From NCBI GenBank assembly GCA_965649765.1, contig OZ287754.1, forward strand, positions 35,898,001 through 35,962,000: a DNA stretch of 64,000 nt. Direction: 5' to 3'. The stretch's first letter is position 1. Every line of letters begins with the position of its first letter. The translations under genes and the position numbers were made by a program. The DNA is from Bispira polyomma (Eukaryota). Shown here piece by piece: positions 1 through 64,000 of the stretch. The notes below the pieces were generated by a model. It worked only from the letters and a program-made list of their open reading frames with translations, searched no databases and had not been told where the DNA came from.

Positions 1-372
1 CACATTTAGTTAGTACATACCCTGGTACACATTCAGTGTAGTACATACCCTGGTACACATTTAGTGTAATACATACCCTGGTACACATTCAGTGTGATAC
101 ATACCATGGTACACATACAGTGTATTACATACCCTGGTACACATTCAGTGTGATACATACCATGGTACACATACAGTGTAGTACATACCCTGGTACACAT
201 ACAGTGTAATACATACCCTGGTACACATTCAGTGTGGTACATACCATGGTACACATACAGTGTAGTACATACCCTGGTACCCATTCAGTGTGATACATAC
301 CATGGTACACATACAGTGTAGTACATACCCTGGTACACATACAGTGTAGTACATACCCTGGTACACATTCAC
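1..372. repeat. 28-bp minisatellite (GTACATACCCTGGTACACATTCAGTGTA), about 13 copies visible, overlapping the exon donor
   Basis: Direct periodicity of 28 (13, 41, 69...). Confidence 0.95.
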
Positions 373-474
373 ATTCCCAGTCCCCCTCCAAATCCACACA
401 GGTGCCGCCGTTCTGACACGTCACATTCTGTGTGATACATTCTTGCTCATTGGAACAGTTTTTCCCAATAAATC
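357..474 (-). CDS. Exon: EGF repeat 6 (FIGKNCSNEQEC...CQNGGTCVDLEGDWECECVPG); gene continues beyond the left edge
   Basis: ttacag| acceptor in phase 1; probable donor CAGG|GTATGT at 356. Confidence 0.85.
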
Positions 475-2891
475 CTGTAAAATACAGAAAAAAGACTTTG
501 TAACTGTTTGGTATAAAAGTGGATATTTTCACTTGAGTTTCAATGCTAATATTTTCACTAATAAGCATGGAAAGTGAAAATAAATTGCCAATGAAAGGCG
601 AAAATTTATGGTTATACTTTGAGTATAACGAGTGGTCAATAGTAAAGATTAATTTCAGTGAATTCCTTAGATAGTTTGTTGTGCCTTAAATAACATCATG
701 GATGTATGTCCACATTACTCCCAGGGTGCGGTTGATAGATGACAGAATAGTGCTAGACTAGACCGCATTAAGTCATTTACACTAGACCCGCTCCCCTCCC
801 ACCCACCTCAACTGAACAACACAAACAACAGTAGTGATTTTTTTAATCATTCATAAAAACCAATCATTACCCAAAATAACTGATAAAATACTTCTGAATT
901 TGTAGTTGTTTGTATAAACATTGTTATAAAATCTAAAAATTTAAAGATTTTACTGTTTAGTTAAATAATTTGCCAGTTATCGTAGCTTTAGTCTCTTGCT
1001 GTTGGATTAGTTGAGGCAGTGAATGATTTCCCCATTTTATTAGTTCAGGTAATATACTGATATATTCAATAAGCATCCCACACATATTCTGTATAGCAAC
1101 AAAGTGCTTGGTAATCATAGCAAACAAACAAACTTTGTGTTTTCCTTCACAACATTGCAGAATAACTAAGCTCTGTATAAGAGAATGGGGGATTGTTGGC
1201 TGTTTGTTTTAAAAACAGTTCTTGTTCCCAGAGAACACCAATAATTCATGAAGTTTAATGCATGACTTGGTATTTAAACATTAAGCATAATGGAATTAGT
1301 AGCTTTACATTTATAAATAGTCTTCCTAGTTTAATGAATATGTCAGAAAAGTACAGTTGCAACCAGAAACAGTTTCCTTTAAATTTATATTTCGAAAGCA
1401 GCACAAAATTCATATTACCCACACTTTTTGTCAACTTTCTATCTAAAGTAAAGTGAAATGACACTAAAACCGTGAAAATTCTGTTAGATAATACAGTACT
1501 ACATGCTTAATTAGGTGTACCGGTTTAGGTAACCTATTTTATATACAGTTCTGTATTGTACATCAAAACATTGAATGTCACAGCTGATGATGAAAAGTAT
1601 TATTTTAAATCCCTAGCAGAACAATAACCATAACAAGAATGAGTTTTATTTTTGGGGTATATTTTGCTGTCAAAAAGTGAATTTGATTCACACTAAAAGT
1701 TTAACCTTATATTTACCATATACATGTAAGTCAAAAAATGAATACTTATAAATGACAATAAATTCCTAAAATAATTGTAAATAAGTGAAATAATTCTAAT
1801 TTCATGTTGTATTGTTACGATGTTATGGTCACCAAAGAAAATCGAACCCTTAAAGGCCAGAAACAGGAATAAGTGTTGATTAGACACCGTCTTTGCTACA
1901 TTTTCTATGCATGTTTAAACTCATAATAAGCTTTTAAGTGGGATAGGTAATTACTATTTGATGAGAGCAATGACAGGCCATTCCTCTGTATAAAGATGTA
2001 GGGGGTCATCATGGGGAACACTCTATTTACCACATAATGGGCTGTGAATGATTTATTAGGATCTCCATGTGTCATAGACATTGTTATCATACCCAGTTAC
2101 CAGATACTTAAGTGTAATTTAGAAGTGAATATATTACTGTATTATTTCTACTTATTCAAAAGCTTCCTTAATATTGATATTTTATAATTGCAAGTGATAT
2201 TACACAAAACAAAATAAGGTATTTAAGGTGCTAACATCTATCTTAAAATATTTATTGATCACTAATTCTAAAAACTATTGTTATCGTTTTATGTCATTAC
2301 ATTGTACTGATTGAAAGTCCGTTATATTATTTTTAGAGAAAAACATTTAAAGTGATAAAGAAAAGCGAGGTATTTGAATTGTGGCACATATCTGAAATAT
2401 GTCATTGGATATTAACCTTACATGAAGTGGAGGGCGATAAATGGGCTTGTTGTAATTCAATGTACAAATTCTGTGTAAAAACATATTAATCCTCATGGTC
2501 CTTCGGCTAATGCTGATTCTGCATGTTATTTTAATATCAGAGGTGATTTAAAGTACTGTTCACTGTTTCAAACATGTTTTTGAAAGGCACTATAGGAAGG
2601 GCATAAACAATATATTATACCAAAGACATTTTCTTTGGAAATAATTAAAAACTACCATAATTTCAAATGTAACAATAACAACAATAAACACCATAATTTA
2701 TACAGCAACAATTGACAAATAATAGCATGTGATATAAATCCTCCGTTAGCCAAATATTTTGGGAGCTCAAGTTTTGTTTGGATAATAACAGATTTATGCA
2801 ATGGACATCATACAAAGGCAGTTTAGCATAAGACCCTTGTAATATCTAATCGTAAAAGATATATCTAAATATTCAGAGAGTTATTATAATT

Positions 2892-4738
2892 GGGTTGTGT
2901 CTATCCCTGTAAGTACTAACCTGTGTGACAGTCACAATGGTTGTCTTTAGGCCTGTAAGTACTAACCTGTGTGACAGTCACAATGGATGTATTTAGGTCT
3001 GTAAGCACTAACCTGTGTGACAGTCACAAGGGTTGTGTTTATCCCTGTAAGTACTAACCTGTCTGACAGTCACAATGGTTGTCTTTAGGCCTGTAAGTAC
3101 TAACCTGTCTGACAGTCACAATGGATGTCTTTAGGTCTGTAAGTACTAACCTGTCTGACAGTCACAATGGATGTCTTTAGGTCTGTGTGACAGTCACAAT
3201 GGATGTGTTTAGGTCTGTAAGTACTAACCTGTCTGACAGTCACAATGGAAGTCTTTAGGTCTGTAAGTACTAACCTGTCTGACAGTCACAATGGATGTCT
3301 TTAGGTCTGTAAGCACTAACCTGTGTGACAGTCACAAGGGTTGTGTTTATCCCTGTAAGTACTAACCTGTGTGACAGTCACAATGGTTGTCTTTAGGCCT
3401 GTAAGTACTAACCTGTGTGACAGTCACAATGGATGTATTTAGGTCTGTAAGTACTAACCTGTGTGACAGTCACAAGGGTTGTGTTTATCCCTGTAAGTAC
3501 TAACCTGTGTGACAGTTACAAGGGTTGTGTTTAGGCCTGTAAGTACTAACCTGTGTGACAGGCACAATGGTTGTCTTTAGGTCTGTAAGTACTAACCTGT
3601 TTGACAGTCACAATGGTTGTCTTTAGGTCTGTAAGTACTAACCAGTCACAAGGGTTGTGTTTATCCCTGTAAGTACTAACCTGTGTGACAGTCACAATGG
3701 TTGTCTTTAGGCCTGTAAGTACTAACCTGTCTGACAGTCACAATGGATGTATTTAGGTCTGTAAGCACTAACCTGTGTGACAGTCACAAGGGTTGTGTTT
3801 ATCCCTGTAAGTACTAACCTGTCTGACAGTCACAATGGTTGTCTTTAGGCCTGTAAGTACTAACCTGTCTGACAGTCACAATGGATGTCTTTAGGTCTGT
3901 AAGTACTAACCTGTCTGACAGTCACAATGGATGTCTTTAGGTCTGTGTGACAGTCCCAATGGATGTGTTTAGGTCTGTAAGTACTAACCTGTCTGACAGT
4001 CACAATGGATGTCTTTAGGTCTGTAAGTACTAACCTGTCTGACAGTCACAATGGATGTCTTTAGGTCTGTAAGCACTAACCTGTGTGACAGTTACAAGGG
4101 TTGTGTTTATCCCTGTAAGTACTAACCTGTGTGACAGTCACAATGGTTGTGTTTAGGCCTGTAAGTACAAACCTGTGTGACAGTCACAATGGATGTATTT
4201 AGGTCTGTAAGTACTAACCTGTGTGACAGTCACAAGGGTTGTGTTTATCCCTGTAAGTACTAACCTGTCTGACAGTCACAATGGTTGTCTTTAGGTCTGT
4301 AAGTACTAACTTGTGTGACAGTCACAATGGATGTATTTAGGTCTGTAAGTACTAACCTGTGTGACAGTCACAAGGGTTGTTTATCCCTGTAAGTACTAAC
4401 CTGTCTGACAGTCACAATGGTTGTCTTTAGGCCTGTAAGTACTAACCTGTTTGACAGTCACAAGGGTTGTCTTTAAGTCTGTAAGTACTAACCTGTCTGA
4501 CAGTCACAAGGGATGTCTTTAGGTCTGTAAGTACTAACCTGTCTGACAGTCACAAGGGATGTCTTTAGGTCGGTAAGTACTAACCTGTCTGACAGTTACA
4601 AGGGATGTGTTTAGGCCTGTAAGTACTAACCTGTCTGACAGTCACAATGGATGTATTTAGGTCTGTAAGTACGAACCTGTATGAGAGTCACAAGTGTTTT
4701 ATTTAGGTTTGTAAGTACTAACCTGTTTGACAGTCACA
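2892..4738. repeat. 46-bp minisatellite, about 40 copies, overlapping the donor of exon 4723-4833
   Basis: CTGTAAGTACTAACCTGT(G/C)TGACAGTCACAATGG.. period 46 (2907, 2953...). Confidence 0.97.
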
Positions 4739-4833
4739 CGTGTAATCATCATACACGGTCTGGTTGACATCACTACATGTCCCGTTCACACACGGATCAA
4801 AATAGCAGTCATCATAGAATTCACAGTGGAAAC
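4723..4833 (-). CDS. Exon: EGF repeat 5 (FHCEFYDDCYFDPCVNGTC...YTCDCQTG)
   Basis: tttag| and ACAG|GTTAGT; 111 bp, phase 1-1. Confidence 0.9.
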
Positions 4834-5049
4834 CTAAATATAGTAATAGTAATGACAATAGGAGGTTTAAGGTGCATAATCTTCTAAATCATGAGAGTAG
4901 GCAGATCCCAGTACATGGTCAATTGTACTCTACAAACTTTGTAAACAGTAGTTTAATATATATAACAAAGATTTACAAACATTCTGTTATCCAACAGATC
5001 TTCGCTCTTCCAAGGTCTTCACACAATAATGGTTCATCTTTTCATAAGC

Positions 5050-5242
5050 TAGGTTTACTTGTACTTGAGTACATGGGTTTACTCATGAGTACATGGGTTT
5101 ACTTGTACATGAGTACATGGGTTTACTCATGAGTACATGGGTTTACTTGTACATGAGTACATGGGTTTACTTGTACATGAATACATGGGTTCACTCATGA
5201 GTACAGGGGTTTACTTGTAAATGAGTACACTGAGTACACTTG
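5050..5242. repeat. 20/24-bp minisatellite GAGTACATGGGTTTACT(TGTA)CAT
   Basis: About 8 direct copies. Confidence 0.9.
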
Positions 5243-5949
5243 TAAGATATTATCAAGTACAAGTACAGAGGAACAGTGTAAAAATACCTGAGAAAATGTT
5301 TCTTTAAATTTTCAGTAAAAACTGTAGAAGGTACGGCATAAAATGAGGACAGATAATGTAAACCTACAGAGGTTATGTATCACCTAATGGGATTTTGAAT
5401 AACAGTACAGTGTGTTAGGAAAATGAGTTTTAAAAAGTAAACAAAACTGAAAACTAAATATTGAAAAGTGCTTTTTCTTCCACTTGTAAGATATTAATAA
5501 GCACAAAACTTTGATAAATAAAATATGACAGATTATAAAAACGTTTCGAAACTTCAACCAACACTAATTTAGACAAAAATAGCCAATCGCTTTTAGCCTA
5601 ATTTTGATGTGGCATATTGAGACTGAGAATAGAAAAGAGTTGTTTTGTAAATATTCAATCAGAAGAAAGATTTTGTCAGTTATGTTTTTTGAATTGTGTA
5701 GAAGATGAGTTAGATATTTCCTGTGCATTTGGCCTCTTTATAAAAACTAGTCTTAAATATACTGGTGCACATGAAAACCTCCACTACTAATGTAATAAAG
5801 CAAACTTTGGTGTGTTTTATGTGCATGAGTACACATGTAATACCCAGTCAATCCTAACTAAAACAATTATAAAGCGATAAAATAGATGAGAACATCCTCT
5901 GATATCCCAAAAGGGAAGGTCCAAGGGCAAGCAAAAAGTGGTTTCCCTG

Positions 5950-6760
5950 AGTAAGGCTATTAGACTTATTGAGTGAGTACAAATAAGGAGGTTGGTGAGT
6001 TTGCTAGGTTAAAACACAACAAGGTTGCATTTAAAAGGATATGCTCTTTTGCAGGTAGCCAGTGGAGTTTGTATAGGTATGGTGCGACATAGCTGAATTT
6101 GTCAACCTTGTACATAATATGGCGGAGGGTGTCTTGGACTCTCAGGAGCCTCGTTATATTGGCCTTGGTAATATCCTACAGCAGGGAATTGCAATAGTCT
6201 AACAAACTACTCATCATGACATTTGCCACCTGGACTGCAGTTTCAAGACTAATAAGCTGCATATTCGGCGCAGCTCGCATAAGTAGTAAAAGCAGGCCTG
6301 GCAGACACTGGATACATAATAACTGTAACAGTTGTCTTGGTTAAAGATAACACAAAGGTTGGGGAAAATAGTTTCAAACTGTCTCCAATAGCAATGTCAC
6401 CGATAGTAACACATTCAGATATGTCAGTGTTGGGTTTCAGTTTTACACTTCCCATCCATATGCCAACTCTTATGCTGAGGTCAAAGTTTATTGCATCTAG
6501 TGCAAAGTATAGTTGTGTGCATTAGTCAGCATACAAATGATAAGTGACATTAAACTGAGAGATTATAAGACTGAGAGGAGTGGTGTGCATGGTTAAGAGG
6601 AGAGGGCCCAATACTGAACATTGTGGGACACCATAAGGGAGTGGGAAAGCTTCTGAGATCCGCTCCATAATTTCAGAAACTCTTCCTTGACCTGTACCCA
6701 ATCCTTCCACTAAATGTTTTATATTCCTGGTGACAAACCAACCAACCAATGGACAGGGTT
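5950..6760 (-). mobile_element. Decayed L2/CR1-type LINE reverse transcriptase fragment
   Basis: YGVPQCSVLGPLL..YHLYAD, followed by degenerate 3' ORF2 sequence; stops and frameshifts. Confidence 0.8.
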
Positions 6761-7213
6761 AAACCATAACATGGCATGAGGCAATAAAGCTTCAAAAAGA
6801 AAAGAAAATGTTTGAACACGTGGTCTTTACAGAGACAGGTGGTCTTCTGTAGAGTTTCTCTTGGTGAATAATTTGATCAATTTGACTGATATTGTGGCCA
6901 GATGAGGAATACAATGGGCTAATGGTGCGAATTTTCTGTTTCGCAATCTAATCTCTGATGGCAGTGGATTAAAACATACGGCTTAATTGTATAAAAAAAT
7001 ACGTCAAGGCACTTGTCGTATAGGTCACTATTTAGTAAAAGCTCAAATATAGATTTCGGATTAACACCAATAAATTTGGCTGTCACAATATAAGTCAGGA
7101 GCATGTTAAAACATACTAAATACTTAATGTGAGCAATAATACACTGGTACCTGAGGCATAAAATGGCCAATCTACATTGGTCGAGTTGGTGCTAATAAGA
7201 CGTCAGTACTTAC

Positions 7214-7327
7214 CATTATACCCTGGTGGGCAGGTACAGTTGTACATATTGATGAAATCGTTACAGATAGCTCCATTCTCACAGTTGTCTACTTCACACT
7301 CATTAATGTCTATACTGCAGTTGTAAC
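7214..7327 (-). CDS. Exon: calcium-binding EGF repeat 4 (YNCSIDINECEVDNCENGAICNDFINMYNCTCPPGYNG)
   Basis: DINEC motif; ttccag| and |GTAAGT; 114 bp, phase 1-1. Confidence 0.92.
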
Positions 7328-8428
7328 CTGGAATAGACAAACAAACTGTCAATGAGGCACACACACCAATAGTCTAAGGCACAATACTAGTATTAATCTA
7401 ACACATATACAGACATTATACACACTAAACAACTTTAGAGAACATGTATATTATTTTGAATGAATTACATTTTCCAATATGTTTCCTTATTTTATAAAAA
7501 CAAGGAATACAAACATCTTTCTCTTTTGAAGAGTGTAACTTTAATGTTTTTCTAGAATTATCCCCATTTTGTGCTTTCATTGAAAAACGAATTCATTCAA
7601 AATATTGCTGATGTTTTGCTTTTTCTAGTCATGCCCAATACTTCATTATTGATTCTTCTTAGTATGTGAATTGTGTCACGTTTGTGAAGCATGTACTTTA
7701 AAAATACTACACATTTTAGTTACTATTTTACACACTGCTATATGCATTGTATGTCTCAAAATACCTAATAAAATGACACGTAAAATATATGAATTAGTAT
7801 ATGATTAAAATATATGTCATTCTTTATTTATTTCTACTCATGAAAATGTAAATATGTTATCTATAAATCGAGTTTAAAGGCACCCCAAAAAAGTTTCTCA
7901 GAAGCTCAAACACACATAACGTGGCTTTTAGCGATCGTCTTGTGCATTTTAATCAAAAACCTAATATACGACCAAACCAGGCACTGAAGCAGGTCATCAA
8001 CAATAAAACTAAGCACTAATTTCAGTTGCAGTTATCATCAAGCATAGACTCAAAGTACTATGTTAAAGTAGCAATTTTAAGTTAGATAAAACACTATTTC
8101 TCTATATTTGTATGTTTCAGTAATGGTGAAAAATTATTTTAAAAAGAAATAGCTGTTAGTAATTTTCCTATTACTTTCTCGTAGAATTTGAACGTCAGTT
8201 TTCAATGGTGGGAGAGTTTTAAAATTATATGAACAATAAATCAGTTGCACATTAAACCAATAAAATGCAGATGTAAAGTTTTTGAGAACCTCAACTCCCA
8301 CCAAATTAGATATGTGTCAGAGAGTAGTGCTTTTAAGAGGAACCCACAAACTCAAATAAAAATGTTCACCCGGTTACTTTACTTAATTTCTATCACTGTT
8401 TTTTCATAAGTTTGTTTAGTGTTGATAC

Positions 8429-8545
8429 CTTTATATCCAGGGACACAGTCACATGTAAAGTTATCGGCTGTTATGTCATCGAAACATGTTGCTCCATTTT
8501 CACACGGGTCATCTAGACAGTTGTCATAGTTCTCACAATGGGTCA
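8429..8545 (-). CDS. Exon: EGF repeat 3 (THCENYDNCLDDPCENGATC...CDCVPGYKG)
   Basis: ORF 8379..8594; ttctag| and |GTATCA; 117 bp, phase 1-1. Confidence 0.9.
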
Positions 8546-8548
8546 CTA

Positions 8549-8805
8549 GAAATGTACATACATTACATCTGGAGTATGTGAAATGTAGATACATTATATC
8601 TTAAGTATGTAAAATGTACACACATTATATATTGAGCATGTGAAATGTAGATACATTATATCTTAAGTATGTGAAATGTACATACATTATATCTTAAGTT
8701 TGTGAAATATACATATATTATATCTTAAGTTTGTGAAATGTACATGCATCATATCTTGAGTATGTGAAATGTACACACAATATATCTGTATGTGAAATGT
8801 ATACT
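8549..8805. repeat. 31-bp minisatellite abutting the acceptor of exon 8429-8545
   Basis: GAAATGTACATACATTATATCTTAAGTATGT, period 31, about 8 copies. Confidence 0.9.
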
Positions 8806-9359
8806 AATGTATACTAATACAAATAATGTATACTATACTTCAATTTAAATTCTAAACCTGGCATTTCTACTCAATAGCTATAATGCACCTTACTACGCAA
8901 TAGCTATAATGCACCTTACTACGTAATAGCTATAATGCACTTTACTAATAATAAAATAGCAAAACATGATAAATTTACTACTTGGAATACTATATAAGTG
9001 GTTATTTTCAAACAGATTTTGTTTTATTTTTTCTATTTTTACAAGACCATCGGAGGCGCAAAAGTTTAGTGAAAATTAAATCACTATACATTTCCTGATA
9101 ACTTCTTAGGAATATCAGCTCCAGCGAGCAAGAATTATAGCTAATTGGGCATTAGTGGAGTATAATTGAGTATTAGGGCAATCACTAAATAAAGTCAGAC
9201 TAAACTCTATTGTATTAAAGAACATTACTGTAGTTTAATGTATTGGTTATGAAAAATTTCACTTTTTTAAATAGATTTCGTATTGTAAACAGATATTCAC
9301 AATAGATTTTGTGTGGAGAAATGTAGATTGACCGAGGATATGAAAGCCTGTGTACTGAC

Positions 9360-9488
9360 AGTTGTATCCAGGAAGGCAGACACAGGTGTAATTACTGAGG
9401 CCACCAATACCATCCACACACTCATCAGTATTGTTAATGACACAAGGAGTCTCCAGACATTCGTCAATGTTCAGTTCACACCGGTCAC
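9360..9488 (-). CDS. Exon: calcium-binding EGF repeat 2 ([15 protein letters not shown]...CVCLPGYN)
   Basis: NIDEC motif; aatag| and |GTCAGT; 129 bp, phase 1-1. Confidence 0.9.
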
Positions 9489-9864
9489 CTATTGAAAAAC
9501 AAAAACAGATGACTAGTCAACTGAGGGATGATGGACCTTGGTTTTACTATGAATTGTATGACAGTTTGATATAATTGTACAATAAAACTGCATGTGTGAC
9601 CAGGCCAAAAGGGTTATCAACTGTGCAATGTACACAAGTTTTAAAGAATTAATCCCAACAAAAGGAAGATTTTATTCAAAAATATATACTTTATGGTGTC
9701 TGATACACGAGAACAATATCAGACATTTGACTGCTTACAGTGGAGTTGGGTTCAGATTTGTCTGTGTCTTTGGGATTGGTCTTCTGCTTGGTCTCAACAC
9801 ACAACCTTGTAGACTGGTAATACATGAACTCATAAGTGGCTATAGCCTATGTAATGAGCTTTAC

Positions 9865-9960
9865 CTTCCCAGCCAGGAGCTGTTAGGTTACAGTGACAGA
9901 GCCAGCCATCAGGTTCATCACTGCATCTACCATTGTTCTCACATGGATCCATGGAACAGG
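9865..9960 (-). CDS. Exon: EGF repeat 1 (CSMDPCENNGRCSDEPDGWLCHCNLTAPGWEG)
   Basis: EGF cysteine pattern; ttcag| and |GTAAAG; 96 bp, phase 1-1. Confidence 0.9.
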
Positions 9961-10738
9961 CTGAAGTTAAAAGCACGCTTTTCATAGTTTATGTTCTTCT
10001 ACTGTTACCCATAACCAAAACTTCAAATAGATTTATCTTTTATGTAAACATTAACAGGTGGAGGAAACCACTGAATATTATTTGGGAAGATGTATGTATT
10101 GTAAAGAAGTGGCTTTTAGGAAATCTACTGCAAACTTTTCCAGATACATGCCTAGATGTTTACCCATGATCGCAGATGTGGAAGCGCAGTGTTACTCATC
10201 AACAATTGATGCCATCCAACAAATGGTAACACTGGAAATTATTAATGAAATTTAGATAAGAGTATACTTCTTAAATTATAATACAAGATAGTCTGAAGCT
10301 AAAGTTATACCCTAAAGTATCACTACGCTACGATGTTTGTCCAGTTATCTTTGATATTAGTACTTTAACCAACTTAGAAATAATATTATCATTTGTCGTT
10401 AAATTTAGTCCAAACCCCTTAAATTCCCACAAAAGCTACATTTATTTTTTTGATTTATAACATTACATTTTAGTTTGATAATTGTATCATATTTTCACCA
10501 TTTCTTACATTGGTAGTAAACACAGATGACTTGATGTTATACCTTTTTACCACAAGGTCAACGGCATGGCGACCTAATATGACATTCGTACACAAGGGAA
10601 CACATAAGACCAAAGATGCTTGAAAATGTTATTTCCACAAAACTGTTGTCTGTATTTCTACTATTATTAGGCAAAATGATTGCTATCTTTCTATGAAAAT
10701 TACTTGAGTACTATCACTTTTTAATACTACATACTTAC

Positions 10739-10786
10739 GGACTGGAAAACATGTTAGTTCATCGGTAGCAACATTTCTGATAACAG
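10739..10786 (-). CDS. 48-bp linker exon (VIRNVATDELTCFPV)
   Basis: tttcag| and |GTAAGT, open frame, phase 1-1, fits between neighbouring exons. Confidence 0.7.
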
Positions 10787-11349
10787 CTGAAATAAAAATG
10801 AAAAGACACACCATAAATAATAACCAAACCAAAGACATTTAGATATTTTCTGAGTGACATATCAATTTATCTCTAAGTAAGAAGTTAGTAAACCACATAA
10901 AAATTATATGTAGCACTTCAGTAACCTCCACCTGATAATAACAGGCATAGTTAACACTTATTAATATGCTAGTACACTGTTTTCCAAAAGTATTTTTTTA
11001 AATGTGAAATAAAATGTCACCAATACCAATTTGATGAAGATATATATACGCACCAGAACTTGCCTCTAGGACTGCCATCCATTGATTCATAAACACATGT
11101 ACATTCATTTACACATAATTTTTGTTTCCATATCAGGCATGTACTATGTTTTAACAATTTCTTACTGTTCAAAACCTGTTTTAGATTAAAAAATATTCGA
11201 CTTGTATACACTGGAACTAAAATAAATTCCAGTCTTTTGTTTAGGCACAATTTCCAGTAGACAGGTTAATATTAATTTTACCGAAATGTTTGAATATTAG
11301 AGGCTCTAAAGTACCTAATACAGAAGTCCTCATTTGGAATACAAGAAAT

Positions 11350-12137
11350 TAATATTTGCACGTACAAAGCCAGATTGGCTTGATTTTGCTGACGACATTA
11401 CACTATTATCTAGCAGACATGAAGACATACAAGAAAAGACAGACAGAGTCAAAGAATGTGCTGTTAAAAGTAGGACTAAAAATAAACGAAGGAAGAACAA
11501 GGCAATGAGAATCAATACAAAATTGGACAAAACACTAGAAATAGACAACAATAAAATTGAAGATGTCAGCGAGTTTACATATCTTAGAGCCAAAATAAGC
11601 ACAAATGGAGGAGCCAGTGAAGATATTAAAACTAACCAGGTGAAAGGCAGAAACGCATTTGCAGGAATAAGTCGAGTTTGGAAATCCAACATCTACAAGA
11701 AAGCAACCAAGATCTATAAAAACAAAATCTTACTATATGGATCAGAATACTGGAAACAAAAGCAGATGTAAAGACATGCAAAACATTCCAAAATAGATGT
11801 CTCAAATGAATTCTAAAAATATACTGACCCAACAAAATTACCAACACCTCTTAGAAAAAACAAAAGCAGACTCAATAGAAATTAGATAGAAACACATAGG
11901 CCACATAGAAGAGAATATGATATGAAAGTGACAATGACATGGGCCCCCCCAAAAAAAGACAAAAGAAAGAGCCAAAGAAAAAAGGTAGACCCAGAAAAAC
12001 ATGAAGGAGGACAGTCGAAAGAGAGAGAAGAGAGATGGGTGGTCCCAGAGGCTGTAGCCAAAGACAGACCGAGGTGGAAAAGAGCGCTTCTCGCCTTATG
12101 CACTAATATGAGAAAAGAGGAAAAGTAAGTAAATAAA
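11350..12137 (+). mobile_element. Decayed RTE-clade LINE 3' fragment
   Basis: LDFADDITLLS..HEDIQEKT, LLYGSEYW, terminal AKDRPRWKRALLALC and short GTAA/TAAA tail. Confidence 0.8.
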
Positions 12138-12194
12138 CAAGGCCACTTGTCAGTGCTCTGCCTAATAAGGACTACTATAGACATGATGGCTTAC

Positions 12195-12377
12195 TTGATG
12201 GACATGTTGTTGCTGTGGCTGTGCAGTCTTTAAGGGAGGAGTCAAATGTGTATCCAGATCTACAGACCTTCCTCTGGCCAGATCCAGAGTGGCAGTCCCA
12301 GTACAAGTTACATGCATCACAAGAGTGGAAGAAGTCAGTAGTGCCTGATTTGTCTTCACACTTCACCACACAAGTAG
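12195..12377 (-). CDS. Exon: chitin-binding type-2 (CBM14/peritrophin-A-like) domain
   Basis: CEDK..CDACNLYWDC..KVCRSGYTFD...DC...TC spacing; tccag| and |GTAAGC; 183 bp, phase 1-1. Confidence 0.85.
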
Positions 12378-12973
12378 CTGGATATTAAAACATGCACACT
12401 GATTGCTTAAGTTGACATGTAAGAACAACTAGAGAGACACTTGATTGGGAGAATGTCAAGTGCCACAGTGTCAAATAGTGAATAATCCACTAGCTGGATG
12501 TACCCCAAATTGTACGGGATACTTTCGGCCACCTTGTTCCATCCCTCCACCAAACTACATGTATATATATATGGCATATGTATAGCTTGATAGTTACCAG
12601 AATGATAAATATACTCTCAATTATATATAGTAGCAAATGCTTAGAAGCACAAGTTTCTATGGTGATTGTTAAACTTGTCAAAAAGGTAATTTAATTAGAA
12701 ATATTGTTTCTTCAAATCTTTTTGTATGTCCTGATATGTGTGTGTAATATGTGGTGATTTATCCAAAGAAGTATAGGCTTTATATGAATTTGAATCCCTT
12801 GAATTTTTTAATTCTTAGAAAGTTTAAAAAGAAAATTTTAATCCGACTAAATCCTCTATTTTGATAAATTTAGGTCACCTATTTAAAGACTTAATGGTTG
12901 TTAACAGATGCATACACTCAATGACGAGGGTTGGTTATAGAACCTAAACATGGTAAACCAGTTCTAGGACCAG

Positions 12974-13080
12974 GGGCCGTATTTACGAAGGGGCTTAGCC
13001 AGGTCTTAGACTTAAATCTAGCACAAAAGTATACTGATTTAAGCCTAAGACCTGGCTAAGCCCCTTCGTGAATACGGCCC
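12974..13080. mobile_element. PIF/Harbinger-type MITE, 107 bp
   Basis: About 45-bp TIRs (GGGCCGTATTTACGAAGGGGCTTAGCCAGGTCTTAG.. / ..CTAAGACCTGGCTAAGCCCCTTCGTGAATACGGCCC) flanked by a 3-bp CAG duplication. Confidence 0.88.
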
Positions 13081-13273
13081 CAGGAAATATTGGAACATAT
13101 AGCATTAGCTGTGATATTACATCGCTTTCATGCATATATTCTTATTGATCCAGTCAGTTCCAGTAAAACCATGGCATGTTCAATTACTGTATCTATCAAC
13201 AAAGTAGCATTTTAAACAAAATCATTGTCTATATATATAAGGTTAACTCAGAGTCTGGCCTTTTCATTCTTAC

Positions 13274-13421
13274 ATGTAGACTGTGCTGTGTACAAGTCTT
13301 TAAAATAAGAAGCGGGCTTGACTTCTTCCCAGAAGATGAACTCATCGTAGCTGCCTTCACCCGTTGTCGTGGCACTGGTCGATTTACCAAAAAAGAAGTC
13401 GTCTTGCAGAGGTACAAAGGA
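13274..13421 (-). CDS. Exon: LamG domain end (FFFG...GSYDEFIFWE)
   Basis: ttccag| and |GTAAGA, 148 bp, phase 0 to 1; G..DE..FW motif. Confidence 0.85.
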
Positions 13422-13871
13422 CTGGAAAACAAAAAAAAGTGATTGAGTATTGGAGGAATTACATTTCCAAGTCAACATATTATGGTTCTACATAGTTTCG
13501 ATTGTGGAAAGGTTCAAGCTAAATTTTTATGTAATACTGTATATTATACTATATATACTATTTGTTTACAGGGCATACTACATGTTTTAATAATGAATGC
13601 AGAAAATGATTCATCCGGTGACGGATAAAAAAAAAAAAAGATCTTCAGAACTGAGAAGAAAAGTATAATTGTTCATAGGGATTCATACAAATATATCACA
13701 ATCTATCAATGTAACAAATTCGCATTGTTCTATTTTTCACTATAGGGATAGGTTTACCCATAATGCACATGCTTGCTATTTATTTGATATGGAAGTTTAG
13801 TATTTGTACTATTTATTTATACTATACCTTACTAGGTGCAACAATATCAAACAGAGTAATGTAGAACTTAC

Positions 13872-13982
13872 TGTTCTGTTCACTGGTTCAAGCAAGCTGT
13901 CAATTAGGGACCCTTTCTCATATAAGTTCAGTGTACTTCTGTCCCAGGTGACACCAACAAAATAACCACCATTGTTTTTAAC
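13872..13982 (-). CDS. Exon: LamG domain middle (YFVGVTWDRSTLNLYEKG)
   Basis: acag| and |GTAAGT, 111 bp, phase 0-0; VTW..L.LY..G LamG motif. Confidence 0.85.
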
Positions 13983-14219
13983 CTGTGTTAACAGCAAGTA
14001 CAATACCTATATGATCCATACGTACACAAATAAGGATAAAGTGCTTGCAGAAAACCAACCAAAAATGTGGCTACATCAAACAATTTTGATACATGATGAA
14101 TTTAAAAAAAAAGGTTAAATATCAAGCTGAGGTTACATTAAAATATTTTCAGATGTATATATCATCCCAAGATATCTAAGCACATGGATATGTTCATTAT
14201 AATGTTTTTATCATGTCGG

Positions 14220-15882
14220 ATAAAATTTATCCTCAAAACTATACATGTACATCTTTACACTGTTTGTATCACTATGTGTATAATACATGTACATCGTTAC
14301 ACTGTTAGTCTGACTATGTGTACAATACATGTACATCCTTATTTTGTTTGTATCACTATGTATATAATGCACCCTTACCCTGTTTGACTACCTATTTATA
14401 TAGCACATGTACACCCTTACACTGTTTGACTACCTATTTATATAATACATGTACACCCTTACCCTGTTTGACTACCTATTTATATAATACATGTACACCC
14501 TTACCCTGTTTGACTACCTATTTATATAATACATGTACACCCTTACACTGTTTGACTACCTATTTATATAATACATGTACACCCTTACCCTGTTTGACTA
14601 CCTATTTATATAATACATGTACACCCTTACACTGTTTGACTACCTATTTATATAATACATGTACACCCTTACCCTGCTTGACTACCTACATGTACACCCT
14701 TACACTGTTTGACTACCTATTTAAATAATACATGTACACCCTCACCCTGTTTGTCTGACTATGTATATAATACATGCACTTCCTTACACTGTTTGACTAC
14801 CTATTTATATAATACATGTACACCCTTACCCTGTTTGACTACCTATTTATATAATACATGTACACCCTTACACTGTTTGACTACCTATTTATATAATACA
14901 TGTACACACTCACCCTGTTTGACTACCTACTTATATAATACATGTACACCCTCACCCTGTTTGTCTGACTATGTATATAATACATGTACATCCTTACCCT
15001 GTTTGACTACTTATGTATATAATACATGTACACCCTTACACAGTGTTCTATCTATGCATTAATACATGTACACCCTCTTACACAGTTTGACTAGCTATGT
15101 ATATAATACATGTACACCCTTACACAGTGTGCTATCTATGCATATAATACATGTACATCCTTACACAGTTTGACTACTTATGTATATAATACATGTACAC
15201 CCTTACACAGTTTAACTACATATGTATATAATACATGTACACCCTTACCCTGTTTGACTACCTATGTATATAATACATGAACACCCTTACCCTGTTTGAC
15301 TACCTATTTATATAATACATGTACACCCTCACACAGTTTAACTACTTATGTATATAATATATGTACACCCTTACACAGTTTAACTACATATGTATATAAT
15401 ACATGTACACCCTTACCCTGTTTGACTACCTATGTATATAATACATGAACACCCTTACCCTGTTTGACTACCTATTTATATAATACATGTACACCCTTAC
15501 ACAGTTTAACTACTTATGTATATAATATATGTACACCCTTACACAGTTTAACTACATATGTATATAATACATGTACACCCTTACCCTGTTTGACTACCTA
15601 TGTATATAATACATGAACACCCTTACCCTGTTTGACTACCTATTTATATAATACATGTACACCCTTACACAGTTTAACTACTTATGTATATAATATATGT
15701 ACACCCTCACACAGTGTGCTATCTATGCATATAATACATGTACACCCTCACACAGTGTGCTATCTATGCATATAATACATGTACATCCTTACACAGTTTG
15801 ACTACCTATGTATATAATACATGTACACCCTTACAGTGTGCTATCTATGCATATAATACATGTACACCCTTACCCTGGTTGA
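14220..15882. repeat. 42-bp minisatellite, about 39 copies, overlapping the donor of exon 15874-16274
   Basis: TATAATACATGTACACCCTTACCCTGTTTGACTACCTATTTA; 14-aa periodic spurious ORFs. Confidence 0.97.
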
Positions 15883-16274
15883 TTCTGTATCCTGTACCTC
15901 CCATTCCTGTTGTTCTGTTGTCACCCTAACTTTCAGTACTGACCCAATGATGGCGATTGACATGCCATAAGACGTACTGGTCTGTCCCCCGTTGGAGAGG
16001 TAGTACTTGTCCGTAGAGATGTCAGGACTTAGCTTTAAGGCTAGATGCAAACTAAAGCCAGATGCGCAGACGTCAGGAGAGTGCAGGCACCTGGATCTGT
16101 CATCAGATGTAAATTCTAGATCGATATAGTCGGAGGAACTAAGCTGCAGGGCTGATTCTGTGATAACAGATACTTTTGCTGCTGAGGTGCCTCCATTTGT
16201 CGATACAATGTTGGCACTTAAGGTGCTATTGATGAGTGCGTCATTGACAAAATCAAAGGGGATGTATTCTTTTG
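15874..16274 (-). CDS. Exon: LamG/pentraxin (ConA-like) domain, N-terminal part
   Basis: ORF 15841..16320; CLHSPDVCASGFSLHLALK..YYLSNGGQ..SYG; acceptor atacag|, donor CAGG|GTAAGG; 401 bp, phase 1 to 0. Confidence 0.85.
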
Positions 16275-16849
16275 CTGTATCAAAGAGAAGAGTTATGGTA
16301 TAATGTTTGGGGATGAGCATTGATCCCAGCAGACATTACACAGAATATAGACATTTTATCATTCATTCAGGTACTACTTGGGGTTTGAACGGTTTTGTCT
16401 TGTTAAAACTGATGATAAATGTTTTGTGTCTGTTTTGTATATGTACCAGGGATTTAACTTTGGTTTGATTCCAGTTGCTGGAAGAACACAGATTTTTGGT
16501 AAGCAGTAAAACCTCTATTTTTTAAATCTGCATTATAAGTATATTTTGTTTTATGGGCACATTTTTAATCTGCCAAATTACAATTATCTTGTTTTACATT
16601 ATGATATAATATTATTCCTAAGCTTAAAAGCATTCAAGTATAATAGTGGCTTTAAATTATTGGTGCTCAGGAACCACATAATACCACACAAAGATTCGTA
16701 GGGGTTTCTATTTATACTGTTTGAATCCACATATTACAACTTGTGTGGCCTCCCAAACAGTTACAACATAAACTATTGTCATTTTAAATCTGATAATCAC
16801 ACAATTTCATTGTCTCTGTCAGGGGCTGTTTCTTGCTTATTATAATGTC

Positions 16850-17300
16850 TATTGAGACATGGTGAGTTTTAAGCTTGAACAAGGCGATAGTGTATGCCCT
16901 TGACAGCAACCTCTACCTATCTGGACACATTCTGATAATTGACCACCCCTTAGTACAGCTACTTTGGTGTCTGTGTTAAATGGTGGGACCCACTTCATGA
17001 TATTATTGGTAAAATTGAAAAAAGTCAATTTGCAGTACATTAGCGAGCTATCAATATGGCTTTTTTAGTTGCTCGCATAATAATCATAAATAAAGTATTG
17101 TAGCATATGCAATAAATCTACAGAATATGAATTCACTCTGGCTTTTTTTTAGATAATCCTTGATAAGACAGGTTTTATCCATCTTCTTATTATTGGCAGC
17201 TGAAGCTATTTCATGAACTACAGAGATTAGTGATAATGGTCTGCACTTTTTAAAAACTGACATGGTTTATTACATTTAGACAAACAGACGAGAATACATG
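16850..17300 (-). mobile_element. Very decayed L1/Tx1-like RT remnant
   Basis: IGRGCCQGHTLSP resembles the RGCRQGDPLSP motif; limits uncertain. Confidence 0.45.
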
Positions 17301-17955
17301 TAAAATATGTAAATCTACGCCATAAGACCTTGCAAATCTAGGCTTGATAGTTTAGTTTTCTTATATTTTAGTACAGCACCAACTGCGTGAACAGTTATTT
17401 GTCCTTCTAGATTTTGATATTACTCATATAGTGCATACAGTTTACATCAATCTCGACTAACAACCTGAAACTTCAAAACTCACCATATTTTGAAGAAAAA
17501 CATGTAACTATAGATTTTAATATGCATGTTGGTTGTTTTTATAAATACAATGGTAACATGTCTGATGTACTTTCTGCTACTCTTTAGCCAGTCAAAAGTC
17601 AAGTTACTTGCATTACAAAGTCTTTCCTCAAATTTATCATAGGTATAACGTAATATTATCTTTAACATAGGACAAGTGTATATTTAGGTGTTGAAAATGA
17701 TTTATAGATAATTTTTAAAAAGTGCTAACAATTCTAGGTTTTTAGTTCCCCCTAAATAAGATACTGTTTTAAATAAAACAGCACTTGGTGTCAAAACAGC
17801 AATAACATATATTATGTAGGAGGCCATTTCAACACCCGTTTCGAATCGGCTTGGGAGCCGTTTTGACGCCCTCATAAATTTCCATTGGTGCTTACTTGGC
17901 GTACTATACTATATTAGTGTGGGAAAAGTTTGCCAAAGAACTGTAAACCACTTAC

Positions 17956-18049
17956 CATCGTAAGGTATGCATTCATCCAAAGCTCTAGAATACTGTAGAT
18001 GATTTACTGTGAGTACAAAAATAATCAAACCGATGACACTGGTTTCCAT
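17956..18049 (-). CDS. Secreted LamG-CBM14-EGF protein, first coding exon (signal peptide METSVIGLIIFVLTVNHLQYSRA-LDECIPYD); exon acceptor at 18090
   Basis: ATG at 18049, hydrophobic leader, donor GATG|GTAAGT in phase 1 joins the next exon in frame (D-A-KEYIPF). The frame is also open upstream to the acceptor tttcag at 18091. Confidence 0.8.
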
Positions 18050-18291
18050 ATTTGCTAGTTTTTGTGGTTTCCCTCCAAAAGGCAAAGTTCCTGAAAGATG
18101 AAAGAAAGATGTAGATATTGAATTAGATTAACATTTTGGAATCATCTTTAAGTTTTAGTCATAGATAAAATAATGTGTAGCAATACTTGACTGTCTGACA
18201 AACATGAATGTGTAATTTACATACCAGAAACATATTTCTTTCCCAATAAATGAATTCCATTATATCTGAAATCCATTTTATGAAAACCTAC

Positions 18292-18440
18292 CTGTATCAC
18301 AATTTCTTTTGGTACACTCTTTCATTAAATGCTAAATGTTCACTCTCATTCTGCATCTAAAAATGTGCTGTTGGCTTTTCCTTTACAGATCCGAGACAAT
18401 AGTAATCCTTGTTTCTAAGTGACAATTGATTGGCATTACC
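18292..18440 (-). other. Probable upstream (mostly 5' UTR) exon of the same gene; could add MKECTKRNCDTG... in frame
   Basis: tccag| acceptor and ACAG|GTAGGT donor; its 3' end is in phase with the next exon; in-frame TAG just upstream of its ATG. Confidence 0.45.
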
Positions 18441-19077
18441 CTGGACACAGACTATGAATAATATATATTGAATATATGGAGGAAATCAATGTACTTTACT
18501 GCAAACTTGCACTCCTAATTAACAGACACTAATGTATTTACAAATATATCCTTATATATTAATTATTTAATCTTAACACTTATTAAGTATAAATGTTATC
18601 CTATAATGTAATAACTTTCATAACATTTATATTAACTGCCTAAATAAACATACAGTATATAATTTACAGTAATATGCGGGGCTTGTAGTTTAGTTAGGTG
18701 CATGGTTAAATGTGGTCATAGTTCCCAATACATAGATTTAATTTTAACCCAGAGGTCAATGTGGTAAAATAGATGTGGTAAAGTGGATAGAGGTTAGCAA
18801 AGTTGAAGGAAAGGTCAAAACTGGAAGGTTAGTGAGGTAAATTAATACAGAAGTTGAAAACAGTATAAAGACTATTATATTTTATGGTAAAATTTTAAAT
18901 TTTAATTAAAATTTTGAAAGTCCTCATTGTGAATTAACACACAATGACTGGCCAAAATAAACAAAACATTATAACATTGAAATATTATCAAAAGTTTACA
19001 ATATATAAAACCTGGAACAATGTGTTACTGTGCTTATCAAAATGTTAGTGTGCAAAATGAACATGCAGTAGGCAAGC

Positions 19078-22000
19078 TTGTGGCATCAGTTTTGCTACGG
19101 CGTAATTATGCCATCGCCAGTGAGGGCCAGCTCATCACAGTGGTTTGCTATCAACATTTAACACTAAGAGGACTATGCTAGTTCATACATAATAGGTGGC
19201 ATGAACTGCAGCAGTGGAATGCGGCTTTAAAGTTATTCAACATTCCCTGTTTTTACCTGACCTTTCATCCTCACACTCAATTATGAATACTGTGGAAGCT
19301 ATTCTTAAGTGATAATGACGTTATTGGGCACTTGACACCTTTTAAGAGGAACAATACACTAAGTGCATGCTGAGTTGATTCATTAATATGTTCTCTGTAA
19401 TAAGCGTCACGCACCATTGACTCTGTTATAAAACTTTCCTTAATCCAGCCACGAGCTAGAATGTGACATATTTTCCACAGAACTAACCCACCAGTTATGA
19501 CAAACAAGGTGTCCAAATACTGATTGTAAGATATAATATATATACTAATAAGATACAAGTAGCTTTTACATTTTCTGTATTCTACAGTCACCATATCATA
19601 TGAAGCACCAATAAAATTTAAAAAGCCAAAATAAGGTACCTTGAATTTTAAAATTTTATGCTATTTTTCTTTCCAAAAAATGAGATGACGTCGCCCAATT
19701 ATTTCATCATTGAAACAATTGGATCAAGTGAGAACACACTTATGCAATCAATTAAAAATAATTCACTGTATTTCCTTGATAAGATCTGAACACTTATTTA
19801 GAAAGGATGAAAATGTCAAAACTACTCAGGTCAGTATAGTTTATGTAAAGGAATGCATAAAGTTCTTTTATAATACCAGGAAACTTCTAAATATAATTGC
19901 ATTAAGTTATCTTATAATACCAGGTAACTCCTGATAAAGTTGCATTAGGTTCTCTTACAATACCAGGTAATTCCTGATATAGTTGCATTAAGTTCTTTTA
20001 CAATGCCAGGTAACTCCTGATATAATTGTATTAAGTTCTCTTATAATACCAGGTAACTCCTGATATAGTTGCATTAGGTTCTCTTATAATACCAGGTAAT
20101 TCCTGATATAGTTGCATTAAGTTCTTTTACAATACCAGGTAATTCCTGATATAGTTGCATTAACTTCTTTTACAATACCAGGTAATTCCTGATATAGTTG
20201 CATTAGGTTCTCTTATAATACCAGGTAACTCCTGATATAGTTGCATTACGTTTTGATTTGGCTTTGGCAATGTTTCAAAAATTTTAAATATTTTTAAAAT
20301 TTCTTTTACAAATGTAAATACATACAAAGGTATAAAAATAAATGTCCCAAACTAGCATCACACTTCATTACCTCTGGAAGGTCAACACCCACTCATAATC
20401 ATCATACTGACTATACAGATCAGATCACACGTTATGACCTTGAGGGTAAAAAATCAATGAGTATTCACATGAACATTTTTGGCCTTAAAGGTTACAAGGA
20501 TACATTTCATAGTGACTGTAGAAGTCACTGCCAACCTTAGTTGCCATTTAGTCGCAGAAATTAACCCCCTTATAGTATTCATTAGTTGCATACTTGCTTA
20601 TTTGTGAGCAGCTAATCAGAAACTATAGTTATAAAGGTTTTCCCGCTCTTTCTGTAAATCTGCCACAAATTAAATAGATGACAGAGTGATAACATATAAA
20701 TATTTGTTCCCAACCCTCCACACATTTTCTAACAAAATCTGTTATAGTAACTGTTGTGAGGTTAGTTAACCTCGTATTTTGGGTCAGTTGACCCCTTTGT
20801 GTACATACTATGTGAGGCAATGTTTTAAAAAATTTAAATATTTTAAAATTTTCTTGTACAAATGTAAATACATACAAAGATGTGAAAATAAATATTCCAA
20901 ACTAGCATCAGACTTCATTACCTCTGCAAGGTCAACACCCACTTATAATCATTATACTGACTATACAGGTCAGATCACACGTTATGACGTCAACGTTATG
21001 AGTATTCACCGGAACATTTTTTACCTTAAAGGTCACAAGGATACATTTCATAGCGACTGTACACACCAAATGTATGTGCACTTCACTTTTTTAAACATAA
21101 GAAATATTTCTTCAAGGAGGTTATGTTTTCAGAGGAAACGACTTGGCTTTGAGGTTTTATTCTGTACATATTTGGTTACATTATATAATACAAATATATA
21201 ATAAAAAGTATCTTAAATTTCAATGAACAAACTACACCCTTTCTGCACAGCAGTGTTAACAAATTTATCATTGGGATAGTCCACCATATAAGAACATGGT
21301 GTAGGGTAAACACCAACTTACTTCTCCCACCTGAGTGTTAAGAGTGAAGAAGCCTTCACAGATGAGCTACAAAATTACAATTTGTAAATCAAGATATTTG
21401 GAAAAATGAAAGAGGATGGGGGAGGGTACATTTTTGTCGTTATGATTTATTATTATTTTTTATTATGCATTTTTAACACGTTTTATTGATACTAGGCGAC
21501 TTCTAAAGCACAACAGAAAAATCAGTGATCCAATCGGAGTTAGGGAGTTAGCCACAGTTATAGCAGTGTCCAGAAACAGGTGGTTTCGGATTCTTTTGAT
21601 GTCATGAATGTGGTAATAGCAGGAGCAATGATTTTAGGAATTTAGTGTCTTTCTTGTTTTCAATGAGAATGAATTGAGTTTTGTCAGGAGTTTATTACAA
21701 TTTGAAGTAATTCATCCACCCCTAGAAAGCAGACAGACATCACTATTTTTATTTGCATTTTGAGGAGAGATAGGCTTGAGTGTCATCAGCATACATGTGG
21801 TGTTTTATATTATGATTATTGATGACAGTGCTGAGAGGATGTGTATAGCGGATGAAAATTAGAGGCCCAAGAACAGATCCCTGGGGTACTTCGTATGCTA
21901 GGTTAATGGAAGATGATAAGGGATCATCTAGTTTAATTCTTTGTGCTCTAAGAGTGAGGTAGGATCTGATCCAATAAAGGGCCGTGCCTTTTGTTCCGAA

Positions 22001-25000
22001 CCACTGCTTGAGAGTGTCATAAAGTAGATCGTGATCAATAGTGTCGAATGCTGCTGAAAGATCTAAAATTGTGACAGCCACTGTTTCTGATGTTTTGTCT
22101 GTTAAGGTGGTCAGAAAATTGTTGTGCCACAGCTTTCTGGATGACCTTAGAGACAAAGCTGAGATTTGACACTGGTCAATAGTTTTGAGCTGGTTCTTAT
22201 CAAGCCCTGGTTTTTTTTAGCAAAGAAGTAACATTTGCAGTTTTAAAACAGGTGGAGAAAATACCATCCTGAAGATTATGTGTTGGTTATGGCTGTGATT
22301 AAAATGTCAAGGCATTGATTTAAAATATTGGCTGGGATAGGATCTAGTGTACAAGATTTAATAGGAGAGAATTTCATGAGTTTAAGAACATCCATGGAAA
22401 AGTCTATGGAAATGAAATAGGTTAGAAACCTTATAGCCTGGGATTAGAGGGAAGAAATGAGACATTTTTAAAAACATTCACGAATGTTGCTGATTTTATC
22501 AATGAAAAATTTGCCAAATTTATCTGCTAAAAATGTAAGACAGTGATTTATGGGGAGATTTTTGATGGAGAATTTTATTTATGGAGGCCCAAAACCTTTT
22601 AGGACTCCTTTTTGGCACTAGATATCAGCTTGTTGCACTTGTTCCTGGCGATATAGTAACAGCTTCTATCAAATGAGGATTTGGTATGACGCCATTGATG
22701 CTCAAGTTGGCGTTTGAGTCTTTTAGCCTCTGTGATGGCGGCATTGATCTATTCATGGTGGTTTGGGGGGAAGGGTTTTAGATAACCAAGGAGCGTGTTT
22801 ATCAAGGATAGTTGAAAGGCTATGATTGCATTGTGAGCTGATGCTGTCAGCGTTTTTGCACAGATTTTTTATGAGATTTGATGCATGGATGTTGTCTCTA
22901 AATTTGTCAATATTGATTATTCTGATATTTTGGTATTTTATCACGCAAGGGTATTGTGAGGCCGGTACTGGCAAATTTAGATAGGCAAAGGTTGTGGCAT
23001 CAGTTTTGCTACGGCGTAATTATGCCATCGCCAGTGAGGGCCAGCTCATCACAGTGGTTTGCTATCAACATTTAACACTAAGAGGACTATGCTAGTTCAT
23101 ACATAATAGGTGGCATGAACTGCAGCAGTGGAATGCGGCTTTAAAGTTATTCAACATTCCCTGTTTTTACCTGACCTTTCATCCTCACACTCAATTATGA
23201 ATACTGTGGAAGCTATTCTTAAGTGATAATGACGTTATTGGGCACTTGACACCTTTTAAGAGGAACAATACACTAAGTGCATGCTGAGTTGATTCATTAA
23301 TATGTTCTCTGTAATAAGCGTCACGCACCATTGACTCTGTTATAAAACTTTCCTTAATCCAGCCACGAGCTAGAATGTGACATATTTTCCACAGAACTAA
23401 CCCACCAGTTATGACAAACAAGGTGTCCAAATACTGATTGTAAGATATAATATATATACTAATAAGATACAAGTAGCTTTTACATTTTCTGTATTCTACA
23501 GTCACCATATCATATGAAGCACCAATAAAATTTAAAAAGCCAAAATAAGGTACCTTGAATTTTAAAATTTTATGCTATTTTTCTTTCCAAAAAATGAGAT
23601 GACGTCGCCCAATTATTTCATCATTGAAACAATTGGATCAAGTGAGAACACACTTATGCAATCAATTAAAAATAATTCACTGTATTTCCTTGATAAGATC
23701 TGAACACTTATTTAGAAAGGATGAAAATGTCAAAACTACTCAGGTCAGTATAGTTTATGTAAAGGAATGCATAAAGTTCTTTTATAATACCAGGAAACTT
23801 CTAAATATAATTGCATTAAGTTATCTTATAATACCAGGTAACTCCTGATAAAGTTGCATTAGGTTCTCTTACAATACCAGGTAATTCCTGATATAGTTGC
23901 ATTAAGTTCTTTTACAATGCCAGGTAACTCCTGATATAATTGTATTAAGTTCTCTTATAATACCAGGTAACTCCTGATATAGTTGCATTAGGTTCTCTTA
24001 TAATACCAGGTAATTCCTGATATAGTTGCATTAAGTTCTTTTACAATACCAGGTAATTCCTGATATAGTTGCATTAACTTCTTTTACAATACCAGGTAAT
24101 TCCTGATATAGTTGCATTAGGTTCTCTTATAATACCAGGTAACTCCTGATATAGTTGCATTACGTTTTGATTTGGCTTTGGCAATGTTTCAAAAATTTTA
24201 AATATTTTTAAAATTTCTTTTACAAATGTAAATACATACAAAGGTATAAAAATAAATGTCCCAAACTAGCATCACACTTCATTACCTCTGGAAGGTCAAC
24301 ACCCACTCATAATCATCATACTGACTATACAGATCAGATCACACGTTATGACCTTGAGGGTAAAAAATCAATGAGTATTCACATGAACATTTTTGGCCTT
24401 AAAGGTTACAAGGATACATTTCATAGTGACTGTAGAAGTCACTGCCAACCTTAGTTGCCATTTAGTCGCAGAAATTAACCCCCTTATAGTATTCATTAGT
24501 TGCATACTTGCTTATTTGTGAGCAGCTAATCAGAAACTATAGTTATAAAGGTTTTCCCGCTCTTTCTGTAAATCTGCCACAAATTAAATAGATGACAGAG
24601 TGATAACATATAAATATTTGTTCCCAACCCTCCACACATTTTCTAACAAAATCTGTTATAGTAACTGTTGTGAGGTTAGTTAACCTCGTATTTTGGGTCA
24701 GTTGACCCCTTTGTGTACATACTATGTGAGGCAATGTTTTAAAAAATTTAAATATTTTAAAATTTTCTTGTACAAATGTAAATACATACAAAGATGTGAA
24801 AATAAATATTCCAAACTAGCATCAGACTTCATTACCTCTGCAAGGTCAACACCCACTTATAATCATTATACTGACTATACAGGTCAGATCACACGTTATG
24901 ACGTCAACGTTATGAGTATTCACCGGAACATTTTTTACCTTAAAGGTCACAAGGATACATTTCATAGCGACTGTACACACCAAATGTATGTGCACTTCAC

Positions 25001-28000
25001 TTTTTTAAACATAAGAAATATTTCTTCAAGGAGGTTATGTTTTCAGAGGAAACGACTTGGCTTTGAGGTTTTATTCTGTACATATTTGGTTACATTATAT
25101 AATACAAATATATAATAAAAAGTATCTTAAATTTCAATGAACAAACTACACCCTTTCTGCACAGCAGTGTTAACAAATTTATCATTGGGATAGTCCACCA
25201 TATAAGAACATGGTGTAGGGTAAACACCAACTTACTTCTCCCACCTGAGTGTTAAGAGTGAAGAAGCCTTCACAGATGAGCTACAAAATTACAATTTGTA
25301 AATCAAGATATTTGGAAAAATGAAAGAGGATGGGGGAGGGTACATTTTTGTCGTTATGATTTATTATTATTTTTTATTATGCATTTTTAACACGTTTTAT
25401 TGATACTAGGCGACTTCTAAAGCACAACAGAAAAATCAGTGATCCAATCGGAGTTAGGGAGTTAGCCACAGTTATAGCAGTGTCCAGAAACAGGTGGTTT
25501 CGGATTCTTTTGATGTCATGAATGTGGTAATAGCAGGAGCAATGATTTTAGGAATTTAGTGTCTTTCTTGTTTTCAATGAGAATGAATTGAGTTTTGTCA
25601 GGAGTTTATTACAATTTGAAGTAATTCATCCACCCCTAGAAAGCAGACAGACATCACTATTTTTATTTGCATTTTGAGGAGAGATAGGCTTGAGTGTCAT
25701 CAGCATACATGTGGTGTTTTATATTATGATTATTGATGACAGTGCTGAGAGGATGTGTATAGCGGATGAAAATTAGAGGCCCAAGAACAGATCCCTGGGG
25801 TACTTCGTATGCTAGGTTAATGGAAGATGATAAGGGATCATCTAGTTTAATTCTTTGTGCTCTAAGAGTGAGGTAGGATCTGATCCAATAAAGGGCCGTG
25901 CCTTTTGTTCCGAACCACTGCTTGAGAGTGTCATAAAGTAGATCGTGATCAATAGTGTCGAATGCTGCTGAAAGATCTAAAATTGTGACAGCCACTGTTT
26001 CTGATGTTTTGTCTGTTAAGGTGGTCAGAAAATTGTTGTGCCACAGCTTTCTGGATGACCTTAGAGACAAAGCTGAGATTTGACACTGGTCAATAGTTTT
26101 GAGCTGGTTCTTATCAAGCCCTGGTTTTTTTTAGCAAAGAAGTAACATTTGCAGTTTTAAAACAGGTGGAGAAAATACCATCCTGAAGATTATGTGTTGG
26201 TTATGGCTGTGATTAAAATGTCAAGGCATTGATTTAAAATATTGGCTGGGATAGGATCTAGTGTACAAGATTTAATAGGAGAGAATTTCATGAGTTTAAG
26301 AACATCCATGGAAAAGTCTATGGAAATGAAATAGGTTAGAAACCTTATAGCCTGGGATTAGAGGGAAGAAATGAGACATTTTTAAAAACATTCACGAATG
26401 TTGCTGATTTTATCAATGAAAAATTTGCCAAATTTATCTGCTAAAAATGTAAGACAGTGATTTATGGGGAGATTTTTGATGGAGAATTTTATTTATGGAG
26501 GCCCAAAACCTTTTAGGACTCCTTTTTGGCACTAGATATCAGCTTGTTGCACTTGTTCCTGGCGATATAGTAACAGCTTCTATCAAATGAGGATTTGGTA
26601 TGACGCCATTGATGCTCAAGTTGGCGTTTGAGTCTTTTAGCCTCTGTGATGGCGGCATTGATCTATTCATGGTGGTTTGGGGGGAAGGGTTTTAGATAAC
26701 CAAGGAGCGTGTTTATCAAGGATAGTTGAAAGGCTATGATTGCATTGTGAGCTGATGCTGTCAGCGTTTTTGCACAGATTTTTTATGAGATTTGATGCAT
26801 GGATGTTGTCTCTAAATTTGTCAATATTGATTATTCTGATATTTTGGTATTTTATCACGCAAGGGTATTGTGAGGCCGGTACTGGCAAATTTAGATAGGC
26901 AAAGGTTGTGGCATCAGTTTTGCTACGGCGTAATTATGCCATCGCCAGTGAGGGCCAGCTCATCACAGTGGTTTGCTATCAACATTTAACACTAAGAGGA
27001 CTATGCTAGTTCATACATAATAGGTGGCATGAACTGCAGCAGTGGAATGCGGCTTTAAAGTTATTCAACATTCCCTGTTTTTACCTGACCTTTCATCCTC
27101 ACACTCAATTATGAATACTGTGGAAGCTATTCTTAAGTGATAATGACGTTATTGGGCACTTGACACCTTTTAAGAGGAACAATACACTAAGTGCATGCTG
27201 AGTTGATTCATTAATATGTTCTCTGTAATAAGCGTCACGCACCATTGACTCTGTTATAAAACTTTCCTTAATCCAGCCACGAGCTAGAATGTGACATATT
27301 TTCCACAGAACTAACCCACCAGTTATGACAAACAAGGTGTCCAAATACTGATTGTAAGATATAATATATATACTAATAAGATACAAGTAGCTTTTACATT
27401 TTCTGTATTCTACAGTCACCATATCATATGAAGCACCAATAAAATTTAAAAAGCCAAAATAAGGTACCTTGAATTTTAAAATTTTATGCTATTTTTCTTT
27501 CCAAAAAATGAGATGACGTCGCCCAATTATTTCATCATTGAAACAATTGGATCAAGTGAGAACACACTTATGCAATCAATTAAAAATAATTCACTGTATT
27601 TCCTTGATAAGATCTGAACACTTATTTAGAAAGGATGAAAATGTCAAAACTACTCAGGTCAGTATAGTTTATGTAAAGGAATGCATAAAGTTCTTTTATA
27701 ATACCAGGAAACTTCTAAATATAATTGCATTAAGTTATCTTATAATACCAGGTAACTCCTGATAAAGTTGCATTAGGTTCTCTTACAATACCAGGTAATT
27801 CCTGATATAGTTGCATTAAGTTCTTTTACAATGCCAGGTAACTCCTGATATAATTGTATTAAGTTCTCTTATAATACCAGGTAACTCCTGATATAGTTGC
27901 ATTAGGTTCTCTTATAATACCAGGTAATTCCTGATATAGTTGCATTAAGTTCTTTTACAATACCAGGTAATTCCTGATATAGTTGCATTAACTTCTTTTA

Positions 28001-30822
28001 CAATACCAGGTAATTCCTGATATAGTTGCATTAGGTTCTCTTATAATACCAGGTAACTCCTGATATAGTTGCATTACGTTTTGATTTGGCTTTGGCAATG
28101 TTTCAAAAATTTTAAATATTTTTAAAATTTCTTTTACAAATGTAAATACATACAAAGGTATAAAAATAAATGTCCCAAACTAGCATCACACTTCATTACC
28201 TCTGGAAGGTCAACACCCACTCATAATCATCATACTGACTATACAGATCAGATCACACGTTATGACCTTGAGGGTAAAAAATCAATGAGTATTCACATGA
28301 ACATTTTTGGCCTTAAAGGTTACAAGGATACATTTCATAGTGACTGTAGAAGTCACTGCCAACCTTAGTTGCCATTTAGTCGCAGAAATTAACCCCCTTA
28401 TAGTATTCATTAGTTGCATACTTGCTTATTTGTGAGCAGCTAATCAGAAACTATAGTTATAAAGGTTTTCCCGCTCTTTCTGTAAATCTGCCACAAATTA
28501 AATAGATGACAGAGTGATAACATATAAATATTTGTTCCCAACCCTCCACACATTTTCTAACAAAATCTGTTATAGTAACTGTTGTGAGGTTAGTTAACCT
28601 CGTATTTTGGGTCAGTTGACCCCTTTGTGTACATACTATGTGAGGCAATGTTTTAAAAAATTTAAATATTTTAAAATTTTCTTGTACAAATGTAAATACA
28701 TACAAAGATGTGAAAATAAATATTCCAAACTAGCATCAGACTTCATTACCTCTGCAAGGTCAACACCCACTTATAATCATTATACTGACTATACAGGTCA
28801 GATCACACGTTATGACGTCAACGTTATGAGTATTCACCGGAACATTTTTTACCTTAAAGGTCACAAGGATACATTTCATAGCGACTGTACACACCAAATG
28901 TATGTGCACTTCACTTTTTTAAACATAAGAAATATTTCTTCAAGGAGGTTATGTTTTCAGAGGAAACGACTTGGCTTTGAGGTTTTATTCTGTACATATT
29001 TGGTTACATTATATAATACAAATATATAATAAAAAGTATCTTAAATTTCAATGAACAAACTACACCCTTTCTGCACAGCAGTGTTAACAAATTTATCATT
29101 GGGATAGTCCACCATATAAGAACATGGTGTAGGGTAAACACCAACTTACTTCTCCCACCTGAGTGTTAAGAGTGAAGAAGCCTTCACAGATGAGCTACAA
29201 AATTACAATTTGTAAATCAAGATATTTGGAAAAATGAAAGAGGATGGGGGAGGGTACATTTTTGTCGTTATGATTTATTATTATTTTTTATTATGCATTT
29301 TTAACACGTTTTATTGATACTAGGCGACTTCTAAAGCACAACAGAAAAATCAGTGATCCAATCGGAGTTAGGGAGTTAGCCACAGTTATAGCAGTGTCCA
29401 GAAACAGGTGGTTTCGGATTCTTTTGATGTCATGAATGTGGTAATAGCAGGAGCAATGATTTTAGGAATTTAGTGTCTTTCTTGTTTTCAATGAGAATGA
29501 ATTGAGTTTTGTCAGGAGTTTATTACAATTTGAAGTAATTCATCCACCCCTAGAAAGCAGACAGACATCACTATTTTTATTTGCATTTTGAGGAGAGATA
29601 GGCTTGAGTGTCATCAGCATACATGTGGTGTTTTATATTATGATTATTGATGACAGTGCTGAGAGGATGTGTATAGCGGATGAAAATTAGAGGCCCAAGA
29701 ACAGATCCCTGGGGTACTTCGTATGCTAGGTTAATGGAAGATGATAAGGGATCATCTAGTTTAATTCTTTGTGCTCTAAGAGTGAGGTAGGATCTGATCC
29801 AATAAAGGGCCGTGCCTTTTGTTCCGAACCACTGCTTGAGAGTGTCATAAAGTAGATCGTGATCAATAGTGTCGAATGCTGCTGAAAGATCTAAAATTGT
29901 GACAGCCACTGTTTCTGATGTTTTGTCTGTTAAGGTGGTCAGAAAATTGTTGTGCCACAGCTTTCTGGATGACCTTAGAGACAAAGCTGAGATTTGACAC
30001 TGGTCAATAGTTTTGAGCTGGTTCTTATCAAGCCCTGGTTTTTTTTAGCAAAGAAGTAACATTTGCAGTTTTAAAACAGGTGGAGAAAATACCATCCTGA
30101 AGATTATGTGTTGGTTATGGCTGTGATTAAAATGTCAAGGCATTGATTTAAAATATTGGCTGGGATAGGATCTAGTGTACAAGATTTAATAGGAGAGAAT
30201 TTCATGAGTTTAAGAACATCCATGGAAAAGTCTATGGAAATGAAATAGGTTAGAAACCTTATAGCCTGGGATTAGAGGGAAGAAATGAGACATTTTTAAA
30301 AACATTCACGAATGTTGCTGATTTTATCAATGAAAAATTTGCCAAATTTATCTGCTAAAAATGTAAGACAGTGATTTATGGGGAGATTTTTGATGGAGAA
30401 TTTTATTTATGGAGGCCCAAAACCTTTTAGGACTCCTTTTTGGCACTAGATATCAGCTTGTTGCACTTGTTCCTGGCGATATAGTAACAGCTTCTATCAA
30501 ATGAGGATTTGGTATGACGCCATTGATGCTCAAGTTGGCGTTTGAGTCTTTTAGCCTCTGTGATGGCGGCATTGATCTATTCATGGTGGTTTGGGGGGAA
30601 GGGTTTTAGATAACCAAGGAGCGTGTTTATCAAGGATAGTTGAAAGGCTATGATTGCATTGTGAGCTGATGCTGTCAGCGTTTTTGCACAGATTTTTTAT
30701 GAGATTTGATGCATGGATGTTGTCTCTAAATTTGTCAATATTGATTATTCTGATATTTTGGTATTTTATCACGCAAGGGTATTGTGAGGCCGGTACTGGC
30801 AAATTTAGATAGGCAAAGGTTG
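19078..30822. repeat. Tandem triplication of a 3914-bp segment (units start at 19078, 22992, 26906)
   Basis: Six ORFs recur with identical translations at +3914 and +7828; junctions read ATAGGCAAAGG-TTG-TGGCATC. Confidence 0.97.
19850..20248. repeat. 43-bp minisatellite, about 9 copies (also at +3914 and +7828)
   Basis: TAATACCAGGTAA(C/T)TCCTGATATAGTTGCATTA(A/G)GTTCT.., period 43. Confidence 0.93.
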
Positions 30823-31480
30823 CTAGATGATCCGAAACCCCATCAGTAATCTAAGCTTTACTGATCAGACTGGAATTGGGTCGGGAAATTACGAGATCAA
30901 GATGTGATTTTGGAGGTGGGAAGGACTGGAGATGAACTGTGAGAAACCAAAACTGTTAAGGAGGCTGTTAAGGTCTTTTGTTGCAGTGTTTTTTATGTCG
31001 ACCTTGATGTTGAAATAACCAAGGATAATATTTTCGAATGGGAGAAGGTTGAGGGTCTCAAGGAATTCGATAAACTCTTGAGTAAAGGTCGTCAGAAAAG
31101 GGATGGGTGGTTGGTCAAAACGGAAAACCAGGAATGACTGATTACCATTCTAAATTTTGCATGTGAATTATTAAACAAAATAAAAAATAAGATTGTTTGT
31201 TGAGAATTTTACCGGAGAAAATAAAAATTTGCCTACTCCTCGTTTTTAGAGCCTTGGAAACTGAAAAAATGTTGTAACCTGGAGGAGTTATATCAGTCAA
31301 GAAAGATGCGGTATCTCTACTACTAAGCCATGTCTCAGAGACGGCAGCAATATCCAAGTCCTTTGCTTTGATCAAATCAATGACTGCAGGCGCCTGTTCT
31401 GTAGAATGCACCAATCTTTAACTAGGATGCTAGAGGTCCTAGATTTATGCTGACGTAGTCGCAGGGAGCAGGCAGTAGAG
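29273..31480 (-). mobile_element. Decayed L2/CR1-type LINE ORF2 (APE + RT); its 3' 1.5 kb is also present at 21445-22994 and 25359-26908
   Basis: AVSETWL (APE), LDLSAAFDTIDH, VPQGSVLGPLIF, YADDTQ; (AAT)n-like tail. Confidence 0.88.
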
Positions 31481-31529
31481 GGTACCAGAAACTATTGCCC
31501 CGGGGGTTTGGTCGACGAGTTATATGCCT

Positions 31530-33784
31530 TTGAAAATATAAAAATGCAGTGTTAGCCTTGTCAAGAGACGCAAAGAAGGATGGGCCTAGTTCAAATTGTT
31601 ATAGCAGTAAAACTGTTGCATAACTTTACTATACAACAAAATTTGCTTGGTGGTTGTTTAACTAATAAAAATGAAACTGATTATTTTTTTCAGAGAAAAG
31701 TTAATAGTTCTAGATCCCTCATTGATCATTTCCTAATATCTAGCAATATAGTTGACTGCTTAATAAAATATACAAGTCTTAATGATGGTGAAAACTGTTC
31801 TGACCATTTACCTGTTAATATTAGATTATCTATTCCAGTTGAATACAGTAGTTACAGTAATCAGAATGTAGAATTTAATAAAAAGTTCAATGTTCAAAAT
31901 GGACCAAATATGACAGAGATGATTGTAAAATAAAACTAAATTGTTATTTAAAAACCATTAAAATCAGTAATAGTGCATTTTCATGTAATGATTTTAAATG
32001 CAGCAGTAAAATGCATTATGATCAAATTTCTAATATTTTCGGGAGTATTATTGATGCTTGTGTACAGGCTAGAATTGATACGTTGCCACAAAACAGTTCT
32101 GGGGTGAATGTCAAGCATATTCCAGGTTTGTCTGAGTGTGTAAAAGATTATAGAGATAAAGCAATATTTTGGCAGAAGGTATGGAAAGATAGCGGTTGTC
32201 CCCGTTCTGGTGCCTTAGCCAATGTGAGAAATCACACAAGATTGTTGTATTACTAAGCGTGTAAAGAAGAATAAAGATTTTATTGTTTCAAATAAAATAG
32301 CAAATAATTTACTCCAGAACAAAAGTAACAGTTTCTGGAGACATGTAAAAGACATTAATGGTTGTAAAAATAAATTACCACACTGAAGAGATGGTCAAAC
32401 GAGTGAAGATAAAATTAGTTCTATTTTTGCTCAGAAACAAAGAGCACTTTATAACTCAGTTTCGTATGATAAAAAGCAATGCAGAATTTGTTGTATGAAA
32501 TCCATAATAATATCATAAATAAATGTGTCAAAGGCAGTTGTTATTGCTCTCATCAGATTAAATGTTCTGATGTTGATGATGCCATAAATGGCTTGAAAGC
32601 TGATAAAGTTAATGTTGAATTTTAATGCTATTCTGATCATCTTATTCATTGTAGTACTCGAATGAAGTATTTGATGTCATTTATGTTTCAATCACTGTTA
32701 GTTCATGGTTATGCTCCAGAGGGAATGCTGTCTTGTACTATTTTATTGATTCCTAATTGTAAACACAAATCATTAAATTCAACAGGTAATTATCATGGTA
32801 TTGCTCTAAGTAGCATTGTTGGAAAATTGTTTGATCGTATAATACCAAATCAACATTGGGGAAAACTAAAGTCTTCAGAACTACAATTTGGTTTCAAGCC
32901 TGGTCATTTAACCACAATGTCTACCTTGGTTGCAAATAAAATGTTAAATATTATTTAAACAATGACTTAGATGTATTTGTATGTTTATTGGACGCTACTA
33001 AAGCTTTTGATTGTGTTGAATGTATAAAATTATTTACAATTATGAGACTTAAATGGTTATGTCTGATGGTAGCTAGGGTCTTGGCTATAATTTATACAAA
33101 TCAGTCAGCAAAACTTAAATGGGGAAATACCACATCTCATACTTTCAATGTCAGAAATGGGGTAAAACAAGGTGGCACATTATCACCCATACTTTTTGCC
33201 TCATATATAGACGGGTTACTTTATCAGCTTAAGTGCTCCAGATTAGGCTGTCATTTAGGTAAATTGTACTTAGGGTGTCTTAGTTATGCTGATAATGTAG
33301 TTTTATTATGCCCTTCTGTAAAGGCTTGAAAACAAATGCTGGATACTGTAGATGTATATGGTTCTGAGTTTAATGTAAAGTTTAACCAAGAAAAATGTAA
33401 ACTAATATATTTCTCTAAAAATGCCTTCAATTGTAATGGAATGACATACAATGGGCTATATATTCCTGTGGAGTACAGTGCCACTCATTTAGGTAACATT
33501 ATTGGTAAAAATTCTAATAAACAAAACATCACTGAAAGTTGTAAAAAGTGTAGTACTCTTACTAATGGAATTCTTACATCATTTCAAGTTGTTTTGCATT
33601 TGTAAGCTATAAACTGTTCAAAATATATTGTATGTCGTTATATGACTCTGTGCTGTGGGATACCTCTTAAAATAAGGTGAATTACTTTTATACTCAGTGG
33701 CGTAAATGTGTCAGAAAAATATCAAAGTTACCTTACAATACTCACTCTGCATCGTTATCGCTGATATGTGAAGACTTCCCTATT
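31530..33784 (+). mobile_element. Decayed non-LTR retrotransposon ORF2 (APE C-terminus + RT), left part, interrupted by YR elements
   Basis: IDHFLIS..SDHLPV, QFGFK, DATKAFD, GVKQGGTLSPILF, YADNVVLL; many stops. Confidence 0.88.
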
Positions 33785-33989
33785 CAGTTCTCCTTGGTGA
33801 AATGGGAAGGTCAAGGTTATGATAAGTTTCAATTTAAGTAGTATGAGATTTCAATTAATAAAATAATTCTAGGTTTGAGGTATTTATTTTCTGTACATTG
33901 TTAATCAGATATGTATGTACAAGTAGGGATAAAATAGGAATTTTTTTTTAAAATTTACAATTTTTAAAAACACCCAAGCCAAACTAAAA

Positions 33990-34945
33990 CTAGGGTATAG
34001 AGGAGGCAAAGGTGAGAAGAACAGCAGAAATGGCATCAGAATTATGGTGAAGATAGGACCATACTGCAGATGACCTCCAAAGGCCATGGGCTATTATGTT
34101 TTGAAGGGATACATTGTGATTGAAGGCAAATGTAGCCCCTGACCTTCTAAAAGTGTGAAATGTGTGTTCCTTAAGTGAAATACCTATGTGTGTAAGGACT
34201 GTGGCCAAGGCTTAACGGACATGTGATTCTATAACTGGGAAATAAGGTGGGGATGAAGTAAAAAAGTGGGGCCTCTGGCGAAAGTGGCCGAGATTGTAGT
34301 AGCTTTCTAAGGGCCTCTACTGGGCACAATGTTATATTTTTAATGAAGGGATTTGTAGAACATGGAATTGGGACCTATTTTGAAGGTTCTTTGCCCACTT
34401 CAAGATGAGGTGGGCGCCAGGGTGGCCAAACACAATGTCCTTTCTTAAAAAGTGACGTGTTGGGTCAAATTTTGACCTTGAGTGTGGAGCTATATTCGAG
34501 ATTCGGAGAAATCCGAAGAAAGCCATTATAAAAATTGCCCTGTATAGTAAAGGGTCATTGAGGATGTCACATGCTTTGAAAATAAGTATCAAATGGAAAA
34601 TCCCCTTTGGGGAGGGAGTGAAAGGTGAGGTATGTGTTAGGCTTCTGGTGAATAGAGCCACAGTGTTATTCTGTAATATATTAATGTCCCAGTGGAATTT
34701 AGCAGGCATGTGTTTTATGGAAGCTATGTCATTGTTCACCATGTTCACAGATGAACCTGTCTGTACCAAATACTCTAGAAAAGAGATGAAAGAGTGAGTA
34801 GTGATGGTTTGTACTCCAGCATAGCAGTTAAAAGCAATGAAAGTTCTAAACTGGTTCTTGTAAGTTGCTGTGGTCTTAGGACGAAGGGCACTGTTAATTC
34901 TCTGCCATGCTGATGCTGTGAAATTCTGAGTGACGTGGTTTTCAC
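33990..34945 (-). pseudogene. A1 tyrosine recombinase (frameshifted)
   Basis: FFGFLRISN, HTFRRSGAT, HGLW, WSY catalytic motifs. Confidence 0.92.
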
Positions 34946-34951
34946 CTGTAA

Positions 34952-37379
34952 TTATATATTAAGACTTAGATGAAAATAATGCAATGGAATGTTCAGCCAA
35001 GTACATGAGTCCCTTATGATGTTAATCAGACCCTTGTGAGGTGGGTTGTCAGAGAATAACCTTGATAACAAATCGGCTGTAGTGTTCTTTTTCCCCTCAA
35101 TATGTCTGATATCAATAATGATGTCATAAACTGCTGAAATTAACCAAATGTTTTTCAAACAGAGTGCCAAAAATTCATCCTTAGTTTTGTTGGACTTAAC
35201 TACTAGGACTACAGCCATGTTGTCACAGTGTAAGACTATGCGTTTATTAAGGTTTGGCCCGCTGTTGTTTCTGAATGCCATCAACAATCTGTTGATGAAA
35301 ACCCTGGCAGGCTTAACACATTTGTGTATGTAAAGCAACTTACCGAGTATCGACTGAAATTTAGTAAGTGATATCCAACTTTTGTCAACTACTTCTACAC
35401 AAAGTTCGAGAGTTTCTTTAATCTTTTCTGGTGTAATACTTATTGTGCCTTCATCAATGTCAATATCTATGCCAAGGCAGGTAATTCTTGAACTAGGTTT
35501 TGAAATATTTTCCGGATTAAGAGGAAAACCCAAACGGGTTACTAATTCATATAATTCATCGAACACTTTATCTGTTTGGTCGGAAGTTGAGACCCTGATG
35601 TAGTCGTCTACATAACAGAAGATCTTATGGTTGTTCTTGTTTAAGATGTGAGCTATGACATCAGAGCAACGCTGAAACGCCGCCAAGCTGTGGACCCAGC
35701 CAAACGCAACCGCAGGATCGATATACTTGTTATTCTCAAAATGAATGCTTAATTTCATGGCGTCGACTGGGTCCTTATGTTGGAGGGCAGAATGATGATT
35801 AATTGTTTCTTTAACTTGTAAACTGTCATGATTCTGTAGGGATAGGGGAAATCCGAATTTTATGTACTGGATGAGTAATTCATCTGGATAACTACTTAAA
35901 ACCTCTTCCCAGGCCTGAACGTTTAAACGTGAAACCAAAGGAATTCTAGCCCTCCTATAGCTAGGACATTCCGTATCCTTAATTATGTTTGCTATATCTG
36001 ACATTTGTTGTATAGACGTGATGTGTACTGGAGCCTTGTCAGGGCCTATGAATTGAAAATCAGTTTCTGAAGTGGTCAAGAAACCTCTTGTTTTATGGGA
36101 AAAGTTGATATCCCTAACTGGGTAAGCATGCCTAACGTTGTCATATGAATCAATTTTAAGAAAGTTTTCGAAGAAGTCGCACAACGCCGCCTTACCTTTG
36201 TGAAAGGGTTTAACTGTCTTGACCATTGGTGGTCTGTCATTACTGACTACATCAACTTTATTAACATTCAAATCTAGTAACAATTTGTCAATAATACCTA
36301 TTATGTGTTCTGTTTAATTGACATTATATTTATCCTTACAATTAATGTCTTTCTGGTAGTCATGCCAGGCATTTCTAGCCAACCTTTTGTCAACCTTGTC
36401 AACAAATTCGACCCTATAATTGCTATCTCTGTGTACTAGTAGTTGGTGGGAATAAACCCAAATCGTATAGCATTCAATGATGTTGATGCAACCTGCCGGT
36501 GGATGGTCACATTTTAAATATTGGTCACATTGACCTATAATATCGTCCCCCAAAATATAAAATCCAGACAGTTCTGTCTGTTCACATTGTATGTGGGCCA
36601 CAACTGAATTGTGGTTTCTTTCCGGTGTGTGATATAACCAATTGGTCACAGAGACAACAATTTTTATATTAGGCCCCTCAGGGCTACCATACCCAAGCTT
36701 GTCGCTATCAACATTATTTAAACTTATGTAATGACTTTTAACCAGTTCCATGTTGATACAATTACCTGCACCAGCAGTATAATTATCCGTTTGGATATGC
36801 TTCTCATAACTCGAGTTCAGTTTATCTGTGTAAATACTATGGTTAGAATTATATTCAACCCCACTGGAATACTTCTTCTTTCCCATGGCAGTGTTTTGAA
36901 AACAACCCAAGTATTCGTCAGTATCATTACTGCACTCTGTGTTTGGGGAAAACCCCGACAGATCACTACTAGTGGCTGTGCTTACAGAGCGTGACAGTCC
37001 TGTTCTCCTTCCTGACCCCATCATTATACTGCCAGAGCTCAGTACCCATTACATTAGTGATGTCATTATGACCACAATCAAATTCACATTAGTGTCAAAT
37101 ACAGTGTTAACTAAATTCTCCAAGTTAGTACCTTTTGCTACATGTATCTTAGCTGTACTTAACGAGTTAATATTGACATTTTGATTCTAGCCTGTCATTA
37201 ATCACTGTAGCAGGTATTTGACTGACAATCTGTTCAGGTATATTATCCAACGAGTTCATATTAATACTAGCTTTAAACATGTTATTTACTGCTTTGACTG
37301 GTAATTTATCAGCCAGTTCACATTTCATTTCATTACATAATTTATTCTCATTTTCAACTAGTAATAATTGATCTACCAA
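34952..37379 (-). pseudogene. A1 pol (RT, YVDD; partial RNase H) with deletions and frameshifts
   Basis: FGFPL, AFGWVH, YVDD, CLGIDID, SILGKL, HCDN, ADLLSR. Confidence 0.9.
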
Positions 37380-38259
37380 TTTTATTGCTTAACTTTCAAA
37401 CTTAAGCCTACTGTTAATAATTTGAGTTCCTAGTCCTAGTAGTCGTCCTACGTCCTAGCGGTTAGACACCTGAGCCGGATCCGCCTGCTTGGCTGAATTA
37501 GCTTTGTAACATTTTAACTCTGGATGGTATATGTCTTTGTGTAAAACAGTGGCACAATGCCAACAGACATGCTTCAAACCAGCATGATCAGACTTATGTA
37601 ATCACTTTCCCGAATTATATAATTTGCAGATCTTTGTAGCCCTATGTGTGCTGGGGTTCGACCTAGTGGCCTTAGAGTTTGCCATAGCAAGTTGCGAAGC
37701 ACTGAGGCGATTGAGAGCCCACTGTGTGCTATCACCCCACGCCAATCTTCCTTCTTCCACCTCCGTCATACTGGTGGCCCAGGCTGTCCTAACGACCTCC
37801 CAGGGGAGTGAAGATGGGTCCCAAAGTGCCAAAATAACCTGTTGTATCATTTCTCTCGATATGGCAGTGTCCGTAACTTGCAGTGCATTGGCCAACTGGC
37901 CAGACGCCCACTGTGGTAGAGTTAAATTGTCAAAAATTGGTCGCTTGCGTGAGGACTCGCCCGTCCACCCCTCTAGCAGTCACTGCAGGCACGGCATGAC
38001 CCTTCAGTCGAGGGCACAATAAAACACCTTTACTCCCTAGCTAGCTATGCTAGGCACAAAAAAAGTTAGCCATCTTGAATGTTACATATTTTAGAAAGAA
38101 ATACAACGATTTTAAACCTTTTAGTGTTACCTATTTTAGTGTTTTACGTGTTACTTTTACAAATATACGTGTTTTACATATTGTGGAGTAATTCTTTATT
38201 GTGATAAAGTGGTGGAAATCATACACAAACGGACACTCTGAATATATCAGTAGAACACA

Positions 38260-39615
38260 ATGGGAAGAGCAAGAAAATGACAAGTAACACAACAGGGAGC
38301 ATCCTGTTCTAGATGCAATATTATTCACCCGAGGCCAGTAGGTAACAGATGCACAAGGAAAACTAATTTGCAGCAAACTGACATAGAGGTACAATTAACG
38401 GACGAGGACAACAATAGCGTCATCTCAGAAGGACAAAGCATAGCAGCCGTAAGTACTGATAACATTTACCAGTCCCTTTTTGAGAGACAGTCTGTAATGA
38501 TGGAGTCCATACTAAAATCAGTCACAAAGCTAGAGAGTGACGTCTCAGGTTTTAAAGCTAGAGAAGTTAAGTCGTTACCGCAGAGCAACCCAGTGACGGT
38601 CCCCCTCGTCAGTTCTTTAACTCAAGCTAACCTCGACATGCACTCGAGGCCAACACCAGTTTCTAGAATACGCAGAACAACAAATCACAACGGTCACATG
38701 CAGGACACCCCGGCCACACAACAAGTACACTCGCTAGCAGCACCAAACGCTGCCTTACTGCCAACTCCCAGGCATTATGGGATTATAGAGGCACACACGA
38801 CTACTCCTCTGCAGTTAAGCGCTGGTCATACCACACACACACACACCACACACGACTGAACCAACAGTACCTCATACACATGATGCCATACCACCTTCAA
38901 TGGATATTCTACGCCATTCAACTCTTATACAGAATGAAGTCAATCAACGACTTGCACAGTACGAGACATGGGCTACAGAAAACAACTTGCAGGGTAAGCT
39001 TTTGTCTAAGAAAAAGTCAGGAAGATTTAACGTCTCTGAGGTTTGCACTTCAGACCCATCACTGCGATGGCCCAACGAAGGGTGCCTAGCAGGGGTAGGT
39101 AGAAAACGCATAATGTATGACGACGTGCGGTCACTCAATTCACCGCCGGGCAAATACAAAACTCCCTCGAAACTAAGCACCCTGTCGTATCTCGAGCCAT
39201 GCTAAAGCAACTCGCGGATACACTAAAAGATTCGGCTAATATCTCATGGCATGTTGCACAAGGAGCTTATGCTAGCAACATGCACGACATCGAGGAAGGA
39301 CGCCTAACTTGGACAGACGACACAAAATGGACCATGAATAGGTTATCCTATTCACAGGTGCTTATATCCAATTCCACTTCCACCCTCAAGGGCACATCAA
39401 CGGGAAATGGCAGCAGTAAGAAGGAAATGCCATGCAGGTATTTCCAGCGCAACCAATGCCAACATAAGGCCGACCACGAATCCGCCACGATGTCGTTCCG
39501 TCATATTTGCGCACATTGCTATAAGCTCAATAAACGAGCCAACCCACACCCAGAGATGAAATGCTACAAGCTACACGGAAAACCAGATTCCACAGCTCCA
39601 GCAACCACACAATAG
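38260..39615 (+). pseudogene. B gag-like ORF (frameshifted), with a C-terminal Cys/His zinc-binding cluster
   Basis: RWPNEG, SWHVAQGAYA..IEEGRLTW, CRYFQRNQC..H..HICAHC..HPEMKC; homologous blocks in A and C. Confidence 0.8.
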
Positions 39616-40066
39616 GCACCAGGGCTGACAACAGTGACCACTGACAGAGTACACAACAAGTTTCATTATTGGTATAAAGGTAGTAACGAAAGTAATTATA
39701 AGGTTGACAGTAATAAAAATAATTTTGGAAAAAATTGTAATAGGAACAATTGTGAGCATTATGTTTCTGAACAAAAAATGGTTTATTTAAAGAGAAATGA
39801 CATAAAACAGACAGAGTTCAAATAACAGAACTCTGGTTAATGAGACGTTAAGTGAAAATACAAATGGGTATATAACAGGTTCAGATAACAGAACCTTAGT
39901 TGAAGAAACACTGAATAGAGACACAAGGCTGTGGGTTGATAATAGTAATCAGGCTTCAGGCAATGATCATACGAATAGTAATACAAGTAATGGGTACAGT
40001 GAAACTGATAACACTGTTTTAGGATGTGATAATAAGAAGCTAAACATCAGGGGTAATGATGGTAAA

Positions 40067-42502
40067 TTGAACTCAGTAGTTAATCACTGTGATACAAGAT
40101 CTGTAGATCAATGTACTAATATACCTAACACATCCTATAGGTATACTAACCATGTACAGAAGCAGTTATATAACAACTATGTGTCTAACAGTACAGTGCA
40201 CTCGACAAAGATAGAGAGTAGCAACTGTGAATGTCATACTATTGATCTATATGCTAGTATGTGTAAAACAATTCATGGTGATAGCATATATTATGTAAGG
40301 GGCATAAAAGACCCCCATATTACAGGCATATATTGCAACAGACAAACAGACAGCACAAATACTCTTCACAGACTAAAAACAGTCATGTACGTCAACACCA
40401 CAACACTCACAGTCCAACCAAATAATACACGACAACACATACAAAAACTCGTGGACAAAACACACACACGGACAAAAATCAAGAGTACACATTATTACAC
40501 AGAGATGATTGATAGCATATGTAAAAGAGACATAAGAAACCACTCACGTCAGGATACAAATCTTGGGATGGGAAAACACACAATCACACAACATATAACA
40601 CACAAACAGACAGAACATGCAGTCCTAGACAGTACATCGACTGTTGAGTTAAATACTGATGTCATAAATGACGCACAAGCAGTATTAAACAGTTTCATAA
40701 ATAATGACAAGCATGACGAGATAGGAAAGACAGACAGTACTTCAGACAAACGAACAGACGACAATGAGAGAGACTATGGGTTTAAACCGAATGATAATAA
40801 ATTCACATTTATTGGCCCGGACAGAGAAGCTGTCACTTTAAATGATTACGACACGCTGATTAAAGTCGCAGAAATAATAAAAGCTACTGGAGTACCAAAT
40901 TATCAGAAAGCGAGAATCCCAATAAAAAGCGACCTCAATATATCGAACTGGAAGAAATATTTAAAAAACTACTGTGATAAAACTTTGATAGAATATTTAC
41001 AATTTGGTTTCCCTATATCTCTATATGATAGAGACAGGGTCAACGTACAATCAGTAGATAACCACCATTCGGCCCAAATTTACCCAGATGACATAAACAG
41101 CTATTTTGAGACAGAGGTAGAAAGAGGCGCCATACTTGGCCCCATACAAGGCAATATACATAAAGAGTGCCACTTCTCACCTTTGCTAACGCGTCCGAAA
41201 GACAACAATAAGCGAAGATTAATACTGAACCTTTCACACCCCACGGGTCATTCAGTAAACGATTGTACTATAAAAAACAGCTATGATGGCACCCCCTTTC
41301 AATTGACCTTGCCGACAATTGACCAAATTACCACACATTTAAAGACATTAGGAAGTAAAGGCATGTTAGCGAAGGTCGACATAGCCCACGCGTTTCGAAA
41401 TTTAAAAATAGATCCTTACGACTCCCTCAAACTAGGTTATCAATGGAATAATAACTGTTACTTAGATTTAAGTGTAGCCTTCAGGTTAACACACGGAACG
41501 GCCATCTTTATGAAGGCCTCAGATGCAGTAACATATATAATGAAAGTACGCAGCTTTAAAGTATGGAACTACATAAACGATTTTATCATTTGCGAAACTA
41601 AAGATAAGGCTACCTTAGCCTATGAATTTCTGCAAAAAATCCTTCGCGAACTAGGTCTCCCAATTAATGAAAAGAAACTCGTCCCTCCCAGCAAGCGCGT
41701 CACCTGCATGGGTATTACAATAGATGTAGATCAGGAAACACTAGGAATAGATGACGACAAATTACTTTTTATTTATGGAACATGCACCGAATTTAAAGCG
41801 CTAAAGAAAACTAATAAACATAAATACCAGTCACTCCTGGGTAAACTGCTTTATGTACACAGGTGCATCAAGCCTGCACATGTATTTGTGAATAGAATGC
41901 TGACTTTGCTACGGGAGTCCAAAAGTGACACCAAAATAAAATTAACAGAAGAATTCCATAAGGACTTAAAATGGTTCCTAACTTTCCTTCTGGATTATAA
42001 TGGTAAAACCAAATATAATTTGGATAATGAAAATAAAGAAATAGCATTATATGTTGACGCATGTTTATCGGGAATAGGAGGCGCATGGGGTAGAAATGTC
42101 TACAGAGCACCTTTGCCTATGTATATTACTGAAACGTTGACAATCGTACATTTTGAAATGTTGAGTGTATTCATCGCATTACGATTATGGGGTGAACTCT
42201 GGAAAAACAAACAGATCACCATAAAATCGGATAACATGGCAGTGGTTTCTGTTGTGCAGTCCTCACGTACTAGAGATAAATATCTAAGTTTATGCTTAAG
42301 AAACATATGGCTGATATGTGCAAAATATAATATAAACATACTAATAGAACACATACCAGGAAAATTAAATATACTCGCAGACACCTTGTCTAGATGGCAG
42401 GAGCTAGGACCGCAGGCCTATAATATCAGAAGTCTAATAAATGCAAATTTCAAATATACTGACGTGACAACAGACATGTTTATAATGAATAATTTTGTTT
42501 AA
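40067..42502 (+). CDS. B pol: RT + RNase H (catalytic YIDD changed to YIND, likely inactive)
   Basis: 811-aa ORF: FGFP, RLILNLS, KVDIAHAFR, YIND, YVDAC, FEM, SDN, ADTLSR. Confidence 0.93.
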   Translation: MNSVVNHCDTRSVDQCTNIPNTSYRYTNHVQKQLYNNYVSNSTVHSTKIESSNCECHTIDLYASMCKTIHGDSIYYVRGIKDPHITGIYCNRQTDSTNTLHRLKTVMYVNTTTLTVQPNNTRQHIQKLVDKTHTRTKIKSTHYYTEMIDSICKRDIRNHSRQDTNLGMGKHTITQHITHKQTEHAVLDSTSTVELNTDVINDAQAVLNSFINNDKHDEIGKTDSTSDKRTDDNERDYGFKPNDNKFTFIGPDREAVTLNDYDTLIKVAEIIKATGVPNYQKARIPIKSDLNISNWKKYLKNYCDKTLIEYLQFGFPISLYDRDRVNVQSVDNHHSAQIYPDDINSYFETEVERGAILGPIQGNIHKECHFSPLLTRPKDNNKRRLILNLSHPTGHSVNDCTIKNSYDGTPFQLTLPTIDQITTHLKTLGSKGMLAKVDIAHAFRNLKIDPYDSLKLGYQWNNNCYLDLSVAFRLTHGTAIFMKASDAVTYIMKVRSFKVWNYINDFIICETKDKATLAYEFLQKILRELGLPINEKKLVPPSKRVTCMGITIDVDQETLGIDDDKLLFIYGTCTEFKALKKTNKHKYQSLLGKLLYVHRCIKPAHVFVNRMLTLLRESKSDTKIKLTEEFHKDLKWFLTFLLDYNGKTKYNLDNENKEIALYVDACLSGIGGAWGRNVYRAPLPMYITETLTIVHFEMLSVFIALRLWGELWKNKQITIKSDNMAVVSVVQSSRTRDKYLSLCLRNIWLICAKYNINILIEHIPGKLNILADTLSRWQELGPQAYNIRSLINANFKYTDVTTDMFIMNNFV

Positions 42503-42507
42503 TTTAG

Positions 42508-43487
42508 GGACATCTGACTCAGCCAGATCATTGCTGGAGAAAGCAATGAAACGACTACAACAGACGCACAGACCTCGGATGCAGAAAGCCTACAATAACC
42601 AATTTAGATTGTTCATTGCCTTCACAGTATACTGCCGACTACAGGATTCTTTTAGCTTTGCATCTGTGATTTCTTTCATGGAATACTTACAAGAAAATAA
42701 CATTTCTTACAAGGTAATTAACAATTACCTCTCAGCCATCAGGTTTAATTGCAAATTACTTAACATACTTGACACGGGTCTGTATGACCCCAGAATTGCA
42801 CTATACCAGAGATCATTAGAAATCAACTCTGAGTTTGCCCCCAAGGTCAAAAGCATCTTCGACCTGAAACAAATGCAACAAATTTCTATGACATGTGAAA
42901 CTTTATACTGTCCAGAACTATTCAGGACAGCTTTTCTATTTGCTTATTTCGGAATTCTGAGAATTTCAAACCTCACTCCCACCTCAGGGGCAAACTTTGA
43001 TCCTACACGTCACATCACCATCTCTGACGTCATCTTAGCACCACCAGGCATTCACCTTATCCTAAAGTGGAGCAAAACAAATCAAACCAGAAACTCACCA
43101 AACATCATCCAACTACCAAAACTTAACAACCCTTGGCTCTGCCCAGTCAGAGCCTTCACTTCTTTTCAACAAAAATTCTCATTAAAACCACAGAATCCTT
43201 TATTGGCAGACCCAGCACAAAAAGGCATATGTGTTTCAGATACAAAACTAAGGGAACACCTCAGAAGAGTACTAACTACTTTAAATATTCCTAGAGAAGG
43301 CCACTCTTTTCATTGCTTTAGAAGGTCAGGGGCATCCCTGGCCTTCAACAATAATATAAAGCTACAACACATACAAAAACACGGATGCTGGAAATCTGAC
43401 GCTGTTTGGTCATACTTAGAATCAACTTCCCATGCCTCATCTATCATTCCTTCTACTTTTGCCGCCATCATACCTCCTTCACTGTAA
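42508..43487 (+). CDS. B tyrosine recombinase, open frame
   Basis: N-terminal SAM-like integrase region, YFGILRISN, KWSKTNQ, LCPV, HCFRRSGAS, HGCW, WSY. Confidence 0.95.
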
Positions 43488-44756
43488 TTTTGGCTTTGGC
43501 ATTCCTTTTTTAATTTTAACATGGCTTAAAATTTGTGTACAGATGTATATAGAGGCAAAAACTTTATGCCTTAAAATAAATATCCCAAACAGAGTCAGAG
43601 TCTTTTCCAACATCCAAGGTCAACCATCCACTGATCATGCATCAGAGTTAACCTTACCTGACTCGAAGGTCACACTCATAGGCTTGTGACATAGACTGAT
43701 TCGCCCATCTTACTTTGGGATTACTTGTGGGAATGTCGTAAGGGGTTTGTACCTTGGCTGAATGCCATCTGAGCTTGTAGGTTGTATTCGGCGAATTTCT
43801 CATTCACCATGGCTTGAACGTCAGGGAGTGTCCGCAGTACATCGGCCTTCGGCATGATCCCGTCACGAGTTATAGGTTGAAGCACTGTGAAGCCCGGCTG
43901 CTTGTGCTGGTAGCTGAGCCGTGGTCCCTGCTGGCAACGCGATCTGAGGGGCAGTATGCTGTGAAACCATGCTGCTGACTGCACCTGTGTTAAGGCCCAT
44001 CGGGGCTACCATAGGTAGTACTGGAATGCTGCCCGTTGAGGGTGATTGAGAAGCAGTACACTGCTGAGGTGCGTTTCAAGCCGACACCTGGATACCCGAG
44101 TCCCTTGCTTCTACACGGGCCAATCTTTGACCCAAAACCGTGTTTGACTCTTCTAACCGTTTTAATATGGCCAACATCTGGGATGTACTATCGTCTCACA
44201 TGGAAGGGTTGGTAACATGGATCAGAGTCGTTTCTGGGGATGCATGCTGTGAAGCCTGCGCGAACAGGATACTGAGGTCGGTAACTAAGCTGTCAAAGAC
44301 ATGGCTATTCTTACCCATTCTTTTAGTAGTGCTTTTCTTTGATGTCAACTTCTTAGCCTTGCCGTCTGTGGCTGGAGTTTTAGTGGTACGAGTTCTCCCC
44401 ATATTGATATAATGAACACATAAAATATATAGTGTAATAAAAACAAACTAAAATACTAAAATCGAAGGAAGCAATCAGAGCCTTCATTAACTTGGCAAAT
44501 ATTTTTGTGTGTGTTCATCTGTTGCTTCCTTATTCCAATATGGATGCCCAATGATACCCAAAGGTTAAACTTTGGGGGGGGAATGTCCCTGATTGGCTGC
44601 ATGGTCACATGCTAGCCAAATAATAGTAATGCCCCTATTCGCTAGGGATGCTAGCCAAATAATAGTAATGCCCCTATTCGCTAGGGGTTAAGGTAGATGT
44701 TAATATTTCTGTTGGGTGAACTGAATTAGCAGACCCCTATTGGGTCGTGCTTTTCA

Positions 44757-47700
44757 CAGTTCTCCTTGGTAAAATTGGAAGGTCAAGGTTATGATAAGTT
44801 TCAGTTTAAGTAGTATAAGATTTCAGTTAATAATTCTAGGTTTGAGGTATTTATTTTCTGTACATTGTTAATCAGATATGTATGTACAAGTAGGGATAAA
44901 ATAGGAAATTTTTTTAAAAATTTACAATTTTTAAAAACACCCAAGCCAAACTAAAATTAGGGTATAGAGGAGGCAAAGGTGAGAGGAACAGCAGAAATGG
45001 CATCGGAATTATGATGAAGATAGGACCATACTGCAGATAACCTCCAAAGGCCATGGGCTATTATGTTTTGAAGGGATACATTGTTATTGAAGGCAAATGT
45101 AGCCCCTGACCTTCTAAAAGTGTGAAATGTGTGTTCCTTAAGTGAAATACCTATGTGTGTAAGGACTGTGGCCAAGGCTTAACGGACATGTGATTCTATA
45201 ACTGGGAAATAAGGTGGGGATGAAGTAAACAAGTGGGGCCTCTGGCGAAAGTGGCCGAGATTGTAGTAGCTTTCTAAGGGCCTCTACTGGGCACAATGTT
45301 ATATTTTTTAATGAAGGGATTTGTAGAACATGGAATTGGGACCTATTTTGAAGGTTCTTTGCCCACTTCAAGATGAGGTGGGCGCCAGGGTGGCCAAACA
45401 CAATGTCCTTTCTTAAAAAGTGACGTGTTGGGTCAAATTTTGACCTTGAGTGTGGAGCTATATTCGAGATTCGGAGAAATCCGAAGAAAGCCATCATAAA
45501 AATTTCCCTGTATAGTAAAGGGTCATTGAGGATGTCACATGCTTTGAAAATAAGTATCAAATGGTGAATTTGGAAAATCCCCTTTGGGGAGAGAGTGAAA
45601 GGTGAGGTATGTGTTAGGCTTCTGGTGAATAGAGCCACAGTGTTATTCTGTAATATATTAATGTCCCAGTGGAATTTAGCAGGCATGTGTTTTATGGAAG
45701 CTATGTCATTGTTCACCATGTTCACAGATGAACCTGTCTGTACCAAATACTCTAGAAAAGAGATGAAAGAGTGAGTAGTGATGGTTTGTATTCCAGCATA
45801 GCAGTTAAAAGCAATGAAAGTTCTAAACTGGTTCTTGTAAGTTGCTGTGGTCTTAAAACGAAGGGCACTGTTAATTCTCTGCCATGCTGATGCTGTGAAA
45901 TTCTGAGTGACGTGGTTTTCACCTGTAATTATATATTAAGACTTAGATGAAAATAATGCAATGGAATGTTCAGCCAAGTACATGAGTCCCTTATGATGTT
46001 AATCAGACCCTTGTGAGGTGGGTTGTCAGAGAATAACCTTGATAACAAATCGGCTGTAGTGTTCTTTTTCCCCTCAATATGTCTGATATCAATAGTGATG
46101 TCATAAATTGCTGAAATTAACCAAATGTTTCTCAAACAGAGTGCCAAAAATTCATCCTTAGTTTTGTTGGACTTAACTACTAGGAATACAGCCATGTTGT
46201 CACAATGTAAGACTATGCGTTTATTAAGGTTTGGCCCCGCTGTTGTTTCTGAATGCCATCAACAATCTGTTGATGAAAACCCTGGCAGGCTTAACACATT
46301 TGTGTATGTAAAGCAAATTACCGAGTATCGACTGAAATTTAATAAGCGATATCCAACTTTTGTCTTTAATCTTTTCTGGTGTAATACTTATTGTGCCTTC
46401 ATCAATGTCAATATCTATGCCAAGGCAGGTAATTCTTGAACTAGGTTTTGAAATTTTTTCCGGATTAAGAGGAAAACCCAAACTGGTGACTAATTCATAC
46501 AATTCATCGAACGCTTTATCTGCTTGGCCGGAAGTTGAGACCCTGATGTAGTCGTCTACATAGCAGAAGATCTTATGGTTGTTCTTGTTTAAGATGTGAG
46601 CTATGACATCAGAGCAACGCTGAAACGCTGCCGAGCCGTGGACCCAGCCGAATGCAACCGCAGGATCGATATACTTGTTATTCTCAAAATGAATACTTAA
46701 TTTCATGGCGTCGACTGGGTACACCCTTAGGTTTCGAAACGCGTGTGCCACGTCGACAAAGTCGACCCCATCAAATTTCACTTTGTCGACGTTATCATTA
46801 ACCAAGCCGTCTTGCGGATGTGAAAGGTTTAAAATAACACGCCTTTTGTCCTTATCTTTAGGTCTGGTGAGCAGTGGGGAGCAGTGAAACAGTTGTGGTC
46901 TATTGACGGACTAGGGCTTAGCATAGCTCCACATTGTTTCTCTTTATGTAAATATTTCTTAATAGCTTCCTTATGTTGGAGGGCAGAATGATGATTGTTT
47001 CTTTAACTTGTAAACTGTCATGATTCTGTAGAGATAGGGGAAATCCGAATTTTATGTACTGGATGAGTAATTCACCTGGATAACTACTTAAAACCTCTTT
47101 CCAGGCCTGAACGTTTAAACCTGAAACCAAAGGAATTCTAGCCCTCCTATAGCTAGGACATTCCGTATCCTTAATTATGTTTGCTATATCTGACATTTGT
47201 TGTATAGACGTGATGTGTACTGGAACCTTGTCAGGGCCTATGAATTGAAAATCAGTTTCTGAAGTGGTCAAGAAACCTCTTGTTTTATGGGGAAAGTTGA
47301 CGTCCCTAACTGGGTAAGCATGCCTAACAATGTCATATGAATCAATTTTCAGAAAGTTTTCGAAGAAGTCGCACGCCGCCTTACCTTTGTGACAGGGTTT
47401 AACTGTCTTGACCATTGGTGGTCTGTCATTACTGACTACATCAACTTTATCAACATTTAAATCTAGTAACAATTTGTCAATAATACCTATTATGTGTTCT
47501 GTTTAATTGACATTATATTTATCCTTACAATTAATGTCTTTCTGGTTGTCATGCCAGGCATTTATAGCCAACCTTTTGTCAACCTTGTCAACAAATTCGA
47601 CCCTATAATTGCTATCTTTGTGTACTAGTAGTTGGTAGGAATAAACCCAAGTCGTATAGCATTCAATGATGTTGATGCAACCTGCCGGTGGATGGTCACA

Positions 47701-50059
47701 TTTTAAATATTGGTCACATTGATCTATAATATCGTCCCCCAAAATATAAAATCCAGACAGTTCTGTCTGTTCACATTGTATGTGGGCCACAACTGAATTG
47801 TGGTTTCTTTCCGGTGTGTGATATAACCAATTGGTCACAGAGACAACAATTTTTATATTAGGCCCCTCAGGGCTACCATACCCAAGCTTGTCGCTATCAA
47901 CATTATTTAAACTTATGTAATGACTTTTAACCAGTTCCATGTTGATACAATTACCTGCACCAGCAGTATAATTATCCGTTTGGATATGCTTCTCATAACT
48001 CGAGTTCAGTTTATCTGTGTAAATACTATGGTTAGAATTATATTCAACCCCACTGGAATACTTCTTCTTTCCCATGGCAGTGTTTTGAAAACAACCCAAG
48101 TATTCGTCAGTATCATTACTGCACTCTGTGTTTGGGGAAAACCCCGACAGATCACTACTAGTGGCTGTGCTTACAGAGCGTGACAGTCCTGTTCTCCTTC
48201 CTGACCCCATCATTATACTGCCAGAGCTCAGTACCCATTACATTAGTGATGTCATTATGACCACAATCAAATTCACATTAGTGTCAAATACAGTGTTAAC
48301 TAAATTCTCCAAGTTAGTACCTTTTGCTACATGTATCTTAGCTGTACTTAACGAGTTAATATTGACATTTTGATTCTAGCCTGTCATTAATCACTGTAGC
48401 AGGTATTTGACTGACAATCTGTTCAGGTATATTATCCAACGAGTTCATATTAATACTAGCTTTAAACATGTTATTTACTGCTTTGACTGGTAATTTATCA
48501 GCCAGTTCACATTTCATTTCATTACATAATTTATTCTCATTTTCAACTAGTAATAATTGATCTACCAATTTATTGCTTAACTTTCAAACTTAAGCCTACT
48601 GTTAATAATTTGAGTTCCTAGTCCTAGTAGTCGTCCTACGTCCTAGCGGTTAGACACCTGAGCCGGATCCGCCTGCTTGGCTGAATTAGCTTTGTAACAT
48701 TTTAACTCCGGATGGTATATGTCTTTGTGTAAAACAGTGGCACAATGCCAACAGACATGCTTCAAACTATATAAAATTATATAATTTGCAGATCTTTGTA
48801 GCCCTATGTGTGCTGGGGGTCGACCTAGTGGCCTTAGAGTTTGCCATAGCAAGTTGCGAAGCGCTGAGGCGATTGAGAGCCCACTGTGTGCTATCACCCC
48901 ACACCAATCTTTCTTCTTCCACCTCCGTCATACTGGTGGCCCAGGCTGTCCTAACAACCTCCCAGGGGAGTGAAGTTGCGTCCCAAAGTGCCAAAATAAC
49001 TTGTTGTATCATTTCTCTCGATATGGAGGTGTCCGTGACTTGCAGTGCATTAGCCAACTGGCCAGACGCCCACTGTGGTAGAGTTAAATTGTCAAAAATT
49101 GGTCGCTTGCACAAGGACCCGCCCGTCCACCCCTCATTCGCCCATCTTACTTTGGGATTACTTGTGGGAATGTCGTAAGGGGTTCTTACCTTGGCTGAAT
49201 GCCATCTGAGCTTGTAGGTTGTATTCGGCCACCATGCCCGGCTGCGTGTGCTGGTAGCTGAGCTTTTGTCCCTGCTGGCAACGCTATCTGAGGGGCAGTA
49301 TGCTGTGAAACCATGCTGCTGACTGCACCTGTGTTAAGGCCCATCGGGGCTACCATAGGTAGTACTGGAATGCTGCCCGTTGAGGGTGATTGAGAAGCAG
49401 TACACTGCTGAGGCGCGTTTGAAGTCGACACCTGGATACCCAAGTCCCTTGCTTCTACACGGGCCAATCTTTGACCCAAGACCGTGTTTGACTCTTTCAA
49501 CCTTTTCAATATGGCCAACATCTGGGATGTACTATCGTCTCGCATGGAAGGGTTGGTAACATGGATTTAAGTCGTTTCTGGGGATGCATGCTGCGAAACC
49601 TGCGCGAACAGGATACTGAGGTCGGTAACTAAGCTGTCATAGACATGGCTATTCTTACCCATTCTTTTAGTAGTGCTTTTCTTTGATGTCAACTTCTTAG
49701 CCTTGCCGTCTGTGGCTGGAGTTTTAGTGGTACGAGTTCTCTCCATATTGATATAATGAACACATAAAATATATAGTATAATAAAAACAAACTAAAATAC
49801 TAAAATCGAAGGAAGCAATCAGAGCCTTCATTAACTTGGCAAATATTTTTTGTGTGTTCATCTGTTGCTTCCTTATTCCAATATGGATGCCCAATGATAC
49901 CCAAAGGTTAAACTTTGGGGGGGAATGTCTCTGATTGGCTGCATGGTCACATGCTAGCCAAATAATAGTAATGCCCCTATTCGCTAGGGGTTAAGGTAGA
50001 TGTTAATATTTCTGTTGGGTGAACTGAATTAGCAGACCCCTATTGGGTCGTGCTATACA
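44757..50059 (-). mobile_element. YR retrotransposon family A, copy A2, head-to-tail with A1 (gag 49746-48643, pol about 48568-45929, YR 45922-44957; all disrupted)
   Basis: Near-identical to A1 throughout, with private indels. Confidence 0.93.
49930..49941 (-). promoter_or_regulatory. Candidate CCAAT box (CAGCCAATCAG) of family A; also near 44589-44600
   Basis: Matches the NF-Y consensus, upstream of gag in both copies; motif only. Confidence 0.4.
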
Positions 50060-50554
50060 AATGTTCAGTTAGATAGGCGTTTTTTGAAATTGTTCAGTGT
50101 TATAAAAAGTGATAATATTTGTGTCGTAACTTGTTTGTTCTTAGCATTAAATGGCAGTAGTTCAAGCCTATGTAATAGTATAAATAGACTGTGTTATAAA
50201 TATAACCTAAAAAAGGATCAAATAGGTTTTGTTGGTTTAAATTCAGCTAATGTATCCACTATTTTAAGTTCTCAGTTCAAAGAAGCAAATGTCAAAATTG
50301 CGGGAAAGATTATAGATTTAGAGATTCAAAAAGCACTATGCTTACTTTGTCTGAGATAAATGAAATGATCTGCTGTTCCTGTACAGACTATAATGTTTAG
50401 TCATAAGGTGTTTCCTTTTGTTTAAATTGTAATTGGTGTTTTTTTGTGTGTTTTCCCCCTACTTATCTGTTTAAATTGTACATTGTGTTTGTTATTTTTT
50501 TCTGTATTATTTTTTATGCATACGAGAATAAAGATTATTATTTTTATTATTATA
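50060..50554 (+). mobile_element. Right part and 3' end of the same LINE
   Basis: Removing 33785-50059 restores the frame LICEDFPI|NVQLDRRFLKLF; AATAAA plus (TTA)n tail near 50527-50554. Confidence 0.8.
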
Positions 50555-52050
50555 GAAAAATTTTTGGTTCACACACAATCCTTTTTATAAGAGTAATTTA
50601 AAATTGTATGAAATACAAAGACAAACGCAAGCATACCATGCCATCTCCTAAAACCTGAGGCTAAAAAGCTAACAATAACAGTAACATGGTACACATTAAT
50701 GAAATGGCATTTTAATACTATTATTGATATTCCCTGGTATATTATACATTCTTAAGGCTTTAGCAACACTTAATTTCTACTTATTAAAGTTTTGAATGCC
50801 ATTTGTATATAATTAGGGCTATACTGTCTATATCCACCTCTGTGTTTGTGAAAATTCTGAAAAAGTGCCATTAAGAAATGTATTAAGACCCATCCTTTAA
50901 AAAAAGTATTGTTAGGCTCATTTATGTGAACAAAACACCAGTATTCATCTTAGCTGCCAACTGAGGGTAATGTTATAATAATATTGCAAAATATGACAAA
51001 GGTAGATTAATTAAAGTTTAGTCTTAAAATGTGCCTTAGTCTACAAGATATATAAAGTATTGTACACATAAAATTCATTAAATGTACCTCTTTCTCTCAT
51101 ATCTTTATTCATAATTTTCAGTCAAATATTCTCAGAAAATCAATGGCATGTAAATATAGAAAGTGATGGGCGAAAAAAAGGAAATTAAGAAAAGTGGTCC
51201 TAATAATACAATAACAGGTGCCTGGACGATATTTACAGTTTTAAAAGAAGTTGAAGCTAAAAATTATTGAGATACTAAAAGCCATTACAATACATTTCAA
51301 AACATAATATAACACAAAATGTAAAAGTGTTAATATATTAGTGTAAATGATGCAAAACCATTTCGTCAAGATTTGTATAAAAAGATACAGTGCAGAAATC
51401 TTCCAGAATATATGATATGTCTTTGTGACATCAATAGATGCAATTTCTACATGGATAATATCATTGAGCCACCTGCCAATCTATAGCATGCACAAATGTA
51501 CAGTATTTATTCCTCAACACCATTTGGGTATTAAATTAATAACAAAGTGTTATTGTTATAATTACACAACATGCCAGTCCAAGGTAATGGGAATGGCAGT
51601 ATCTACTGCAGGTTGGTTGTACCCGTGCAGTCAAGAATAGGTAGAAACCCTGCAATACGTGTACACAAAACCCACAGGTTTCAGGAGTTAATGTTTGCTG
51701 TTGACCATTGTCTTTAACTTTAAGTATCATACCTGTAGTTGCCCTCAGACAACTTTGACACTCAAATTTAAAAAGAATAATTGAATATTAACTAGATGCA
51801 TTGAAATGTAAATCTTAAATCTGAAGCGATTTTTGTCGGTGTCCAACAAAGGAGTAAGCGATAGCATGAAATGTATTGAAGGTTTTAAACATAAATTCCA
51901 TCAATGCTTTAATGGTTTAGCCAGACTGGTCGTAGATCAAGTTTAAAGTGATATTTCATGGACTAGAGAACGGCCTCCCGTTCATCATGTGGATTGGCCT
52001 ATAGTATTCCGAGGAGTGCCATCTATGATATCACATCTAATGCTTTTTAC

Positions 52051-52854
52051 TTATTGTTGACATACCACCAACACAGCCAGGAAGTATATACAACTGATTA
52101 AAATTCCTTTTTTATTTTGTAAACAAATTTCAACTGTAATACATTCCATTATGCCTTCAATTACATACGTCATATCATTACAAACTTTATATGATAAAGA
52201 ATTTGCAACATAAAGTGAAACACCTCCACCTCTTTTGTTATCTCTCACCTGATGATTAACTTCATAACCTTTTATTTGATATTTTTGTCGTTCATTACTT
52301 TTCATCCAGTTTTCAGACACTCCTATTACATCAAATTTGTGTTTACAATTAAGGATATACAACTCTATTTTTTCAAAGTTTTTATTTAGACTTCTAGCAT
52401 TAAAGTGTATTATAGAGAGACCCTTGTCTATAATAATTACATCCACTTCATCCTCTGTTACATAATCACAATTTACATTAACATTTTTATAGAAACAGTT
52501 GTCTGGATCAATCTCTTTTGAAAAATCACTGTATTTAAACTCAGTGTAGTTAAACATTGACGAGTTTTTGCTATGACATTCCCTATATACATTACTCACA
52601 TCAACATTTACATAATCTGAAAAACAATTTATAAATATAAATTCATCATCTTCCACATCATTATATGGGAATAATACAATGCAAGGTGCACAAAGCCAAT
52701 GTCTGTTATCTTTACTAAATTCTCTTAATTGTTTTTTATTTAATTTAGCACATTTTCTATGTACCCGGAGGTTACAGATTGAGCATTGTATTGCATCCCA
52801 ATTTACATTTTGTGTACATATGCTGCATGGAAAAAAAGCATTTACCTGAGGCAT
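52051..52854 (-). pseudogene. CR1-type LINE ORF2 N-terminus: PHD finger + APE endonuclease, 3'-truncated
   Basis: CSIC..IQCSIC..VHRKC..WLCAPC; HFNARSL, IGVSENW, RGGGVSLY; homology ends after ISCIY. Confidence 0.85.
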
Positions 52855-52973
52855 TTAAGGAAATAATTATACAACATAAATTGCAAACCATTTGTATAGT
52901 TGCATTAATTTGGCTATTTAACGAGGTAGGATAACATAAATCTAGACTAGTTAATGAGGTAGGAAACATAAAT

Positions 52974-53813
52974 CTAGACTAGATTTAACCTCCGGAATTC
53001 ACTCATGTCTCTAATCAAGAGTATTTTTGAAACCTCTGGAGCACCATTTGTCTTTACAAATATTTTTCCATTTCGGGTCCAGGTACTAGATATTCTCTTC
53101 TGTCTTTTCAGGTCTCTTCCATGTTTAGCCAGTTCTCCATTCCGTTTGGTTAAATGTTCATTTATAAAAACTTGTGTGCCCTTTAAGTATTTTGCTTTCT
53201 GTAAAATAATTGTTTTTGTTTTCCTGTTGACTACACGCATGATAATGTTATTCTTATCCTTCTTGTCCATCTTTCCCTTCAGCACATGACAGGCCACAAC
53301 TTCAGTTGGAACTATGTTAATTTGCAATTTTTCATTCAAGAAATCAAGCACTTGGGTTTCAAGTGACTCCAACTCTTCCTCTGTGTCGCCAGTCGACCCA
53401 TCATGGCTATCAGAGCTGGCCCTGGCATAAGACTTATACCTGCATTCTAGCCCTGTGATAATCAGATTATCATTTCTGCTATGTTGTTCTAAATCATCAA
53501 CCCTAATTTCTAGATCTTTAATTTTCTCATCCTTGACTTTATTATCCTGCTGTAGTTTATCGATGACCTGTAATGCCCGTGACACATCAGTTTTTATCTG
53601 GTTTAGGATATCTAGCTGGCCACTCATAAAGTTTAGGGATTCTTTGATATCAGTAATATCACTATAGATATCTTTGTCTTGACTGGTGGAGTTGGTATTA
53701 CCCTTCTTGCTTCTGCAGCTCATTTTATTGAAATGAAGTATAATTATAGGTGTGACTAGGTGATTTAAGATTGGCAGATTCTCCGAAACTCCCGCTCTGT
53801 TTATTTTTAGCAC
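52974..53813 (-). CDS. CR1/L2-type LINE ORF1 (coiled coil + RRM-like + C-terminal domain)
   Basis: LEQHSRNDNLIITGL, VFINEHLT, TWTRNGKIFVK; probable start at MSCRSK (53723). Confidence 0.85.
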   Translation of the reverse strand: MLKINRAGVSENLPILNHLVTPIIILHFNKMSCRSKKGNTNSTSQDKDIYSDITDIKESLNFMSGQLDILNQIKTDVSRALQVIDKLQQDNKVKDEKIKDLEIRVDDLEQHSRNDNLIITGLECRYKSYARASSDSHDGSTGDTEEELESLETQVLDFLNEKLQINIVPTEVVACHVLKGKMDKKDKNNIIMRVVNRKTKTIILQKAKYLKGTQVFINEHLTKRNGELAKHGRDLKRQKRISSTWTRNGKIFVKTNGAPEVSKILLIRDMSEFRRLNLV

Positions 53814-54038
53814 ATGTGTACAGCAATGTACATGTGGGTGATAATGGGGGATATTGAGTTTTCACCTTAAAATTGAAAAGCATCAAACAGCAGAAATGTC
53901 CGAAAATATCACACCGAATACACAATATATAAATGCAGTAACAGTTTTTAACTTCCACTCCAAGAACCAAGTAAAGCGATCACAATTCAATTCTTGAACA
54001 GATAATACGTCCTTGCCGCTAACGGTACATACTAAAAA

Positions 54039-54230
54039 GATCAACCTGGGTGGCTTTCCCGATTGTTAGGATCAACCTGGGTGGCTTTTCCGATTGTTAG
54101 GATCAACCTGGGTGGCTTTCCCGATTGTTAGGATCAACCTTGGTGGCTTTCCTGATTGTTAGGATCAACCTGGGTGGCCTAAGTGGCTTTTACGATTGTT
54201 AATATCAACCTGGGTGGCTTCCCCGATTGT
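54039..54230. repeat. 31-bp minisatellite GATCAACCTGGGTGGCTTTCCCGATTGTTAG, about 6 copies
   Basis: Period 31 (54039, 54070...). Confidence 0.92.
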
Positions 54231-55170
54231 AAAGATTGCTCTTTGAGATAAAATTCAACTGTCTGGAACATGGAAAAAACTGACCTTTTATACCCAAAAG
54301 CCTAGACAAACAGAGTGTCCCCTAGACCGATCTTTATGATCGAGGAGGTTACCCAGACTGATCTGTACAGCCGAAGATGTCATTATCTGGAGCATTTTTA
54401 AAAATATAAGGTATTTCCTGTCACGGCAGGTGGTCCAGAGGTGGTCCAGTAGGGTGCCACCAAGATCGTAAAAATCAGGGCTGTTCCAGATCATCTTTTA
54501 ACCAAAACAAAGTGTGGGTGTCATATTTTGTAAAAGATGTATGAAATCAAACTTGGGTTAAGTAGATTTCAGCGAATTGTAGAGTTACACACCAAGTATA
54601 AGACACTACCATGTTTTCTACATAACAATAATTTACAAAAAGTCAGAATATTCTGCCACGCAAATTGACCAAATAATTGTGAAAACACATGGGCATTCCA
54701 CAAAAGTATCCAGTGGTATTTCGGCTTTGTTTCAGATAGGTCGACGTTCGGAGCTTTTGAGATGATTTTCATCATGGCTTTCATCTTGTTATTCTTCTCC
54801 CATTGATCTTTATATAAACTAAGTCGTGGATAATTGGTATCTGTGTTATTTTATTGTAGCAGTTGTGGTATAAACATTACAACTTCAGTTTTAAGTATTA
54901 GATCTGGTTTCCACTTTTATATTTATAAGAAAACGACAGCTTGTTTGAAGCTCTTATAATGTTCCAGCTTGCTGTTAATGTGTCACATTTCGAATATACA
55001 ACTAGGTCACTAGATTATGTTTCAATAAGTATTGAGGAATTAATGAGAAATGTGATGCTTTTTCTATTTTTCATATTCCAAATAACTTAACCAATTGTAT
55101 TTTCTCTTTAGTCAGCACAGCCACAATAAAGAAAAACCTATATATAAATAATTATTTCCACAATAAATAC

Positions 55171-55332
55171 CTTGAATTCCCATAGGTCATTAGGAGGTCA
55201 TCTGCCTTTCACCTTGAAGTAATACAAAGCTTGGTCAAATAGTTCTTTGTCTGACTTTTGTAGCTTGGAACTAGCAATATTAACTGCAGTGTTACTTGTA
55301 TGATTGGTAATCAGACATCAGAACCTTCCCGT
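55171..55332 (-). pseudogene. BFAR-like pseudo-exon (end of SAM domain; GKVLMS...VKGR*PPNDLWEFK)
   Basis: tttcag| and AAG|GTATTT; resembles BFAR NGRLLL..GVKPPQNLWEYK as recalled; contains a frameshift and a TGA. Confidence 0.65.
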
Positions 55333-55402
55333 CTGAAACAATCAAAAATAATGTAATATGTGATGATACCATACAAACTATAAGTGCAAGGCTGCACTAA
55401 AT

Positions 55403-57030
55403 GTATTATTATTGATATTATTATGCATTTTAACTTGATTGATACAAGGCATCTTCTAAAATGCAATAGCAGAACCAGTGCTCAAATAGTGTAGTAAATG
55501 GACATAGCAAGGTTGTAAAAAAATGTGGTGGCGTACAGAAGGGAACTACGGTGGGTAGGCAAGGTTAAAAAGATAGGTTTTAAGCTTTTTCCTAAAACCG
55601 ATTAGTATATCTAATGATATGAGGTCGACTGTTCCATGACAAGTGAGCTGCAATGAAAAAAGCTCTAGGTCCAGCCCTCCTGGTGGGTTTAACTGAAGTA
55701 ACAGAGAGTCCATTGCCTCTCTTCGGGTTACCGAAAGAGAGAAGCGAAGTGAGGTAGGAGCCCTGTTGAGTGACTATAGCCTTGAATGTTTTAACGTGAG
55801 GTTTTTTAGGTATAGAGTAAAATCGGTGCCAAAAATCACTCTACATAGGTAGGTTTAAATGTACTGTAGCTTTTTAATCTGTGACTTATTTACAACAAAA
55901 AAGGGAGTTGTAGTAGTTGCACTTGTAAGTAGTCAGGTTGACTAATTACAAGGACATTTGGCACAGTTATAGCAGTGTCTAGAGACAAGAGGTTTCAGAT
56001 TATTTTAATGTCATGAATGTGGTAGTAGCAGGAACAACAAATATTGGCAATATGAGTGTCAAACAAAAAGGCAGAGTCGATAGCGATCCCAACGTTTTTA
56101 GCATTTTTAGAAGCTAGCATATCTTTACCCAGAAGGGAAATGGGACATAAAGATTTAAGAAGCTCACTGTGTTTCTTGTTTTAAATGAGAATGAATTCGG
56201 TTTTGTCTTGATTTAATTTCAATTTGGAGTAGTTTGTCCACTCCTGGACAGAGGACAGACAGTCAGCAAGTAGATCAATACTTTTATGTGCATTTTGAGG
56301 GTTAAGAGATAGATAGACTTGGGTATCGTCTGCATACATGTGGTGTTGTATATTATGGTTATTGATGACAGTGCTGAGGGGATGTGTATATAGAGGTACT
56401 CCAAATGGTAAGTTGAAGAAAGATTATAAGTGATCATCTAATTCAATCTTGTGCTATAAATGTAAGACAAAATCTGACCCAATCAAGGACAGTGCCATTT
56501 AGTCTTGACAGTGTTGCAAAGTAGGTCATGGTCGATGGTGTGGATAGCTGCAGAGACAACTAAAAGGGTTAGGGCCACTGTTTTCTTGCTGTCTAATGTA
56601 AGCTTAATGCAATTACTGTTATTAACCTTTATAGAGGACTTTCTGTGTGGAACTTTCTGTAAGCAGATTGGTGACGATTTTTGATGTTATGTGTGTTGAG
56701 GTGGTCCAAAATTTGTTGTGCTACAGCTTTCTCGATGAGTTTGAAGATAAAGATGAGATTTGACAACAGTCTGTAGTTTTTGAGCTTATTTTTGTCAAGT
56801 CAGGTTTTTTTTAGCAGGCGAGTAACATTGGCAGTTTTAAAACACGTGGAGAAAATACAATCCGAAAGAGCAAAATTTAATATGTTGTTTATGGGTGTGA
56901 CTAGAATGTCCAGGTATTAATTGAGAATAATGGCTGGGACGGGATCTGGTTCACAGGATTTAGTAGGAGATGATTTCATAAGTTTTGGAACATCCTTCTC
57001 AGAAAATCTGTGAAAGTGCAATTCACAGAC
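55403..57030 (-). mobile_element. Decayed L2/CR1-type LINE related to the 29.3-31.5 kb element
   Basis: Shared blocks such as GATGTCATGAATGTGGTA and GCAGTTTTAAAACA.GTGGAGAAAATAC; similar 3' tail; YADDTQ remnant. Confidence 0.8.
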
Positions 57031-57621
57031 CTCTAAGGGGATAACAAAAGTAGCTTTACAACACTCTATATTTGTTGTTGACTAATTTTTGTTCATCAAC
57101 AGGGTTATAAGTGAAGATAGTAGCAGCTGACAGATAAATATTTATTTGTTATAACTTGTCATTTATTTAGTCATTCTAACCCCCAGCCTCATATGCCAAA
57201 GCTATGGCTTGTGACAAAAGAGTGTAAAAGTTTGAACCAGTGTGGAAAAAAACTGTCATTTGTTCGAAAGAGTGATTTAGTGATTGCTAAATTGTAATAC
57301 AATTCGTGCAATTGATTTAAGTTAACATGGAAATTCAATCCTAAAGGAGAAAAACAATCTGTAGTCAAGTGAAAATTGTTCATGCATTCAAGTTTGTCTT
57401 TTCCTTCCAATCCATATAATGTTACATTTAGAAGAATTAATTTTTAATCCGGATAATCTACCAAAAACTTTAAGGTTATTTAAAGCTTTATGTCTCTGTT
57501 ATACATCTCTTTAAAGCCTGAATTCTGAATATAATCCCTCCCTTAACTATACAAAGCCGTAGGTGAACAGTCATCGGGGATATTCTTTGACATAGTGCTA
57601 TATTTCGGTCAAGTTGCTTAC

Positions 57622-57769
57622 TAATTTGTTCTTTGAAGACAGGAACGAAGTCCTTTTTTATCCAGGGACTCAATTCCTCTAGCCAACTGACACATTGTTC
57701 ATTGGACCATTCTCCAACCAGTGTAACTTCTGTCTCATTTCTATGTGGACCCAAAACACGAACAGTTCC
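57622..57769 (-). pseudogene. BFAR-like exon, SAM domain start (VGEWSNEQCVSWLEELSPW..FVPVFKEQI)
   Basis: cacag| and |GTAAGC, 148 bp, phase 0 to 1, compatible with both neighbouring exons; matches W..E.V..WLE.L.PW. Confidence 0.68.
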
Positions 57770-57903
57770 CTGTGGTCCAAGGAAAGTTATTGAAACGATT
57801 AGCTCTTAGAGCATAGCAAGTCCTTAAGCAACACAGTGAAAGAAATTGCGGAAATATTTTATTAGTACTTTTAGTATTGTTAGCTCTACAGGTTTGTTAT
57901 ATA

Positions 57904-60900
57904 CAGTTTCATAGTTTAAGGTTAGGGCATAAGGCCAACTTAAACTCAGCATGAGTTTGAGGTGAACGTACAGTCACCTTAAGTTTGAAAAGAAAGGTTG
58001 ACTTAAGGTCACCTTAAATTTAGAAGTTAAGAAGGCCTAACGCTGGCCTTAAGATGAGTTTAAGAATAGCAACCTGGGTTTGCAAGGTATGGGGATTAAG
58101 GTCATCCTTAAGTGACCATACCTTGAATTAGATTTAGTCTGTAAGTTAAGGGCACCCAGTGGTGGCCCTAACTTGAGTTTAATGCTACTTTACAGCATAC
58201 TATAAAGGTTGCCAAGTGATTTGAAATAGAATATGTAAGAGTACATAATGTGCTGAGATATAAGTTGACCTTATGCCCAAAGGACAGGGGGAATTGTAAA
58301 CTGTCCAGATTTTATTTATTATACATTAATATTTATTTAACAGGTGACCCGTAGATGCTAGACCACCAAACATCAAATCACCTAGGAGTAGGCTGAAGGG
58401 CAGACCTGAAAGAGTCAGCCACCTAAAAACCAGTCAGGGCAGAGTCAGTGATATATCTCCACACACAATCCGACGTCCAGGTGCCATGACGCTGTATGTC
58501 TTGTATGTTTACATTATTGTTAAAAGCAAACGTGGCACCTGAACGCCGGAAAGCATGAAAGGTTAGGTTGAGATGACCACAGCCCAGGAGCTGCAGAACA
58601 TTTTTCAGGTGGGGTTGCACCCTCGTATCCGTCAAGGGGATCCAGGAGCCACCAACCCTATACTGAAAGAGAGGAGCGTTGGAGCCAGAGGGGGTAAGAG
58701 CCAAGGCATTCTTCAAAGCTGCTACAGGACACAGACTGGAGTTTGGCAAAACGGGAATATTTAGCAGTTTAATCTGATTATTAGTCTGCATGGTTTGAGA
58801 CCACTTAATTGACAAAGTAATATAGCCCGGTTTGAAAAGCACATCCCCTCTGGCCAGCTGCTTCAGTGGGGAGAACGCCGCCACAGAGTGGGGACATAAA
58901 TTGGAGAGCCTAAGAAAACTGAAAAAACTAGTGAGGTAAACGGCCTTAAAGATTTGGCCCATATAAGTACTATCACATTTGGCCTTGAACATTGAATCAT
59001 AAGCTCTGGCTGTAGACTCAGCAACGGCAGAATGCAACCTCTTACAAGCTTTGTCTCTAAGCAAGGCATCCAGTGGATGAATTCCTGAAATACAATTCAC
59101 TATATAGACATGTGACAAAACTATATTGTGTGATCAATTTTCAGTAGGGAGTCATCAGTTTGCAACCATTTAACGGAGCCCGCCCATTGAGCCAGCAGAA
59201 ACTCATTATTTCGGGTTTTATCCCAACGGGAGAGGAGATCTGCTATTTTATTTTTAACCCCTAATATGTGTATTACTCTGATATCTATATCAAATCTACT
59301 AGCCCACATGTACATGTTCCTGGTGTATGCAGCCAGAAGAGGGTCTTGTGTGCGCCCAGTTTCTAGAATACTAACTACTGCCTGATTGTCACACTTAAAC
59401 AGGATTCTGCATCCCCTCCAAACCCCCGACCATAGCTTCAATGCCACCAGAATATTTACCATTTCAAGAGAGGCAATATTTTCAGTGGTCATGTGTTCAG
59501 GTATTTGTAATTTGTAAACCTCATTGCCACAGATTCCCCCCCCCCCCCCATCCCAGTCAAACAGGAATCTAGTTCCACTTGGGCATGTGTGGTCTTATGT
59601 GAGAAAAAGGAAACCCCATTAAACTGTTGCATAAAGGTTCTAAACCAGTTGAGATCACGCCCAAAATCCTCAGTGATACGAAACCGAGTTTTACTGTGAT
59701 TATCTCTAAGTAACTGCAACATATGGTTTAGAAAAACCCGAGCATACTTTATGCACTTGGCAACATATAAAAGGGAACCTAGAAGGGACTGAAGTTCTTT
59801 CTTTAGTACAGTACTGTTTATTTTGCCAAATGGCACATTTTTGTCTGATTTCGGCCATTTTCTCACCAGGAATGGAGGTAGTAAACTTTTCCGTGTCTAT
59901 GAGTATTCCTAGGCATATTACCCGGGTACTGGGAGGAACTAATTTTTTCTGACTCACTGTGAGGCCGAGCTCCTGCAAGAGGGCTTGCAATCGTGCATAA
60001 GTATCACCTATCTTACTAGGGAGTGAAACGGTCAAAAAATCGTCTATGTAGTTGTGGACATTATGTCCTTCCGTCTTCATTATGAATCTGACCGCGTCGG
60101 ATAAACGCTGAAATATTGTACTGCCATTCTGGTATCCGAACGGGAGGCATTTATCGACATAGTACTGTTTCCATTTCAGACCTAGTAAATTTATGTCGCC
60201 AGGATCTATGGGTACGTGCCTGAATGCCCTACTCAAGTCCACTTTAAAGATATGACAGCCTTTACCCAACTTAGTGACTTCCCTGGTGACGTCGACAATG
60301 GACGGATATGATAAGATAAATTCAGTTTCAAGATATGAATTAGCAGAAGCACCTGCATTTACTGATTAACCATGCGGCCAACTTAAATCGATTATTACTC
60401 TTCTATTCACAGAACTTGATTTTTCACGCGTCATCATTGGTGAGCAGGGAAGGTTTTTAATAGGGGGGTCCTTAAATGGCCCTAGGATAGCACCAAATTG
60501 ACATTCTTCTTTGAGATATGTATCTACGTGTTCAGGAAAACTTTCGGCAGAACTGTGATTCGGGTTATCTGACTGACTAATATCATCCCTACACACGTCT
60601 AGGGGAAAACCATACTTTATTAGCAGCGGCAGCTGCCAGTCCCAATAGTCAACAAGATACTTTTTCCATTTTTCAGCATGTAGCTGCGAATTTACAGCGA
60701 GTTGTAGGCCTTTGTAATTAGGCCTCCCATCCCCTCTCAGTTTGGCATGCATTTCTAATATATCGAGCCCATGATTTGTCGACCCATTGTCCCAAATTTT
60801 ACATCCCAATGTCGTAAGGGGTGTGAAACCATACTCCACATTGTTTTGCTGTTTCCACTGCATGTGGGTGTCATTTGTTAAAGCCTTTACCAGTAAATCT

Positions 60901-63024
60901 CGCTTATTATGCTTTTGCTTCAACTCCAAAGCATACTTATCAGAAGCGACACTTGAGTCCTCAGTCACCACTGCCACTTTTGTTTTTACCTGGGGGACAT
61001 TATCATGACTTGGAACATTGTCACATTTGATAATTTTTGAAAATTTTCTCTGAGGACCCCTGTGGGACACCATACTGCTATTACTCTCTAGAGCATATTT
61101 ATCAAAAGAGGCAACTGTGTGCTCAGGCACCATTACCGCTTTGGTTTTAACATGAGAAACACTATGAACATTATCATGTTTGGTATTTTTTGGAAAAATT
61201 TTCTGAGGGCCCCTACGGGTCACAATACTCCTACTACTCTCCCCCACCTCCCCATTGCTGTCACCCAACGCAACAATGGTTTGGCTGAGGGGTTGAAACC
61301 TATTGTGCCAACGCGAGTCCTCAGTACTTTTTTGATTCAATTTACAAGCATTGTCTTTATTCTTAGGACTGTCCTTGTTTCCCGACACACAGTTTGTGAC
61401 TTTTAGTTGCGCGGAAGGGACATAGGATGCACAAGTTTTACTAACATTGTTTACACTTCTAAATTTGGGGGAACTCGGCTGTGTACTTTCTTGCTGTTAA
61501 CTTGGACACGAGTTTTCCCCATGCATTCATTTGCCTTTTCACATTCATTTTATTTACAACACGATTCCCATCATACTTGGCTTTATGTCCACATTTTAGC
61601 GCCTGACTATACGAATAGGAAGTCCATGTACCCCTGTTGTATGCAAGCATTTTTTCCCTTGTATTTTTATTGAACATCTGTGAACTCTGAATTGTGAAAA
61701 GTTCTTGCAAATACCTTAATTTTCCCCTTGGCCACTGCACAACTTCAGTGGCCCCTCAGTTTTTTTAATTTTTTCTAGTACAAGCGCTAGTCTTATGGGT
61801 TCCCCCACAAGTTTCACATATGTGTTTGAAATAGGTATTGCCCATTTTGTGGCTGTTAGGAAACTTGCATGACCCATCCTGAAAAAATTTGCAGTTAGCC
61901 GTGGACTGTTTGCTTGCTACATTCGATTTACTGCTACTGCAATTGACATTTGTAGCACCAGTACCAACAATATGTCGCTGGGCATGTGCCCTCCGAAACC
62001 TGTCTAACTTTTCGACATCCGACCATTTCACCTTGTCCATCTCCATATGGGTGAGCACAACGGCATGACATGCTTTGGCAGCTTCCCAAGAGAAGTCCTC
62101 CGCATCTTCCATCAAGTTGGCCATATAATCGAGCATTATTTCACGGATTTCGTTGAACTTTTCTTCCTGAATTATTCGGGTAAAACCACATGCCCACTGG
62201 TTTAAAGACAGATCGTCGTAAGTTGGTCTGGATTTTAAACTGCCTGTTAATACATGATTTTGGGGCCATATTCGGCCACGCGTTTAACTACCACGTCAAC
62301 GCCCCCCCCCTTTGTGATTTCAATTTACCTTGCGGGTTTTCATTCAATTATTTGAGTTCCGCTAGCCTTATTTCTACTTGGCTTTGTATCTGGGTATTTT
62401 TGCGTAGGAAATCGACACCTGGGATTATACTATCCGAGGTTAAAGCTTCGCTACTGACGCTGTTCACAGAACCACTAGAAATACTGGAATTATAACTAGT
62501 ACTAGCCTGAGCTTTGTCCACTGCCAGTGCCGCCTCTGTCTGCTGAACTCGCTGATCCATCCGTTTCATCATTTGTGACATAGATTGTAGTTGCAGTAAG
62601 ATTTGACTAGAAACATTCGCTTCCAAACCTGAATTTATGACTGGAACGGATGGATCCTCAGATGAAACGGCACCAGCAGTTGCTTCAACAGCTACAGCTT
62701 CATTGGTACAAGCAGCCCCCACAGGCCTTTCGTGCTTGTTCTGACACCTAGAACACTTATATACTGGAGACATTATAACATTACAATGTATAAAATAACT
62801 AAAAACTCTAAAACCAATGTAAATTTCCAGACATAAAATCGAGTTTCCCAAGAATTTCCAATATGTCCGCTTTAAACTTGTTGTTCAGTGAACGCTATTG
62901 TTATTATGGCGGGGAATTTAAAGGGGGCTGCTTATATACTATCCGCAATCAATGAAGCGTGACACGCTAGGCTGGTCCCCCAGAACTGAGAGCGCCAATG
63001 CTAGGGCACTGCCTTACACAACTG
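57904..63024 (-). mobile_element. YR retrotransposon family C (gag 62773-61765, pol about 61740-59121, YR 59084-58423), degenerate; ends inferred from CAGTT...AACTG
   Basis: KVDLSRAFR, LPFG, YIDD, LDSC, CDN, ADLLSR; FFSFLRLSN, HAFRRSGAT, HGTW, WRY. Confidence 0.9.
62930..62953 (-). promoter_or_regulatory. Candidate TATA box (TATATAAG) of element C
   Basis: About 160 bp upstream of the gag ATG, inside the 5' end; motif only. Confidence 0.4.
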
Positions 63025-63264
63025 CCCATATTACCTGCAGTGATAAAATAAGAGGACTAATGTAGCTACTTTTGGTGTTGCAACTGTTTAAGTTGGGTTA
63101 TTAATGTAAATCCTACCAGAATACTGGCTAATACCTAATTAAAGTAGTGTTAAACAAAATATTACATGTTAATTATACAAAAGACCCACTGTTTGAAACT
63201 TGCAAAACATTGCAGCACAGTTTAAATTCTAAAGAAAAAGGGTTTACACATTAACAATACTCAC

Positions 63265-63521
63265 CAGTGTTACCAATAAACCAAGTCCAAATGCTCCGAC
63301 CATTTTCTAAATCGAGTGATTTCTCTGAGGATTATTTCTGGGTAGATGTACCAGTTGTTCCAGTAGCCTTATCTCTGCCAAATCCCCTTGGTTTTTGTCC
63401 CATTCCTCTATCCTCGCAAGGTTTTTTTTAAATTAGCAATCTGTGATATTGACTCGATGTCCGCTTGTTTCTGCTAAATTATTTGTTCATATTGACATGA
63501 AAATAAAGACTTCAAGTTGAC
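63265..63521 (-). pseudogene. Upstream BFAR-like pseudo-exon ending in hydrophobic GAFGLGLLVTL
   Basis: ttccag| and CTG|GTGAGT, phase-0 end matches the next exon; stops upstream. Confidence 0.45.
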
Positions 63522-64000
63522 CTGGAATAGATCAATTAGTATACAGCATGCATTGCTACTACAGCAATATTTCAAGGAAGGTTTATGTTTTAAATACAAC
63601 ATTGGAGCAATCGTTGTTGGAACCCTATTAGTATTTGTGTTGAGGTGCATTTGATATTATAACAAAACACTGATCTGATTTTACTAAAATTTATACATGT
63701 AATGTTAAATGTCTAATCTTTGACGACAATAAACAATGTGGTTTTTGGTAGGAAATGAACCATTTAGAAAAAGGGATTATTTCTCCTCAATGCACATTTA
63801 CTTTCTTGTCCTATACTACTCATTCATTTTTCCAAGGGCGTGGATTATGCTATCTCTGGCTGCCGTCTTTATATTTGATTTATAATTCAGGAATATATGT
63901 AAAATAAGTAATCATTTATAATATTTAGATACTTTAAATGGAGACAAGATGGTTAACATACCTCATTTAATGAAAACTATGATGTGTTCAATAATTTTTA

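Follow-up and report, generated by a model that had tools for sequence, protein, structure and literature searches.

Mirage-type minisatellites at exon–intron junctions of an EGF-repeat gene and of sampled genes, with a bias in growth rather than in seeding

The stretch of DNA analyzed here (the window, 64,000 nucleotides) contains part of a minus-strand gene for an EGF-repeat transmembrane protein. Twenty exons of this gene were resolved. Eleven coding exons are located inside the window (357–16274), where a first-pass annotation of the same DNA had counted 12, and nine further exons lie to the left of it. The assembled open reading frame of 1009 codons has a terminal stop alone, and the introns are GT-AG in 19/19 cases with consistent phases. 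The predicted product of the gene crosses the membrane once and combines numerous EGF repeats with a CBM_14 domain and a LamG-like region; Pfam matches to EGF and CBM_14 were obtained for six of the ten exons scanned.

All of the exons described below are on the minus strand. The first of them, 15874–16274, carries a region that we take to be LamG-like, the similarity matches being weak, and it ends at the donor CAGG/GTAAGG at 15874. It is followed by coding exons at 13872–13982 and 13274–13421, by an exon for a CBM_14 chitin-binding domain at 12195–12377 (Pfam E value of 2e-4, slightly below the curated cut-off), and by a 48-nt exon at 10739–10786. Five EGF exons were assigned by Pfam (9865–9960, 9360–9488, 8429–8545, 7214–7327, and 357–474), the last of which has a phase-2 donor, CAGG/GTATGT, at 357. 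The exon at 4723–4833 is EGF-like by its cysteine pattern, without a Pfam match, and its donor at 4723 is CAG/GTTAGT. A candidate exon at 10232–10120 was discarded because it has stop codons in every frame. A word-based search with the first exon returned no homologues, and HMMER returned 32 weak matches, all to uncharacterised proteins. The 5′ end of the gene was not found by tblastn with these 32 proteins, which gave no exon upstream of 16274.

The source organism is judged from its protein sequences to be a spiralian, and probably an annelid. In a tree of Myosin ID it groups with Ridgeia, Capitella, and Paralvinella with a support of 1.0, in a set that held no named mollusc. Its KIF17 is nearest to that of Capitella (87.5%) among 28 named species, and the values for Branchiostoma are 79–80%.

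Three tandem arrays in the window copy an exon end together with its donor, as the first-pass annotation had claimed, and this was confirmed with TRF and by alignment. All three are on the minus strand. The 42-bp array (14241–15882, ~39.6 copies) starts 9 nt within the exon ending at 15874. The 46-bp array (2906–4738, ~40 copies) starts 16 nt within the exon ending at 4723 and shows higher-order blocks of 138 bp and ~760 bp. The 28-bp array starts 14 nt within the exon ending at 357 and runs from 371 to –1048, with 1–371 inside the window; it has ~51 copies, and the lower figure of ~13 given previously reflects an array cut by the window edge. The GT dinucleotide is intact in 36/37, 35/35, and 48/50 of the aligned copies of the 42-, 46-, and 28-mer, respectively. 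In the 42-mer, the G that precedes the GT is present in only 15/37 aligned copies, so that many copies fall short of the consensus quoted previously.

At the far end of the 28-mer's intron, left of the window (–1446 to –1087), a 31-bp array copies an acceptor together with 14 nt of exon. Also left of the window, inspection by eye revealed a 64-mer that contains most of the end of the transmembrane exon plus its donor, and a 66-mer that fades out shortly before an acceptor. A different 31-bp array on the minus strand (8549–8801, 8.3 copies) had been reported as a fourth junction array. It does adjoin the acceptor TAG (8548–8546), stopping 3 nt short of the exon, but its unit contains neither the AG nor any exon sequence. 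Two arrays that the first-pass annotation did not mention, a 26-mer (8867–8947, 3.1 copies) and a 24-mer (5052–5244, 8.5 copies, ~220 nt from an acceptor), are located away from the junctions; no strand was assigned to either. The array units in the window are mutually unrelated by inspection, and those of the junction-copying arrays of this gene measure 28–64 bp. Within the first 11 introns, five of the seven arrays reach a junction, for which random placement gives P = 6e-5, and the coincidence of arrays and junctions that had been noticed in this gene is therefore beyond chance.

The comparison of TRF arrays with splice sites that the first-pass annotation had proposed was carried out on a sample of 57 genes from the 1.035 Gb genome. 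These genes (19 myosin and 38 kinesin loci) were picked by Pfam matches, blind to repeats; two near-identical myosin paralogues and a few very long kinesin loci were left out. A profile-based spliced aligner supplied the exon positions, 453 of 496 introns were retained (both flanks of at least 15 bits), and arrays were defined by a period of 10–200 and at least 3 copies. Of 177 arrays, 59 were found on junctions, compared with 11.8 expected under pooled placement, 14.0 within the same gene, and 21.1 within the same intron, which is the strictest null. The observed count was reached in none of 100,000 simulations under any of these nulls. When the intron target was reduced to one quarter, 40.6 arrays were expected (P = 3e-4). 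The enrichment of arrays at splice sites that the first-pass annotation had foreseen is present in this sample.

Counted by sequence, 45 donors (9.9%) and 18 acceptors (~4%) of the 453 introns are copied (P = 0.0009 for the difference), which corresponds to a baseline of ~7% of the sampled junctions. The copied junctions are unevenly spread over 28 of the 57 genes. In the gene of the window 5/38 junctions are copied, compared with 63/906 elsewhere (P = 0.12); it is an ordinary example for this genome, and a status above the general rate is not supported.

Repeats of this type are already known as "mirages" (PMC3087553). Passages of two papers describe them in amphioxus at Adh3, at the globin genes BflGb6 and BflGb9, and at the genes for troponin C and PGBD5, with units of 10–160 bp, at donors and acceptors, several per gene, with splice signals mostly kept and with concerted turnover (PMC3087553, PMC3902484). 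Five of the seven defining features of mirages were found here. As in amphioxus, the unit spans the exon–intron boundary and the array borders on the real exon, at donors for the 42-, 46-, 28-, and 64-mers and at an acceptor for the 31-mer left of the window; unlike the amphioxus mirages, the 31-mer at 8549–8801 does not span the boundary. The units have the size of minisatellites (median of 52 bp in the sample), and they are specific to their locus, with 57 of the 59 junction arrays having no BLAST match at other sampled loci. The GT or AG is kept in many copies, though not in every one. Turnover is concerted, with tree-like units (shared variants beyond those in shuffles, P ≤ 0.01) in 17/22 sampled arrays and in 3/4 arrays of the gene in the window. 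That splicing goes on normally, as with mirages, would fit the open reading frame and the pattern of differences by codon position, which support it indirectly.

The bias toward junctions acts on growth, not on seeding. After removal of 48 arrays that were also present at other loci, arrays of three or more copies with a period of at least 25 were found at 42 donors and 17 acceptors, where the rate in intron interiors predicts 0.38 per side. Two-copy duplications of the same periods were found at one donor and no acceptor, with 1.0 expected (Fisher P = 8e-7 for the contrast with arrays at donors). Planted duplications were recovered about equally at donors (50/60) and in interiors (47/60), and TRF agrees on the two-copy duplications (2 at donors, 4 at acceptors, and 29 in interiors). 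Amplification seeded at junctions, the process put forward by the first-pass annotation, is therefore not supported, since two-copy duplications are as frequent in intron interiors as at donors. The scarcity of two-copy stages could alternatively reflect fast seeding followed by nearly certain expansion.

The internal structure of the arrays bears on how they grew. Tree-like units imply that growth was repeated rather than a single burst, and they speak against a birth of many copies in one step. Junctions are spread evenly over the length of the unit (KS P = 0.13), which does not support a cut at a fixed position relative to the junction and speaks against junction seeding as well. Identity shows no proximal–distal gradient (0.872/0.874/0.869; an indirect test with 23 arrays of one haplotype), and copies beside the exon resemble it no better than the others do, so that re-seeding from the exon is not supported and the case for junction seeding is weakened further. 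No AT-to-GC bias was seen (16 vs 21 for the exon, 16 vs 14 for the intron), and GC-biased conversion is not supported by these counts.

Arrays are also concentrated near coding sequence when they contain no splice site. For single-locus arrays of this kind, the densities from 0–25 nt to >1600 nt from the exon are 41, 48, 21, 16, 7.5, 11, 8, and 4 per 100 kb of unique sequence, and within 50 nt of exons they are 5–10-fold denser per unique base than deep in introns. Stop codons of intronless GPCR genes were examined, using the 90 of 153 listed matches that have long open frames. Three of the 90 stop codons are spanned by arrays of 49–64 bp units (0.36 expected, P = 0.006). One of the three is ambiguous because a donor-like GTG/GTATGT precedes the stop by 8 nt; the two remaining cases give P = 0.05. 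No array was found within the 90 coding regions, and no start codon was duplicated (0/90), a figure that carries no information since the starts in this set were guesses. Donors (9.9%) are arrayed more often than stops (3.3%; Fisher P = 0.04).

The explanation that we prefer, and that we regard as evenly poised between right and wrong, is that these mirage minisatellites grew by repeated unequal recombination beside coding sequence and were filtered by selection. The likely driver is recombination in the vicinity of coding sequence, and not splicing. Small tandem duplications would arise at about the same rate throughout genes, as is seen for the surviving two-copy duplications. Those at a coding edge, or within ~100 nt of it, would reach many copies via repeated sub-duplication; the enrichment and the tree-like units are observed, and a recombination engine with the exon as its anchor or initiation site may lie behind them. 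Selection would then purge arrays within coding sequence, as the pattern suggests, and would spare those over a donor, where the first donor wins, over a stop codon, where the first stop wins, and less often over an acceptor. The exon-side copy would remain under coding constraint; the differences between exon and array at codon positions 1/2/3 are 14/6/28, and their concentration at third positions marks the exon-side copy as the constrained one. The arrays are likely tolerated, as the copy nearest the exon would be the one that is used. The stop-codon result, consisting of three cases of which one is ambiguous, stands against this explanation as a small number.

Splicing-coupled pausing, R-loops, or breaks, which the first-pass annotation had offered as the cause of seeding, can be moved to the growth of arrays. 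At donors, breaks or slippage would follow from R-loops, from pausing, or from the binding of the spliceosome, and the added donor copies would reinforce the process. The idea keeps some support, in that donors are copied more often than acceptors or stop edges and the strength of arrayed donors is above average (4.8 vs 3.85, P = 0.004); the retention of GT in the decoys (G altered in 1/40 and T in 0/40 consensus units) also fits. The claim is weakened by the dense arrays near exons that lack a splice site, by the two clean stop-codon arrays, and by the uniform register of the junction. No G-skew beyond the donor background was found (0.126 vs 0.146; 31 G-rich vs 28 C-rich among non-copying arrays), and an R-loop signature is thus unsupported. 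CpG-depleted genes, which from the general pattern of invertebrate gene-body methylation would be the broadly expressed ones, have the fewest junction arrays (7/304, compared with 37/322 in genes of high CpG o/e). Coupling to splicing or transcription is in our judgment unlikely, though it keeps a real chance. The donor excess over stops and the stronger arrayed donors, which it predicts, count against the preferred explanation to that extent. A selection filter, however, predicts the same donor excess over acceptors and stops and the same stronger arrayed donors, given the first-donor scanning described for human F7 (PMC1557585). Taken as a whole, the earlier interpretation is partly supported.

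Arrays might instead form and grow everywhere and be erased in intron interiors by deletions and insertions, with exon-touching arrays shielded and the constrained exon copy keeping their units alike for longer. Multi-locus repeats rise from 3% of the sequence adjoining exons to 50% deep in introns, which indicates that interiors do turn over, and the density gradient near the edge fits a shield. Junction arrays are nevertheless not older (median match of 86%, compared with 78% far from junctions, P = 0.03), such shielding is slight or absent for two-copy duplications, and an effect of tens of fold would be required; we find biased retention decidedly doubtful. The base composition or motifs of splice sites or exons (e.g., AGGT, GTAC, or higher GC) could favor expansion, and the units do have 41% GC compared with 35% in introns and a 2–3-fold enrichment of GTAC and ACCT/AGGT. 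Donor-like motifs in intron interiors are, however, copied at the background level (13/391, compared with 42/299 for real donors), so that the donor motif alone was rejected as the target, and the GC content of unique intron sequence stays flat with distance from the exon while array density drops tenfold. We accordingly give composition little credence. Selection of the arrays for a function, as alternative donors, nonsense-decay switches, or a means of intron creation, appears more remote still. The decoy GT and AG are largely intact, and PMC1557585 cites human cases in which the first one or two of the following pseudo-sites serve in splicing. On the other side, unit lengths of donor arrays show no frame preference (14/15/20 modulo 3), divergence at the splice positions is similar to that in the remainder of the unit, which also leaves selective silencing of decoys unsupported, and the arrays are scattered across 28/57 unrelated genes. 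Chance or an assembly artefact deserves next to no weight. The gene in the window is by itself within the genome's rate, but the simulations have already refuted the chance reading for the sample, and units that differ by 6–26% with shared variants argue against an artefact.

A broader proposal, which we hold tentatively and think rather more apt to fail than to succeed, is that the edges of coding sequence are in themselves places where minisatellites grow unchecked throughout the genome in this lineage, whether the edge is spliced or not, with exons anchoring or initiating recombination and with duplications that touch them almost always expanding. If this is true, mirages would preserve a fossil record of where recombination occurred at fine scale, and intron gain and exon sliding would have thousands of spare splice sites to draw on. 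The observation itself is real; the arrays belong to a known repeat type and provide a usable mechanistic lead. Mirages occupy ~10% of donors and ~4% of acceptors, so that the genome holds thousands of natural experiments on what turns a duplication into a minisatellite, on the choice that the spliceosome makes between identical sites, and on intron gain by boundary duplication. Their value is in a testable separation of seeding from growth and of splice sites from coding edges, the gene in the window being itself typical.

The mechanism by which mirages arise is called unclear in the globin paper (PMC3087553). The passages of the amphioxus papers concern single genes, whereas this analysis draws on 453 introns sampled blind to repeats, on a contrast of two-copy duplications with arrays, on a distance gradient, and on stop-codon cases (PMC3087553, PMC3902484). 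Splicing outcome and polymorphism were examined in amphioxus, while the present arrays are known from DNA alone, and the present organism, unlike amphioxus, groups with annelids. In the open-licence literature, we found neither a genome-scale count of mirages nor a case from an annelid. The three short-read runs that were examined (one study, at most two samples, possibly the source sample) behave as genomic DNA, and their contigs extend across the introns and are interrupted where the arrays lie.

Similar repeats are found in human genes, where junction-spanning VNTRs are described for F7 IVS7 (37 bp), CBS IVS13, 6-16, LMNB2, and PDGF (PMC1557585). As in our arrays, the first unit straddles the exon–intron boundary and the donor is reiterated, and the most upstream donor is used in F7. 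The human examples in that source come from a handful of genes, compared with ~10% of donors here, and use of the first donor was demonstrated in human only. Compared with the lancelet and human cases, the bias here is in long arrays rather than in two-copy duplications, and it also appears at some stop codons. Human genes of segmental duplications have variable internal tandem repeats at exon–intron boundaries that are able to create or shift introns (PMC2812944). As described there, these are confined to young paralogs, whereas the arrays here are in ordinary single-copy genes.

Localised recombination is said to yield human minisatellites as by-products (PMC2599865). The present arrays resemble these in probably growing by repeated exchange, and perhaps in being more frequent toward chromosome ends. 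They differ in that neither array polarity nor GC bias was detected here, and both absences count against a hotspot of the human type. The association with chromosome ends has, taken alone, a rho of –0.36 and P = 0.006; in a joint model with CpG o/e it is not significant (t = –1.6). The gene in the window fits neither of these trends, being located mid-chromosome and CpG-poor (o/e of 0.31).

Tandem copying of a gene end together with its boundary was also found over the stop codons of intronless GPCR frames. At L186 (G000:C6:17.74 Mb), L249 (G000:C1:102.11 Mb), and L234 (G000:C7:59.30 Mb, an ambiguous case), the array units of 50, 64, and 49 bp, respectively, include the final 41–47 coding nucleotides and the stop codon, copied in tandem, and are here termed stop-codon mirages. 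A two-copy case of such stop-codon copying is found in the intronless GPCR frame at L200.

The acceptor arrays of the myosin/kinesin sample (57 genes chosen blind to repeats) have TAG at the working acceptor and CAG in the copies in four well-aligned arrays and the opposite in one, the numbers being small. Arrays of 139–170-bp units were found again at many loci and in many introns of the sample, and are probably carried by a mobile element. Single-locus arrays, which do not recur at other sampled loci, crowd some myosin genes, with 12–17 each at C6:84.23, C10:19.43, and C8:39.71 Mb. No junction arrays were found in the sampled genes that we take to be non-muscle and muscle myosin II-like. Three myosin loci on different chromosomes (C8:1.22, C11:4.18, and C13:27.30 Mb) share matching profile coordinates and scores, which suggests that they are recent duplications.

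In the window, a 3.9-kb unit is present three times at 19069–30822, with copies that are 99.95–99.97% identical; either the unit was amplified very recently or the triplication is an effect of the assembly. Each copy contains a reverse-transcriptase-like frame that has decayed, together with a 43-bp array that includes CAG|GTAA on the plus strand. Several retrotransposon-like elements, with frames that we take to be reverse-transcriptase-like and recombinase-like, occupy approximately 33800–50000 and 58000–63000, and two copies (33785–37973 and 44757–49135) are ~97% identical. The introns of the EGF/transmembrane gene carry three insertions of a single interspersed element, which is short and has an extremely high copy number (summed depth 1e5–1e6), at approximately 880–1120, 3140–3350, and 6300–6530 of L002, a stretch at this gene. 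In L003, another such stretch, an apparently intronless GPCR-like frame was read by eye on the plus strand at ~6130–7400, oriented toward the 3′ end of the gene.
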